In this document: positions 1 through 64,000 of the stretch, piece after piece
Numbering within the stretch: the stretch's first letter is position 1
Layout: every line of letters begins with the position of its first letter
The notes under the pieces: generated by a model
The model's database searches: none
Seen by the model: only the letters and a program-made list of their open reading frames with translations
What the model was told of the DNA's origin: nothing
From: Myxococcota bacterium
Lineage (GTDB): Bacteria; Myxococcota_A; SURF-8
Direction of reading: 5' to 3'
NCBI GenBank assembly: GCA_963674735.2
Contig: CAXXQS010000001.1
Coordinates: forward strand, 1,696,001 to 1,760,000
DNA length: 64,000 nt
Position numbers and translations under genes: made by a program

Positions 1-804
1 GCCTTGGGGATCTGGCCGCGCTTCCGTCTGTTTCTCTCCGCCTCCAAAAATCGAGGCCGAAAAACAGCGATTGCCATGCACGGCAATATCCCCGATTACA
101 AAGCTTATTACGGCAAACCGGCTCCGGACGTCTACGGGGTTTACGGCGATCTTTTCAAGCAACATCTTTCGAGCGCCGGAGTACCCGAAACAGCCATCCA
201 TATAATCGGTCGCCCCGACAATCCCGCCCAACCCAAAACGACTTCGAGCAAACACAAAACAAGCACACCACACGTTCTGTTTTTACAACAAACGTTCGGC
301 TCGGAGTTAAGTTGGTTCGAATACGCCATGGCCGTCCACGCATTTTGTCAAGTAGCCCGGCAGCGACCGACCTGGCACTTCACGGTCAAGCTGCACCCGT
401 TTCCGCAAAACGACGGCGCGGAGTTTCGTCAATGCATCGAAATCATGGGGCTTCGCAACCTCGATATTGTCAAAGACCGTTCCATTCCGCAATGCCTCGC
501 GGAAAGCGATGTGGCGGTGGCCTTGTTTTCAACAACCATCCTCGATGCCTTGCAGGCACAAGTTCCGGTCGTCACAATGAATTTTTCCGGTCGTTCCGAT
601 TTGATGCCGTTTGCCGAATTCGGCTTGGCCAAACGCGTAACACATCCCGACGACCTCATTTCTGGAGTTGAATCGGCCATCAGCGATCCTGTTCCCGAAT
701 GGCCCTCTTCCCTCACCCGCCGGTTTGTGGAAAAAGAAGGACGTTCGGCAATGGAGGCCTCCTTAACGATGCTGCAAAATCTTTATCCGGGGAAACAAGA
801 TTGA
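1..804 (+). CDS. Partial GT-B-fold surface polysaccharide protein (CDP-glycerol glycerophosphotransferase/capsule biosynthesis-like); 5' end lies outside the window
   Basis: Frame is open from base 1. Motifs MHG, VYG, IIGRP, VKLHP and STTILDAL are typical of this GT-B family. It sits in a glycan locus. Confidence 0.55.
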   Translation, partial: ALGIWPRFRLFLSASKNRGRKTAIAMHGNIPDYKAYYGKPAPDVYGVYGDLFKQHLSSAGVPETAIHIIGRPDNPAQPKTTSSKHKTSTPHVLFLQQTFGSELSWFEYAMAVHAFCQVARQRPTWHFTVKLHPFPQNDGAEFRQCIEIMGLRNLDIVKDRSIPQCLAESDVAVALFSTTILDALQAQVPVVTMNFSGRSDLMPFAEFGLAKRVTHPDDLISGVESAISDPVPEWPSSLTRRFVEKEGRSAMEASLTMLQNLYPGKQD

Positions 805-1964
805 TGCGGGTTTTATTCGCCTCACCGGTATTCTGTTATCCCGCCGACAATGGCACGAAAAAAGTCAACCTGGATGTGGTTCGACACCTCATTCGTTCGG
901 GACACACCGTCACATATCTCTATCCAGCTCTAGCCCAAAATGCGAATCCGGAAGGATTGCTGGAGAAATTTCCCCACGGATTGAAGCTGGTTTCCAGTCG
1001 CCGCTCCAATCTTTCTCTTCAACGACTGTCTGAATCGTTTCGGTCCCGTTTTCTGGGGCCATTCGGAGTCAACGCCAACAGCTACCTAGCTCCCGCCGAC
1101 TTGCGCCGCGAGGTCGCGCAGGCCGATGCCGTGATCGCCGACTACTGGGTGGTCGCGCGAGATCTTCCGCGCAACACAGCCAAACCCGTCCTGCTTAAAA
1201 TAAACGACATCAGTTGGCCCCGCGTACACGACATGTTCGATGTTCCCGCCTGGCGACGATACCCCACGGCGGCCGCTTTTAAATGGTGTGAGATGCACGT
1301 GTTCAAACGTGCGGAGACTCTGTTTAGCGCCTCTTTCCATGAAGCACAAGCGCTCAACGCCACCGGCTTCAAGGCTTTGCATATTCCCGTCGCCATTGAT
1401 CTCGATGTTTTCAAACCTCAAGCCAGTGAAAACGGTTATGTGCATGCAGCCTTGTTTGTCGCCTCGAATAACAAGGTCAACACCCTGGCGCTTCAATGGG
1501 TGTGTGAAAGGGTCGCCCCTCTCCTGCAACGGACAGTCCCCGACTTTCAATTCCATATCTTGCTCAACAAACCATCTGAGACTTTGCAACATTATTGTGA
1601 ACAATTCGATTTCGTCACCCGCCACGACTGGGTGGACGACCTTGTCGGATTTTACAACCGCTTTCCGGTTGTCCTTTTGCCCTTTCACAACACGACCGGG
1701 GTAAAAATCAAGTTGATCGAAGCTCTGGCATGCGGCCGCGCGGTTGTCTCGACTCAAAACGGCCTGCTTGGCACCGAAGCTCAACAAAATCGAGACGCGC
1801 TCATCGCCGATTCGGACGTTGAATTCGCTCGATCGATCGAACGTGTTTTCAGTGATGGACAGTTGCGACGGTCACTCGAAGAGCACGCCCGACGCTACGC
1901 AGAGAACCATCACGACTTACAAGCCGCTTTCAAACCGCTGGATCATTGGCTGGAAAGTCGGTGA
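804..1964 (+). CDS. Glycosyltransferase family 4
   Basis: N-terminus MRVLFASP and C-terminal GVKIKLIEALACGRAVVST motif. The ATG overlaps the upstream stop. Confidence 0.85.
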   Translation: MRVLFASPVFCYPADNGTKKVNLDVVRHLIRSGHTVTYLYPALAQNANPEGLLEKFPHGLKLVSSRRSNLSLQRLSESFRSRFLGPFGVNANSYLAPADLRREVAQADAVIADYWVVARDLPRNTAKPVLLKINDISWPRVHDMFDVPAWRRYPTAAAFKWCEMHVFKRAETLFSASFHEAQALNATGFKALHIPVAIDLDVFKPQASENGYVHAALFVASNNKVNTLALQWVCERVAPLLQRTVPDFQFHILLNKPSETLQHYCEQFDFVTRHDWVDDLVGFYNRFPVVLLPFHNTTGVKIKLIEALACGRAVVSTQNGLLGTEAQQNRDALIADSDVEFARSIERVFSDGQLRRSLEEHARRYAENHHDLQAAFKPLDHWLESR

Positions 1965-2057
1965 CCTTGAGATTATTGGACAGACATCCAGGTTGGATGC
2001 TAGCATATTCGCGCGTTTTTAAACCGATTACGAACCTTCGACCGACCGAGGATAATC

Positions 2058-3107
2058 ATGCTGGTCCGTGGCAAAGCTCCTTTACGCGTTAGTTTCTCCG
2101 GTGGCGGAACCGACATCACCCCCTATTGCGACGAATACGGCGGTTGCGTACTCAATACCACCATTGGGATGTACATCTATGGAGCCTTGGAAGTTCGAGA
2201 CGATAAACAGGTCCGCATTTTCTCGCTGGACTACCACGAACATATCCAATATGAACTCGGCAGCGAAATCGATGAAGGCGACCACTTCAAATTCCTGAAA
2301 GCGGTCGTGCAACGCCTGAATCCACCGCACGGCTTCAATTTATACTTACACAGCGATGCTCCTCCGGGAACCGGACTCGGCTCGTCGGGCACCGTCTCCT
2401 CACTGATCATCGGCTTGGTGAACCATGCCTTCAATCTCATGCTGACAAAATACGAAATGGCGCAGATGGCCTATGTCGTCGAACACGACGACCTCAATCG
2501 CGCGGTGGGGCGACAAGACCATTACGCCTCCGTGTTCGGCGGCTTCAATTTCATGGAATTCGGCAAGGACGGAACGCTCGTCATCCCGTTGCGAGTGGAA
2601 CCTTGGATTCTCGAAGAACTGACCTATCACCTGCAGATGTTCTATACTCGAAAGAAGCGCGACTCCACCGATATCGTCGCCACCCAAATCGAGTATTACA
2701 AAGAAAAACGCCAAGAAACACTCGACGCCTTGGCGAATATCAAAGACATTTCGCGCCGCATGCAGCGCTGTCTGCTGAAAGGTGAACTCAAACAATTCGG
2801 TTCTCTGCTGCACGAGGGCTGGCTAGCTAAACAGCAGATGAATCCGGGGACAGCCAACCCCTACCTAAATGAGATTTACAGCACCGGACGTAAAGCGGGA
2901 GCCGTAGGTGGAAAAATTCTCGGCGCGGGAGGCGGCGGTTTCTTTATTTTCTACACCCCCTTCACCAAAAAGGGCGAGGTCTCAAAGGCACTCACCAAAA
3001 TCGGAGCCCAGCCGGTACCGTTTGTCCTGGATTTTCAGGGCTTACGCACCTGGGAAGTTCTAGAACAAGACCTCAGCGACGAAACCGGCGGCCTCTTTAA
3101 CGATTAG
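2058..3107 (+). CDS. hddA: GHMP kinase, D-glycero-alpha-D-manno-heptose-7-phosphate kinase-like
   Basis: Motifs KAPLRVSFSGGGTD, PPGTGLGSSG, GRQDHYA and GGKILGAGGGG; GAGG RBS. Confidence 0.8.
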   Translation: MLVRGKAPLRVSFSGGGTDITPYCDEYGGCVLNTTIGMYIYGALEVRDDKQVRIFSLDYHEHIQYELGSEIDEGDHFKFLKAVVQRLNPPHGFNLYLHSDAPPGTGLGSSGTVSSLIIGLVNHAFNLMLTKYEMAQMAYVVEHDDLNRAVGRQDHYASVFGGFNFMEFGKDGTLVIPLRVEPWILEELTYHLQMFYTRKKRDSTDIVATQIEYYKEKRQETLDALANIKDISRRMQRCLLKGELKQFGSLLHEGWLAKQQMNPGTANPYLNEIYSTGRKAGAVGGKILGAGGGGFFIFYTPFTKKGEVSKALTKIGAQPVPFVLDFQGLRTWEVLEQDLSDETGGLFND

Positions 3108-3130
3108 CAAAACTGGAAAGCACGTTTCTC

Positions 3131-3607
3131 ATGTCCGACTGGATCATCAGACCCGCCAATAAAGGCGACATCCCCGCAATTGTTCGTTTCAATTCCGCCA
3201 TGGCGCTTGAGACGGAAGACAAACAAATCGACCAAATCGTTCTGACCCAGGGAATCACCGCTCTTCTGAACAATCCGGAACGCGGTTTTTATACGATGGC
3301 GGAATCTGCAGGGCAATGTGTCGGCCAGGTTATGGTAACGTACGAATGGAGTGATTGGCGCAACGGGACTTTCTGGTGGATTCAATCGGTCTATATCGAT
3401 CCTGCTTGGCGTCGGCGAGGCGTCTACACCTCTTTGTACCGGCATATCCTTAAGCAAGCCCAAGCACAACCGGGGATTTGCGGTTTGCGTCTTTACGTCG
3501 ATCACCACAACCGAACCGCCCAAAACACCTATACCACGCTGGGTATGGCCGCCGCCCATTACGATCTGTTCGAAGTCGATTTCGTCTATAAAAACAAGGA
3601 TCGTTAG
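3131..3607 (+). CDS. GNAT family N-acetyltransferase
   Basis: YEWSDWRNG..WIQSVYI..WRRRGV acetyl-CoA binding motif and N..AQ..Y..LG. Confidence 0.9.
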   Translation: MSDWIIRPANKGDIPAIVRFNSAMALETEDKQIDQIVLTQGITALLNNPERGFYTMAESAGQCVGQVMVTYEWSDWRNGTFWWIQSVYIDPAWRRRGVYTSLYRHILKQAQAQPGICGLRLYVDHHNRTAQNTYTTLGMAAAHYDLFEVDFVYKNKDR

Positions 3608-3754
3608 GACGATTCACCGGCTGTTTTGTTTTCAGAATCCAGCGGATACTGAAAAACCGCGTTTCTGATGCACTGCGTATAGACAAGTCTCAAACCTTCC
3701 TGTATGATGCCGACATCTAAAACAAATCTGGGAAATCCCCAATCGGAGGATGAC

Positions 3755-6538
3755 ATGAGGTTCAAGCACCTGATATTGCTGGCTGTGGTGTTTCTGATCG
3801 GTTTGTCTTTTCTGGCCTGTTCGAGCGACAGCAACGACGAACCCGACGGCGATGCCGGAGATGGGGATATTCCGGACGGCGACCTCCTCGACGGTGACAG
3901 GTCGGACGGCGACGCCCCCGATGGCGACACCCCTGGAGGTCTTGGCGAACCGGTCGACGAAACATTTGGTATAGAAGGCCTGACTGCCGAAGTGAATGTC
4001 GCCTGGGATGAATTCGGCGTTCCGCACATCTACGCCGCCAATGAAGCCGATGCCATGCGCGCCATGGGATGGATTCAAGCGGATCAACGGATGGTCGAAG
4101 CTGAGTTTCTACGAAAATATGCACGCGGCCGCTTAACTGAGCTGGTCCAGGCCATTCCGGACCTGGTAACCGTCGACCTTTTTTATCGCGGCATGTTCGC
4201 CCTCAAAGACGGCGGCGATCTCCTCCAAGCCATTTGGGATATGATGGACGATGATGTCAAAGATCTGCTGCAAGCTCACGCGGACGGATTCAATGCCAGA
4301 CTGGCCAAGTATAAAGAAGATGATTCAGACTGGCCGGCTCCCTTCGATTATTTTCTCATCCTGCAAGGACCGGACAAAACCGTAGACTGGGAACCGCTCG
4401 ACACGATCGCCATCGGCCGTTTGCAGTCCTGGCAACTCGCGCGCACACTGGATGAAGAAATCACCTACACCATGATCCACGAACTATTGCCGGACGACCT
4501 CTTCAACGCGCTTGTTTTCTCCGAACCGACCATACCGTTGTCGATTATGCCGCATGCCGATTCCGTTAAATCGAATACGGTTAGTCCGCAATACGGCACC
4601 CGCCATGGCGAAGCACTGTTGAGAAAACTCACCCGAACCGACTCCATGTTGGATAAAATCCGTGTTTGGGAAAAAATCGATCGCGGTGCCAGCAACAACT
4701 GGGCCGTGGCGCGTCAGTCGGACGGCATCGCCTATCTGTGCAACGACCCGCATTTAGCCCTGCAAACACCCTCCGTCTTTATTCCCATGACCGTCGACGT
4801 CAAAGAACTCGGCGGAGACGATCAGATCTTGCACGCCGGTGGTATCGGTTTCCCCGGTACGCCCGCGTTCATTATCGGCCGTAACGACAAAGTCGCCTGG
4901 GCGCTCACCACCACCAACTACGACGTCCAGGAAGTGTATGAAGAGCAGGTCACGTTCAACGACGATGACGAGCCGGTCTCGGTTCTTTTCAACGGGAATC
5001 AAGTTGACGTCAACAAAGTCGTGCAACAGTTACAAGACGGACATGGCGCAAACCCGGAAACCGTTGAGGAACCCCTGTATTTCGTTCCGCATCATGGTTT
5101 CCTCCTTCCCGACAGTTTCGACACCGAAAGCGGCACGGCGCTCTCCACTCGTTGGACCGGCATGGAACCGACTCTGGAAATCCAGGCCGTCGCCAACATC
5201 CAAAAAGCTCAGGATATCAATGGGGCCTTCGCTGCTCTGCAAGACTTCAAAGTCGGCGCACAGAACTATGTGTTCACCAGTATCGATGGAGAAATCGCCT
5301 ACAATCCCCACGTCGCCATGCCGATCCGCCAAGGTGATCTTGCCGCCCATCCACCGTGGATGGTGCAGCCCGGAACCGGCGAATATGAATGGGACGGCTA
5401 TGTAGCCGAGGATAAACTCCCTACCTTGCGCAACCCGGATGACGGATTCATCATCACCGCCAACAACGACATTATGGGATCGACTCTGGACAATGACGCA
5501 TTGAACGAAGAATGGTATTCGATGTTCTCCGGTGCGGCCGGTTACCGCGCCTACACCATCAAAAAGCGGCTGCAAGACAAACTGGCCGGTGGCGATGTGT
5601 CGTTTGCCGACATGGAAGAAATCCAAAACAGCTATGTCTCCGAAATGGCGACCGATCTGGTGCCAATGCTGCTGGCCATTGCCGACAACGGCGACAACTC
5701 CATCATGGGCGATCTCTCGAACGATGCCTTAGCCGGCTTACAATTGCTTGAAGACTGGAACTTCAAAATGGCTTCCGGTATCGCCGACGACACCGACCCC
5801 ACCGGATCGGCCGCGATAGCCGACATCGATGAACAAAGCGCCGCGGCCGCCGCCACATTCTTCAACTTCTTGCTTGTTCGCCTCGCACACGACCTGATCG
5901 CAGACGAACTAACACCTTACAGCATTAACGGTCTCCCCAGTACTCACACCTTCAAAGTGGTGTTCAAAATGGTGAAGGATTATGTGGATGGCGGACTAGA
6001 CCCCAAGGGAGACTACGTCTCGCCCCTATTCGATAACATCGATACGGCCGCTCCGAACATTGAATCGCCGGAAGATATCCTGCGTGTCGCGCTGGAAAAC
6101 ACAGTAGAAGATATCACCACGAACGAGATCTTTACCGGAACGGCGATTTCGGACGCCTACTGGGGACGCATTCATACGCTGACCATGGAACACCCGCTTT
6201 CGTCCATGACCTCGGATTACAACGTCGGCCCCTTCGGCTTGGGTGGCGGACCCTTCACGGTCAACGTCGCCAGCTACGGCGTCGGATTCAATGTCGATAC
6301 CGAAAGCTATACTTTCGGCAGCGGCCCCAGCCTGCGCATCATCCACGCGGTCAGCGAAGCGGGATTCGAGACCGAGTACACCATCCCCGGCGGTGTCGAT
6401 GGTCGCATGGATTCGGAGCATTTCCTCGATATGTTCGACCTCTGGAAAGCCGGAGAGCGCACCAAACTGTTGATCGCTTGGGATGAAGTGAAAGCAGCCG
6501 GTTACACGAAAATCACGGCTCTTGTCCCTTCGGAATAA
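3755..6538 (+). CDS. Penicillin acylase family (Ntn hydrolase) lipoprotein
   Basis: GGAGGA RBS before ATG 3755, lipobox LAC, DEFGVPHIYA, beta-subunit nucleophile ASNNWAV, and NDPHL. Confidence 0.9.
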   Translation: MRFKHLILLAVVFLIGLSFLACSSDSNDEPDGDAGDGDIPDGDLLDGDRSDGDAPDGDTPGGLGEPVDETFGIEGLTAEVNVAWDEFGVPHIYAANEADAMRAMGWIQADQRMVEAEFLRKYARGRLTELVQAIPDLVTVDLFYRGMFALKDGGDLLQAIWDMMDDDVKDLLQAHADGFNARLAKYKEDDSDWPAPFDYFLILQGPDKTVDWEPLDTIAIGRLQSWQLARTLDEEITYTMIHELLPDDLFNALVFSEPTIPLSIMPHADSVKSNTVSPQYGTRHGEALLRKLTRTDSMLDKIRVWEKIDRGASNNWAVARQSDGIAYLCNDPHLALQTPSVFIPMTVDVKELGGDDQILHAGGIGFPGTPAFIIGRNDKVAWALTTTNYDVQEVYEEQVTFNDDDEPVSVLFNGNQVDVNKVVQQLQDGHGANPETVEEPLYFVPHHGFLLPDSFDTESGTALSTRWTGMEPTLEIQAVANIQKAQDINGAFAALQDFKVGAQNYVFTSIDGEIAYNPHVAMPIRQGDLAAHPPWMVQPGTGEYEWDGYVAEDKLPTLRNPDDGFIITANNDIMGSTLDNDALNEEWYSMFSGAAGYRAYTIKKRLQDKLAGGDVSFADMEEIQNSYVSEMATDLVPMLLAIADNGDNSIMGDLSNDALAGLQLLEDWNFKMASGIADDTDPTGSAAIADIDEQSAAAAATFFNFLLVRLAHDLIADELTPYSINGLPSTHTFKVVFKMVKDYVDGGLDPKGDYVSPLFDNIDTAAPNIESPEDILRVALENTVEDITTNEIFTGTAISDAYWGRIHTLTMEHPLSSMTSDYNVGPFGLGGGPFTVNVASYGVGFNVDTESYTFGSGPSLRIIHAVSEAGFETEYTIPGGVDGRMDSEHFLDMFDLWKAGERTKLLIAWDEVKAAGYTKITALVPSE

Positions 6539-6558
6539 TCATTCGATTCCGCTTGCTC

Positions 6559-6592
6559 GTGGGGAGGCTCGATTAAGCCTCCCCACTTTTTT
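6559..6592 (+). terminator. Intrinsic terminator
   Basis: 11-bp stem GTGGGGAGGCT/AGCCTCCCCAC followed by T6. Confidence 0.85.
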
Positions 6593-6680
6593 CCGCCATA
6601 TAAAAACCTTCCGAAATTGCCCTCCAACAACCTTTTAGGCTATAATACGCAGTTCATGACGTTCAGTTGAGGAGCATGGT

Positions 6681-7505
6681 GTGGATCAATCTGAGATTGT
6701 TATCAAACCTGGGAATTCATTGCGATTTCTCGATATTCGTGAATTGTGGCGATACCGAGATCTGTTCTATTTCCTCGTGCGCCGGGAAATTCTCGTCAAA
6801 TACAAGCAGACCATCTTGGGACCAGCCTATGCGGTCATTCAACCTTTGCTGGCAATGATTATTTTTACTCTGTTTTTCGGCCGGATGGCGAAGTTGCCCA
6901 ACGACAACATCCCATACCCGCTTTTCTATTATGCCGCTCTCGTGCCCTGGAATTATTTCTCGTCCACGATGATGAACGCCGGTCAGAGCCTGGTTTTCAA
7001 CTCGATCATTCTGAAAAAAGTCTATTTCCCAAGAATTTTCCTGCCTTTCGTGCCGGGAATCGCACGGTTGGTCGATTTTTTCGCGGCCTTCGTTTTCCTC
7101 ATTCTTTTAATGATTTTTTACAAGGTAACCCCCGGCTGGGAAATCATGTGGTTGCCCCTCTTACCGGTGATCATGTATCTGGCCGCGACCGGGACCGGCT
7201 TATGGCTAACCGCTCTGAACATCAAATACCGCGATGTTGGCTTTGCTATCGGATTTCTTGTACAACTCTGGATGTTTGCGTCCCCCGTGGTTTACCCCCT
7301 TTCGATGGTGCCGGAGCGCTATCGCTTGCTTTACGCACTAAACCCCATGACGGGTGTCATCGAAGGCTTCAGAACCTGTTTGGTCGGCTCGGGAACCCTA
7401 GACTGGCGCATTTTGGCTATTTCCGCCGGGGTCAGTTTGTCCCTGATTACCACAGGTATTTTCTATTTCAATTCCGTCGAACGCCAGTTCGCAGATGTGG
7501 CATGA
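6681..7505 (+). CDS. wzm: Polysaccharide ABC exporter permease (Wzm-like)
   Basis: REILVKYKQTILG, KKVYFPR, KYRDV and LNPM motifs; about six TM segments. Confidence 0.9.
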   Translation: MDQSEIVIKPGNSLRFLDIRELWRYRDLFYFLVRREILVKYKQTILGPAYAVIQPLLAMIIFTLFFGRMAKLPNDNIPYPLFYYAALVPWNYFSSTMMNAGQSLVFNSIILKKVYFPRIFLPFVPGIARLVDFFAAFVFLILLMIFYKVTPGWEIMWLPLLPVIMYLAATGTGLWLTALNIKYRDVGFAIGFLVQLWMFASPVVYPLSMVPERYRLLYALNPMTGVIEGFRTCLVGSGTLDWRILAISAGVSLSLITTGIFYFNSVERQFADVA

Positions 7506-7512
7506 GGCTCCT

Positions 7513-8778
7513 ATGACGGTCCCGATCATCCAGATCGATCAACTTGGAAAACGCTACCGCATCGGTCGGCAACAAGCGGCAGGACGTTCATCCCGGCAGG
7601 CCTTCAAAGACGCTCTCATCTCTCCGTTTCGGAATCTGAAACGATTGCGCTCACTTACACGCTTCAACGACGATGAAGCAGACGACATCATTTGGGCGCT
7701 CAAGGATATCTCGTTCGAAGTCCATCCGGGAGAAGTGGTCGGAATCATAGGAAAAAACGGAGCAGGAAAAAGCACCCTGCTAAAAATCCTTTCCCGCATC
7801 GTAGATCCATCCACCGGTCAAGCCTTGCTTCGTGGACGTGTCGGCTCATTGTTGGAGGTGGGCACCGGCTTCCATCCGGAAATGACCGGGCGGGAGAACA
7901 TCTACCTAAACGGCACGATTCTCGGCATGCGGAAGCGCGAAATCGACCGTCATTTCGATGAAATCGTCGAGTTCTCCGAAATCGGCAAGTTCATCGACAC
8001 CCCCGTCAAGCATTACTCAAGCGGCATGTATGTACGCTTGGCTTTCGCAGTCGCCGCACACCTGGACTCCGAAATCCTGCTGGTGGATGAAGTGCTGGCG
8101 GTTGGCGATGCGGCATTCCAGCGAAAATGTCTGGAACGCATGAGCGGCGTGTCAAAGGAAGGCCGTACCGTTCTGTTTGTCAGCCACAATATGATGGCGA
8201 TTCAAACGCTTTGCGAGCGGGCCGTTCTCTTGGATCAAGGCCGACTCGCCGATCAGGGCGCTACCGACGACATCGTCAAACAGTACCTTGATATCGGGGT
8301 GGAAAACGGCCTTGAGTGGACTCGCCGCGAGCCTCCCAATGAGAGCGCGTCGATTGACCGGGTTTACCTCGCCGACGACAACCTCAAGCCGATAAAAACC
8401 GTGCAAATGTCCGATTCCATTCGCATGGTAGTCGACTTTACCATTAGACAGCCCATCCCTGAATTAAAAATGAGCCTCGATGTCATGGATGCTTACGGCA
8501 CCCACATCTTTGTATCAACACCGGCCGATTCCGACCTGCCAATGCCCGAGGCCATAGGATCGCATCGCTACATAATTGAATTCCCAAAAGGAATATGGCT
8601 CACTCGCCGCTATGTCTTGCGCGTTAACATGAATTCAAGCAAAACTCATTTTCACGACCATTCCGGAAACATTGAGTTCACCACGGAAGAAGGACATACC
8701 TTTGTCCAAAAAGACGGTCCGGCAACCAAACGTTGCGGCCAGATTGCCCTTCTTTGTCGCTGGAGTAGGAGAGACTGA
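7513..8778 (+). CDS. wzt: Polysaccharide ABC exporter ATPase with C-terminal carbohydrate-binding domain (Wzt-like)
   Basis: Walker A GKNGAGKST, YSSGM signature, LLVDEVLAVGD, and a C-terminal extension. Confidence 0.9.
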   Translation: MTVPIIQIDQLGKRYRIGRQQAAGRSSRQAFKDALISPFRNLKRLRSLTRFNDDEADDIIWALKDISFEVHPGEVVGIIGKNGAGKSTLLKILSRIVDPSTGQALLRGRVGSLLEVGTGFHPEMTGRENIYLNGTILGMRKREIDRHFDEIVEFSEIGKFIDTPVKHYSSGMYVRLAFAVAAHLDSEILLVDEVLAVGDAAFQRKCLERMSGVSKEGRTVLFVSHNMMAIQTLCERAVLLDQGRLADQGATDDIVKQYLDIGVENGLEWTRREPPNESASIDRVYLADDNLKPIKTVQMSDSIRMVVDFTIRQPIPELKMSLDVMDAYGTHIFVSTPADSDLPMPEAIGSHRYIIEFPKGIWLTRRYVLRVNMNSSKTHFHDHSGNIEFTTEEGHTFVQKDGPATKRCGQIALLCRWSRRD

Positions 8779-8780
8779 GC

Positions 8781-10169
8781 ATGCGCGACAAACAAACAAC
8801 CGGCATCGGTTACAATCTCGACCACGCGCGGCACGGTGCGGAGATTTATCGCGATGCTTCAAGTTTAAAGGAACTTCTATCCCTGGCCCTTCAGCCGCTT
8901 GGGCTTGCCAAGCCGGACCAAAAGAGCTTTTTTGCGAATGTAATCAAGCCTGGACAGTCCGTACTCCTCAAGCCGAACTGGGTGCTTCATTACAACAAAT
9001 CCGGCCAGGGGATGGATTGTATGATCACCCACCCCAGCTTTCTACTTACGGTCTTGCAGGAAGTCGTAAAAGCGAAACCGGCGAAAATCGTCATTGCCGA
9101 TGCGCCGGTTCAGGGGTGTCACCTTGAAGAGATATTGACAGAGGATTTCCTCGAACGCGTCGCCGATTGCTGCGGTGACATTCCTTTCGAGATTATCGAT
9201 TTTCGGCGCACGACTGTCCGAGACTTCGACTTGTCTTCAGCCGTCTCAACAGACAGAAGACCCGAATCGAACTACCTTTTATTCGATTTAGGCGTCGACA
9301 GTATGCTCGACCCTATTTCGCAACCGCAAGGCCGCTTTCGCGTAACCCAATACGACCCTGAGTTGCTGGCCCGAAAACATCGCCCCGGTCGCCATCAATT
9401 CCTCGTTGCACGGGAAGTCATGGAAGCGGATGTCGTCATCAATCTTCCCAAGCTGAAAACACACGTAAAATCAGGGATCACCGGGTCACTGAAGAATCTG
9501 GTCGGAATCAATGGGAACAAGGATTATCTCCCCCATCATCGGGTTGGCGGTTCTCAAATGGGCGGAGACTGTTACCCCGGCCGCTCCGTGACCAAACGTG
9601 GCTTTGAGGCTTTACTCGACCGACGAAACCATCATATCGGCCAGCCTCTTCGGTTTCGCCTTTTCAATCGCGCCCTCTTCGAATACCACCGTATCACCAG
9701 CCGATACGGAGCACCAATCGGCCAAAGCATAGAAGGCAATTGGCATGGGAACGATACGATCTGGCGGACGGTTCTCGACTTGAATCGCATCCTTCTCTAC
9801 GGAACGCTCCAAGCAAGCATGGCCGAGACCATTCAACGAAACGTGCTGCACATCACAGACGCGATTGTCTGTGGACAACACAATGGCCCTTTATCGCCCG
9901 AGCCTGCTTCCGTCGGAGCCATTACCGCCTCGTTCTCCTCCGTAGCCGCCGAAACAGCGAATGCCGCCCTGCTTCGCATGGATTACAAGCGAATTCCGCT
10001 CATTCGCGAAGCTTTCGGTCAATTCAAGTGGCCATTGACTGAGCCGAATCCCAATCTGCGGTATGTCCTGAACGGTGAAGCCATCGACTACCGCGAGTTG
10101 GCGAACAAGGCCGGTGTAAACGCCTTAACTCCCGATGGCTGGACCGGTAGTATGGAACTCCTGACCTAA
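8781..10169 (+). CDS. DUF362 domain protein
   Basis: VLLKPNWV, THP and INLPKLKTH..GITGSLKNLVG motifs. Confidence 0.8.
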   Translation: MRDKQTTGIGYNLDHARHGAEIYRDASSLKELLSLALQPLGLAKPDQKSFFANVIKPGQSVLLKPNWVLHYNKSGQGMDCMITHPSFLLTVLQEVVKAKPAKIVIADAPVQGCHLEEILTEDFLERVADCCGDIPFEIIDFRRTTVRDFDLSSAVSTDRRPESNYLLFDLGVDSMLDPISQPQGRFRVTQYDPELLARKHRPGRHQFLVAREVMEADVVINLPKLKTHVKSGITGSLKNLVGINGNKDYLPHHRVGGSQMGGDCYPGRSVTKRGFEALLDRRNHHIGQPLRFRLFNRALFEYHRITSRYGAPIGQSIEGNWHGNDTIWRTVLDLNRILLYGTLQASMAETIQRNVLHITDAIVCGQHNGPLSPEPASVGAITASFSSVAAETANAALLRMDYKRIPLIREAFGQFKWPLTEPNPNLRYVLNGEAIDYRELANKAGVNALTPDGWTGSMELLT

Positions 10170-10188
10170 TTTCGCTTCCAACCCAATC

Positions 10189-11256
10189 ATGAGGAACGTC
10201 ATGACCTATACCATCGCGATGCAACCTATGGATGCTCCGGACAACAATAACAGCCCTCTTATCTGGAAACGAACGATTCAAGAAGCCGGCCACAAGGTAC
10301 GCTATGTCAACGTGGAGCATTCCGATATTCTCGATCAACTCAAGGGCTGTCACGGCTTCATGTGGCGTCATTCGCATATGCCCAACGACAAGCAGATTGC
10401 CAATGCGTTGGTTCCCGCACTTGCTTATTATACCGATATCGAACTCTATCCCGATCTCAACACCTGCTGGCATTACGACAATAAAATCGCACAAAAATAT
10501 ATGTTCGATCTCCTGGGAATTCCTCAACCCAAAACCTGGGTGTGGTTCGACTCCAGCCTGGCGAAAGCCTTCGCGATACGGGCGAAGTATCCCATGATCA
10601 TGAAGCTTTCCGCCGGCGCAAGCTCAAGCAACGTCATCCTTATCCATTCTTTTCAGGAGGCGGAAGCCTACATCGATGAATTGTTTGGCATGGGAGTGAA
10701 GGGTCTCACGGCCGGTGGACCGGAGCGATGGTGGGAAAAGAAAATGGCTATCGATCAGCAATGGTTGCGAACAAGCGCCCGCGTGTTGATGAAACGTTTG
10801 CCGACTTACCCTCCACCGGTTGACTACAATGCTTGGGAATTTCATAAAAACTATGTCCTGTTTCAGGAATTTCTGCCAAACAACGAGCACGACTATCGCA
10901 TTTCAGTGATCGGTGACCGCGCCTTCGGTTATCGTCGTTTCAACCGCCCGGACGATTTCCGGGCCAGCGGCAGCGGCAACTTCAATACGGAACCTTCGAA
11001 AATTGATATGAGAGCAGTTAGATTGGCCTTCGACGCCACGGCCAAATTAAAGACGCAATCCTTGGCCTTTGATTTTCTCCGAAAAGGTGAGGACTTGCTG
11101 TGCCTTGAAATCAGCTACGCCTATGTAAGCTGGATGGTTCATGAATGCCCGGGTTATTGGGATCGTGACTTGAACTGGCATGAAGGCCAAATGTGGCCGG
11201 AAGAAGCACAGGCGGAAGATTTACTGGCGCGTTTGGATTCGAAATATTCTAAATAA
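10189..11256 (+). CDS. ATP-grasp (RimK-like) ligase
   Basis: YDNK, KLSAGASSSNV, FQEFLP, DYRI, DFRASGSG and AFDF..EIS motifs. Confidence 0.85.
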   Translation: MRNVMTYTIAMQPMDAPDNNNSPLIWKRTIQEAGHKVRYVNVEHSDILDQLKGCHGFMWRHSHMPNDKQIANALVPALAYYTDIELYPDLNTCWHYDNKIAQKYMFDLLGIPQPKTWVWFDSSLAKAFAIRAKYPMIMKLSAGASSSNVILIHSFQEAEAYIDELFGMGVKGLTAGGPERWWEKKMAIDQQWLRTSARVLMKRLPTYPPPVDYNAWEFHKNYVLFQEFLPNNEHDYRISVIGDRAFGYRRFNRPDDFRASGSGNFNTEPSKIDMRAVRLAFDATAKLKTQSLAFDFLRKGEDLLCLEISYAYVSWMVHECPGYWDRDLNWHEGQMWPEEAQAEDLLARLDSKYSK

Positions 11257-11295
11257 CCTGCAGGCTGCATTCGCAGAAACGAAATAGACGAAACA

Positions 11296-12573
11296 ATGCG
11301 CATCGGCTTTCTAACACCCGAGTATGTCACCGAAACGAATTCCTGCGGAGGTTTGTCCAATTATCTGGGGCGCATCACGCTTCATCTCGCCAGATCCGGA
11401 CATGAGGTGCACGTTTTTGTTTTCTCCGGTGTCGCCCAAGAGGTCTTCAACCACAATGGGGTCCTTGTCCACCGAATTCCTTGCAATGTTCCTTCTTTAG
11501 CAAACAATCGCTGGTTTCGGCGACTGGGTGCAATGGACTATCATTATGCGTTGGAAATCCTTGAAAAAAATGTCCTCGGCTGCTTGACGATCGCTCAACA
11601 ACACCGGAAAACACCGTTTGACATCATTCAGGTTCCACATATGTCCGGAATCGGAATCCTGACGACTTTGCTTGGCGGCGAAAAAGTCGTCCTCAGGGTA
11701 TCCGGATACTCCAAGGCGTGTGACCGCTTACGCGGTCATGTTGCATCAAAGCCGGATACGGCCATTACCGCATGGGCGGAGACGGTTCAATTCAATTTGG
11801 CATCCAACATTTTCTCCCCCAGCAAATTGATCAAGCATCTTCTTGAGATTGAAGAAGACATCCACAATATCGAGGTTCTCCAGACTCCGTTTTTCAATGA
11901 AGTTCAAAAGGAAGATATCTCGCTACACGAGACCTATCTGAAAGGTAAAAAATACCTACTATACTTCGGTAATTTTCAGATATATAAAGGAGTTATCGAG
12001 TTAACACAGGCGCTTTATCGAGTCATGGATGCATGTCCGGATTTGACCATGGTGTTCGCGGGAGGCGACATTCCCACTCGCGTCACCCCCTCCATGCATG
12101 ATTACATCCGCAGCAGCCTTCCCCACCTGGCCGACCGCCTATATTTGTTCGACACCATTCCCCATTCGCAACTCTACCCGATTATCAAACATGCACGAGC
12201 GGTGGTGCTTCCCTCTCTCATCGACAATATGCCCAACACTATGCTTGAAGCGATGTCCCTTGGAAAACCGGTTATCGGCACCATCGGCGCAAGCTTCGAT
12301 GAATTCATCACGGATGGTGAAAACGGTTTCCTGGTCCCCCTCGGCGATAGCGACTCATTGGCAAAAAAGCTGATCGAGGTCTGGAACCGCAGCGACTTGG
12401 ACACCATAGGCAAGAACGCGGCTGAATCCATGCTCCGAATGGCTCCGGATATCCAAGTCGACAATCTGTTGACCTACTATAAAACCATTACCGAATCCCC
12501 GAAAAGCAAGCATCGTTTCGGTCACATGGCCGTTTTGAAAGCTATTAAACTGGCGAAAAAAATGATTGCCTGA
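11296..12573 (+). CDS. Glycosyltransferase family 4 (tandem paralogue 1)
   Basis: GGLSNY and PSLIDNMPNTMLEAMSLGKPVIG motifs. Confidence 0.9.
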   Translation: MRIGFLTPEYVTETNSCGGLSNYLGRITLHLARSGHEVHVFVFSGVAQEVFNHNGVLVHRIPCNVPSLANNRWFRRLGAMDYHYALEILEKNVLGCLTIAQQHRKTPFDIIQVPHMSGIGILTTLLGGEKVVLRVSGYSKACDRLRGHVASKPDTAITAWAETVQFNLASNIFSPSKLIKHLLEIEEDIHNIEVLQTPFFNEVQKEDISLHETYLKGKKYLLYFGNFQIYKGVIELTQALYRVMDACPDLTMVFAGGDIPTRVTPSMHDYIRSSLPHLADRLYLFDTIPHSQLYPIIKHARAVVLPSLIDNMPNTMLEAMSLGKPVIGTIGASFDEFITDGENGFLVPLGDSDSLAKKLIEVWNRSDLDTIGKNAAESMLRMAPDIQVDNLLTYYKTITESPKSKHRFGHMAVLKAIKLAKKMIA

Positions 12574-13838
12574 TGCGAATCGCTTACCTTACAACCGAAT
12601 TCATCACGGAGCCGAACTTCAGTGGAGGCTTGTCGAATTATTTAGGGCGAATCACTCCATTCCTCGCAAATCTGGGACACGATGTCCACGTCATCGTCTT
12701 CACAGAAAACCCAAGCGAAATCTTTGAGTTCAACGGTGTCACGATCCATCGCATTTCCGTGATGGACTCCCAGTACCAGCGGTTCCTCAAGTTGGTTCAA
12801 AAAACATTTCCGACACTTGCATTTTGCCATGTTCTGCACATCGCCATGAATTGGCGGGCTTATCAGGTTGTCCGCAAAATACACAAAGAGCGTCCTTTCG
12901 ACATCATTCAAGTTCCGCATATGGGCGGTTACGGTATTTTCTTGGCACTTAGACTTCTTTCTCCCATTACGATGAGAGCCTCGGGCTACCAACCAGCTCT
13001 TGACCGTTGCTCGGAAGTCTCAGAGATATCTCCCTTCGATCACTCCGAATATGCCTTTACATCAACACAGTTCGGCCTGATCGACCACATTTTCGCGCCG
13101 AGTCAGCTCGTGCGTGACCTATTGATACGAGAGGAAAAGCTTCCACACGTCGAGGTAATTCGCACCCCGTTTTTCGACGAAAAGGTGGAATGGGATTATG
13201 GATCATTCGAAACTCACCTCTCCGGTAAAACCTATGCACTGTTTTTCGGTGGGCTCCAGATCTACAAGGGTGTTCTCGAAATCGTGGATGCCTTACCCGA
13301 AATATTCGATGAAGCCCCTGATTTCACGATGGTTTTCGTTGGCTCGGATCACAAAACAGCGGTCGGTGATTCGATGGAACATTACATCCGTAGCGCCTTA
13401 CCGTCCTATCAAGATCGCATCGTCATCCTCGACGCCCTGCCCCACGCGCAGCTTTTTCCGATCATCGACGGCGCGAAACTCGTCCTGATGCCGTCGCGCA
13501 TCGACAACATGCCAAACACGCTTTTGGAAGCCATGTCGCTCGGCAAACCCGTCATCGGCACCATCGGAGCCAGTTTAGACGAATTCATTACGGATGGGGA
13601 GAATGGATTCCTGGTACCGATCAACGACTCTCGGGCACTGGCCACAAAGGTAATCGAGAGCTGGAATCGTCGCGACCTCGACCGCATTGGCCAGGCCGCC
13701 AAAATGAAAATAGAAGAATTTGCTCCTGAAAAAACCGTTGAAGAGTTGTTAAGCTACTATCGGCGAGTCATTGCGGACTACCAATCAAAAAGCTCGCTTA
13801 AGCGGAAATGGTCCAAGTTTATCCAACTTATCAAGTAG
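12573..13838 (+). CDS. Glycosyltransferase family 4 (tandem paralogue 2)
   Basis: Same motifs as paralogue 1; TGATG stop/start overlap. Confidence 0.9.
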   Translation: MRIAYLTTEFITEPNFSGGLSNYLGRITPFLANLGHDVHVIVFTENPSEIFEFNGVTIHRISVMDSQYQRFLKLVQKTFPTLAFCHVLHIAMNWRAYQVVRKIHKERPFDIIQVPHMGGYGIFLALRLLSPITMRASGYQPALDRCSEVSEISPFDHSEYAFTSTQFGLIDHIFAPSQLVRDLLIREEKLPHVEVIRTPFFDEKVEWDYGSFETHLSGKTYALFFGGLQIYKGVLEIVDALPEIFDEAPDFTMVFVGSDHKTAVGDSMEHYIRSALPSYQDRIVILDALPHAQLFPIIDGAKLVLMPSRIDNMPNTLLEAMSLGKPVIGTIGASLDEFITDGENGFLVPINDSRALATKVIESWNRRDLDRIGQAAKMKIEEFAPEKTVEELLSYYRRVIADYQSKSSLKRKWSKFIQLIK

Positions 13839-13847
13839 AACTTGAGC

Positions 13848-15038
13848 ATGAAGATAGCCTACATTACGCCAGAATATGTAACTGAAAACTATTTCAGCGG
13901 AGGTTTGGCTAATTATATTTTCCGCGTCGCGTCTTACCTCGCCCAACAAGGACATTCCATCCACGTAGTAACACTGAGCAATGAGCCAAGTTCAACTTTC
14001 AAGCACAATGGGGTCACCGTTCACCGCCTAAGATCCTCATCCAAGAGTCAGACCGACGCACTTTCCGCCTTGCACCCTTACCAGCAATGGATTCGACAAT
14101 CCTTCGCTTTTACAAGCAAACTCCGCTCGATCCATCGCCGGGTGGGGCTGGATCTGGTTCAGGTTTCGCAGTATAACGCACTCGGTTTGGGGGTATTCGC
14201 GCTAAGCCCGGTTCCCGTTATCATGCGCACCTCAAGCTATCAACCCAACATCGACGAGAAGACCTTCGAGCCGCCTGAAAAGATGTCCGAACATGTAATG
14301 GTAGCTCTTGAAAAGCTTCAAATCAAAACGGCTCCACACATCATCGCCCCCAGCAATACCTTGAAGAAAATTATCCAGCGCGATTTTCCGCAGCGTTCCA
14401 TCCGCGTTATCCCCTCCCCTTTCTACATGGAAATTCAAAATACGGATCCAAGTGTTTTCGATAAACAGATCGGAAATAAGCCTTATCTTCTATATGTGGG
14501 CCGCTATCAGCTTCATAAAGGGTTTCACATCCTCTTAGACGCTCTGAAAGACATTTTTCCAGCTTGTCCTGACCTTACAGCTGTTTTTGTCGGTGAAGAC
14601 CGTCCGACCCGTCTCGGCCCCTCGATGAAACGTCTGGCCCTCGACAGCCTCCCGGCTTACCGAAATCGCCTGCTTTTCATCGAACAACTGCCACATAATC
14701 AGCTTTATCCCATCATGCAAAATGCACGCTTGATCACCCTCCCCTCCCTGTCTGACAACCTGCCAAACACGCTGCTTGAAAGTATGGCCTGTGCTAGGCC
14801 GGTAATCGGGACGATCGGGGCCAGTTTCGACGAAGTGATCACCGATGGTCAAGACGGTTTCCTTGTTCCGATGGAGGATCCAGTAGCCTTGGCAGACAAA
14901 GTCATCCAGTCCTGGAATCGTTCGGACCTCGATCGCATCGGAAGCGCCGCCCGCGATAAAATTCGCGAGTTCGCCCCTGAAAGGTCGATTGCTGAATTGC
15001 TCGACTATTATCAAGACGTCATCGACGACAAAGCCTGA
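13848..15038 (+). CDS. Glycosyltransferase family 4 (tandem paralogue 3)
   Basis: GGLANY and PSLSDNLPNTLLESMACARPVIG motifs. Confidence 0.9.
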   Translation: MKIAYITPEYVTENYFSGGLANYIFRVASYLAQQGHSIHVVTLSNEPSSTFKHNGVTVHRLRSSSKSQTDALSALHPYQQWIRQSFAFTSKLRSIHRRVGLDLVQVSQYNALGLGVFALSPVPVIMRTSSYQPNIDEKTFEPPEKMSEHVMVALEKLQIKTAPHIIAPSNTLKKIIQRDFPQRSIRVIPSPFYMEIQNTDPSVFDKQIGNKPYLLYVGRYQLHKGFHILLDALKDIFPACPDLTAVFVGEDRPTRLGPSMKRLALDSLPAYRNRLLFIEQLPHNQLYPIMQNARLITLPSLSDNLPNTLLESMACARPVIGTIGASFDEVITDGQDGFLVPMEDPVALADKVIQSWNRSDLDRIGSAARDKIREFAPERSIAELLDYYQDVIDDKA

Positions 15039-15199
15039 GAATTCTTTCGACCCCTCAATGAGTATTCATTGAGCAACCACTCAAAAGATTTGTTGCCAAT
15101 TCGCTAAGCATTCCCCATAATAGGCTCTGGAAATAGTGCAACTCGCCACGACAGATGTCGATCTTCTGAATTGATCCAAAGGAACGAACGGAGTTGAGT

Positions 15200-16600
15200 A
15201 TGCAGGCAAGACGAAAAGTGATTTTTATTCGTAATCTTATGTGGGTGCTCGTCCTGACCGGGCTTCTTTCGGTGCTAAGCCTATACATGGCTGGCTGCGG
15301 TGATTCTGAAAACGATTCAGACACGGATGGCGACAGCGAAAGCAATCCCGATGGAGACCAAGAGGACGAAGAGACGCCCTCCGATGGCGATCAGTCGGAT
15401 ACCGATGGCGATGGCGAAGAAACTCCGCTCGTCAATGTTCTACCCTTCGAGCCTGCGGGTCCCGACGCCGCCCCCGATCCGATGCAGCCGGGACCGTTTC
15501 CGGTTGGCGTCAAGACCTACGACTTCGTCGATACCAGCCGTCAACACAACGACACCGGTGAACCGCGTAAGCTGAAAGTTGAAGTCTGGTATCCGGCGGT
15601 TCAAGCGGCCAAGGATGGACCGTTTTACACCTACGATCTCAAGGCGGAAGCACTGAGCCAAGATATGGGCGATAAAGCGGAAAAAATTCAGCAATCCGAT
15701 ATCAAGGGACTTGAAACCACTTCGATCCGCGATGCGGAGATCGATCGGGAACATGCACGCTATCCGGTGGTTCTTTTCTCCCACGGAGCTTTCGGCATCC
15801 GTTGGCAGAGCACATTCTATACCATCCAATTGGCATCCCATGGTTATATCGTCATCTCAGTCGATCACGAAGAAAACACAGTCTGGGACATTATCCGCGA
15901 TGGGTATAACGCCCTTCTGGTCGCGAACTCAGCCAACAAACGTCCCGACGACATGATCTTCGTTTTGGATCGCTTCCTCGAATTCGACGCAGAAGACGAC
16001 CATTTCTTCAGTTCCACCATGGATGCGGACAACATCGGGATTTCCGGCCATAGCCTGGGCGGCTTAACGAGCATCGCCACTCCCTGCAGAGATTCGCGCA
16101 TCAAAGTCTCGGTGCCTCATTCTCCGGCGATCTACATGGGAGCGTTAATCGGCGGCTGCCACATCGATGAATACCCCGTTCCGGTTTTCGTCATGGGCGG
16201 CACTCTTGACCGCACCGTACCGTGGAAAGACCAATACTGCGAATACCGCATGATCGATGGCACCCCCAAGCATATTTACGAAGTTGTCGGAGGGGGCCAT
16301 TACACGTTCTCGGATATGTGCAAACTGGATCTGGTCGCGCTGGCTGAAGATTTCGACTTCGGCGATGCTGAGGACGCCTTACACGACGGTTGCAGCGATA
16401 CCGACAACGTTCCTTATGAAAAGGCCTGGTTGTCGATCAATCACTATGCAATCGCCTATCTGAACTACCACTTGCGCGCTTCCGAAAACTCGTGGGACTA
16501 CTTCGTAGAGAAAAGCGAAGATCCCTTCGACGTGGTGAACTTCACCGAGGGACAAATCCCGGATTGGCCGGAGGACGGTGGCTGTAATCCGGAAGACTGA
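15200..16600 (+). CDS. Alpha/beta-hydrolase lipoprotein (PAF-acetylhydrolase/dienelactone hydrolase-like)
   Basis: Lipobox AGC, acidic DGD linker, FSHG, nucleophile GHSLGG, and GGHYTF. Confidence 0.8.
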   Translation: MQARRKVIFIRNLMWVLVLTGLLSVLSLYMAGCGDSENDSDTDGDSESNPDGDQEDEETPSDGDQSDTDGDGEETPLVNVLPFEPAGPDAAPDPMQPGPFPVGVKTYDFVDTSRQHNDTGEPRKLKVEVWYPAVQAAKDGPFYTYDLKAEALSQDMGDKAEKIQQSDIKGLETTSIRDAEIDREHARYPVVLFSHGAFGIRWQSTFYTIQLASHGYIVISVDHEENTVWDIIRDGYNALLVANSANKRPDDMIFVLDRFLEFDAEDDHFFSSTMDADNIGISGHSLGGLTSIATPCRDSRIKVSVPHSPAIYMGALIGGCHIDEYPVPVFVMGGTLDRTVPWKDQYCEYRMIDGTPKHIYEVVGGGHYTFSDMCKLDLVALAEDFDFGDAEDALHDGCSDTDNVPYEKAWLSINHYAIAYLNYHLRASENSWDYFVEKSEDPFDVVNFTEGQIPDWPEDGGCNPED

Positions 16601-16664
16601 CGAATAGTCGCCCCGTCTGTCAACAGCAGGCGGGGCATGATCGAATATTTGAGGAGGACTGATC

Positions 16665-18104
16665 ATGACCGAGACTCCGTATTCCAAATTCGTGCGCAGT
16701 TGTTCTTTTACATTGGCATTCACCACCATGCTGCTTGGGATGCTGATTCTTGTCGGATGCGGTGATGACACCGATGACGAGGTACAACTCGACGGGGACA
16801 ACGAATCGGAGACGGAATCGGAAGTTGAGCAGGAAATGTCCACAGACGGCGATCAGGATGCTGATTCCGATGGTGACCCCGACGTGGAAGAAGAAGTCGA
16901 AGAAGAAGGTCCTCCCCCGGAAGTGCTTCCTTTCGAGCCGGCCGGTCCCGATGCCGCCCCCGATCCGATGAGTTGGGGTCCCTGGCCGGTGGGTGTCATG
17001 ACCATCGATTTCACCGACAACAGCCGCTTGGACCCCGATACGGGGGAACCGCGTTTCTTACGAACTGAAATCTGGTATCCCGTTAAACAAGAATATGCCG
17101 ACGGTCCGTTCTTCGTCCTCAACTTCAAAGAAGAAGCTGCCGATGCACCTCTGGGAGACAAACGGGAGGTGATCATGAACGCGGATCTGCCGAATATCGA
17201 TACCCGCTCTATCCGCGATGCAGAAATCGATATTTCCAATGGACCCTATCCCCTAGTGTTCTTCTCCCACGGGGCAAACGGCATCCGCTGGCAATCGGTG
17301 TTCCATACCATTCAGTTGGCTTCCCATGGCTATATCGTCGTTTCTCCCGATCACCAATACAATACCATCTGGGAGATTATCAGCGGTGGTTTCCAGGCGG
17401 ATAGCCTCTTAAGTTCCCTGGCGGTTCGCCCGCAGGATATGAGCTTTCTGCTGGACCGCATGGAGGAATACAACGAAGATCCGGCCAACATGTTTTTCGA
17501 TTCAATGGATATGGAAAACATCGGCGCCACCGGGCATTCTTTGGGAGGCATAACCTCGACCATCATGCCCTGCGTAGATGAACGGTTCAAAGCAGTCTCG
17601 CTTCATTCTCCCAACATCTCGGCCGGTTTGATGATGGGCAGCTGCGGTTGGGAAAACTATCCCGTTCCCTCCATCACTATGGGCGGCACCCTTGATGGAA
17701 CACTCCCTTACTGCACAATGTACTGTGATTACAAAAACTACATCACCGGTGATCAGCCGAAATACTTGTATGAATTGGTGGCGGGCGGTCACTTCACATT
17801 CTCCGACATCTGCCGTCTGGATCTTATTCAGGTGGCCGAAGAACTCGAAATGGGGAACGATGCCACCAACGCTCTGAACGACGGCTGCGCCGATTATAAT
17901 GCGCCTTTCGAAGAAGCCCAGCAAACCATCAACCACTATGCAACAGCCTTTTTCAATGCCTATCTGCGTGGATCGGATGGATCGCTTGACTACTTAATCG
18001 AGATCGCCGATGAGCCCTTCGATTCCGTCAATTTCTTTGAAGGTGATGTGCCGGACTTCTGGGAAGAAGGCGGATGTGAAGCCTGTGGAGGCTTGGGACG
18101 CTAA
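16665..18104 (+). CDS. Alpha/beta-hydrolase lipoprotein, tandem paralogue
   Basis: Lipobox VGC, VLPFEPAGPDAAPDPM shared with the upstream gene, GHSLGG, and GGHFTF. Confidence 0.8.
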   Translation: MTETPYSKFVRSCSFTLAFTTMLLGMLILVGCGDDTDDEVQLDGDNESETESEVEQEMSTDGDQDADSDGDPDVEEEVEEEGPPPEVLPFEPAGPDAAPDPMSWGPWPVGVMTIDFTDNSRLDPDTGEPRFLRTEIWYPVKQEYADGPFFVLNFKEEAADAPLGDKREVIMNADLPNIDTRSIRDAEIDISNGPYPLVFFSHGANGIRWQSVFHTIQLASHGYIVVSPDHQYNTIWEIISGGFQADSLLSSLAVRPQDMSFLLDRMEEYNEDPANMFFDSMDMENIGATGHSLGGITSTIMPCVDERFKAVSLHSPNISAGLMMGSCGWENYPVPSITMGGTLDGTLPYCTMYCDYKNYITGDQPKYLYELVAGGHFTFSDICRLDLIQVAEELEMGNDATNALNDGCADYNAPFEEAQQTINHYATAFFNAYLRGSDGSLDYLIEIADEPFDSVNFFEGDVPDFWEEGGCEACGGLGR

Positions 18105-18119
18105 CCGAACAATCCAATC

Positions 18120-18158
18120 CGAGATTCTCTTGTCACGCTCCGCGAGAATCTCGTTTTT
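18120..18158 (+). terminator. Intrinsic terminator
   Basis: Stem CGAGATTCTC/GAGAATCTCG followed by T5, between convergent genes. Confidence 0.65.
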
Positions 18159-18269
18159 CGATTCTCCGTCAATGTCAATTGTAACGGTGAGTTGTGCCCG
18201 AGCACCTGTCACAAACGATGTGGTGCCAGCGTTTGATACATCAGAGAAACTGCGAAGTCGGAGCCTTGA

Positions 18270-20999
18270 CTAATCATCCAACAAATCCCGCAATTTGACG
18301 GACAACGTGTTGGGAGTAAAGGGTTTGTGGATAAAATTCAGATTGCCATCCGCCAATCCCCGCGAACAAATCACATCATCGTCGTGGCCCGAGATAAACA
18401 GTACGCGCCCTTCCGGCACCGCATCGAGGAAAACACGTGACAAATCAACTCCGTCCAGACCCGGGAGCACAACATCGACCAACAAAAGATCAAACTTCGT
18501 CCCGTTATTTTGCAGCCGCTCGATCGCTTCTTCGGCCGTTGCACAGCTTTGAGTGCGGTACCCCAATTTTTCCAACATTTTCTCGGCCATGGAACGAACA
18601 GCCGGATCATCCTCGACCAATAAAATAAATTCGTGACCTGTTGGCATCTCCACGAGTCCAACGGCAGCATCTAGCGGTTTTTCCTGCTCACTTTTACAAG
18701 GAAGATACAAACGAATCTGATTACCCTTCTCATCCGAAATAACATCCAGACTTCCGCCATGCTGTCGGACAATGCCGTAAACCGTCGCTAATTCAAACTT
18801 GGTGGAATCAGGCTCGTTATCGCTTGAAAAATACGGTTCAAAGTATCGTTTTAGCTGCTCGGGATCGATACTTGTTCCCGTGTCGTGAAGCGTCAGGCAC
18901 ACATGATTCCCGGAATTCTGTGGCATTCCGGAAAAATCACGTACATCGTCCGATTGCACCTGTGACGTGGAGATACGCAACGTCCCGCCCTTGTTCATAC
19001 CGTCACGAGCGCGCATCACCAGATTCAAAATGGCCTGCTCGATCAACCCCGGATCCCCGAATACCGGCTCCAGGTTCTCACTCAGATCCAATCTCAATGG
19101 GATGTCCTCGAGCAACACGCGCCGCAGCATTTTTTCCATGCCCAACACAATCGTGGTGAGGTTTATCTCGCGCGATTCACTGATCGTACGACGCTTGAAT
19201 ATCAACAGTTGACGAGTTAAATCCGCGGCACGTGCTGAAGCGTCCTGCACATCAACCAGCAACTCCGTCAAGGGATCGTCCGGCTCGATATCCATCATGG
19301 CCAACGACACATTACCGGTAATCCCGGTAAGCAGATTGTTGAAATCATGAGCTACGCCGGCAGCCAACCGTCCTACCGCCTCAAGCTTTTGTGATTCGAA
19401 CAAATGCTTTTCCAAACGCTGTTTTTCACGTTCGACCTCCACGCGCGGACCGATATCGCGCACCATAATCAATTCGGCCGGAAGACCTTGATAATCGATA
19501 ATGGAACTGTTGAGCTCAACCTGACAACGCGAACCGTCACGCGCCTGTAGATATATTTCAAAAGTACCCATGTCTCGTTCGCCGGACATGTGTTTCTCGT
19601 ACAACATCTCCGTTTTTTCAAGGCTATCGATATGAAGATATCGGCTAAATGGCTGCCCGATCAACTCTTCGGCTTGATACCCAAACATCTGCCCTAATTG
19701 GGGGTTTGCAAAAACAATTCGCGCATCCTGCACAATACAGATGCCGTCCACGGCAAGTTCCACCAAGTTGCGATACTTCTGCTCGCTCTCTTCAAGTTTT
19801 CGTCGGGCCAGCTTCGCCTCTGTGGTGTTGCGGAAAATACCCAATGCGCCACAGAATTGTCCGTTAGCATCGAACTGCGGAGTGGCCGTAACCAGACAGT
19901 CGACACTCTGGCCATCAGGACGAATCACTTCCATTTCGTAAGTGGTTTTGTCCCCTTTACGGCGCAGTTTCGTCTGATTGATCGCGATCTGATAACTTTC
20001 GGGACTTAAATGGTCACGAAGATTACGTCCCACCAAAGATCCGGGTCCGACTCCGAACATCTGTTCTGCTGCTGGATTGGCAAAGGAAATCACCTCATCG
20101 GGATCAACTACCGCAACTCCTTCGCCAATGTTTTCAATCAAGGTTCGATAGCGCTCTTCGCTTTCGCGCAGAGCTGCCTCCGCCAGCTTCTGCTCATTGA
20201 TATCAGCGGCAATGACCAACGCTTTTTCGATCTCACCTTCGCGGTTTTGAATCGGCTGCAGGCAGGTTCGATACCAGCGTGATTCGCCGTCAACCATCGT
20301 CATGTTCTCGATCACACAGCCATTCATCGACTCGATCGAGGCTTTGATGCTGGAGAACTGACGATCTGCTACTTCTTGGGGGAATAGATCCCACATGGTC
20401 TTGCCAATGAGTTGATCCGGTGTGCTGTTCCTAACCCGTTTTGCCGCAACACTGTTGAGAAAGAGAAACCGCCCATCCTTATCAACAATGCTGATCGCAT
20501 CGGAACTGCTTTCCACCAATACCCGATAGCCTTCCTGGCTTTCAAACAGGGCGTCTGTTTTGGCTTCGACTTCCTTCCGTAGCCGGTCGCGATGGCGTTG
20601 AACTTCTTCCCACAAAAGTTCACTTTCACGTGTCTTCTGCTTGATCGCGGCCGCTTCAGCCACGATCTCGCAAATTTTCCGACCGGTCACCGGTTTGGCC
20701 AGGTAATCGAAGGCTCCCATCCGTACCGCTTGCACGGCGGTATCGACGGTCGGTTCACCGGTTATGATAATGACCTGAACTTCGGAATCGAATTCCCGAG
20801 CGGCTTTCAGCATATCGAGTCCGCTTTGCTTGGGTAAAACGATATCACTGATAACCACATCAAAAACCGTCGTCTGCAAGCGCGCAAAACCTTCCTCGAA
20901 GTCTTCCGCCACGACCACCTGGTGTCCGTCCCCTTCCAAAAACTCCTTCAGGGTTATACGAATTCCATTTTCATCATCGACAACCAAAACGTGTGCCAT
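18270..20999 (-). CDS. Hybrid sensor protein: REC-PAS x3-HisKA-HATPase(degenerate)-REC
   Basis: VLVVDDE receiver, three PAS repeats, H-box AHDFNNLL, and C-terminal ILLVEDD receiver. Confidence 0.9.
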   Translation of the reverse strand: MAHVLVVDDENGIRITLKEFLEGDGHQVVVAEDFEEGFARLQTTVFDVVISDIVLPKQSGLDMLKAAREFDSEVQVIIITGEPTVDTAVQAVRMGAFDYLAKPVTGRKICEIVAEAAAIKQKTRESELLWEEVQRHRDRLRKEVEAKTDALFESQEGYRVLVESSSDAISIVDKDGRFLFLNSVAAKRVRNSTPDQLIGKTMWDLFPQEVADRQFSSIKASIESMNGCVIENMTMVDGESRWYRTCLQPIQNREGEIEKALVIAADINEQKLAEAALRESEERYRTLIENIGEGVAVVDPDEVISFANPAAEQMFGVGPGSLVGRNLRDHLSPESYQIAINQTKLRRKGDKTTYEMEVIRPDGQSVDCLVTATPQFDANGQFCGALGIFRNTTEAKLARRKLEESEQKYRNLVELAVDGICIVQDARIVFANPQLGQMFGYQAEELIGQPFSRYLHIDSLEKTEMLYEKHMSGERDMGTFEIYLQARDGSRCQVELNSSIIDYQGLPAELIMVRDIGPRVEVEREKQRLEKHLFESQKLEAVGRLAAGVAHDFNNLLTGITGNVSLAMMDIEPDDPLTELLVDVQDASARAADLTRQLLIFKRRTISESREINLTTIVLGMEKMLRRVLLEDIPLRLDLSENLEPVFGDPGLIEQAILNLVMRARDGMNKGGTLRISTSQVQSDDVRDFSGMPQNSGNHVCLTLHDTGTSIDPEQLKRYFEPYFSSDNEPDSTKFELATVYGIVRQHGGSLDVISDEKGNQIRLYLPCKSEQEKPLDAAVGLVEMPTGHEFILLVEDDPAVRSMAEKMLEKLGYRTQSCATAEEAIERLQNNGTKFDLLLVDVVLPGLDGVDLSRVFLDAVPEGRVLFISGHDDDVICSRGLADGNLNFIHKPFTPNTLSVKLRDLLDD

Positions 21000-21169
21000 T
21001 GTCCCATCCTATTAGGTAACGCAACCAACAAAACTTGGTCTGCACCCCCGATTGATCAGGCATCGCCGACATAGACCAGATCTTTTTAATATTTGCATCT
21101 CACTCCAAATAAAAACATACCACATCAAACGATTTAGCCTCGCTCAAATAATCGACTTCATCTTCAAAT

Positions 21170-22690
21170 CTACTGCCCTGCCATAGCAGAGGCGGCTCCT
21201 CCGGCCCCCACTCCCAAAAGGGTCCGAATATCCTCATCCTCGAACTGAATCCCGGCCCCGACGAAATAATCACGTGTCGCATCGTTGATGATATCATCCA
21301 CACCACCGCTGAGAAACAAATGTCGCCAGATCTCGACATTGATCTGCGACTTCAGCCGCGGGTACACTTCACCAGTCGCCAATTCATTGATATCGTTTCT
21401 AATTTTCAATATGTCGTCGAAGAATTCCATATCAAAACCTACTCCGCCCGAATTTTCGATCAAACCGAAACGAACCGTAGCGAAATGAAAACGTTGGGCG
21501 TAGAGTAATGAGACCTTCAACGAATCGCTGGTAACGGTCTTATCCTCTCGAATGTAGGCATCCCGGCTCGAATCAGTACTGCGGGTGATGGTGCGATACT
21601 TTCGGGTACGTCCCTTGGGATCATCGACCACTGAAAGCTGGTAATACTTGTTTGCGCTTGGCATTAACTTCAGCGAAACCGCGGTCTTGGCTGAAATCTG
21701 GCGCGGATAGAAATCACTTTGAACATGAAACAGAAAGCGTAAATCGCGTAGTTTACGAGCGTAGTCCCCCGCTGCCGAGGCGACATCCTTGATATCTTGA
21801 CCGACCTGCTCATCATTGATCAACGTTCCTACCGCCCCCTTGCCATTATCCACTTTTTCGGCCACCGAAACAGAGTGGTCCAGGGTTTTCTGGAGTTGGT
21901 CGAAATTCTTCTCCAATTTAGCCAGCACCACGTCAACCTGATCGAGCGACCCATCGAGCCGCTCCCCCTGACGATCGACCATTCCTTTAAGCGATGCCGT
22001 CAATTCACGAATTTGCGACAGAATCAGGCGCACTTCCGCACGGCTTTCCCCGCTTATCCCGGAGATATTGGCTGTCAAACGTTCGGTATTTTGCAGAATA
22101 CGATCGAGATTCGCAACGTTATCCAGCGCACTTCGGTCGAGAGCACGGGTAATACCGTTGAGATGATCCACCATTTCGCGCACCGACCCTCGCGTGGGGT
22201 CGTCATTTTCCATAATCGACTTGAGCGAGGCCGTCACATCGCGCAGATCCTCGGCAATAAAACCAAGCTTGATCATCATGTCGTTGAAACCTGGCGTGGG
22301 AATGATGCGACGAATCTCACTGCCATCATCCAGCACAGCTTTTCCAGGCGTGCCGGGAGAAATTTCCAGTAGACTGGTACCCAACATGGATTCCTGGATT
22401 TTGCGAATCGCGGCATCCTCGTGCAACACCACATCTTTTCGTATGCGTAAGTGCACACGGGCACGCCCGTTTTCCAGCTCGACATTTTCGATTTCACCAA
22501 CAGCGATTCCCGCGATGAGCACACGCGACTTGCGAACCAGCCCCATGGCGTCGTCAAACACCGCGCTGACGCGGTAACCGCCACCACGCGTGATCGGACT
22601 ATCCGAGGTTTGCACGATGTACCAGGCGAAACCCAAGACACCCACCAGCATCATCAATCCGACTTTCATGGGCGTCAAGCGCTGTCGCAT
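21170..22690 (-). CDS. mlaD: MCE/MlaD family protein
   Basis: N-terminal TM, FDDAMGL...V.IAGIAVG.I MCE domain, and a long helical region; follows mlaE and mlaF. Confidence 0.85.
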   Translation of the reverse strand: MRQRLTPMKVGLMMLVGVLGFAWYIVQTSDSPITRGGGYRVSAVFDDAMGLVRKSRVLIAGIAVGEIENVELENGRARVHLRIRKDVVLHEDAAIRKIQESMLGTSLLEISPGTPGKAVLDDGSEIRRIIPTPGFNDMMIKLGFIAEDLRDVTASLKSIMENDDPTRGSVREMVDHLNGITRALDRSALDNVANLDRILQNTERLTANISGISGESRAEVRLILSQIRELTASLKGMVDRQGERLDGSLDQVDVVLAKLEKNFDQLQKTLDHSVSVAEKVDNGKGAVGTLINDEQVGQDIKDVASAAGDYARKLRDLRFLFHVQSDFYPRQISAKTAVSLKLMPSANKYYQLSVVDDPKGRTRKYRTITRSTDSSRDAYIREDKTVTSDSLKVSLLYAQRFHFATVRFGLIENSGGVGFDMEFFDDILKIRNDINELATGEVYPRLKSQINVEIWRHLFLSGGVDDIINDATRDYFVGAGIQFEDEDIRTLLGVGAGGAASAMAGQ

Positions 22691-22748
22691 ACCCGTTTCG
22701 ATCCTTTCTTTCTTGTCCCTACGGCTGCCAATTTGGGCATCAACCCAT

Positions 22749-23492
22749 TCAGCTGGCGGCTCTAATAAAATCCTTTACGAAGGGATGTTCACTCATTTGC
22801 AGATCTGCAGGCGATCCTTCGGCCACAATGCGCCCGCCCTCCAGCACCGCGATACGGTCGGCGATACGCAGGGCAGTCGGAATATCGTGGCTGATCACCA
22901 CTGACGTGACGTTTTGCGCTTTTTGTGTGCGCACGATCAGACTATCGATCTGCTCGACCATCAACGGGTCCAGCCCGGTGGTCGGTTCATCGTACAAAAT
23001 AATGTCGGGATCAAGAGCGATGGCACGTGCCAATCCTACCCGTTTGCGCATCCCACCCGATAACTGGGAGGGCAGCTTACGCTCCACTCCCGGCAATCCG
23101 ACCAATTCCAATTTGCGTGCAACCGTCTCGCGGATCTTGCGCTCATCCAAACGCGTGTGCTCACGCAGAGGAAAAGCTATGTTTTCATAGACATCCAAGG
23201 AATCGAACAGCGCCGCATCCTGAAACAACATTCCGAAGCGGCGACGCACTGCATTCATTTCACGTTCACCAAGCCGGGTGATATCGGCCCCTTCCACCCA
23301 GACTTCACCAGAATCGGGGGCCAATAGCCCGATCATATGTTTGAGCATCACACTTTTACCAGTCCCCGAGCGACCCAGCACAAACGTGATTTTTCCACGG
23401 GGCACTTCGAAATCAAGGTTATCAAGAACCGTTTGCTCGCCAAAGCGTTTGGTAACGCCGACAAAGCGAATCGGGACCGGACGCTCACTCAT
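22749..23492 (-). CDS. mlaF: MlaF-type ABC ATPase
   Basis: GRSGTGKS, LFQDAALFDSL, LSGGMRKRVGLARA and YDEPTTGLDP motifs. Confidence 0.9.
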   Translation of the reverse strand: MSERPVPIRFVGVTKRFGEQTVLDNLDFEVPRGKITFVLGRSGTGKSVMLKHMIGLLAPDSGEVWVEGADITRLGEREMNAVRRRFGMLFQDAALFDSLDVYENIAFPLREHTRLDERKIRETVARKLELVGLPGVERKLPSQLSGGMRKRVGLARAIALDPDIILYDEPTTGLDPLMVEQIDSLIVRTQKAQNVTSVVISHDIPTALRIADRIAVLEGGRIVAEGSPADLQMSEHPFVKDFIRAAS

Positions 23493-24283
23493 GACCACAC
23501 CTTCTGTTCGAACAGCGTCATGAACAATTGGGTGAGGAAGTAGTCCACCACAAGAATCATCACCGAAGCGGTTACGACAGCCTGGGTTGTGGATCGGCCG
23601 ACGCCACGCGCGCCCCCCAAGGTGTAATACCCCTTGAAACAGCCAACCATGGACATGACGAAGGCAAACACCATGCTTTTACTCAATCCGATATAAATGT
23701 CCATGGGATCGACAAACCAACGGATATTGTCCATGAAAATACCCTTGTCGATTCCTTCCATTAACACGGCCACGAGATAGGACCCCGAAATACCGATGAT
23801 GTTGAAGACCATCACCAAAACCGGCATCATCAGCACGGCGGCGAGCACGCGGGGCACAACCAGGTAATGAATGGGATTGACGGCCATCGCCGTTAAGGCG
23901 TCCACCTGCTCGGTAACACGCATCGTCCCGATTTCGGCGGCCATGGCCGATCCGCAACGGCCGGTCACCATCAGACAACACAAAACCGGGGCGAGTTCGC
24001 GCGTCAAACTGAGCGCCACCATGGAGCCCACCATACTCTGGGCATTAAACATGCGTAGGCCGAGAATCGTTTGCAGCGCAAAAACCGCACCGGTAAAGAA
24101 ACCGGTAAGCAAGATAATCGAGAGCGACTGGTTCCCGACAAATTCCATTTGCTGCAACAGCAATCGCAAACGAAACGGGCGACGAAAGGCCCACCTCAAC
24201 ACATCGGCCATCATCAAGCCGAACAAGCCGATATTCTCGACCGTCCGGCCGATAATCCTATTTATTTGTCCCCGTTCTTTCAC
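23489..24283 (-). CDS. mlaE: MlaE-type ABC permease
   Basis: RELAPV..GRCGSAMAAEIGTMRVTEQVDAL and GGARGVGRSTT motifs. Confidence 0.92.
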   Translation of the reverse strand: MKERGQINRIIGRTVENIGLFGLMMADVLRWAFRRPFRLRLLLQQMEFVGNQSLSIILLTGFFTGAVFALQTILGLRMFNAQSMVGSMVALSLTRELAPVLCCLMVTGRCGSAMAAEIGTMRVTEQVDALTAMAVNPIHYLVVPRVLAAVLMMPVLVMVFNIIGISGSYLVAVLMEGIDKGIFMDNIRWFVDPMDIYIGLSKSMVFAFVMSMVGCFKGYYTLGGARGVGRSTTQAVVTASVMILVVDYFLTQLFMTLFEQKVWS

Positions 24284-24520
24284 GGCTCCCCTTCGAAAAG
24301 GCGAACTCCTCTGTATCCGACTCCCGTATGAACCAAGTTTACCACCTTGAAGAGTTTTAGCAAGCCTTCGCTCCCGTTTCCTTCATTTAAGAAGTAAGGA
24401 ATGAGGATCCTAACCAATCATTGAAAGATCGGATGAAAGCAGCTGGTTCGATAGGCAAGGGAGATCCCGTTTGGGACATGCAATTGAGGAGTGACGACCT
24501 TAGAAATCCCCGGCCCCACG

Positions 24521-24557
24521 AAAAAGAAAAAGGCCCCGGCTTGAAAGCCGGAGCCTT
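24521..24557 (-). terminator. Intrinsic terminator downstream of rho
   Basis: On the minus strand, hairpin AAGGCTCCGGCTT-TC-AAGCCGGGGCCTT followed by TTTCTTTTT. Confidence 0.75.
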
Positions 24558-24580
24558 GATAAGTCGAGCTTGGAGACAGA

Positions 24581-26236
24581 TCAACCACCCATGCTATCGA
24601 GAAACTCCTGGTTGGTTTTGGTCTTACGAACTTTGTCGAGCAGGAATTCCATGGCATCGAGGACGGATAGCGGATGCAGCAGCTTGCGCAGAATCCACAT
24701 GCGGTTCAGTTCGTCCTGATGCATAAGCAACTCTTCCTTACGAGTTGCCGAGCGGTTGATGTCGAGGCAGGGGAAGACACGTTTTTCCATCAAACGACGG
24801 TCGAGGTGCAGTTCGCTGTTACCGGTTCCCTTGAATTCCTCGAAAATAACTTCGTCCATGCGACTGCCGGTATCGATGAGCGCGGTACCGATGATCGTAA
24901 GCGATCCACCTTCTTCGATGTTACGCGCGGCACCCAGAAAACGCTTCGGCTTATGCAAAGCATTGGAATCCACACCACCCGAGAGGATCTTGCCGGAAGG
25001 CGGCACCACGGTGTTGTAGGCACGTGCCAGACGGGTAATCGAATCGAGCAAGATGACAACATCGTTCCGATGCTCCACCAACCGTTTCGCCTTTTCAATA
25101 ACCATTTCAGCCACTTGAACGTGACGTGTGGCTGGCTCGTCGAAGGTGGAGGAAATCACTTCACCCTGCACCGAGCGCTCCATGTCGGTCACTTCCTCGG
25201 GGCGTTCATCGATCAGCAGAACAATAAGGATGATTTCCGGATGGTTCGCGGTAATGGCGTTGGCAATGTCCTGCAGCAACATCGTTTTACCGGCGCGCGG
25301 AGGCGACACCACCAAACAGCGTTGGCCTTTACCCAACGGAGTCAGCAGGTTCAGGATACGCGTCGAATAATTGGTATTTTTGTATTCCAGGTTGATGCGA
25401 TCCAACGGATACAGCGGCGTCAGATTATCGAACAAGATCTTGTCGCGGGCGTACTCGGGATCCTGGAAGTTAACCTTTTCCACCTTCAACAGTGCGTAGT
25501 AGCGTTCGTTTTCCTTGGGAGGCCTGATCTGGCCTGAAATGGTATCGCCGGTACGCAGATTGAAACGACGAATTTGCGAAGGACTGACATAGATGTCATC
25601 GGGGCCGGGCAGATAATTGTAATCGGGGCTACGCAAAAAGCCGAAGCCGTCGGGCAAGGTTTCCAGCACGCCCTCGGAATAAATATTTCCTTCCTTCTCA
25701 GATTGATTCTGAAGAATCGCGAAAATCAATTCCTGCTTACGCATACCGGAAGCGCCTTCAACCCCCAGGTCGACGGCCATATGCGTGAGATCTTTAATGT
25801 TTGTTTCCTTGAGAACATTCAGGTTGATACGCAGGCCGGACTCATCTTTGACGATGGCCTCGACACGTCCTTCCCCGTTGCGGTTCCAAGATAAAATCTT
25901 GGCCTGATATTCATTGGCCGCGTTGGGTGTGGCCTCTTCATCCTGACTGCCTTCCTTGATATCCAGATCGAGTTGCGCATCGGCACCCGCTTCTGCAGCA
26001 TCACTGACCTTGGATTCGTCATCAGCCGGGGTCTCGGCTTCCTGCGACGTTTTTTTAGCACGCACAACATCGCGGAAAGAGTCTTCCGCCGACTGTCGAC
26101 TGGCGTTGCGACGCGTGGGACGGGACGAGGAGGACGACTCGGGACGAATAATAACCCGACGTCTGGTTTTTTTCTTCGGCTTTTCCACTCCGCTCTCGCC
26201 ACCCTTGCCGTTAGGGGTATCTCCGTTCTTCGTCAC
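24581..26236 (-). CDS. rho: Transcription termination factor Rho with a charged N-terminal extension
   Basis: [40 protein letters not shown] and EEFKGTGN motifs. GAGGAGG RBS before GTG at 26236. Confidence 0.97.
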
Positions 26237-26738
26237 GCTTTCCTCCTCGGTTTCTTTCCTAATTGATTCCAATATGTGAATCGGCGTATGCTCATGCTTA
26301 CGGTCCCGTCCCAGATCAACTCTGGATGTCTGTAGGTTCCATTGGATTGGAGATCCGGGTGCGGGAAAAGATCCTCTCATCGGCTATCGATGAGTTTTAG
26401 GTTGGTCTGTTTTGGGCTCAGTGTCTCCTAATTACTACTGCACGCTCACTTCAATTAATGGCAAGAATGCACGAAACGCATTGTGATTAACTTCCAGGAA
26501 TCAGTCTTGATGCAGAAGTGACATAGACTGAGAATGAGGAAACATCAAATGGAGCATGGCTCATTCGTAATTAAGTTTAGTAAACCGCCCGCAGTTGTCA
26601 AGCTTTTTATCGCAACACGATGTTTTTTTTCAGTGGTTCAAAGAAGTTGTCCGGCCATGCAAAGCCACCAAGCTTGACAGTGGCACCGCCTGCAGGTACA
26701 AAGTTCTATCATTGTGACGATAACGAAAAGGAGTCACC

Positions 26739-27944
26739 ATGGCCGCATCCGCTCCACCGATCTATTTGCCTCTCAGTAAGCTCGATGCGTGCTGGCGCGA
26801 GCGCTTCGCCGATAATCAGTCAATCAAACGCGCTTGGGCGGCTGCTCCGGGACGTGTGAATTTGATTGGGGAACATACGGATTACCACGGCGGCTTCGTC
26901 ATGCCGGCCGCCATCGATCTTAAAACTTACGTGTGGGCGGCACCGCGCAAAGACAATCGCCTGCGCTGCTATTCCATTAACCTGGATGAAAGCTTCGAGG
27001 CGGACCTCGATCATCCCGACCCCGAAAAGCTACCCGGTTGGGCACGTTACATCGCCGGGGCGGCCTGGGCTTTGCGCGAAAGTGGTTTCGCTCTGGACGG
27101 CATCGATGTAGTCGTGTGGGGGATGGTTCCGTTCGGCGGAGGCTTGTCCAGTTCCGCTTCTGTTGAAATTGCCTTCATTACACTTTGGGAAGCCCTTAAC
27201 GAACTGCCCCTTACTCCGCGCCACAAGGCTGAAATCGGACAGCTGGCCGAAAACAAATTCGTCGGCGTGCCATGCGGCATCATGGACCAGTTTGCATCAT
27301 CCGCCTGCAAAGCCGGACATGCGCTCAAACTCGACTGCCGCAGCTTGGAAACAGAATCCGTTGTAATACCGGACACATGGCGCATGGTTGTTTGCGACAC
27401 GGGTGTACGCCACGAACTTGCCTCATCGGAATACGCCAAACGCCAGGCTGAATGCGGCGAAGGTGTTAAACGGATTCAAACCGATCACCCGGATGTCGAA
27501 CTCCTGCGCGATGTCACCGACGGCATGCTGGATGCGGTTCGCGACGAGCTCGATCCGATCGTCTATCGCCGCTGCCGCTACGCACTCGACGAAAACAGCC
27601 GCGTCCACCGCTTCGCAAACGCTTTGCGCGACGGCAACGCCGACGTTGTGGGTGAAGTTATGGCGGCCGGACACGCCGGCCTGCGTGACGACTACAGCGT
27701 CAGTTGCGCGGAACTGGACCGCGCCGTTGAACTGGCTAACAACATTCCAGGGCTAATCGGCGCACGCATGACAGGCGGCGGTTTTGGCGGCTGCACGGTA
27801 AACTTGGTGCATGCCGAACAGGCCGATGCCTTTCGCGAAACGTTAGAAGATGCGTATAAAACTTTTTCCGGCGGCAAAGGTGGCGCACTACTTTTGAAGG
27901 CCGGCTCAGGTGCAGAAGGGGGAAGCCTTGACATCACTGAATGA
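26739..27944 (+). CDS. galK: Galactokinase
   Basis: APGRVNLIGEHTDY, GGGLSSSAS, CGIMDQ and GARMTGGGFGGC motifs. Confidence 0.95.
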   Translation: MAASAPPIYLPLSKLDACWRERFADNQSIKRAWAAAPGRVNLIGEHTDYHGGFVMPAAIDLKTYVWAAPRKDNRLRCYSINLDESFEADLDHPDPEKLPGWARYIAGAAWALRESGFALDGIDVVVWGMVPFGGGLSSSASVEIAFITLWEALNELPLTPRHKAEIGQLAENKFVGVPCGIMDQFASSACKAGHALKLDCRSLETESVVIPDTWRMVVCDTGVRHELASSEYAKRQAECGEGVKRIQTDHPDVELLRDVTDGMLDAVRDELDPIVYRRCRYALDENSRVHRFANALRDGNADVVGEVMAAGHAGLRDDYSVSCAELDRAVELANNIPGLIGARMTGGGFGGCTVNLVHAEQADAFRETLEDAYKTFSGGKGGALLLKAGSGAEGGSLDITE

Positions 27945-29763
27945 CCTGATCAACGACTACCCGGCACTCGCCGAGGTACTGATCGACCCGCAGGTCGAAG
28001 CTCGGATGACCGAGCTAACCGAACTCGGACTCGCCGCATCGATCCGAAAATACATGGGAAACGCCGACCGCGAAACCTGGAATCGTTTTCTCGATGCTTG
28101 TATTCAGCTTGATCTAGCTCATCTGCGTCACCACCGAGAAGCTCTGCTGAATCCCGAAGAAAACCCACCCGAGTCGAATCTCGAACCGTTGAAAGCCGAT
28201 CCGGATCAAGCCGAAAACGCTTCTACGGATCTAAAGAAAGGGCTGGAGGCACTCGCCGCAGGCCGCATCGGAACGGCCGTCTTCGCGGGAGGAGCAGGCA
28301 CTCGTTTCTTCAAGGAATGGCCCCAACTCGCCGATGTCGTCTCCAGTCCCAATGAAGCTCTGCGCTCCAACTGGCCCGAGGCATCCAACCCCAAGGGCAT
28401 GTTTCCGATTTCACCGGTACAAGGCCTGTCTTACTACCAGCGTGTCGCCGCCGAAACCCTGGAAGCAGGTGTTGCGACGGGTTGCTTGCCTCCGTTGCTG
28501 TTTATGACCAGCCGCCTCACGCACTCCGCGACCGAGGCCTGGCTCGATCGGGATCCCCTGTGGGGCATGCCCAAAGACGCCATTATCCTTTTCCGGCAAG
28601 GAGAAATCCCGCGACTGGACGCCGAGGGCGATCTGATCATTCAGCCCGACGGCGACCCGCTGTGGACCGGCAACGGTCATGGCGGCATCTACGCTGCCCT
28701 GAGCCAGTCATCCGAGGGACACCGTTCCGTTCTTGAAGATCTGAAGCGTGCCGGTGTGGAACATTTGCTGTTGGGCAATGTTGACAATGCCGCTCTCAGC
28801 CCCCTTGAACCGACACGCATCGGCTATCACCTGCGTAAAAACAATCAATTCACCCTGACGGTCGTACGCCGTAGCGATCCCACCGAAAAAGTCGGGATGA
28901 CCTGTCGTTACGCCGATACGCAACGTGTGGAAGTAATCGAATATAGCGTCCTCGATCCGGCCTTATCCGCCCAACCGGACCCGGCGGGCGGGCTACGTTT
29001 CGACGGCGCTCATATCAACAGCAATCTGCTGGCTCTCGAAGCCCTGCGTAGCGATCTGCCCGGCACTCTGTACACCGACAAACCCGTGAAGGTCGGGGAG
29101 CGCTCTGTGGCGTCCAGCACATTGGAATTCCTCAACCAACACCTCTCCGGCTTGCTCGATCCGTCCCGCGTATCGGTCTACGAAGGAATGCGCGAAGCGT
29201 ATTTTCTCCCGACAAAGGCGATTGTCGGGCGCGACTCGGTTGAAAGCACCATCCATGCCTTGTCGGAAACTGCAGCCAACACGCTGGAACGCTTGGGGGC
29301 CAATATCGCCTGCGACCAAAGCGGTGCGGCGGCTTTGGTCGAATGGCATCCCTGCATGGGCGGAAGCGACAACGATCTGTCTTCACGCGGACTGGCCAAA
29401 GGCTGGCACTGCGAAGCGGGCAGCCGCCTCTATCTGTGCGTCCGCCACGGATTGAAAGCTGACCTTCCTCCGTTCAGCAGCGGCTTGAATCTGGAAAGAA
29501 CGGCCACATTCATTTTGCGCGCAGACCATCCGTATGGTGACTTGGAATTCGACCCAGCCACTCGCCGCATCCGTGAAACCCCCGAAAGTGCAGGCAAAGT
29601 GTCGGTGGGGCGAAATGTCAGAATTCAGGCCGGTATACGAGTGGTTATCGATATCGAAGGCGACGGTCGCCTGACGATCGCCGATGATACCGTTTTCGCC
29701 GACGACGTCGAATTGCGTGTCCCTGCCGGACAACACATGCTACTGGGTATTCCAACAGCATAA
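27928..29763 (+). CDS. UDPGP-family (eukaryote-type) UDP-sugar pyrophosphorylase
   Basis: AGGAGTR, PKG, GNGHGG, NVDN, EKVG, IEYS and FLPTK motifs; beta-helix-like C-terminus; overlaps the galK stop. Confidence 0.8.
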   Translation: MTSLNDLINDYPALAEVLIDPQVEARMTELTELGLAASIRKYMGNADRETWNRFLDACIQLDLAHLRHHREALLNPEENPPESNLEPLKADPDQAENASTDLKKGLEALAAGRIGTAVFAGGAGTRFFKEWPQLADVVSSPNEALRSNWPEASNPKGMFPISPVQGLSYYQRVAAETLEAGVATGCLPPLLFMTSRLTHSATEAWLDRDPLWGMPKDAIILFRQGEIPRLDAEGDLIIQPDGDPLWTGNGHGGIYAALSQSSEGHRSVLEDLKRAGVEHLLLGNVDNAALSPLEPTRIGYHLRKNNQFTLTVVRRSDPTEKVGMTCRYADTQRVEVIEYSVLDPALSAQPDPAGGLRFDGAHINSNLLALEALRSDLPGTLYTDKPVKVGERSVASSTLEFLNQHLSGLLDPSRVSVYEGMREAYFLPTKAIVGRDSVESTIHALSETAANTLERLGANIACDQSGAAALVEWHPCMGGSDNDLSSRGLAKGWHCEAGSRLYLCVRHGLKADLPPFSSGLNLERTATFILRADHPYGDLEFDPATRRIRETPESAGKVSVGRNVRIQAGIRVVIDIEGDGRLTIADDTVFADDVELRVPAGQHMLLGIPTA

Positions 29764-29864
29764 AACGTGACGCAAAAAGATCTGGAGGGAAGCATTCGCA
29801 CCTTGACAAGGCGCGCCATTTCAGGGATAACCGCAGGCGAACGTTGATAATTAAGGAGAAATCG

Positions 29865-30992
29865 ATGGCAAAAGCCAAAGTAGCGGTTTTGAGAACCCGA
29901 CCGGAAACAGCGGTCGAAGATTACCGACGATTGATGGAACTGGCGGGGGCCGATCAGGCGATGGATACCTCCGCCACGACCATCTTAAAAGACAATATCA
30001 CGTGGCACCTCGCCTTTCCGGGCGTCAATACCACTCCTTGGCAGCTTGAAGGCACCTACCTGGGTCTGAAAGATCTGGGCTTCGGTGAAATCGTGGATGT
30101 ACACAACCACACGGTCGTGACCGACCCGCACAAAGGCGAAGTCAATCTGCACTTCAAGGCGGTATATGACAAATACGAGATCCCGCGCAAGTTCAATTTC
30201 CTTGAGTCGGACATGCGTTGGGATATTTACCAGCCCAAAGCGAAAATGCACGCACTGGACAAGATTTTTCCCGATGGAATCCGGGTACCCGATTACTTCC
30301 ACGGCAAGAACATCGTGCATCTTCCCACCATGAAAACGCACACTTACACCACCTACACCGGCGCATTGAAAAACGCCTTCGGCGGTCTGCTGAACTTCCG
30401 GCGGCACTACACTCACACCTGGATTCACGAAACCCTGGTGGACCTGCTGGCCATCCAAAAAGAGATTCATACCGGTATTTTCGCCACTATGGACGGCACC
30501 AGCGCGGCCGAAGGGCCCGGTCCCCGCACCGTGATTCCTCACGACAAAAACGTGATTTTGGCCTCAGCCGACCAAGTCGCCATCGATGCCGTCTCGGCCA
30601 AAGCCATGGGCTTCGATCCCATGTCGATTCCCTGCATTCGCATGGCCCACGACGACGGACTGGGTATCGGCGACCCGCGCGAAATAGAGATTGTCGGCGA
30701 TGATTTCATCCTGAACGAAAACTGGGGCTTCACCGTTGGTGCGAACTTCGCGACCGGAACCGGTAAGTTGCTGTGGCACTCGCCGCTGAAAGTCTTCCAG
30801 AACCTGCTGTTCCATTCTCCCCTGGTACACCTGTTCGTCAACGCCTCGGCGGTTTATCACGACCAGATATGGTATCCGATGAACGGCAAGAAAATCGTCG
30901 ACCATTGGCTCGACACCTCGCCCTGGGGAGCGCTGTTCAAGCAGTACGAACGTGCGGAGCAAATTCCCGAACGTCCGGCACACAAAAAATAG
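29865..30992 (+). CDS. DUF362 domain protein
   Basis: ILKDNITWH, HLPTMKTH, TGALKNAFGG and ILASADQVAIDAV motifs; AAGGAG RBS. Confidence 0.8.
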   Translation: MAKAKVAVLRTRPETAVEDYRRLMELAGADQAMDTSATTILKDNITWHLAFPGVNTTPWQLEGTYLGLKDLGFGEIVDVHNHTVVTDPHKGEVNLHFKAVYDKYEIPRKFNFLESDMRWDIYQPKAKMHALDKIFPDGIRVPDYFHGKNIVHLPTMKTHTYTTYTGALKNAFGGLLNFRRHYTHTWIHETLVDLLAIQKEIHTGIFATMDGTSAAEGPGPRTVIPHDKNVILASADQVAIDAVSAKAMGFDPMSIPCIRMAHDDGLGIGDPREIEIVGDDFILNENWGFTVGANFATGTGKLLWHSPLKVFQNLLFHSPLVHLFVNASAVYHDQIWYPMNGKKIVDHWLDTSPWGALFKQYERAEQIPERPAHKK

Positions 30993-31018
30993 AGTAATTC
31001 GAGGATCGAAACTGATAT

Positions 31019-31046
31019 CGGGCGGCCTGCGGGTCGCCCGTTTTTT
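31019..31046 (+). terminator. Intrinsic terminator
   Basis: Stem CGGGCGGCC/GGTCGCCCG followed by T6. Confidence 0.8.
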
Positions 31047-31059
31047 GGGTAGATAAGAG

Positions 31060-31863
31060 TGACCTGACCCCCTAACGGGAATCCAGTTCTGATGTTAGAA
31101 TTCAGCTGAATTTCCTAGAAAGGAGTCGCGGTTATGGCGAAGCGAAGGAGTGTTGAAAACATCATCGGTCAGTTGCGCAAGGTCGAAGTTTTGCAATCCC
31201 AGGGGCAAACGATTGCGCAGTCTGTCAAGGCAATTGGCGTAACAGAGCAAACCTACTACCGTTGGCGCAAAGAGTATGGCCGTTTGAATCTGGACCAGGC
31301 CAAACGTCTGCGCGAGCTTGAGGATGAAAACGCCCGTCTGAAGAAGCTGGTGGCCGATCTGTCCCTGGACAAGGCGATCCTGAAGGAAGTTGCCGAGGGA
31401 AAGTTCTGAGCCCTGCGAAGCGGCAAGCGGCGGTGAGGCATGTGATGGCGATCCAGCATGTTTCCGAGCGTCGGGCTTGTTGCGTCCTGGGCCAGCCCCG
31501 TTCGACCCAACGTCGCGTTCGAATTTCTCGCTCGGACGAAGCTCTGCTGACCCAAGCTATTGTCAAATTGGCAAGCCGTTACGGACGCTACGGATATCGT
31601 CGGATCACTGCGCTCTTACGCGCAGACGGCTGGCGTGTCAACCACAAGCGGGTGGCTCGGATCTGGCGTGAGCAGGGATTGAAAGTACCGAAGAAGCAGC
31701 CGAAGCGCGGGAGATTGTGGCTGAATGATGGGAGTTGTATTCGACTGCGGTCACTCTTTACTGATCATGTTTGGAGCTATGATTTCGTGCAGGATCGCAC
31801 ACGCGATGGGAGAGCTTTGCGAATTCTGTGCGTGATCGACGAGTACAGCCGGGAGTGTTTGGC
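31060..31863 (+). mobile_element. Truncated IS3-family element (IS407-like): orfA 31134-31409, orfB cut at 31863
   Basis: TGACCTGACCCC left end, orfA HTH (TYYRWRK), and orfB RYGYRRI and HVWSYDF..DEYSRECL. It is interrupted by a second IS and no remainder is found. Confidence 0.85.
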
Positions 31864-33338
31864 TGTACATCTTCAGCGAAAGTGGGACAAATGATGGTTT
31901 ATTTCTAAGGGAGAGGTTGAGCCATTTGTTGTTCGTTGCGGTACAGGCGGTTTCGGTTCCTGATCTTTCGGTTTTCAAGGGTTCTTCGCTTCAATTCGGC
32001 TCGTTTTCGTAAGATCGCCTCCTTTCTGCCAAAGTATACGTCATCCGGTGTGACGTTGCCAAGGGCTTCGTGGACCCGACGTTGGTTGTACCAATTCACG
32101 AATTCCAGGATTTCGTTCTCGATCTGAATCGGCGTTTCGTGCACGTTCTGGTTGACACGCTCTTTCAGGCTGCGGTGATAGCGCTCGATCTTGCCGTTGG
32201 TCTGCGGGTGATACGGTGCGGCGAAGATGTGATGAATGCCTTTGATTTGAAGGTACTCCACCAATTCGCCGCTGATCAGCGCGCTGCCTCGATCCGACAG
32301 GATGCGCGGCTTCGTTCCCATCCGATCCACACCGGCAAACTCGCAGGCGGCCTCGATCACTTCGGAGAAATCCGGCGCTCGCATGGTCGGTTGCAGCTGA
32401 CGCCGGAAAGGTTTTCACCGGACGCGGAAAGATCAGCCCGGCCCGTTTGAGCACGCGATAGACCGTCGACTCGGATACGGCGAACGCGCCGTGATCCGTG
32501 AGGTGGACGGCCAACTCCCGCGAGGACTTCTCCGGGAATTCGGCTGCCAGCTTCAGTATTTCCGTCCGCTCGACATCGAGCAGTTGGTTCCACACCCGGC
32601 CCCTGTACGGGCTCTTGTCCACAAGCGCCGCTTCACCACTCGACGCATAGGCTTTCTTCCAGCGATAATAGGTCGATGGTGGCACATCGAGATCATGCAG
32701 AGTCTTGCGCACCGAAAACGGCGAACGCACCACCGCGTCGAGCACCGCCCGTTTCATTTCGGCTTGCATCCGCTTGTACCGGACGCTTACGAGCCGAGGC
32801 TTTTTTTATATCGCAAAACCTTCAAATGCGCTTCGGCCAGCGCGATCTTGAGCTGCTCGTTTTCCGATTTCAGCTCGCGCACCTCGTCGTCACTGGCGTC
32901 GCGCTTCGTCTCGCGTGTCAGGCCATTTTTGCCGGCTTCGAGAAACTGTTTGGACCAGCGATAGAACAGGCTGGGCTGGATGCCTTCCCGGCGGCAGAGC
33001 TCGCTGATGGAAATCTCGCCGCGCAGCGATTCGACGACAATGCGGATCTTCTCGTCGGCACTGAATTTGCGGCGGGTGTTTCGGCGGATCTGTTTGACAA
33101 CATTGGTGGCCATGGGGTCCTCCTCCTTCGAGTTGTACCCGGACCGGAACGGATGGTCAATCGTGGAAGCGGTCCCGACGCTGCAACGAGCTTCGGGGCG
33201 GGGCGTCTGAGGTCGCGTCCGGGATAATCCCTACGGTCCCGGAAACTCCCGCGCCGCCCCAACAACCGCTTTCTCTTCGACTCAGAGTCTCCCTTAATTC
33301 TCCCTAACCAACTGTCCCAAACTCGCTGACGGTGGACA
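31864..33338 (-). mobile_element. IS3-family element copy 1 (orfA 32787-33113; orfB has an internal deletion)
   Basis: 26-bp imperfect IRs TGTACATCTTCAGCGAAAGTGGGACA and TGTCCACCGTCAGCGAGTTTGGGACA; A7G slippery site. orfB lacks the WQTD segment present in copies 2 and 3. Confidence 0.9.
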
Positions 33339-33391
33339 GTAGTGGTCGGGCTGGTGTGACCTGAAGACCACCCTAAACAAATAGCCCAGAC

Positions 33392-33428
33392 ACATAAACA
33401 TTGACATAAACATTAGCGCGAGTACACT
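33392..33428 (+). promoter_or_regulatory. lexA promoter overlapped by a direct repeat (candidate operator)
   Basis: TTGACA (33401) and TACACT (33423) 16 bp apart; ACATAAACATT at 33392 and 33404. Confidence 0.6.
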
Positions 33429-33461
33429 GGGGGTGTGGCAATGGTTTGTGGAGGCAACCCC

Positions 33462-34100
33462 ATGCGTGAAGAACTGACGGAAAAACAGGCCCGCTTGTTG
33501 GGTTATCTGGAAAAAGAAATCGGCCAGAACGGCAAAGCCCCCAGCCTGCGGGCGATGGGCGAGGCGTTCGGGGTGAGCTATTCGGCTATCCGACAGCTAT
33601 TGGAAGAACTGGAAAAGAAAGCCTACATCCGGCGTGAAGGCCGCTACAGCCGCACCATTCACCTGCTCAACCCGCTGGGCGAAGTCTCCGGTGTGGAGCG
33701 CGGGCGCGAAATCCCCATCGTGGGTGAGATTGCCGCCGGACTGCCCCTGTACGCCCAACAGGAATGGGGCGGGTCGCTGGTGGTGGACCGCGAACTCTAC
33801 CGCTATCCCAACCTCTTCGCCCTGCGGATCAAAGGCCAGTCCATGAAAGACGCGGCCATTCTTCACGGCGATTTGGTGATTTGCACCCCGCGTCAGTATG
33901 CGGAAGACGGCGAGATCGTCGCGGCGCTGGTGCATGGCGAAGAGGCCACCGTCAAGCGCTTCTATCGCCATGCCGATCACATCGAGCTTCGCCCGGAAAA
34001 CCCGGCCTTTTCGCCCCAGCGGTACAGCTTCGATGACGTGCTGATTCAGGGCAAGGTGGTGGGCGTGCAGCGCGGGCCGGACGGCGTGGCGGGTGTGTGA
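33462..34100 (+). CDS. lexA: LexA repressor
   Basis: wHTH (LTEKQ..PSLR), Ala-Gly cleavage site IAAG, catalytic GQSM and ATVKR. Confidence 0.93.
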   Translation: MREELTEKQARLLGYLEKEIGQNGKAPSLRAMGEAFGVSYSAIRQLLEELEKKAYIRREGRYSRTIHLLNPLGEVSGVERGREIPIVGEIAAGLPLYAQQEWGGSLVVDRELYRYPNLFALRIKGQSMKDAAILHGDLVICTPRQYAEDGEIVAALVHGEEATVKRFYRHADHIELRPENPAFSPQRYSFDDVLIQGKVVGVQRGPDGVAGV

Positions 34101-34109
34101 GGATGGACG

Positions 34110-34934
34110 ATGGCGAAGCAGACGCAAACCGCAAAGCTGCTCATCGGGTGCAGCGGCTTTTCTTACCGCGAGTGGATCGAGGCGGGCGTGTATCCGCAGG
34201 GCACCAAACAAACGGAGATGCTGGCCCGCTACGCCGAGGAATTTCCCATTGTCGAGTTGAACTATACGTGGCACCGTATGCCCACGCCGGAGATGATCGA
34301 ACGCCAGCGCCAGCAAGCGCCGCCCGGCTTTCCTTTTGCGGCCAAGCTCACCAAAACCCTGACGCACGAGGTGGATAGCAACATCTGGTGGGAGAATATC
34401 GTCCGCTACCGCGACGCCCTTGCGCCCTTGACGCAGGCCGGGCAACTGGCTGCGGTGTTGGTGCAGTTGCCACCTTCGTTCGGCCGCGCCCCGAAAAACC
34501 GCAGCTATCTGGCTCACCTCTTGGACGCTTTGCACGGGCTTCCCGTGGCGGTGGAGTTCCGTCACAAGTCGTGGGCGCACGACCGGGTGTTTGCGGAACT
34601 AGAACGCCGCAAGGTAACGCTGGTTGCCGTGGACGAGCCGAAGTTGCCGCATCTGTTCCCGGCCTTGGATGTCGTCACCAATCCCGATCAATTTTACGTG
34701 CGTTTTCATGGGCGCAATACCGCCGGGTGGCAAAACCGGGGCAACGCCCATCCCTTTGATTACGATTATTCGGACGACGAACTGCGTCCCTGGGCCGAGC
34801 AGACCATCGAACGCATGGCCAAACGTGCCAAGAAGGGCTTTATTTTCTTCAATAACCACGTATCCGGGCAAGCCCCGAAAAACGCCCGTCGGCTGGCTGA
34901 ATTGCTGGCCGAACAGGGATTGCATGGGGGCTAA
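34110..34934 (+). CDS. DUF72 domain protein
   Basis: IGCSGFSY, VELNYT, QLPPSF, AVEFRH.SW, YVRFHGRN and FFNN motifs. Confidence 0.9.
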   Translation: MAKQTQTAKLLIGCSGFSYREWIEAGVYPQGTKQTEMLARYAEEFPIVELNYTWHRMPTPEMIERQRQQAPPGFPFAAKLTKTLTHEVDSNIWWENIVRYRDALAPLTQAGQLAAVLVQLPPSFGRAPKNRSYLAHLLDALHGLPVAVEFRHKSWAHDRVFAELERRKVTLVAVDEPKLPHLFPALDVVTNPDQFYVRFHGRNTAGWQNRGNAHPFDYDYSDDELRPWAEQTIERMAKRAKKGFIFFNNHVSGQAPKNARRLAELLAEQGLHGG

Positions 34935-34936
34935 AT

Positions 34937-36127
34937 ATGGGCGCGGCACGAGACATTCTGCACCTCAACGTGGCCGATTTCGCTGTGGAGGTGGAACGGC
35001 TGGTCGATAGCCGCCTGAAGACCCGGCCCGTGATTATCGCCCCGGAAGGCGCTGCACGGGCGGCGGTCTTCGATCACAGCGAGGAAGCCTACAAGGCCGG
35101 GGTGCGTAAAGGAATGCCCCTGAAGCGGGCGCTCCGGCGCTGCAAAGAGGCGGTGGTGTTGCCGCCCCATCCCGACCGCTACGAACGCGCCATGCGGGAA
35201 ATGTTGAAACGAACCCTGCCGTATTCGCCCCTGATCGAGCAGACCGACACCCAGGGTCACCTGTTTGTGGATTTAAGCGGCACGTCACGTCTGCACGGCC
35301 CACCCCAGGACGTTGGGTTGCGGGTGCGCCGGGCTTTGCAGAAGGAAGTCGGATTCCTGCCGATTTGGACGCTCGCCCCGAACAAGCTACTGGCCAAGGT
35401 GGCGTCACGGCTGGTCAAACCCACCGGGGAACGTATCGTCACAAGCCATGAAACCAAAGAACTTTTGCATCCCTTGCCCCTGAGCCTGATTCCAGGACTG
35501 GAAGCCTATGACCTGTTTCGTTTGCGGGATTTCAACCTGTGGCGGGTGGACGAGGCCACGCAACTGTCGCCTGCCCAACTGGACGTGATTTTCGGCAAAC
35601 GTAGTGCTGTCATCCATAACCTGTTACGTGGCGTGGACGATTCTCCCGTCCTGCCGATGGGTGAGCAATACCCCCGCATCACCGCCGAACATGCCTTTGG
35701 TAACGACACCAACGACCTACACCGCATCGAAGGGGTGTTGTACGCCCTTGTGGAAAGTGCGGGTGCGGAGTTGCGAAGACGTGGAATGGCGACGAAGCGT
35801 ATGGGGCTGTTGCTCGATTATACGGACGGCAAACGTATGCGTCGCACCCTGGTCGTCACGCCGCCAAGTGCCAATGACTTTGCTTTGTACGAGACCGGCC
35901 ACAACTTGCTGCACAGGGCATGGCAGCGTCGGGTGCGGATTCGTCACCTACGTTTGATGTTGGACCGGCTGGTTTATCCTCCGCCGCCACAGTTGAACTT
36001 GTTTGCAGATGAACGCAAGGAACAAAGCGATAAGCACGACCTCGTGGCCGCACTGGATACCATTCGCACCCGCTTTGGCCCGGCGGCTATTCGGATGGGC
36101 CGCACCCTGTCCACGGGCATACCATGA
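34937..36127 (+). CDS. imuB: ImuB-like catalytically inactive Y-family polymerase
   Basis: Y-family fold motifs (EA..AGV.KGM, NKLLAKVAS, D.IR.RFG), but the catalytic acidic motifs are replaced (HLNVADF; no SxDE). QLNLF clamp motif present. Confidence 0.8.
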   Translation: MGAARDILHLNVADFAVEVERLVDSRLKTRPVIIAPEGAARAAVFDHSEEAYKAGVRKGMPLKRALRRCKEAVVLPPHPDRYERAMREMLKRTLPYSPLIEQTDTQGHLFVDLSGTSRLHGPPQDVGLRVRRALQKEVGFLPIWTLAPNKLLAKVASRLVKPTGERIVTSHETKELLHPLPLSLIPGLEAYDLFRLRDFNLWRVDEATQLSPAQLDVIFGKRSAVIHNLLRGVDDSPVLPMGEQYPRITAEHAFGNDTNDLHRIEGVLYALVESAGAELRRRGMATKRMGLLLDYTDGKRMRRTLVVTPPSANDFALYETGHNLLHRAWQRRVRIRHLRLMLDRLVYPPPPQLNLFADERKEQSDKHDLVAALDTIRTRFGPAAIRMGRTLSTGIP

Positions 36128-39100
36128 TTCCCCTGACCACCCATTCGCACTATTCGATGATGTGGGGTGTGCGCTCGCCTGCGGAGTTGGTGCGTCACGC
36201 CAAGGTCTGTGGCTATGACCGGCTAGCCCTGACCGACACTGACAACCTGTACGGCTTGTGGCCTTTTCTTGCAGCTTGCAATGCGGAAGGCGTGCAGCCG
36301 ATTGTAGGCGCGGAAGTTACCGACCCAAACACGAACGACCGGGCCGTGTGTCTGGTGAAAAACGAAACGGGCTATAGTAATCTAACCCGCCTGCTGACCC
36401 GCCGTCATTGCGATAAAGTTTTCAGACTGCAACATGTCCTGCCTGACCATGCAAACGGCCTTGTAGTGTTGACCCAATCCGAAACGCTTTTGCGGCAATG
36501 GAAGGAACGGGGCGTGTTCGTGGCGGCTGCCTTGCCTCGTAAACCCAACGGTCACGGCTTGAAGCTGCGCCAAGTAGCGAAACGCTTGGAGGTGCCGTCC
36601 GTCGCCACACCGGGGGCTTTCTTCACCCTGCCGGAAGATCATGCCGTCCATCGCCTGCAACGGGCTATCAACCTGAACACCTCGCTTTCACGTCTGACCG
36701 AACAAGACATGGTTCCCGAAGATGCATGGTTGGCTCCGTCGATGGAGTACATCCGCCGTTTCGATGTCTGGCCCGATGCCATCCGGGCGACCGACACTTT
36801 GGCCGAACGGCTCGAATTCAACGGACCGGACTTCGGGCTGGTCCTGCCGAGTTGGCAGGATCAACATGCGGCGGAATCGGCCCTGGAACTTCGTACAGCG
36901 GCGTATGAAGGGGCACGCTGGCGGTACGGGGAAACGCTTTCGGATAAGGTGGTGCAACGCTTGGAATACGAACTGGCCGCTATCCGTGACAAGGGCTTTT
37001 CGGCCTATTTCCTGATCGTGCAGGACATCGTGAAACACAGCCCGCGTATTTGCGGGCGTGGGTCGGGTGCCGCATCCATCGTGGCCTATTGCTTGGGCAT
37101 CACCAACGTCTGCCCGCTCAAGTACAACCTCTATTTCGAACGCTTCCTCAATCCGGGACGAAAAGACGCCCCCGACATCGACGTGGATTTCGCCTGGGAT
37201 GAACGTGACGACGTGCAGTTGGCCGTGTTGGAGAAATACAAGGGACATGCGGCCATGGTCTGCAACCATGTGCTGTTGCAGCCCCGCTCGGCCATTCGGG
37301 AAGTGGCCAAGGTCTATGGCCTGACCGACCGTGAAATCGGGCAGGTATCCAAACGCCTGCCGTGGTTCTGGCGGGCGATGGATGGTGCCGACAACGACGC
37401 CCTGCTTTTACGCCTCAAAGCTCTGCCGCAACTGAAGCAACTGGATTTTCCCGAACCGTGGCCGGAGATTATCCGCCATGCCCAACGCCTGATCGGCACA
37501 CCACGAAACCTGTCCGTGCATTCCGGCGGGGTGGTAATTACACCCCGACCTATCGATACATACGTGCCGGTGGAAATCGCCCCCAAGGGTGTACCCATTA
37601 TCCAGTGGGAGAAAGACGGTACGGAAGACAGCGGTCTGTTGAAAATCGACCTGCTCGGCAACCGCAGCCTCGGAGTCATTCGGGACGCCATTGCGACCGT
37701 CAAACAAAACGGGAACGCCTTCGACGAAACCCGCTGGGAACCGGAAGACGACCGGGCGACGCAGGGCCGCATCGCCAACGGCGAAACAATGGGTTGCTTC
37801 TACATCGAATCCCCAGCCACACGGTTGTTGCAACAGAAATCAGCGGTGGGTGACTACGAACACATGGTGATTCACACGTCCATTATCCGACCGGCCGCCA
37901 ACCGTTGGATCAACGAATACCTGGCCCGGCTGAAAGGAGAACCCTGGGAAGCCATCCATCCGCTTCTGGAGGGTGTGTTGGACGAAACCTACGGCATTAT
38001 GGTCTATCAGGAACACGTTTCGCTGGCGGCGGTGGCTTTGGCAGGCTTCAACCATGCCGACGCGGACGGATTAAGAAAGGTGATGGCTCGTAAGGATCGG
38101 GATAAAAAGCTGCTCGACTACTTCCAACGCTTTGCTATGGGCGCACGGGAGCGAGGCGTAACGGACGCACAAATCGAAACCGTGTGGGACATGATCCTAT
38201 CTTTCGATGGTTATTCCTTCTGCAAGCCTCATTCGGCCAGCTACATCCGGGTGTCGTTTCAGGCGGCATACTTGAAGGCTCACCACCCGGCGGCCTTCAT
38301 GGCGGCGGTGATTTCCAACCAAGGTGGGTTTTACTCGACGTTTGCCTATGTTTCCGAGGCGCGGCGTCTGGGGGTGGACATCCTGCCGCCGGATGTCAAC
38401 GATAGCGGCATCCGCTGGACGGCGGGCGAGGGCTGGATGCGGGCGGGGCTGATGGCGGTCAAACACCTTTCAGCAAACACGCAAGCTCGGATCATTAGCG
38501 AGCGAGCGCGCACACCCTATCAAAGCCTGACAGATTTTCTAAATCGCGTGCAGCCCAACGATGAAGAAGCCCGGTCGTTGATCCATGCCGGGGCGTTCTC
38601 GACCTTGCACCCTAACGCCTCTCATGCGGCGCTGGCATGGGAACTGGCCACATGGCGCAAGGAGCGGCGACAGACCAAACCACAGCAGGATTTGTTTGCA
38701 CAGCCAGCGAAAGCCGCCACGCCACCAACGTTTCCCGCCGATGACGGTATTGCCCGCTTGCGCCGGGAGTTTGCCGCCTTGGGTTTTCTGTGCGACCGCC
38801 ACCCGATGACGCTTTTTGCCGATACGCTCAAACACCGCAACATGGTCAAAGCCAACGACCTGCACAACCATGCAGGCAAACGCGTAAGCGTGGCCGGGAT
38901 GCTGATTACCGGCAAGGTGGTCTCCACGCATAAGGGTGACCCGATGGAATTCGTCACTTTCGAGGACGAAACAGGCGTGATCGAAACCACGTTCTTCCCC
39001 CGCGTGTACGAGCGCTTCTGCTCGATACTGGATTACGGCCACCCCTTCATCCTGACCGGCAAAGTAGACGAGCAGTTCGGAGCCTGTACGTTGACCGTGG

Positions 39101-39129
39101 AGCAGGTGTTTGCCGTGCAGCGGGTGTAA
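36124..39129 (+). CDS. dnaE2: Error-prone DNA polymerase III alpha (DnaE2)
   Basis: PHP motifs HSHYS and ALTD, GRGSGAAS, PDIDVD, KIDLLG, YSFCKPH, and a C-terminal OB fold; follows imuB. Confidence 0.9.
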   Translation: MIPLTTHSHYSMMWGVRSPAELVRHAKVCGYDRLALTDTDNLYGLWPFLAACNAEGVQPIVGAEVTDPNTNDRAVCLVKNETGYSNLTRLLTRRHCDKVFRLQHVLPDHANGLVVLTQSETLLRQWKERGVFVAAALPRKPNGHGLKLRQVAKRLEVPSVATPGAFFTLPEDHAVHRLQRAINLNTSLSRLTEQDMVPEDAWLAPSMEYIRRFDVWPDAIRATDTLAERLEFNGPDFGLVLPSWQDQHAAESALELRTAAYEGARWRYGETLSDKVVQRLEYELAAIRDKGFSAYFLIVQDIVKHSPRICGRGSGAASIVAYCLGITNVCPLKYNLYFERFLNPGRKDAPDIDVDFAWDERDDVQLAVLEKYKGHAAMVCNHVLLQPRSAIREVAKVYGLTDREIGQVSKRLPWFWRAMDGADNDALLLRLKALPQLKQLDFPEPWPEIIRHAQRLIGTPRNLSVHSGGVVITPRPIDTYVPVEIAPKGVPIIQWEKDGTEDSGLLKIDLLGNRSLGVIRDAIATVKQNGNAFDETRWEPEDDRATQGRIANGETMGCFYIESPATRLLQQKSAVGDYEHMVIHTSIIRPAANRWINEYLARLKGEPWEAIHPLLEGVLDETYGIMVYQEHVSLAAVALAGFNHADADGLRKVMARKDRDKKLLDYFQRFAMGARERGVTDAQIETVWDMILSFDGYSFCKPHSASYIRVSFQAAYLKAHHPAAFMAAVISNQGGFYSTFAYVSEARRLGVDILPPDVNDSGIRWTAGEGWMRAGLMAVKHLSANTQARIISERARTPYQSLTDFLNRVQPNDEEARSLIHAGAFSTLHPNASHAALAWELATWRKERRQTKPQQDLFAQPAKAATPPTFPADDGIARLRREFAALGFLCDRHPMTLFADTLKHRNMVKANDLHNHAGKRVSVAGMLITGKVVSTHKGDPMEFVTFEDETGVIETTFFPRVYERFCSILDYGHPFILTGKVDEQFGACTLTVEQVFAVQRV

Positions 39130-39372
39130 CAGCAACTTGTCATGCACAAGCGCTAATATATTGAGTGTTGTCGAATACTTAGATTCCAAGGGCGACAACG
39201 AGACATGACTCCGTGTCATATGTCAAGAAAATCAAACAGATAGGGTCATGCCCCATAGCGATTTGGCCTTCTGAGCGCGTTGGAATTACTACCCTGCATC
39301 AGCCCCTCGGAAGCACGAGAAAATGCCATACGGAAGCGCTCAGGGCTTCGGGCGACCGATCTACGGCGACAG

Positions 39373-40041
39373 TCAAGACCCCTGCATTCGATACGGAACA
39401 TGCAGCATCGCCGCCGCCTTCTTCTTGACCCGCTCTCCGCGTCGGTCGTAACGGCTGGTGGTGGTCGGGCTGGCGTGACCGGCGAGCTTTTGCACGGTGG
39501 CGATGTCCGCACCTGCATCCAGTAGATCGGAGATGAAGCTTCGGCGCAAATCGTGAGGCGAGAAAGCTTTGACCTCGGCCTCTTTTCGACGCTTGGTCAA
39601 TACATGTAAAATGGCCTGGGGAGTCAGGCGCTCCGCGACAAGGTGCCCGCCACGGCGAATTCGATAAAGCAGCGGTCCAGACTCAGCCCCGCGCACCGAC
39701 AGCCACGCCTCGATGGCCTCTTTGCTCCCGTTCGTTGCATAGACGATTCGCGCCTTGTTGCCTTTGCCCGCCCTCACCGTCAATGCACCGTCCTCCGGGT
39801 TGTAATCGCCCAGATCGAGGCCGATAGCCTCTGCCCGACGCAAGCCACCTGCATAGAGTACGGCCATAATAGCGGCATCGCGGGGACCGGCGGCGGTTTC
39901 GTCCTCCATGCAAACATGGAACAGGGCCGTGATCTCGCCAGTGGAAAGCGCTCGCCCACGCGGGAGCGTGCTGCCCTTTACGTTTCGCACATCCACCGCC
40001 CGGCGGTAGTCCTCGGCCTTCATCGCGCCGAGTCGCCAGCA
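39373..40041 (-). pseudogene. 5'-truncated tyrosine recombinase (catalytic domain only)
   Basis: RDAA..GLRRAE, GKGNK, HDLRR and LAGHASPTTTSRY motifs. The frame starts abruptly at CWRLGAM after TAATAA, with no N-terminal binding domain. Confidence 0.8.
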
Positions 40042-40044
40042 TTA

Positions 40045-40554
40045 TTATTCGTCCCTTTCCGAAACGAGTCGGCAGAGGTTCACCCGGCCAGATCCATCCG
40101 AGCAAATCCACTCGCCCATTGCCGATTCCGCGAAAAACGGTCGATCCTGGGAAATATGCTTGCCGATCCGAACGATGTCGTCGCGGTCGGTGTGAATCGA
40201 CGCCCGGTGAACTTCTGCCGCTCCATTCTCTGCAATAACGAAAATCTTCCAGTCGGGGTCGCGGTGACGACAACAACGGTATTGTTCGAGGGCTGGCGCA
40301 AGGTCGTCTATCGTGGCGCTCTTGAAATCCGTTAGCGGAAGCTCCCAGTGCTCGATCATGCGGGCAACAATGGCGTTCCGTGGGCACAGCGTCGATTGAC
40401 AGTCATTCACTCGCTCCATGTCAATGGCTGTTTGATGGACATCAATAGTTTCCAACAGCGATGCGCAATCGACTGGGGTCTTCAGCCACGCATCCAGAAT
40501 TCGGCTTTTCAGGTCATCGGTTGTTATGGTCGCCTCCCGGATGAAATTCTGCAA
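40045..40554 (-). CDS. Hypothetical protein (possibly a fragment)
   Basis: 169-aa ORF with no motif recognised. Confidence 0.35.
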   Translation of the reverse strand: MQNFIREATITTDDLKSRILDAWLKTPVDCASLLETIDVHQTAIDMERVNDCQSTLCPRNAIVARMIEHWELPLTDFKSATIDDLAPALEQYRCCRHRDPDWKIFVIAENGAAEVHRASIHTDRDDIVRIGKHISQDRPFFAESAMGEWICSDGSGRVNLCRLVSERDE

Positions 40555-40683
40555 TGCAGGTTCACAGCCATCACCGGACTCGACAGCATACCTACAGCCA
40601 TGAGCCCGTATCCCCTACGCCGGAACATCTGCTCACGAGAGATGTAGAGGGAGACGGTGAATCTTGGCAAAGCCCATTGCTAT

Positions 40684-42426
40684 TCATTGGCTACTCGCGT
40701 TCCTTGCGCACCGGAAACCGTAATCGAACCAAGTGAAATCCTTGTTAATCCTCATGCGAGCCGAGGCGCGTAGGTAGACTTCGTAATAGCTCACTGAGCC
40801 GCCACGCAAAACGGGCCAAGGAGTCGATTGATCGTCTTCCCAAGCACTACCGTCTGAGGGGGCTCCTTCGTAGGAGTCATGGAACAAGTCTTCATTCCAT
40901 TCCCAGACGTTGCCAAACATATCGTACAAACCAAAATCATTCGGTTCCATACCTCTAACCGGATGCAATTGGGCAATGCAATGGGGTGTTGGCTCACAGC
41001 TATTGTCACTGTGCCACGCAATGCCATCAAGACAGGCTACATCATCACCGCAGGAATAGATGGTATCCGCACCAGCGCGAGCGGCATACTCCCACTCCGC
41101 TTCGCTGGGCAGACGCCCCCCAGCCCACTCGCAGAAGGTTTTTGCTCCATACCACGTAACCTCATTCACGGGATGATCGCGAAAACCTTGCTCAACCATC
41201 CAAAGTTCACCTGACTCATGAATGCGAAGATCGCCTTCTTCGTCATCACTATCGACGCATTCGCCATCTCCGCAGGTATTCCCGTTCTCGTTCAAGAACT
41301 GGACGAACTGGCTGTTGGTGATTTCAGTCTCTGTCATCTCGAACGATGATACGGAGACTTCATGTCTCGGAGACTCTTCTGGATAACAGCGTTCGTCCTG
41401 GGGAACGCAACCCATTTGAAATGTCCCGCCAGAAATGCTTACGAAGACCATCTCGCGATAGCAGTCGGGATAGCCGATGTAGCCGGGAGCGCAGTGGTCG
41501 CAATCGGGATAGGTTTGATAACCGATTTGACATTTATCGCAATAGTCGCCAGTAAGTCCGTGATTGCAGGTGCAGATGTCATCGTCTGGATTACACGCGC
41601 CATTTCCATTGCAGGTGTAGGGCTCATTTGCGCACCCATCGAATGAGCAGGTGTCCCTCGTACAATCATCGTCATCGGCGCAGTTCTCGATGAAGTCCTC
41701 CCGAACTCCACAGTGATTGCTCCATTTGCGATCCAAACCGTCACAGACTATTTGGTCGTGGAAAACGTAGTCTTCACAGACATGGTTAGTTGGGTGGCAA
41801 CGTTGGTCATAGTCGCAATCATCGAGGACTGCCCAATCCGTCGCGACTTCAAAGCGCCCAAGGCATTCGCTTGACACTCCGTCGCAATAGCGGTTTTTGT
41901 ACCGCTCCTCTACGTCGTCCCCACAGCCTTCTCCTGAACAGCGGTATTCGGGGATACGGGTCTGACACACATGGTCTTCTCCAAGCAATAAACATCCATC
42001 ACAGCAGGGGCCGATGGCGCATGAGCAATCACCCTCAATTGCCTCCTCAGTTTCTCGTTCCTGCTCCACCGAGTCATGTTCGGTTGAATCCGCTTCCAAC
42101 TCCGGTTCATTATCTGTCAGGTCGATGTCAGCATCAGCGGGAAGCCCATCTCCATCTTCAGTGAAATCCTCGTCGATTTCATCATCCAGATCGCCATCAC
42201 GATCACCTTCCTGGAGGGCTTCATGGTCAACATCGAGGCCATCCTCGTCGAAGTCCATGTCTCCATCGTGAGGATTACCCCAATCGTCATCAGTATCATC
42301 ACCGGCTTCGATGGAGTCTCCATCGACTAAAGAATGTGGCGCAGTCACGGATTCACCCGCACATGCTGAGATGAATGAAGCCAGTAGAAACACTGCATAA
42401 TATAGTGAAGGAGTAATGAATCTCAC
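40684..42426 (-). CDS. Lipoprotein with acidic linker, Cys-rich/EGF-like repeats and a C-terminal formylglycine-generating-enzyme (SUMF1) domain
   Basis: GGAG RBS before GTG 42426, lipobox SAC, DGD linker, EGF-like Cys spacing, and FQMG, TEITN, RLPSEAEWEYAAR, GNVWEW and GFRCAR. Confidence 0.85.
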   Translation of the reverse strand: MRFITPSLYYAVFLLASFISACAGESVTAPHSLVDGDSIEAGDDTDDDWGNPHDGDMDFDEDGLDVDHEALQEGDRDGDLDDEIDEDFTEDGDGLPADADIDLTDNEPELEADSTEHDSVEQERETEEAIEGDCSCAIGPCCDGCLLLGEDHVCQTRIPEYRCSGEGCGDDVEERYKNRYCDGVSSECLGRFEVATDWAVLDDCDYDQRCHPTNHVCEDYVFHDQIVCDGLDRKWSNHCGVREDFIENCADDDDCTRDTCSFDGCANEPYTCNGNGACNPDDDICTCNHGLTGDYCDKCQIGYQTYPDCDHCAPGYIGYPDCYREMVFVSISGGTFQMGCVPQDERCYPEESPRHEVSVSSFEMTETEITNSQFVQFLNENGNTCGDGECVDSDDEEGDLRIHESGELWMVEQGFRDHPVNEVTWYGAKTFCEWAGGRLPSEAEWEYAARAGADTIYSCGDDVACLDGIAWHSDNSCEPTPHCIAQLHPVRGMEPNDFGLYDMFGNVWEWNEDLFHDSYEGAPSDGSAWEDDQSTPWPVLRGGSVSYYEVYLRASARMRINKDFTWFDYGFRCARNASSQ

Positions 42427-43246
42427 GACGCAGACTCCGTGCCAAAAAAGAAAAAGGGGCAACTAGCGACCCGCAGAGCACATCACTAGCGCCCCCTCCT
42501 ATAGAGGCGTTGTGTGACTAGCACAACGCATACAGGCGGCGTCGTGCTCTGCGGTTTGTCTTGCCCAATCTCTCCAAATCTTCCGATCACGGGTAGTCAA
42601 TCCGTCAGCCCGCCTGGGCAGTAAAATTCCGGTTCGATTTGAACAGTGGAATCGTATCAAAATTATTGGTGGGGTTCGATGAATTTCGGATTAGGTAAGG
42701 TGGCCCCTCTAACCGGGCCGTTGAAACGATGTCGAAAATCCGTGTCGGTGATAGCCGCGCTGCCCGTGTTGAAGGTGTTAGAATGCTGCTATCTTCTACT
42801 CTCTATACACAAAAACGTATTAAGCCAAACCGAAAACCAGGGGCAAAGCAGGGAAATTTGACTGTGAAATATTGTGTGTACTTTGAGAGATGAATTCTGG
42901 TGGGTTTTGGGGACTTATCGCCGCTTATCATGTCTTTATTGTGATTCATAAGAGGTGCGTTCTGAGATTATGATGAACCCTTCTAGTTGCGCTCTACCCA
43001 TATACCACCCACTCGGACCCATTCTGTATTGCGGAATTCATATTCCATTTCTCGATGTTCTAGCTGACGCCCACATTCCTTTTTGAGCGCGGGGTATGCG
43101 TCTTTCGAGGATTAGGGAAGCGGTGGGAGTGTGAAGTCGAGTGCCCTTAGTGCGCTTTTAGGTTTGGTCGTTTGGGTCATAAGACACATCCTCGTTATGA
43201 TGCCTTTGAGAAAAGCAAGCTACTTCAAAATCTGCTGTTCAATGAT

Positions 43247-43837
43247 TCATTCGATCACGACTCGCAGCCGTGGGTTTCGGCGCTCCCTTATCGTGACTCC
43301 ATCCTCAATATTTCCGTCCACTAAACCAGCCTTGTCAAGGTGGTCGAGAAAATCTACGAAGTCCAGGTAAGAAAGCTGATCGCGGATGTCATCGGTCAGT
43401 CCATCGTACAGTTGCCTCGGTGTCTGTCGTCTCTCGCGGACCTCGTCGCGCAGCACCAACGTGGCCAGAATTTCCTCCTCCTTGCGACTCAAGGTCACCC
43501 GTTCCACTTGAAACAAGAGCGGCAGAATGGTTGGCAGCACGACCATCGGCAAATCGGGGAAACCGCAGGCGGCCAAGACACCGCTCAACACGGCTGTCGT
43601 GACGATAGTTTGCGAGATTCCAGAGCCGATTTTCAACTTATAACCGCCACCCAGAAACTCCAGTTCGGAATTTCCTCCTTCAATCGTTAACAAGACCTCC
43701 ATAAAAGTCTCCCGGCCTCTCTCGCGACCGGCAAAAGGGGCAGGAAAGAGTTCGTTCCAAATCTCCTCGATATCCACAACGTCCGATCCGCATTTCTCAG
43801 CCAAGCTTTGCAAAATCATTTCGTGTAAAACCTTCAT
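43247..43837 (-). CDS. Hypothetical protein with a central hydrophobic segment and a possible C-terminal winged helix
   Basis: Starts immediately after the upstream stop. Hydrophobic IVTTAVLSGVLAACG..VVLPTILPLLF; C-terminal pattern EEILATL..TPRQL..LDHLDKAGLV. Confidence 0.6.
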   Translation of the reverse strand: MKVLHEMILQSLAEKCGSDVVDIEEIWNELFPAPFAGRERGRETFMEVLLTIEGGNSELEFLGGGYKLKIGSGISQTIVTTAVLSGVLAACGFPDLPMVVLPTILPLLFQVERVTLSRKEEEILATLVLRDEVRERRQTPRQLYDGLTDDIRDQLSYLDFVDFLDHLDKAGLVDGNIEDGVTIRERRNPRLRVVIE

Positions 43838-45553
43838 TTACTCCCCCTCTTGTCTACCAAAATCACCGAAATCGAAGAAAGATTCCTCTCGGAATAGGTG
43901 TCCCAGCACAACTTGTAGTTCCCAAGCATGTTCGTGCAAAAAGGCTGCGTCCTCAATGAAAATCTCTGGATGCGCAAATTGCTCTCTCAGAAAATGGGCC
44001 ATCGCCCGCCACAGTACTGAGGAACCGGGAAGCAATAGTAATTTCTTACGTCCGGCCTCGGATCGAAAGACCAGAACATCGTGTCGGGACCGGTCGATGG
44101 TCATGTGAGCGACGGCGTACCTCACCCGCAGATTGGCATCGTCGAACCAAACAGGGAAATTTTCGAACGGAGGTATGTCCATCAGATAGGTCAAATCGGC
44201 GACCGTGGCCAGGGGATCGAACCAACGCTGAAGCCATTCTGCGTCTGCAAGCGACGACAGGTAAAAGCAACCGAGAACCGGGGCTATTTCCTTGGCTACA
44301 GTGCCGAAAGCCGTCAATTCCTCCGGCGACTCGATGATGAAATATTCAACAACTCGCCGAAGGTCGCTTCCCCTCTGGTAGCTGACCCGTAGGGCAACCA
44401 CGGGCGAGCTTTCAAAGCGGTCGAAGTTTTGTCGATCTTCCTGACTCAAGGCGACCTGCTCGACCATTCTCCGGGCTGGGCGCACGGTCAGAAAAAAATG
44501 ATCGTCAGGTGACGCGGAAGAGACCAAGCCACGCAGTTCCTTTACCGGGACTTCTGACAGTTGCTTCACAAGTCCGATAGGCTGCACAGCGTTTACGATA
44601 AGCCGCTCCATGCCGAATTGGACAGCAGCAAAGGTGTCGGCAGTTTCATGCTCCATCGCTGGTCGTAGGGAAATACCGCTTGAACCGGATGGCACCAGTT
44701 CTTTCTCTTTTTCGAGCAATCTCGCCGTGGATTCCCGCTGACCGTCCCAGGCAAGAGAGGCCGACCCTGCATCGTTCAGCAATCCAGCCAAAGCGTCGTG
44801 AAACGATTCCAGCAAATAACGTGACGCCTCGTCGAATTCCTCCGCTACGGCTGCCTCGTACAGTCGGTCATCTGCTTCGCTGGCGTCGAAAACATCCCAA
44901 GCGCTGAAATCCGGTTTCGCGAGCTTGGCTTTCATATATGCATCCTGCCAGAACGCTTCCGAAACGTTATCTAGGAGAACCTTCAATCGCTGGTCGGGAT
45001 AGTATCGAAAGCGCAAGTCGGATGGACGAAACTCCTGCAAACCACGATCCAGCAGCGTTTCAACTGCCGTTCCCTGCATGCACAGCCGCAGAGCCGCCGC
45101 TGCCGCGTTGTGACGCAAGTAACCACCGGAAAAACCACGAGCCAGCGACTCTCCGATTCTGTAGTAACGTAGGTAGCGTGGATAGTTCTCCAGGAGGCCC
45201 GGGTCGGGACTACCCTGACTCAGAATCATCATGCTTAAGTAGGTTGCATTGCTTTCGTGTACCGTGCGGCATCTGTCGAGCAGTGTCAGGAAGGTTCGCT
45301 GATAATGCTCCTCCTCCGGCAGGCGCAATGCGAGGTCGGCGTAGACGTGAAGCAACGAACCGTATGCGGTTGTATCCGTGAGGGTCGAATGCAGCGATTC
45401 ATGCAGACTGACCAGGACGGTTTGGTCTGAGACGGATTCCCCCGAGGCCAGGATATCCCAGGTGAAAAGACGGTTGCGACCGGAAGGATGGTCGTCGCCA
45501 CCTTTCAGTAGCAGGTCTTTGAGATCGGAAGGAGAAAACGGCACGAAATACAC
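43838..45553 (-). CDS. Putative zinc metallopeptidase (HExxH, gluzincin-like) with an unknown C-terminal region
   Basis: LHESLH followed about 45 aa later by VHESNAT (third-ligand Glu pattern); GGAGG RBS. Confidence 0.55.
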   Translation of the reverse strand: MYFVPFSPSDLKDLLLKGGDDHPSGRNRLFTWDILASGESVSDQTVLVSLHESLHSTLTDTTAYGSLLHVYADLALRLPEEEHYQRTFLTLLDRCRTVHESNATYLSMMILSQGSPDPGLLENYPRYLRYYRIGESLARGFSGGYLRHNAAAAALRLCMQGTAVETLLDRGLQEFRPSDLRFRYYPDQRLKVLLDNVSEAFWQDAYMKAKLAKPDFSAWDVFDASEADDRLYEAAVAEEFDEASRYLLESFHDALAGLLNDAGSASLAWDGQRESTARLLEKEKELVPSGSSGISLRPAMEHETADTFAAVQFGMERLIVNAVQPIGLVKQLSEVPVKELRGLVSSASPDDHFFLTVRPARRMVEQVALSQEDRQNFDRFESSPVVALRVSYQRGSDLRRVVEYFIIESPEELTAFGTVAKEIAPVLGCFYLSSLADAEWLQRWFDPLATVADLTYLMDIPPFENFPVWFDDANLRVRYAVAHMTIDRSRHDVLVFRSEAGRKKLLLLPGSSVLWRAMAHFLREQFAHPEIFIEDAAFLHEHAWELQVVLGHLFREESFFDFGDFGRQEGE

Positions 45554-45559
45554 CTCCTG

Positions 45560-46915
45560 TCAGATCAATTTCTCCGCGTACCGCTGCTTGATCTTCTCTA
45601 CGAAATCAAGCAAGACTGGTTTCGCTTCCATCTCCCTACGGTCAAGCAGGTGGTCGATGGCGCGTAGACTCCCCTCGACGCCTTTCTCCAAACGCTCGGC
45701 CCACTCTTTCCTCCCGGCAAGGCGCAGTCCCGACGCGATCAATTCGTTGGCGGTCTTGGGAAGATCGTAAAAGGGGACTATCAGCGATGCGGTAGCGCTG
45801 AGCATTTCATGAGCTTCACGGGTCTGTTTTTCCTTTCGGTAGAGTGGAAGCTCACTTTGGATTTCGTTATCGTATTCTCGCTGTAGTTCTGTCTCGAACT
45901 GGGCGAGTTCCTCCATAAGCAGCACCAACCTTTCCGGATCGTGGATAGCCAATCCCTCTTTGGTCCGCTCCAGGATCAGATTGTATTTGTCGATGAAGCG
46001 ACCGCTAACAGCAACCTCATGCAAATCCAGCGCATCCTCAATGGTCAGCGCATCCAGCACGTCCACTGGGAAGTGGGAGTGCGTGGCCTGCTTGACCAGG
46101 TCGACGAAGAGTTTGAAAAACACCTGCATCTCGGAAAGGCATGTGCGGCCTCCGGCAAGGTCGGTCAAACTGAAGTCCAACAGGTTTTCCTGCGGCAGGA
46201 CGCCTTCCGATTGAACGGCCACAGCCCCCGACAGGTAATAGATAAAGTCTGCCCAGTTGCTGAGGATTCCCCATAATTGCTTGTGTCCGGTTGCTTTGGC
46301 GATCCGGTAGACCTCTCCTCTACTTATGCTCGATAGATTTTGAAGTTCCCCAGTAACCTTGGGCCAATCGAAATAATCGTTTGGGGCTGCCAAACGGAGG
46401 ATACTTTGGCGATCTTCAATATCCCGCAAGAGCCGCTCTTTGAACCAGCCGCTGGTCGCGCGGACGTCCCATGGAGTGATCCAACGGGAGCTTTCGTCAA
46501 CCACCTGGACCATTTCAAGGCGGGGACCTCCCTTGTAAAGATCGGCTTCCTTGCCTTCGGCGATCTTGGAATCCGCGAACTCCCGAAGAGACCCGAACTC
46601 GGATCGTAGGGCAGGGATGATAAGGCCGTCACTGAACAGCCTTGGGTGGGGCAGCAGGATTTCGTGCGCAAGTTCCGATTCGATCAGGTGGGAGGCCGCA
46701 ATGACGACATGCCCCTTTACAAGGGCCAGGAGTTTCAGTTTCCGTTCCAGGGAGAGTTTGATCCCCTCCACGTCGTCCGCCGTCCAGGCGACCTGGGAAT
46801 AGGTCACACGGTCAAACTCCGTGAAGTAGACTCTGCTCATCTGAATTTCATCGGGAGCGAGTCGCTTCATCGAAATATTCTCCACTTCGTTCGTATCCAA
46901 GTTCTTTCTTGCCAA
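45560..46915 (-). CDS. Hypothetical protein, mostly helical
   Basis: 451-aa ORF, 6 bp from the next gene; no confident motif. Confidence 0.65.
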   Translation of the reverse strand: MARKNLDTNEVENISMKRLAPDEIQMSRVYFTEFDRVTYSQVAWTADDVEGIKLSLERKLKLLALVKGHVVIAASHLIESELAHEILLPHPRLFSDGLIIPALRSEFGSLREFADSKIAEGKEADLYKGGPRLEMVQVVDESSRWITPWDVRATSGWFKERLLRDIEDRQSILRLAAPNDYFDWPKVTGELQNLSSISRGEVYRIAKATGHKQLWGILSNWADFIYYLSGAVAVQSEGVLPQENLLDFSLTDLAGGRTCLSEMQVFFKLFVDLVKQATHSHFPVDVLDALTIEDALDLHEVAVSGRFIDKYNLILERTKEGLAIHDPERLVLLMEELAQFETELQREYDNEIQSELPLYRKEKQTREAHEMLSATASLIVPFYDLPKTANELIASGLRLAGRKEWAERLEKGVEGSLRAIDHLLDRREMEAKPVLLDFVEKIKQRYAEKLI

Positions 46916-47394
46916 CTAGCGATTCGATGATGAATAAGCATTTCAATAATTACAAAGTAAGTCTCGGGTGTGTCCTTGTCTTATTCAGGATACTGAGATC
47001 GGAAGCCATCCTGTCATCAAGCGGATAGTGCCATTCCAAGCACCAAAATGTGTATCGAGAACAGTGATAAGCTTCTCAGAATTTTTTCCTTTTTCATTCT
47101 CGGATGTTCCAAACGTTACCTGTGCATTCTGCCAGAAAACCAATCATCCATCCAGATAATTGAAATGCTTTATGGCTTCTTGCTTTCAGTTCATTGGTAA
47201 GTGTATTCATTTTGCCAAATAATGTCACACCTGAACCTTTATGCTTCTCAATGAACCGATTTGCTATTATTCGCTACTTGAAAACCGGGGAAGACCATGT
47301 TATAAAATTAGCCAATCCTGGAAAAGCTTTCCGGGATTTTCTTTTTTCAGCTGACCGATAAGTCAGAAGCAGCCCAAACAAAAAGGGGAAAATC

Positions 47395-48611
47395 ATGCAC
47401 CAGATGCAGGATGTCGACGTGTCTTTACTGTCTCCGTGGGAAGACAATCCGAGGCAAAATGAAGCGGCTATTGATGCAGTGGCGAAAAGCATCAAAGCCT
47501 TCGGATTCAACGTACCGATCCTCTGTGACGAGGATTACAAAATCATTGCCGGTCACACCCGATGGAAAGCGGCGCAAAAACTCGACTTGGAAAAAGTTCC
47601 CGTCATTACTCTTCAAATGAGTGATGCACAGCGAAAAGCTTATGCTATCGCCGACAACAAAACAGCGGAAATCGCCGACTGGGACTTCCCCAAACTGAGG
47701 GACATCCTCGAAGAACTCCGGGCGGAGGATGTCGACTTGGGGAGTTGGGATTCTCGGATGATGAATTACGCCGTTTTCTCAAGCCGAAGGGAATTGACGA
47801 AAATGACGTGCCTCCCATTATGGACGCGCCGGTGACAGAAAAAGGGGACTTATGGATTCTCGGAAACCATCGCTTGCTATGCGGCGATTCCCGTGATTCC
47901 GAAACGATAAACACGTTATTGGATGGAAAACGGGTCGATCATGTTTTCGGCGGCCCGCCGTACTTCAACCAGCGTCAATACGCTCAATGGTCGACGTATG
48001 AAGACTACCTCGGCGACATGAAGACAATCCTTGAAATCTGTTGCGATTCGCTCGTTGACGGTGGAGTGTTGGTATGGAATATCGCCAATGAATGCTCAGC
48101 GCATCTCGATCTCACGTCCCACCATTCCGGTTTGCTCGAATCCGTGGGTATGACATATCTTGACACACTCATCTGGTACAAAACCCAAGCGAATTATCTG
48201 ATTCCCCGTAACTTCCATATTCGCAGAAACGGTCGGTATTATCCGGCTTTTCAGTGGGAAGCTCTGCTGGTATTTCAAAAGGCGGGGAAAATGCCGAAGA
48301 TGAGCAAGGAGGCGGTCAAGTATATGAGCGAACATCATACCAACGTCTGGGAAGTTCCTGCCATCACCAAACAGTCCGAAAAATTCGGCCATCCGGCGGT
48401 TTGCCCGGCCGAGATTCCGTATCGTTCCATGCTCGCTTATTCGGGAGAAAGCGCACATGTTTTTGAGCCATTTGGCGGCAGCAGCACGACCCTGATTGCG
48501 GCAGAAAAAGCTAAACGCCACGCTTTCTTGATGGAGCAACATCCGATATACTGCGATCAGATCGTCAAACGCTGGGAAGTCTACACGGGAGAAAAAGCAA
48601 GGAAGGCATGA
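47395..48611 (+). pseudogene. ParB-N domain fused to an N4/N6 DNA methyltransferase, split by a 1-bp frameshift near 47745
   Basis: NPR..SIKAFGF..IIAGHTRW..IADNK (ParB), then LGNHRLLCGDS, GPPY, HPA..P and FEPFGGS (methyltransferase). One extra T in GGGAGTTGGGA would restore GSLGFSDDEL. Confidence 0.8.
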
Positions 48612-49786
48612 CAAAGAAGCCTGATACCCAAACCCAACTTCCGTTTGATTCGCCGCCCGCATGGCAATTGCCGGAAGCGTACCAACCGACTCGCCCGGCG
48701 CTTTTGTCCGTGGAGCGGGTCATTTTCGCTCGTGGTGCGCTGGATACGCCGGAACGGCAGGCTTATGCTGAGCGCATCTGCGCCTTGTATCCAAACGCCG
48801 AACAAATCGACCGGACGGATACGCCACACAGCCGCGTTCAACTGGGCGAGGGCGATCCGTATAAGCGTCATCGCAAGGGCAAGACTACGCTGGTTTTCGG
48901 TGAGCATAAAAGCTCTGTTCGCAAGAGCGAGGAAAGTGGCAACACCTGCCCGAACTACTGGCATTTTTCGCCCACCGGATTCTGCTTCTACGATTGCCAG
49001 TACTGTTACCTGGCCGGGACGGCAACCGTCTGGCATTCGCCGACGATTCGTATCTATGTGAACCTGGAGGAAATCATCGCCGAGATCGACCGTACGGCCC
49101 GAAAACTCGCCGAGCCGACCGCCTTTTACATCGGCAAGTTGCAGGACGGTCTGGCGCTCGATCCGCTGACCGGCTACTCAAGCGTGCTGGTGCCGTTTTT
49201 CGCTCAGCATCCCTATGCTCGGCAGGTATTGCTTACCAAGTCGGCGGACGTAAACCAATTGCTCGACCTGGAGCATGGCGGCAACACAATTCTTTCGTGG
49301 AGTCTCAACCCGCCGGAGGTGTCCGAAGCCTTTGAGCGCAACGTACCGACGCCCCGAGAACGTCTGGCTGCCATGAAGCAAGCATCCGAGGCAGGCTATC
49401 CGGTACGAGCCGTTTTGATGCCGATCATTCCGGTTGAAAACTGGCAGGAAATTTACACCAGTTTCATCGAGGAACTTCTTTCAAGCGTTCCCCTGACGCG
49501 TCTGACTATGGGCGGCATTTGCAGCTATAAAGGCGCGACGCGCTTGATGGAAAAGAAGCTCGGCAAGGGAAACCTCATTTCGGAGAGCTTTGTTTCAGAT
49601 GCGGAATGTGCCGATGGCCGCAGGCGTTATCCTTTCGAGTTGCGCGTGGAGATGTATCGCCACCTGATCGACACAGCAAGACGGATTCGGCCCGACCTGG
49701 AGTTGGCATTGTGCCTCGAAGAACCACTCGTTTGGGACGCCCTTGGACTGACGGCCAGCCGGGGCCGATGCAATTGCGTGCTGTGA
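48608..49786 (+). CDS. Spore photoproduct lyase-like radical SAM protein
   Basis: CFYDCQYCYL, G..QDGLALDP, LLTKS, SWSLNP, ERL.A and PIIP motifs characteristic of the SPL family. Confidence 0.8.
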   Translation: MTKKPDTQTQLPFDSPPAWQLPEAYQPTRPALLSVERVIFARGALDTPERQAYAERICALYPNAEQIDRTDTPHSRVQLGEGDPYKRHRKGKTTLVFGEHKSSVRKSEESGNTCPNYWHFSPTGFCFYDCQYCYLAGTATVWHSPTIRIYVNLEEIIAEIDRTARKLAEPTAFYIGKLQDGLALDPLTGYSSVLVPFFAQHPYARQVLLTKSADVNQLLDLEHGGNTILSWSLNPPEVSEAFERNVPTPRERLAAMKQASEAGYPVRAVLMPIIPVENWQEIYTSFIEELLSSVPLTRLTMGGICSYKGATRLMEKKLGKGNLISESFVSDAECADGRRRYPFELRVEMYRHLIDTARRIRPDLELALCLEEPLVWDALGLTASRGRCNCVL

Positions 49787-49793
49787 GGCGTCC

Positions 49794-50258
49794 ATGACGA
49801 AAACGAACCAAACCGGCTATATCTTTCCGCCCGACGACATGGCAGATGTCGTCGAACCCGATTTCATCAGTACATGCCTGTTGGGTGTCCCTACTCGCTG
49901 GCATGGACGACGCGCCAAGCGGCGCGATACGCTCATTGAGAGGCTGAAGAAACGTTACATTCTCGTTCCTGTCTGCCCAGAGCAACTGGGTGGAATGTCC
50001 ACCCCTCGAACCGGCGAAACGCTGGAAGGCGCTACTGGAGCGGATGTGCTTGACAAAGGCGTGAGGATCATCGCGCCCGAAAACGGAAAAGACGTCACCG
50101 CCTATCACGTTAACGGCGCAAAATACGCACTGGAGTTGGCGCGAATCATCGGCATTAAACGCGCCTACCTGAAAAGCGGCAGTCCGTCCTGTAATAAGGA
50201 AGGCCTGGCGGGAGAAATTCTGACACGAGCCGGAATCAAGGTCATTCGCATTCCGTAA
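49794..50258 (+). CDS. DUF523 (thiouracil desulfidase TudS-like) Fe-S protein
   Basis: ISTCLLG..RW.G, VCPEQLGG..TPR and LK..SPSC; all three conserved Cys are present. Confidence 0.85.
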   Translation: MTKTNQTGYIFPPDDMADVVEPDFISTCLLGVPTRWHGRRAKRRDTLIERLKKRYILVPVCPEQLGGMSTPRTGETLEGATGADVLDKGVRIIAPENGKDVTAYHVNGAKYALELARIIGIKRAYLKSGSPSCNKEGLAGEILTRAGIKVIRIP

Positions 50259-50317
50259 TACTTGAACGAAAAGCCCGAAAATATCTATACAACCACCCAC
50301 CATAAGGAGAATTTCTC

Positions 50318-50719
50318 ATGGCAATGGAGATGTTTGTCGATGTATTGGAAGCATTCAAGGCCAACGAAAAACCGGAAGGCGTTTTGATCGTGGCCGACAA
50401 TCAAGACCTCATCAAAATCGTTGTCGCCTGGACAAATACGGATGTCCGGCAGGTCAAGAAAATGAGCAAACCGCCGGAGGACTCGGAAGTTGGGCGCTGG
50501 GACTGGATGTGGAAGTATACACGATTTTCGCAACAGGAGTTGATCCGAAAAGGAGCACAGCCGAGCTATGGCTTCGAGGGACGGTTGGCGTCGCTCATCG
50601 GCAATCGGATTCTGTATCCCGATGGCACGATCAACTCGTTTGTCGAGCGCTATTTGCGAGAACGTGTGCTGAAACTCTACGATGCCAAGCCGAAAAAACC
50701 TAGAAAGAAAGCGAGTTGA
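50318..50719 (+). CDS. Hypothetical protein
   Basis: 133 aa with an AAGGAG RBS and a basic C-terminus. Confidence 0.65.
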   Translation: MAMEMFVDVLEAFKANEKPEGVLIVADNQDLIKIVVAWTNTDVRQVKKMSKPPEDSEVGRWDWMWKYTRFSQQELIRKGAQPSYGFEGRLASLIGNRILYPDGTINSFVERYLRERVLKLYDAKPKKPRKKAS

Positions 50720-50840
50720 CTCGATTCATCTCAAGGCCGCTATAAAACTATCTGCGCCTCCCGAACCAGCAAGTCCCGGTCCACACTGGGAGTGGTCCAG
50801 AAGTTCCGGTAGGCGTCTCTTATCGGGAGCCAAACTATCT

Positions 50841-50866
50841 AGCCCACCAACTTTGGTGGGCTTTTT
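50841..50866 (+). terminator. Intrinsic terminator
   Basis: Stem AGCCCACCAA/TTGGTGGGCT followed by a T-run. Confidence 0.7.
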
Positions 50867-50886
50867 ATGTGGTCGAAGACAGAATA

Positions 50887-51392
50887 CCACGGGCATGCCC
50901 GTGGATGAATGAGCCCGGCGGTGGTATGATGTTGGAATGGAATGTATCAAGTCAGCTCATAGCGTTTACAGTCTGCACTACCATGTAGTGTGGGTAAGCA
51001 AGTACCGCCGCCGGATCCTGAAGCCTGGCGTCTGTACGTATTTACGGAAAGTATTGCCGAAGTTGCTGAGGAAAATGCCCGGCGTGGAGCTAGAGACGAT
51101 TGGCTTTGACCAGGATCACCTTCATATGGTGATGGTGATTCCCCCGACCTATCGCATTTCGGATGTAATGGGACAATTGAAAAGCCAATCGTCGTCGCAC
51201 ATGCGAAAATCCTTCAAGTGGTTATCGAAAGTTTATTGGAAGGAAAACCTAGTATGGTCGTCGGGCTATTTTGTCAGCAGCGTAGGCGTCGATGAGGAAA
51301 CCGTAAAGAATTACGTTGAACATCAAGGACGCCAGGATTCAGGTCAGCTTCGCATGAAGCTGTAACAGTAAGGACCCCGGGCATGCCCGGGG
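50887..51392 (+). mobile_element. tnpA: IS200/IS605-family element, tnpA only (CDS 50937-51365)
   Basis: YHVVW..KYRR, DHLH (HUH), W..GYF and Y...Q motifs. Subterminal hairpins CCACGGGCATGCCCGTGG (50887) and CCCCGGGCATGCCCGGGG (51375). Confidence 0.92.
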
Positions 51393-51904
51393 GAATCTAT
51401 TTAACAGCTATGCGGGTTCTCACAGTCTTGCATAGCTGCTTGAATTTTATGCTTTTTCCGTTTCGACGGTCGGCGACTTGAATTCTGAGAACGGATGACG
51501 GATCACCAGCTTCCTCGTCCCAGTAGCCCCATCTGGCCGCTTCTTGCCTCTCAGAACCAGAGAACGGGTAAAGAACGGGTTGGCTGGTTAACAGCAATTG
51601 ATTTTATTTGATACTTGACAATTCGGGGTGGTTAACAGCAAAAATGAGCGACCTTCTAAGCTCTTGTAATCATAAGATATTCCCGCTTGTTAAACTGAGA
51701 ATAAAAATCGGTTTGCAAAGGGCTACGACGGGGCTTCAAGATGTATGTTCACGCAAACCGGGAGTCGATCAGGGAATGTCGTTTAAATTCATGGGGATAC
51801 AATTTCGACCTGCCGGTTAACAGCACGGCCTCGGAAAGCCGTCTCAGCGTGGCGAGTCGCCCAGTCTACCGGGAAATACCACAAAAAAGCCACGCTGGTC
51901 TTGA

Positions 51905-53363
51905 ATGGAGTTCCCCCATTTTTCATGAGTCGAAAAGGGGTAGTTGTGGATCGGGTGGGCGTTTGTCGGCTCTGCTGTGCAGAGTTCCCTTTCCGGCTTT
52001 GTGCAGAATGTCCCTCATACCGTCGGCTAAAGCGTAATATCGAAAGTCGGGGACGCCGAATAATCGCTTGGCTGCGTCCAATGCGTGCAAGGCCAGGATC
52101 TTCAGTCGGGCCTCCAGCCCCACCTTCACCGCCGTGAAATGCATCAGAGCCAGCAATAACGTCACCAGATTCTTCAAGCGCCGATAGGTCAAGACCCGCA
52201 CGTTCTCCAGGCCATAGCTCTGCTTGACGAAACGGATCGTGTCTTCCACCCGCCAGCGCGTCAGATACGATTGAACCGCCCACCACAAGACCTTGCGGCT
52301 TCTCCGCATCGGCTCGGTGGTCAACAGCAGCATGGGACGCTTGCCCAAGCCTCTGACGACCACCAGCCACAACGGTCGCTCGGGGCATTCCGGCAGGCGC
52401 ACCGGCAGATAACCGAAATGGATGAAGTACGCCTTCTCCTTGCCGTCTTTTTCCTTCACCACCGTTTCGGCATACGGCGTTTTACAGGTTTCAGCCAACT
52501 TCATTTCGTTCTTCGCCTTGCCTTTGTACAGCAGATGGCGGTCGCCGCGCTGGCGCACCAGATAGCGCACCTGCTCGTCCTTCGTCCAGGGCGCGAGCAT
52601 CTCCCGCCGGTCGCCGCCGCGATCGTAGACCAGAATGCCCCGGTGCTCCGTGGCGGCCAGCACGCGATCCACCAGCGTGAGAATCTCGTGGTTCTCGCTC
52701 ACGAAATCGGGCGACGCCTGCGACCACAAAATCTGCGCCAGGGGCGTGATGTCGTGCTCGCCCGTCTCGCAGCCGACCACCTCGCACATCCAGTAACCGT
52801 CGCCGATTATCTTCTCGCTGGCGTCGCGCACCTCGGCCAGATACTGCATCTTCTTCGCATACTTCTTGGTGATGTCCGACGGATCGACGATCAAAAGCGT
52901 GTCGTCCCGGATGCGCTTCGCGCCCTGGATCAGCACCGATTCGGAAATCGTCTCCTCCAATTTCTCGTCGTCGAGGTTGGCCGACAGGCGTTTGTGCGTG
53001 GCGTGCAGAGCGATGGGCTCCTCCAAGCGGCGCGCCACCTCGGTCAGCAGCACCGAGCCCGAGGCGCACATGCCGTAAATCATCTCTTCCACGAAACGGG
53101 TGGACACCTTGCCCAGCTTTGTCGAAAGTTCCCCCGAAAAATGATGGATTTGCGCTCGCAATTTGTGCCCGAGTTGATGTAGCATGGCGATGGACCTCTT
53201 GGATTTTGTTAAGCAAATAGCGGCTTCGACACCCGTTGCTTAACACCTTGAGGTCCGTCTTGTCTCGTATGAAAATCCCCCATTTTTCACTTGCGGACAA
53301 ACCTATCCAGATAGAATCAGAACGGTTTTAGGAGCGGAACGCCCAGAAATGGGGGAACTTCAT
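51905..53363 (-). mobile_element. IS4-like DDE insertion sequence (transposase 51923-53185)
   Basis: 17-bp IRs ATGGAGTTCCCCCATTT and AAATGGGGGAACTTCAT, with flanking direct repeat TGGTCTTGA (51896 and 53364). Motifs VDPSD, YDRGGD and Y..RW.VE..RF.KQ. Confidence 0.9.
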
Positions 53364-53523
53364 TGGTCTTGACAATAGCCCTGTGAATGGCTAGGGTTTT
53401 TATAGTGTCCGAGCTTGCCGATCAACATCGGCGATTCCGATCTGCTGACTTCTCCGTCAACAGAACCTCAAGGCGCTGAGAAAACAACCCGAGGTAACTT
53501 GCCCGAGAGGCAGGAGGAATCCG

Positions 53524-55224
53524 ATGGCCCCCTTTAATCCAATTGAACCCGATGAACTTGCGCATTCACCGCTTGCTGCTGGTTTTGTGACTGCTGGAAT
53601 GCAAGAACGTGATGCAGAGTGGCTTGCCAGAATCTTGATATACGGCGGTTTTGTGTTTGACGAAGGAGATTCTACACCGCTTTTTTTTCCATTCATGTTG
53701 AGTTTGGAAGAGTTTACAGAAAAAATCATCGTTCCATTCAAAGAACCTGTTCCAACTACCAAAAAGAACCGCAATCTAATCAATGCTCTTCAACAAATCA
53801 TAGGTTTAGTAGGGCCGCACAGGGACGGCAGGCTTTTGGCGATAATGGCGTACTTGGCGGATGTATACCGTAATCGTGAATACAGCTCGTTTACCAAGAT
53901 TTATGAAAGTAATTGGTGGAAACAATTTATTCAACCGTCTGAACCATTTATTCCGATCTCCTGGCACAATGCAGTAAAAGAATTGTCGGAAAAAGGGTAT
54001 ATTCCCAAGAGTATAAAGTACTTTAGATCTTTGATTAACTCTTTAAAACGGGATAAAAAAGCCTTCTGGCTTTCGGCAATACGTTGGGACTTACTGAGCG
54101 AGGCTCATGTCTCTATCGACGATAGGATACGAGATCCAAGACGACTGGACTTCTGGCTGGAGGCAGGAAACCCCGAGAAAGCAATAAAGAACCCGGAAGT
54201 AGATAAGGCCATCTGCGGATATTTATCGGAAGTTTCTGACTCTCAACTCGGGGTCGCGGCGCTCAACCTTGCAACGGCATTGACGGATTCACTCGATGCT
54301 TCTGAATGGCAGTACATCGCGCCTAGATGGACGAGATTTCACAATTTGTATTCCGGGGAAGAGGAAAGCATAATTACACTGTTATTGGCGCGATATCAGG
54401 CACAGCAATCGGATGAACATTTGAAAATGGCTCTGCTTCGCCTGTTCCTTTTGCGCTTTCGAGAAAATGAACTCAATCCCGATATCGCCAAACCCCTGCT
54501 GACCGTCGCGAAAAAGGAACTTGGCCAAAACCGCCCATTGCTCAAAAAAGATGCCGAAAAGCCGTTCGATCCCCATTCATTGAATGCGCCCTTAGCCTTC
54601 CTGTTTCGCTTCGGCGGTCCCAGCCCGGCGCTGGAAACCATGCTTACACTATTCAGTGCGCTTGAACATCCTGCTGTCACACCGGACCTTAGATACTGGA
54701 AAGAGGAAGGATTGGTTGATCCGCCGGAAACTTATCGCTGGATTCCCGATCGGATTGCCGCCATCATCCACGCGCTGGGAGCCGAGCAGGAAAAGGATCC
54801 CACGCTAGAAAGTGTTCGTAGATCCTTGGCGCAGTTCTTTCTAAAGCGGCTGAAATCGAAAGATAATGTTAATGACAGAGATGTAATCGATGACGATTTC
54901 ATCGAGAACCGTTGGGAGTGGCGATATTTTTACGTCCGAGCTCTACGCGAATTGAAGGTCAATCCCCTGGGCAAAAGCCACCACGTGCTTCGTTGGGTAT
55001 CCGAAAACGACCCGCATGAGGAAGTACGTGAAGAGGCGAAAAAAGCGTATAAAGAACTCCGGCATCAGGTCAGCTTGCCTGCTGAGACATCTCCTCGGAA
55101 ACCGCTTTTCGCCGCGTTCTGGTGGCTCAGGCAAGCTCACCTGAATTCGTTGGGGATTGAACCGGACCCACAAGGGGCCCAGCGCACCCGCAGCAAGGAG
55201 GTGACCTACACAAACAGAACCTAA
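53524..55224 (+). CDS. Hypothetical helical protein with a HEAT-like C-terminus
   Basis: 566 aa with an AGGAGG RBS; HEAT-like VRALREL and NDPHEEVREEAKKA. Confidence 0.7.
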   Translation: MAPFNPIEPDELAHSPLAAGFVTAGMQERDAEWLARILIYGGFVFDEGDSTPLFFPFMLSLEEFTEKIIVPFKEPVPTTKKNRNLINALQQIIGLVGPHRDGRLLAIMAYLADVYRNREYSSFTKIYESNWWKQFIQPSEPFIPISWHNAVKELSEKGYIPKSIKYFRSLINSLKRDKKAFWLSAIRWDLLSEAHVSIDDRIRDPRRLDFWLEAGNPEKAIKNPEVDKAICGYLSEVSDSQLGVAALNLATALTDSLDASEWQYIAPRWTRFHNLYSGEEESIITLLLARYQAQQSDEHLKMALLRLFLLRFRENELNPDIAKPLLTVAKKELGQNRPLLKKDAEKPFDPHSLNAPLAFLFRFGGPSPALETMLTLFSALEHPAVTPDLRYWKEEGLVDPPETYRWIPDRIAAIIHALGAEQEKDPTLESVRRSLAQFFLKRLKSKDNVNDRDVIDDDFIENRWEWRYFYVRALRELKVNPLGKSHHVLRWVSENDPHEEVREEAKKAYKELRHQVSLPAETSPRKPLFAAFWWLRQAHLNSLGIEPDPQGAQRTRSKEVTYTNRT

Positions 55225-55338
55225 CCGTTGATTGTGAGGTTCCGCTTGGGAACGTAAGCGTCCCGCCCGGCCTTTCGGCTGTCCGAACCTCGTCTTTCAG
55301 TTTGCAAATGAAGACAAACGCAAGAAAGGACAAAGGAA

Positions 55339-55641
55339 ATGCGTATATCCAACGTACTGGTGCTGACGCACCACGCCCGCAAGCGAATCCAGCAGCGGGG
55401 CATCCCCCAAGCAGCCATACAGACGATCTTCACCTTCGGCACACCGCACCATGCCGGTAAAGGCTGTGTCGCGTACCACATCGACACAAAGGCCATACAA
55501 AAAGCGAAACATGACGGCCATGACCTGACCGAGTTGAAGAACACAGCTTGCATCGTCGCAGAGAACCGAGTTGTGGTTACGGTCGAGCATGCGACGAGAA
55601 AACCCAGAAAATGGTCTAACGGCAACGGAGGGAGGTCATGA
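55339..55641 (+). CDS. DUF4258-like small protein (putative RNase toxin fold)
   Basis: LTHHARKRIQQRGI and C-terminal VVVTV; AAGGA RBS; ATGA overlap with viperin. Confidence 0.7.
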   Translation: MRISNVLVLTHHARKRIQQRGIPQAAIQTIFTFGTPHHAGKGCVAYHIDTKAIQKAKHDGHDLTELKNTACIVAENRVVVTVEHATRKPRKWSNGNGGRS

Positions 55642-56504
55642 TGACGAGACCATTCCCTCCATCCGTGAACTGGCATATCTGGGCCGCATGCAACATGAAT
55701 TGTCGATTCTGTTTTGCGGTCTTCAATGATGTTAAGGCGACGTTGCATGGCAGACCGTCGATTGATAAAACCAACAACATCCTGCTTGCGAAGATGATCG
55801 GAAGCGCTTTCGCCAAGGTTTCTGTTGCAGGAGGCGAGGCGCTTCTCTGCCCCTACCTAGTTGAAATTCTCGCCAGCCTGAAATCGAGCGGAACAACGAC
55901 CGCCCTGATTACCAAGAGGGCCAGATTGATCGACAATCCGGAGCTGCTTTGCCGTCTTGCTCCACACCTGGACTGGATCGGTATCAGCATCGATAGCTTC
56001 AACCCTGAAGTTCAGATAGATCTCGGCAGGGCTAAAAACGGACGGGCATATCGACCAGAGCAGTATGTAGAACTGGCTTTGAGGATCAAGAAGGCGGACA
56101 TCCGGTTGAAGGTCAATTCGGTAGTTACGAAGCTGACGATAGCCGAGAATATGACTCCTTGGATAAAAGCCATGGGACCGGAACGATGGAAAGTATTTCA
56201 GGTTTTGCCGATTGACGGACAGAACGATGGAAGAATAGAGGATCTACTGATTTCCGAACACGAATTCAAGGAGTTCGTGGCTCGGCATAGACGTGAACTC
56301 GGAGCCGTGTTAATCCCGGAGTCGAACGAAGCGATGACCGGAAGTTATGCGATGATCGATCCCGCCGGTCGGTTTTTCGATAATGTATCGGGTAGTTTAA
56401 GGTATTCTCAACCGATTCATGACACTGAGATACTGCGGGCATGGCAGCAAGTTCAGTTCTGTGAGGAAAAATTCCGTATCCGTGGTGGGGAATACCGATG
56501 GTGA
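55638..56504 (+). CDS. Prokaryotic viperin (antiviral radical SAM ddhNTP synthase)
   Basis: SVNWHIWAACNMNCRFCFA matches the viperin N-aromatic-H-x4-Cx3Cx2CF motif. Also ISIDS, KVNSVV, RWKVFQ, SNEAMTGSYAMIDPAGRFF and C-terminal RGGEYRW. Confidence 0.92.
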   Translation: MMTRPFPPSVNWHIWAACNMNCRFCFAVFNDVKATLHGRPSIDKTNNILLAKMIGSAFAKVSVAGGEALLCPYLVEILASLKSSGTTTALITKRARLIDNPELLCRLAPHLDWIGISIDSFNPEVQIDLGRAKNGRAYRPEQYVELALRIKKADIRLKVNSVVTKLTIAENMTPWIKAMGPERWKVFQVLPIDGQNDGRIEDLLISEHEFKEFVARHRRELGAVLIPESNEAMTGSYAMIDPAGRFFDNVSGSLRYSQPIHDTEILRAWQQVQFCEEKFRIRGGEYRW

Positions 56505-56822
56505 TAGTGACAACTATTTACCGAAACACGTATCTAATACAACGTGCCGGTAAACATACACATCGCGAACTCAAGCGGTTTGATGAGTTTTCAGACCTGT
56601 TGCCAGTTGCAAAGGGATAAATGAAGAGGCTTTCGCCCCTTCACTTGGCGACGCGTCAGCGGTTCAGGCTGGCGCGCCGTCATTCTCGACAAAGTATTCC
56701 AATTCCCCCAGCACCTGCAGCACCGCCCAGGCATCCACCGTCAGCCCATTGCCCCCGAGGACGCCGTCCCAGGATGACCCAGAACTCGTCCAGGTCGCCC
56801 GGTATACCAGGATAGGCCAGAC

Positions 56823-56866
56823 CACCCGGACTACCCGGACTACCCGGACTACGGGGACTGCCCGGG
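56823..56866. repeat. 9-bp tandem repeat (CCCGGACTA x3 plus degenerate units)
   Basis: Sequence cacccggactacccggactacccggactacggggactgcccggg. Confidence 0.8.
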
Positions 56867-57037
56867 CCTATTCCCAAGCCCCTGTTCATCTGCTCATAAA
56901 ACTCGCCAACCCCTCCACGGCTTCGGTCCAACTTGGATGATTATCTTCAAATCGGAAAGATACGCCCAATGCCTTCATGGCTGGGCCAAGCGCCTCTTGC
57001 AACAACTCAAGGCGGTAGTTGTTATCGTGCGACCATT

Positions 57038-57399
57038 GTTTCAATCCACGCCCCCGTGAAGGGGCGACGGAATATTCCTCGCCTTCGGCGGCGGTGATGA
57101 GGGGTTTCAATCCACGCCCCCGTGAAGGGGCGACACAGGGCTAAACGAAGTGTCACGATTGGAGGTTCGGTTTCAATCCACGCCCCCGTGAAGGGGCGAC
57201 TTCGTGGCGATTTTCCATTTCTTCGATAAGTTCTGTTTCAATCCACGCCCCCGTGAAGGGGCGACTAAATCTGTCGCCATGCGTTTGACATAGTTTGTTT
57301 TGTTTCAATCCACGCCCCCGTGAAGGGGCGACGGTGGTGATCTCAACCGCGCCCACCGATCGACAGGTGTTTCAATCCACGCCCCCGTGAAGGGGCGAC
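57038..57399 (-). CRISPR. Orphan CRISPR array, type I-C-like: six identical 31-bp repeats and five spacers
   Basis: Repeat GTCGCCCCTTCACGGGGGCGTGGATTGAAAC (minus strand) at 57038, 57104, 57170, 57235, 57302 and 57369. Spacers are 35, 35, 34, 36 and 36 bp. No cas genes in the window. Confidence 0.97.
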
Positions 57400-58862
57400 T
57401 GTACATCTTCAGCAAGAATGGGACAAATGTTGGTTTATTTCTAAGGGAGAGGATGAGCCATTTGTTGTTCGTTCCGGTCCGGGTGGTTTCGGTTCATGAT
57501 CTTTCGGTTTTCAAGGGTTCTTCGCTTCAATTCGGCTCGTTTTCGTAAGATCGCCTCCTTTCTGCCAAAGTATACGTCATCCGGTGTGACGTTGCCAAGA
57601 GCTTCGTGAACCCGGCGTTGGCTGTACCAATTCACGAATTCCAGGATTTCGTTTTCGATCTGGATCGGCGTTTCGTGCACGTTCTGGTTCACGCGCTCTT
57701 TCAGGCTTCTGTGATAGCGCTCGATCTTGCCGTTGGTCTGCGGGTGGTATGGGGCGGCGAAAATGTGGTGAATGCCTTTGATATCCAGATATTCCGCCAG
57801 TTCGCCACTAACGAGCGCACTGCCGCGGTCGGACAGGATGCGCGGCTTACGGTTCTCATCCATCCTGTCCACGCCTGTAAACTCGCAGGCCGCCTCGATC
57901 ACCTCCGAGAAATCCGGTGCCCGCATGCTGGGTTGTAAGCGCCAGGCCAGGATCTTGCGGCTTTTATCGTCCAGAACCGAGATCAGGTAATACCAGCCCC
58001 AATGCAGCGCCTTGAAATAGCTGGCGTCGGTCTGCCACTGCTCGTTGACCCGCTTCGGCTTGTAGCGGTACTCCGATGAGGCCGCAAAGGTCTTCACCGG
58101 ACGCGGAAAGACCAGCCCGGCTCGTTTGAGCGCACGATAGACCGTCGACTCGGATACGGCGAAGGCGCCGTGATCCGTGAGATGCACGGCCAGTTCCCGC
58201 GAGGACTTCTCCGGGAACTCGGCCGCCAGACGCAAAATCTCCGATCGCTCGACATCGAGCAGTTGGTTCCACACCCGGCCCCTGTACGGGCTCTTGTCCA
58301 CAAGCGCCGCTTCACCACTCGACGCATAGGCCTTCTTCCAACGGTAATAGGTCGATGGTGGCACATCGAGATCATGCAGGGTCTTGCGCACCGAAAACGG
58401 TGAACGCGCCACCGCGTCGAGCACCGCCCGTTTCATTTCGGCTTGCATCCGCTTGTACCGGACGCTTACGAGCCGAGGCTTTTTTATATCGCAAGACAGC
58501 CAGATGCGCCTCGGCCAGGGAGATCTTGAGCTGCTCGTTCTCCGATTTCAGCTCACGCACCTCGTCGTCCGAGGCATCACGTTTCGTCTCACGCGTTAAC
58601 CCGTTCTTGCCGGCTTCGAGAAACTGTTTGGACCAGCGATAGAACAGGCTGGGCTGGATGCCTTCCCGGCGGCAGAGCTCGCTGATGGAAATCTCGCCGC
58701 GCAGCGATTCGACGACAATGCGGATCTTCTCGTCGGCACTGAATTTGCGGCGGGTGTTTCGGCGGATCTGTTTGACAACATTGGTGGCCATGGGGTCCTC
58801 CTCCTTCAGAGGTTGTACCCGGACCGGAACGGATGGTCAATCGTGGAAGCGGTCCCGACGCT
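57400..58862 (-). mobile_element. IS3-family copy 2 (orfA from 58791, orfB 57441-58448); lacks left IR
   Basis: IRR TGTACATCTTCAGCAAGAATGGGACA at 57400; DDE motifs WQTD, SDRG and GKIER. The slippery site is A6 rather than A7. Confidence 0.9.
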
Positions 58863-58882
58863 GCAACGAGCGTCGGGACCGC

Positions 58883-60058
58883 TAGGGTGTTTCAATTCTG
58901 GAATAGGATTCCCGGTTTCCACATATCACGCATGGTGGCTTTGACGGATCGTTTCCCTTTCACGGATTGCAGCAGAGCCAGCGCGATTTTGCGTAAGGCC
59001 GACAGCAGACCGGGGTTGCTCGTCACCCGGCAGCGATCTTCACCCATCGACACATCCAGCACGTAATGCAGGCGGTTTTCGATACCCCAGTGATCCCGGA
59101 AATGTTTCAGTAAGGTTTCAGAGGGCGTATCCGGAGGCAAGTCGGTGATGGCGAAACGTACGCCCTTGCGGATGTCCCCCGTCCGTTTGTCGATGCTTTC
59201 GCAATGGACGGCCAGGCCCATCGAAAGCCCCGGCCAGTCCCAGTAGCTTTTCATTTGGGGGAAGACATACAGACGCCGCGTTTCGATGCGGCCCGAAATC
59301 AAGGTCGTGGTCTCACGGGCGGGACGCTTGCCCCCACGATAGCGCCACAGGCGGGAGAGTTCGGTATGGAGCTCGTGCTGGTTATCCTTCAGTTTGAATA
59401 ACCAGTGCCCCCTTTTTCTTCAATCGTTTCGCAAAGTTCTCTCTGCGAAAACATCGCGTCGCCGCTGACCACCTTGCCCTGAAGATCGAGTTGCTTCAAT
59501 TGCTTCAAGGCGCTCTTGATTTCGCCTCCGGCCGGCTCGGAGGACGCCTGGGACAGCGCAATGCCTTTCGGCGTGGCGACGTTCACCACATGCAGGCGCT
59601 TGTCCCGGTGCAGACTGCCCTTGATCGTCTTGCCGTCCACCGCCACCTGCGTATCGGACCAGGCCAACTCCACGCCGACCTGGCGCAAAAGATCATTCAC
59701 CGGCAACAGGTCCATCTGCTGAAACAGATTCGTGTAGGTGCCCTGGGCCGGAATCCGTTTCCAGCCCAGAAATTCCAACAGATCCCGGTCGTAGGAGGTC
59801 CGCTGGAGAATCTCCTGTATCGTCGTCAGATTCCGCAGAAATCCGAGCACCAGCAGCAGAAGAAGAGCGTCTAACTGATAACGCCGCCCCTGCCCGCGGC
59901 GTGGGTCCGGCAGCCGCCGGAAACCCGCGCGCAGACGATAAAGAAACATCGATATCTCATTCGGACTCATCGCATTCCCTCCATCAGGCAGACATCAATA
60001 TCCCCTTAGAGGGAACCCACCACTCATTAATTCCCGGAAACAGAATTGAAACACCCTG
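58883..60058 (-). mobile_element. ISAs1-family insertion sequence (transposase in two frames, 59970 to 58892)
   Basis: 18-bp IRs TAGGGTGTTTCAATTCTG and CAGAATTGAAACACCCTG; 9-bp target duplication CGGGACCGC (58874 and 60059). Motifs DPRR, VDGK, GDAM and HWGIENRLHYVLDV..GED. Frame change at AAAAAGGGGG. Confidence 0.92.
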
Positions 60059-61512
60059 CGGGACCGCTTCCACGATTGACCATCCGTTCCGGTCCGGGTA
60101 CAACTCCAACGAGGAGGACCCCATGGCCGATGTCATCAGACAAATCCGCAAAAACACCCGCCGAAAGTTCAGCGCCGACGAGAAGATCCGCATCGTCGTC
60201 GAGAGCTTGCGCGGCGAGATCCCGATTTCCGAGCTTTGCAGCAGAGAAGGCATTCAGCCCAGCCTGTTTTATCGCTGGTCCAAGCAGTTTCTGGAGGCCG
60301 GTAAAAACGGCCTGACGCGCGAGACGAAGCGCGATGCCTCGGACGATGAGGTGCGCGAGCTGAAGTCGGAGAACGAGCAGCTCAAGATTGCGCTGGCCGA
60401 AGAGCGATTGCGTGTCCTGAAATATAAAAAAAGCCTCGGCAATTAAGCGTCCGGTACAAGCGGATGCAAGCCGAGTTGAAACGGGCGGTGCTCGACGCCG
60501 TGGCGCGTTCGCCGTTTTCGGTGCGCAAGGCGCTGCGAGAGTTGGACGTGCCGCCGTCGACCTATTACCGTTGGAAGCGGGCCTTCGATGCGGGCGGCCA
60601 GGCGGCGCTGGCGGACAAGAGTCCGTACAAGGGCCGGGTGTGGAATCAGCTTCTCGATATCGAGCAGATGGAAGTTTTGAAGCTGGCGCAGGAATTCCCG
60701 GAGAAATCCTCGCGGGAGTTGGCCGTGCACCTCACGGACCATGGCGTGTTCGCCGTGTCCGAGTCGACGGTCTACCGCGTGCTCAAACGGGCCGGGCTGG
60801 TCTTTCCGCGTCCGGTGAAGACCTTTGCGGCCTCATCGGAGTACCGCTACAAGCCGAAGCGGGTCAACGAGCAGTGGCAGACCGACGCCAGCTATTTCAA
60901 GGCGCTGCATTGGGGCTGGTATTACCTGATCTCGGTTCTGGACGATAAAAGCCGCAAGATCCTGGCCTGGCGCTTACAACCCAGCATGCGGGCACCGGAT
61001 TTCTCGGAGGTGATCGAGGCGGCCTGCGAGTTTACAGGCGTGGACAGGATGGATGAGAACCGTAAGCCGCGCATCCTGTCCGACCGCGGCAGTGCGCTCG
61101 TTAGTGGCGAACTGGCGGAATATCTGGATATCAAAGGCATTCACCACATTTTCGCCGCCCCATACCACCCGCAGACCAACGGCAAGATCGAGCGCTATCA
61201 CAGAAGCCTGAAAGAGCGCGTGAACCAGAACGTGCACGAAACGCCGATCCAGATCGAAAACGAAATCCTGGAATTCGTGAATTGGTACAGCCAACGCCGG
61301 GTTCACGAAGCTCTTGGCAACGTCACACCGGATGACGTATACTTTGGCAGAAAGGAGGCGATCTTACGAAAACGAGCCGAATTGAAGCGAAGAACCCTTG
61401 AAAACCGAAAGATCAGGAACCGAAACCACCCGGACAGGAACGAACAACAAATGGCTCAACCTCTCCCTTAGAAAAACACCCCCATTTGTCCCATTCTTGC
61501 TGAAGATGTACA
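60059..61512 (+). mobile_element. IS3-family copy 3 (orfA 60123-60446, orfB 60464-61471); lacks left IR
   Basis: A7G slippery site puts orfA in -1 frame with orfB; intact DDE; IRR ends ...GAAGATGTACA at 61512. Confidence 0.9.
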
Positions 61513-61694
61513 CTGTCCAAAGATTTTCTCGCAACAAAAGTGATTCTCCGAAGCCAAAGCAACGATCTTGCCAGACATTTCAATCCTTCACTGGAATACA
61601 TATTCATGCCTGGATTACGCTGCCTCGTGGTAGCTCAGTGGTAGCTCAAAACGAAAACAGCCACCTAGCGATTAAGCTAAGTGGCTGATATCTT

Positions 61695-61770
61695 TGGTGG
61701 AGCTAGGCGGGATCGAACCGCCGGCCTCTTGAATGCCATTCAAGCGCTCTCCCAGCTGAGCTATAGCCCC
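61695..61770 (-). tRNA. tRNA-Ala (GGC)
   Basis: GGGGCTATAGCTCAGCTGGGAGAGCGCTTGAATGGCATTCAAGAGGCCGGCGGTTCGATCCCGCCTAGCTCCACCA: 76 nt, G3:U70 pair, CCA end. Confidence 0.98.
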
Positions 61771-61827
61771 TTTTCTGCAAAGATCCGCAACAGACGAGGT
61801 GGGATTTTAACGAGTTAGGGTCGTTTG

Positions 61828-62463
61828 TCAATATTTCTTTTCAGTTTTTTTCAAATCGGCCAGTGGATCCTTGGCCAAAACCGATTTCCTTGGTGCTTTC
61901 GGTTGGGTTTTCTTTGTTTTTGCTGGTTTTTTCGCCTTTCCATCATTTCTCAATACAGCCGACTTCGTTTTCTCACTCTCATGCGCAATGACCGGTTTCG
62001 GGACCGATGGGGTGAAATCGGACGCTTGAGTAGGCATTTCAGACTGATGCTGCTTAGAAGCTCCAGTAGAGGAATGTGGCGCTGAATCACTTTGACGCAC
62101 CACGTTTTCAAGAAAATCCCCTATTCCACCCGTTATATCACGAGCGATCGTTTCAGCAACTTCACCGACCCGAGTAACCCGCTCATCCGAAACCACACGA
62201 CCAACCACACGATCCAACGAAACAACAGCATCCTGAACAACGGAGGGCAACACCCGCCGCCCTTCAGCATAGATCTGATAAACCTGCTCTCCGGCTGCAC
62301 GCAACCAACGAGACCCATCGCGATCTTCTCCTTCGCCGTCCAATCGCGTGCGTTGTGATTCCGCCGAGCGCTTAACACTCTCGGCCATTGATTCGGCCTG
62401 AGATCTGGCATACGTGAAAAAAGCGCTCACTCCCTCCGTCACTCGTTTTTTCTCATCCGCCAT
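61828..62463 (-). CDS. Hypothetical protein (amphipathic helices, Lys-rich tail)
   Basis: 211 aa with a GGAGG RBS. Confidence 0.65.
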   Translation of the reverse strand: MADEKKRVTEGVSAFFTYARSQAESMAESVKRSAESQRTRLDGEGEDRDGSRWLRAAGEQVYQIYAEGRRVLPSVVQDAVVSLDRVVGRVVSDERVTRVGEVAETIARDITGGIGDFLENVVRQSDSAPHSSTGASKQHQSEMPTQASDFTPSVPKPVIAHESEKTKSAVLRNDGKAKKPAKTKKTQPKAPRKSVLAKDPLADLKKTEKKY

Positions 62464-62862
62464 CGTACCTCCAATCCTTATTTAATTATTCGCGCTCTTA
62501 CGGGTTTTGTCAAGCCGCACAAAAGCCTGCACACATATTTCGGAAGAGCAACCCTCCCAACAAGAGAAACGGTAGCTAATAAACTTTTACAGTTTTACAG
62601 TTTTAATTTATTGTTTTACCAAACAAAGCCAATGAATTGCATATGTACTTGTTTTTTATGGTGTTTTATTCTTTCTTGACAAGGTTTTATAAACTATATT
62701 TTACATGTTTTTTTTATTGACAACCAAGCATGGGTCTGATAATGTTGCGCCACTTTTTTAAGGTGCAACTTAGCCTATCACTACAAAATGAGTAACAGCT
62801 GAAGCTGACACGGCTTTGACAAGTAGATCAAATACACGTACTAATTTAGGAGGTAAGCTCAA

Positions 62863-64000
62863 ATGACCACGTCGACTCCGAATCACGGCTGGCGCGTTGC
62901 CTTAGCGGGGACGGGCATCAACCTTGCTTTGGGTGTTTTGTACACCTGGAGTGTCATCTCCGGCGCAATTCCGGCCTCATGGGGCTGGGACAATGCCGAC
63001 AAAGCCCTACCCTATGCCATTGCCTGTTTCGTTTTTGCCCTCGTCATGGTTCCGGCGGGTCGTCTGCAGGATCGTATCGGTCCCCGCTGGGTCGCCACTT
63101 TGGGTGGTGTGTTGATCGGTCTGGGCTGCATCGTTGCCGGACTGTCCGGTTCATCGTTGGCTGGTTTCGTGATCGGCTTCGGTTTCCTGGCTGGCGCGGG
63201 GATCGGCTTCGGTTATGCATCGGCGACGCCGCCTGCGGTGAAATGGTTCCCGCCTGCCAAAACCGGGATGATCGCGGGTATCGTGGTCGCGGGCTTCGGT
63301 CTTGCTTCCGTCTATATCGCGCCGCTGGCTTCTCACCTTTTGCGTAGCTTCTCCTCGACCACCGACGCGGGCGTCGTTGAAATGGGCGTCTCCAACACCA
63401 TGTTCGTGTTTGGAGTGGCGTTCCTGATCATTGTTGTGATTCTGGCCCAACTCGTGAAAAATCCCCCCGAAGGTTACACGCCTCCGGTAGCGAAGAGCAG
63501 CAAAACCGGCGGTTCCGCCCCTGTGGCTAACGGCGATATGAACTGGAGCGACATGATCAAGACTCCCCAGTTCTGGATGCTTTGGTTCATGTTCGCTTGC
63601 GGTTCCGCTACAGGTTTGATGCTGATCGGCATCGCCACCAAACTTGGCAAAGCCTCCCTCGGTGAAGCGGCCTTCATGGTCGTGGTCGTGTTGTCCGTCG
63701 GCAACGCCGGTGGTCGCGTGTTGGCCGGTGTCGTTTCGGACAAAATCGGTCGTCAGTGGACCATGTTCGGTGCCTTCGTCTTGCAAGCGCTGATGGTGTT
63801 CGGACTGATCTTCATCGAGAATAATGCCATTTTACTGCTGGCCATCATCCTGATCGCCGGTGCCAACTATGGTTCCAATCTGACCCTGTTCCCCTCGGCC
63901 ACGAAAGATTACTTCGGCCTCAAGGGCTTCGGCTTGAATTACGGCATCATGTTCACGGCCTGGGGCGTGGGTGGTTTGATTCTGCCGCGCATTAACGGCA
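62863..64000 (+). CDS. MFS transporter, oxalate/formate antiporter (OFA) family; runs off the window end
   Basis: AGGAGG RBS; translation GINLALGVLYTWS, GRLQDRIGPR, KWFP..TG and GVVSDKIGR. Absent from the ORF track because there is no stop in the window. Confidence 0.9.
   Translation, partial: MTTSTPNHGWRVALAGTGINLALGVLYTWSVISGAIPASWGWDNADKALPYAIACFVFALVMVPAGRLQDRIGPRWVATLGGVLIGLGCIVAGLSGSSLAGFVIGFGFLAGAGIGFGYASATPPAVKWFPPAKTGMIAGIVVAGFGLASVYIAPLASHLLRSFSSTTDAGVVEMGVSNTMFVFGVAFLIIVVILAQLVKNPPEGYTPPVAKSSKTGGSAPVANGDMNWSDMIKTPQFWMLWFMFACGSATGLMLIGIATKLGKASLGEAAFMVVVVLSVGNAGGRVLAGVVSDKIGRQWTMFGAFVLQALMVFGLIFIENNAILLLAIILIAGANYGSNLTLFPSATKDYFGLKGFGLNYGIMFTAWGVGGLILPRING

Follow-up and report, generated by a model that had tools for sequence, protein, structure and literature searches.

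Pairs made up of an HExxH metallopeptidase and a small partner encoded beside it are known from mobile and defense contexts, as in ImmA/ImmR, IrrE/DdrO and CapP/CapH, where cleavage of the partner licenses a response. Bacterial gasdermin operons, which lie in defense islands, carry a protease gene beside that of a protein with a hydrophobic segment. In actinobacterial conflict systems, it has been reported that a zincin metallopeptidase and a small, fast-diverging precursor of the FxSxx-COOH type form a pair that is coupled to a TIR-AP-ATPase-TPR gene (Kaur, Burroughs, Iyer and Aravind 2020, PMC7159879, section 24). Here we analyzed a three-gene locus in a window of 64,000 nucleotides from a Myxococcota bacterium and compared it with these systems.

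The locus consists of three close-set genes on the minus strand, as stated in the preliminary description, with open reading frames at 45560-46915, 43838-45553 and 43247-43837 that are separated by gaps of 6 nt and 0 nt; we refer to them as A, B and C, respectively. All three are genuine genes with homologues elsewhere (at least 252 for A, 638 representatives for B and 14 aligned members for C). They had been called unannotated, and indeed none matches a Pfam, PADLOC, NCBIfam or PHROGs family; a scan of A, B and C against PADLOC-DB v2 returned 0 families at E ≤ 1. For gene A (45560..46870, 436 aa), the homologues point to the ATG at 46870 as the start, and GGAG precedes this codon; the open reading frame as listed runs on to a TTG at 46915 (451 aa). 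The start of gene B (43838..45544, 568 aa) is most likely the GTG at 45544, 8 nt downstream of AGGAGG, with the GTG at 45553 giving a form of 571 aa. With this start, the spacer between A and B measures 15 nt and holds the ribosome-binding site alone. The ATG of gene C (43247..43837, 196 aa) directly abuts the TAA of B. Upstream of A is an AT-rich intergenic region (46871..47394; 39.5% GC) that is shared with a divergent ParB_N gene and contains a sigma-70-like site (minus strand, 47228-47200); this is weak evidence, as 5 promoter-like sites were found in the region compared with 3.3 expected from shuffles. Terminator-like sites showed no excess (5 vs 5.8 expected from shuffles). A non-coding gap of 784 nt (42463..43246) marks the 3' end of the cassette. 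The next gene encodes an FGE-sulfatase lipoprotein, and homology to a related locus stops at 43239, on the C side.

The neighborhood proved to be as first described. A prokaryotic viperin gene is located at 55638-56504 (NF038283, 275 bits; cut-off 180), an N6/N4 DNA methylase gene at 47745-48611 and a six-repeat CRISPR-like array at 57033-57400. The island also holds IS elements and an integrase remnant, and a LexA-ImuB-DnaE2 damage cassette adjoins the locus. The radical SAM genes of the window encode an SPL-type enzyme and the viperin, both in other transcription units.

B belongs to an unnamed family with 638 representatives at E ≤ 1e-3 (222 at E ≤ 1e-30), and is found in 2 of 401 genomes sampled within its own phylum. 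Its N-terminus is not signal-like, and the two motifs reported for it are present: LHESLHS at residues 50-56 and HESNAT at residues 99-104 (H51, E52, H55 and E100 are numbered in the 571-aa form). These four residues are invariant in 56 aligned B sequences, which are 20-34% identical to the B of the window, except one at 77%. Conservation of HExxH extends further, the motif and E100 being intact in all 143 representatives that span the four columns (149 examined), and Y127 is present in 145 of 145. The predicted model of B (pLDDT 91.8, pTM 0.92) places a three-stranded sheet before the HExxH helix (residues 43-60), followed by the E100 helix (residues 96-111); HExxH and the Glu are 45 residues apart with two helices between them, and alpha/beta domains make up the C-terminal part (approximately residues 316-560). 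A Foldseek search with the model gave no match at E ≤ 1e-3. When the first ~200 residues were compared using VIA-align, at least 11 gluzincins aligned with Z scores of 3.7-4.7, which are under chance level (Z < 8); the weakly aligned gluzincins include aminopeptidase N, DPP III, M30, M3, LTA4 hydrolase, ACE, M36, thermolysin and collagenase. B gave no M78 or other peptidase match in Pfam at E ≤ 1, and the sole sequence hint in the PDB was IrrE over the HExxH region (E 0.99, not significant). We consider B a candidate zincin-like (gluzincin-like) metallopeptidase, and its conserved residues would predict zinc binding and proteolysis.

C represents a fast-evolving family with 14 aligned members of 159-205 aa, in which one column alone is invariant, and it is linked to the actinobacterial partners by way of a Thermoleophilaceae locus (L040; E 3e-18 and 9e-8). 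A sequence search of C against the PDB gave no match. The Gly-rich segment and the hydrophobic stretch that follows it, both seen earlier in C, are present, but the hydrophobic hairpin proposed for this region is borderline: maximum KD19 hydropathy ranges from 1.36 to 2.11 among homologues and lies below 1.6 in 6 of 14, the segment bears charged residues in most homologues, and Pro-Asp-Leu-Pro interrupts it in the C of the window, whose clade has a hydrophobic stretch of 35 residues (KD19 1.68-2.11). The family also gave no support to a winged helix-turn-helix domain in C, since none of the 14 members matches an HTH family at E ≤ 1 and the actinobacterial homologues lack the putative helix 2. 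The C-termini are unconserved, with no FxSxx, RxD or acidic tail in the alignment of 14.

B and C form a conserved pair. The co-conservation on which the earlier proposal depended was borne out for these two genes: a C homologue adjoins B in 15 of 16 loci, and in the 16th the contig ends inside B. Furthermore, one representative (P0228) is a natural fusion in which C is N-terminal to B (hhalign probability 99.5%, E 5.8e-23), the only one among 149 B representatives with a C-like domain. The genomic context of B comes from 15 genomes, 12 of them from one actinobacterial clade (mutually 55-100% identical), out of a family of 638 representatives. Within this sample, 12 of 13 actinobacterial loci have a TIR-STAND-TPR gene immediately upstream of B; downstream, actinobacterial B-C loci carry genes for TIR-AAA-TPR or PNP_UDP-NB-ARC-TPR proteins. 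The STAND-TPR neighbors match FxSxx_TPR (NF040586) at 127-150 bits, for which the cut-off is 300 bits. Similar domains are fused to B itself, as TIR-like, nSTAND NTPase and TPR domains in P0128, whereas in P0194 the N-domain of B is fused to trypsin and TPR, and in P0205 GAF and PAS are fused to B. In the Thermoleophilaceae locus, B-C lies amid conjugation-type genes (TcpC, ParA-like, AAA_10) with no STAND gene; in our window, A, B and C have no NTPase domain and no STAND NTPase neighbor was found. The STAND link is thus not universal.

The family of gene A is evolutionarily independent of the B-C pair. The idea of a conserved three-gene system did not survive the comparison of genomes: A is joined by B and C in 1 of 24 loci, that of a close relative (L001; 77-80% identity), and is absent from 13 of 13 actinobacterial B-C loci. 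No A-like domain was found among 149 B representatives, and B is missing from two A-carrying genomes. Between two genera, the A-B-C block is kept at 71-80% amino-acid identity and the flanking DNA beyond C is different; this conservation and the spacer limited to a ribosome-binding site count against A as a mere neighbor. The A family itself is widespread and unnamed, with at least 252 homologues, mostly of 436-445 aa, and its 24 genome loci are spread over many phyla, including two archaeal MAGs. A is disrupted in 4 of these 24 copies. Its neighbors are variable, no neighbor family being common to more than 4 loci, and as a raw count 11 of the other 23 loci have a PADLOC match (E ≤ 1e-10) among the six genes nearest to A. 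The defense families beside A include Hma, Shedu SduA, type I/II RM and AbiL, to which Pfam adds TIR and BrxC/D-like genes. A housekeeping role is probable for some of the PADLOC matches (the mad2 hit, a PrmC-like methyltransferase, and the PD-T4-6 hit, a Ser/Thr kinase), and some A homologues are located among metabolic genes (panB, deoxynucleoside kinase, MFS transporter, acyl-CoA dehydrogenase). In the model of A (pLDDT 69.7; blocks 4-22 at 80-94), the N-terminal alpha/beta domain is confident and the C-terminal helical half is of low confidence. Within the family, D20 is invariant, with E64, E66, D125 and D150 close to invariant, and the N-terminal domain is probably enzymatic. PIN-domain nucleases are marked by a three-layer alpha/beta/alpha fold and four conserved acidic residues. 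Using VIA-align, A aligned with five PIN/VapC chains over most of each, at Z scores of 3.6-4.5 that are under chance level, and a Pfam search gave no PIN match.

On balance, we lean towards the view that the locus is a composite conflict/immunity cassette in which two evolutionarily separate units, B-C and A, are transcribed together. In such a cassette, B would be a cytoplasmic, catalytically competent zincin-type metallopeptidase, with an N-terminal catalytic domain of ~315 residues (HExxH, a Glu 45 residues on and the invariant Tyr127) followed by its alpha/beta domains. C would be a small non-enzymatic protein, produced through translational coupling, that may serve as a substrate of B, as an inhibitor/adaptor, or as both. 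In Actinobacteria, B-C appears to be wired into TIR-STAND-TPR and PNP-NB-ARC-TPR NTPases and could provide a proteolytic processing or trigger step for these immune-type switches. A would be the second unit, drawn from a family that seems usually to occur as a lone gene in variable, defense-rich neighborhoods. Here and in one related genus, A fills the upstream slot held by the STAND protein in Actinobacteria, which suggests that A is either a lone defense candidate beside B-C or an effector under the control of the B-C protease, and possibly A was co-opted as an effector. For the cassette as a whole, we infer zinc binding, proteolysis, a cleavage target, a trigger and an anti-phage role.

Several observations are also consistent with one integrated, peptidase-gated defense of three genes, in which infection would lead B to cleave A or C and so free a toxic effector, for example a membrane-inserting fragment of C or activated A. 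The operon is tight, with SD-only spacers, the A-B-C block is conserved in two genera while the C-side flank differs, the C of the window's clade has its 35-residue hydrophobic stretch, and viperin and the CRISPR-like array share the island. However, of 24 A loci one has B-C, and none of the 13 actinobacterial B-C loci has A; no A-B fusion occurs among 149 representatives; charged residues occur in the hydrophobic stretch of C, whose KD19 is under 1.6 for 6 of the 14 homologues; and PADLOC, gasdermin models included, has no match for A or C. We regard such an integrated system as unlikely. Far less likely is that the three genes are unrelated neighbors with housekeeping or element-maintenance roles, their defense flavor being guilt by association. 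Ordinary metabolic genes do flank some A homologues, B-C does lie amid conjugation genes in L040, and the functions given to A, B and C are inferences throughout. Yet unrelated genes are difficult to reconcile with the C-B fusion and a pair that stays adjacent in 15 of 16 loci, with proteins in which B is fused to TIR-STAND-TPR, trypsin-TPR or GAF-PAS, and with a patchy spread (B in 2 of 401 genomes; A in many phyla and disrupted in 4 of 24 copies) that is typical of accessory conflict genes.

Other alternatives concern how B might act on C. B-C could be a protease/repressor switch of the ImmA-ImmR, IrrE-DdrO or CapP-CapH type, with B cleaving C after a damage or infection signal and a DNA-binding C repressing its neighbors, which would be A here and the STAND genes in Actinobacteria. 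The pairing of a peptidase with a small partner, the LexA-ImuB-DnaE2 damage cassette next door, the non-significant IrrE hint for B in the PDB (E 0.99) and the last 70 residues of the window's C, which look helix-rich with a short beta wing, all point in this direction. Nevertheless, we consider the switch quite improbable: B has no M78 or other peptidase Pfam match at E ≤ 1, the 14 C members have no HTH family at E ≤ 1, 9 of 14 aligned homologues lack the stretch expected to form helix 2, a single invariant column is unusual for a DNA-binding domain, and the C-B fusion is hard to square with a repressor that has to part from its protease. We give still less credence to a maturation module with FxSxx-COOH-like logic, in which B would trim a precursor C and the released signaling or toxic peptide would be passed to the TPR sensor of the neighboring STAND protein. 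The zincin, small diverging precursor and TIR-AP-ATPase-TPR gene described in Actinobacteria (Kaur et al. 2020, PMC7159879) offer a precedent, the STAND-TPR neighbors match FxSxx_TPR below its cut-off (127-150 of 300 bits), and C is fast-evolving. On the other hand, B and its paralogues have no NCBIfam match, hence none to the HExxH model of that system, C (175-205 aa) is too long for a short precursor, its C-termini are unconserved and without FxSxx, RxD or an acidic tail, and the examined loci show no radical SAM/SPASM gene next to B-C.

A more specific proposal, which we hold to be rather unlikely, is that A-B-C is a minimal STAND-free, protease-licensed immune pathway in which perturbation of C would free B and cleavage would license an effector. 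The fast-evolving C would then be a decoy or sensor perturbed by a phage factor; the effector would be A here and the TIR-STAND-TPR proteins in Actinobacteria, and A would be a new enzymatic effector family, also able to act alone. If true, B would be a new metallopeptidase family of unseen overall architecture that is dedicated to immune signaling. A and B are two sizeable protein families that are nameless in the libraries searched. B combines a strict zinc-peptidase motif with a confident model that has no solved look-alike and with a dedicated fast-evolving partner, and A is a candidate single-gene defense family with members in taxa as far apart as Myxococcota and archaeal MAGs, which PADLOC v2 lacks. 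Should B-C serve to trigger or process TIR-STAND-TPR switches through proteolysis, it would add a protease layer to bacterial NLR-like immunity, and the peptide-processing theme predicted in 2020 would extend to a different, much larger peptidase.

Compared with gasdermin operons, the locus likewise lies in a defense island and couples a protease candidate with a neighbor that has a hydrophobic segment, but A, B and C have no PADLOC match, gasdermins are far larger than C, and homologues of C do not preserve the hydrophobic stretch as a membrane segment. B-C resembles ImmA/ImmR, IrrE/DdrO and CapP/CapH in that an HExxH protein is encoded beside a small partner; it differs in that B lacks M78 and C lacks an HTH family, B has extra domains and roughly three times the size, and a natural C-B fusion exists. 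With the clan MA gluzincins (thermolysin, M1, M3, M2, M30 and M36), B shares a small beta sheet that precedes the HExxH helix, an invariant Tyr and, on a helix farther along, a Glu that is likewise invariant, whereas it has no match to a Pfam peptidase profile, Z scores of 3.7-4.7, a His-to-Glu spacing of 45 residues with two intervening helices, and C-terminal domains without a match. The FxSxx-COOH systems also pair an HExxH peptidase gene with a small fast-diverging protein, TIR-STAND-TPR genes flank actinobacterial B-C, their TPR portion being similar to FxSxx_TPR with sub-threshold scores, and standalone versions exist. Unlike in those systems, B is a multidomain protein of ~560 aa with no NCBIfam match at E ≤ 1 (E ≤ 0.1 for three actinobacterial homologues), C is structured, measures ~180-200 aa and has no C-terminal peptide that is conserved, no radical SAM/SPASM maturase is among the conserved neighbors of B-C, and the window has the unrelated A upstream instead of a STAND gene. 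B-C is a novel version of the peptidase/STAND conflict theme.

We found the three minus-strand ORFs that a preliminary description had grouped as an operon at 45560-46915, 43838-45553 and 43247-43837, with the gaps of 6 and 0 nt that it gave. Since homologues of the first protein, A (436-445 aa), align from its Met16 and GGAG precedes the ATG at 46870, we placed the start of this 436-aa gene there (45560-46870). For B, the HExxH metallopeptidase candidate, the sequence that follows the TGA of A (cAGGAGGtgtatttcGTG) makes GTG 45544 the most likely start, which yields a protein of 568 aa (43838-45544), the length of the database entry P0001; residues of B are numbered here on the 571-aa form that begins at GTG 45553. 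The A-B spacer of 15 nt is essentially one ribosome-binding site, and the ATG of C (43247-43837), the 196-aa partner of B, directly abuts B's TAA. This layout, together with a lack of enrichment of terminator-like sites in the cassette region (5 found versus 5.8 in shuffles), the AT-rich 524-nt intergenic region upstream of A (39.5% GC) and a 784-nt gap downstream of C, makes A, B and C look like one transcription unit, outside which lies an FGE-sulfatase lipoprotein gene (40684-42462). GC and GC3 did not separate A from B-C. The three genes are indeed unannotated: none matched Pfam (E ≤ 1), NCBIfam, PADLOC v2 or PHROGs, and the empty PADLOC scan is what is expected of a novel system. Furthermore, no significant hit came from sequence-profile searches of the PDB with A, B and C, an ESM Atlas search returned unnamed clusters only, the source names of ten family members were all "hypothetical protein" or blank, and relatives of A or B were not found in plasmid and viral-contig collections.

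B carries the motifs LHESLHS (residues 50-56) and HESNAT (99-104) that had been reported for the middle protein. A word-index search recovered only five relatives; running their profile against 1.84 billion representatives brought the family to 638 proteins at E ≤ 1e-3, with 222 passing E ≤ 1e-30, and most of its members are 530-600 aa long. In an alignment of 56 members, which with one exception are 20-34% identical to the window's B, H51, E52, H55, E100, Y127, P186 and W444 are invariant. The HExxH motif proved to be conserved across the family: among the 149 representatives listed, H-E-H-E is intact in every one of the 143 that span the four motif columns, as is Y127 in 145/145. This degree of conservation points to B being an active enzyme, not a degenerate domain. 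The AlphaFold2 model of B is confident (pLDDT 91.8, pTM 0.92) and shows a small sheet (strands 14-16, 24-27 and 32-35) followed by the HExxH helix (43-60), with E100 on a helix (96-111) two helices further on, helices continuing to residue ~315, and alpha/beta domains over 316-560. It had no Foldseek match in the PDB at E ≤ 1e-3, and a wide VIA-align search gave Z ≤ 5.2 throughout. Residues ~1-200 aligned with at least 11 gluzincin peptidases (among them aminopeptidase N, DPP III, M30 lugdulysin, M3 oligoendopeptidase F, LTA4 hydrolase, ACE, M36, thermolysin, collagenase T and aminopeptidase A) at Z 3.7-4.7; because every one of these scores is within the chance level, the alignments are consistent with a zincin fold and fall short of proof. 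B is rare: a sample of 401 genomes from the window's own phylum held it in 2, the window's genome and its single copy included.

C is fast-evolving, with 11-18% identity to its actinobacterial counterparts and one invariant column, and its homology was traced through an intermediate (window C to the C of locus L040, E 3e-18; L040 C to the C of locus L030, E 9e-8). We identified 16 B-carrying loci, of which 13 are actinobacterial, one is a short metagenome contig and two come from the SURF_8 relative. A C homologue adjoins B in 15 of them, and the remaining contig ends inside B. C usually lies directly downstream of B, where stop and start codons overlap, whereas the two genes of L040 are adjacent and divergent. 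In addition, the 733-aa protein P0228, the only such case among the 149 representatives listed, is a natural C-B fusion, C-like over residues 10-167 (hhalign probability 99.5%, E 5.8e-23) and B-like over 197-731. Taken together, the homology of C across loci, its adjacency to B and this fusion mark B and C as a functional pair. A predicted B + C complex scored 0.23 against a mark of 0.32 in a run without controls. C does have a Gly-rich segment and then a hydrophobic stretch, as had been noted. The stretch is thus real, but its proposed character as a hydrophobic hairpin fared less well: its hydropathy is borderline (maximum KD19 1.36-2.11; ≥ 1.6 in 8/14 members), and it is broken by Pro-Asp-Leu-Pro in the window's copy and by Asp or Arg in most homologues. 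We read the segment as probable buried helices, although membrane insertion is conceivable in the window's clade.

Elsewhere, the gene that ends at B's start encodes an 850-aa TIR, STAND NTPase and TPR protein in 12 of the 13 actinobacterial loci, with a second B paralogue upstream of it in 8/13. Downstream lie TIR-AAA-TPR or PNP_UDP-NB-ARC-TPR proteins, and the TPR parts of the actinobacterial neighbours match FxSxx_TPR below the cut-off. Fusion proteins agree with this picture. In P0128, B is fused to a TIR-like domain, an nSTAND NTPase and TPR repeats; P0194 combines trypsin and TPR with the B N-domain, and in P0205 the partners of B are GAF and PAS. In L040, from Thermoleophilaceae, B-C sits amid conjugation-type genes and the STAND gene is absent. 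We also observed that loci L028-L039 hold two or three B paralogues each (for example L030, 736-2433), and that the extra copies lack C partners of their own, with the TIR-STAND-TPR gene coming directly after them. Searching genome contigs with a single B protein gave no further context, and with an alignment of the closest clade gave the SURF_8 MAG only; a metagenome scan added one truncated contig, and 401 genomes sampled around an actinobacterial carrier of B yielded the carrier itself only.

A belongs to a family of at least 252 homologues, with 24 loci among species-representative genomes (Syntrophaceae, Phycisphaerae, Chlorobiaceae, Ignavibacteria, Hydrogenedentes, Aminicenantes, Planctomycetota, Zixibacteria and two archaeal MAGs). 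By BLAST and HMM, B and C accompany it in one of the 24, the Myxococcales SURF_8 MAG, whose proteins are 77-80% identical; A was found in 0/13 actinobacterial B-C loci, B was not found in two A-carrying genomes, and the 149 B representatives listed contain no A-like domain. Co-conservation therefore held for B with C (15/16 loci) and failed for A. The neighbours of A vary, no family being common to more than 4 loci, and many of them are defence genes. A scan of the six nearest genes per locus (118 proteins) found a PADLOC match at E ≤ 1e-10 in 11/23 loci, a count made without a background control; the matches include HmaA/HmaB (L002, L009), SduA, type I and II RM components and AbiLi/ii, a few are probably housekeeping genes, and Pfam showed TIR and BrxC/D-like neighbours. 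Two unrelated MAGs (L002, 3-12323, Syntrophaceae; L009, 378-6930, Bathyarchaeia) have their A homologue embedded in an Hma-like system, flanked by the genes for the HmaA SNF2 helicase and the DUF1156 methylase; all that precedes A in L009 is a 107-aa DUF1156 fragment. Four of the 24 copies (L010, L021, L023 and L024) are disrupted, either split into two to four ORFs or missing the N-terminal part, a pattern suggesting that the gene decays often. The model of A is confident in its N-terminal half only and had no Foldseek match in the PDB at E ≤ 1e-3; weak VIA-align matches (Z 3.6-4.5, top of the search ≤ 4.7) were to PIN/VapC chains and class I tRNA-synthetase-like folds. Its many invariant polar residues (R13, D20, R21, K46, K52, H61, S65, R146, R184, Y188, E222, Q227, E228 and D232) suggest that A is an enzyme.

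The island setting was borne out, with a prokaryotic viperin gene at 55638-56504 (NF038283, 275 bits versus a cut-off of 180), an N6/N4 DNA methylase at 47745-48611 and a CRISPR-like array at 57033-57400 (six repeats, 65-67 nt spacing). The repeat of the array is ~30 nt long (GTTTCAATCCACGCCCCCGTGAAGGGGCGAC). Directly beside the array is a minus-strand IS481-type transposase gene (57441-58448), with a second copy at 60464-61471, and IS200 and IS4 transposase genes and tRNA-Ala are also present. The LexA - DUF72 - ImuB-like Y-family polymerase - DnaE2 mutagenesis cassette (33435-39129) is closely followed by a 216-aa tyrosine-integrase remnant (39373-40023); no att-type direct repeats were found that would connect tRNA-Ala with the integrase end. 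The viperin gene is preceded by one for a 566-aa protein (53524-55224) and overlapped by a minus-strand 175-aa ORF (55221-55748), neither of which matched Pfam, NCBIfam or PHROGs. A ParB_N ORF (47395-47835) overlaps the methylase ORF by 91 nt in another frame, and the pair resembles a ParB-methylase fusion gene of mobile-element type that has been frameshifted. A spore-photoproduct-lyase-like radical SAM gene (48608-49786) and, directly after it, a DUF523/2-thiouracil desulfurase gene (49794-50258) may form a pair within the island that repairs or modifies DNA or nucleobases. The predicted lipoprotein at 40684-42462 (592 aa) combines a long acidic stretch of low complexity and a Cys-rich region with a C-terminal FGE-sulfatase domain; the SURF_8 gene at this position is unrelated in sequence and has a sub-threshold FGE-sulfatase match (E 1.5e-4).

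The SURF_8 contig is homologous to the window over exactly 46895-43239. Past C the gene content differs, the downstream proteins being without similarity, until a short match appears close to the dnaE2 end, 2.1 kb past the relative's C gene. These limits and this match indicate that the A-B-C block is intact in two genera at one and the same chromosomal site. The shared block, and a spacer that holds a ribosome-binding site only, argue for a link between A and B-C, whereas the entire absence of co-occurrence elsewhere argues against it; that A depends functionally on B-C is a real possibility, but less likely than not. Only the anatomy and associations of A, B and C are observed directly, and we infer the catalysis, substrate, trigger and phenotype. 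We lean, with modest confidence, towards B as an active zinc peptidase that would act with or on C, the pair providing conflict systems with a proteolytic module for processing or triggering, which the window's locus would combine with an independent defence-island gene, A. The integrated three-gene system of the preliminary description draws on the same shared block and runs against the same absence elsewhere, and we consider it unlikely. That the three genes are unrelated neighbours is highly improbable beside the adjacency of B and C and their fusion in P0228.

A protease-repressor switch like ImmA/ImmR or CapP/CapH would suit the pairing of B with C and the winged-helix C-terminus once proposed for C. 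Nothing backed this domain: 0/14 C members matched an HTH family at E ≤ 1, and the actinobacterial proteins lack the would-be helix 2. B-C also fails the membership tests for M78/HTH pairs, and such a switch seems distinctly unlikely. The nearest described system is that of Kaur et al. 2020 (PMC7159879), in which an actinobacterial zincin metallopeptidase and a small fast-diverging precursor are coupled to TIR-AP-ATPase-TPR genes. B-C has the same logic and the same neighbourhood, which would favour a module for FxSxx-like peptide maturation; however, B has no match to the curated HExxH model, C is no short precursor and has no conserved tail, and B-C has no radical SAM/SPASM partner, and we regard this alternative as very unlikely. 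Literature searches returned no description of the B-C family, and the metallopeptidase lists in the supplements of PMC7159879 might include relatives of B. A, B and C fail membership of every PADLOC family. Because of these failures we place B-C, as an active zinc peptidase candidate with its partner, outside any named system, though it shares the logic of the one described by Kaur et al.
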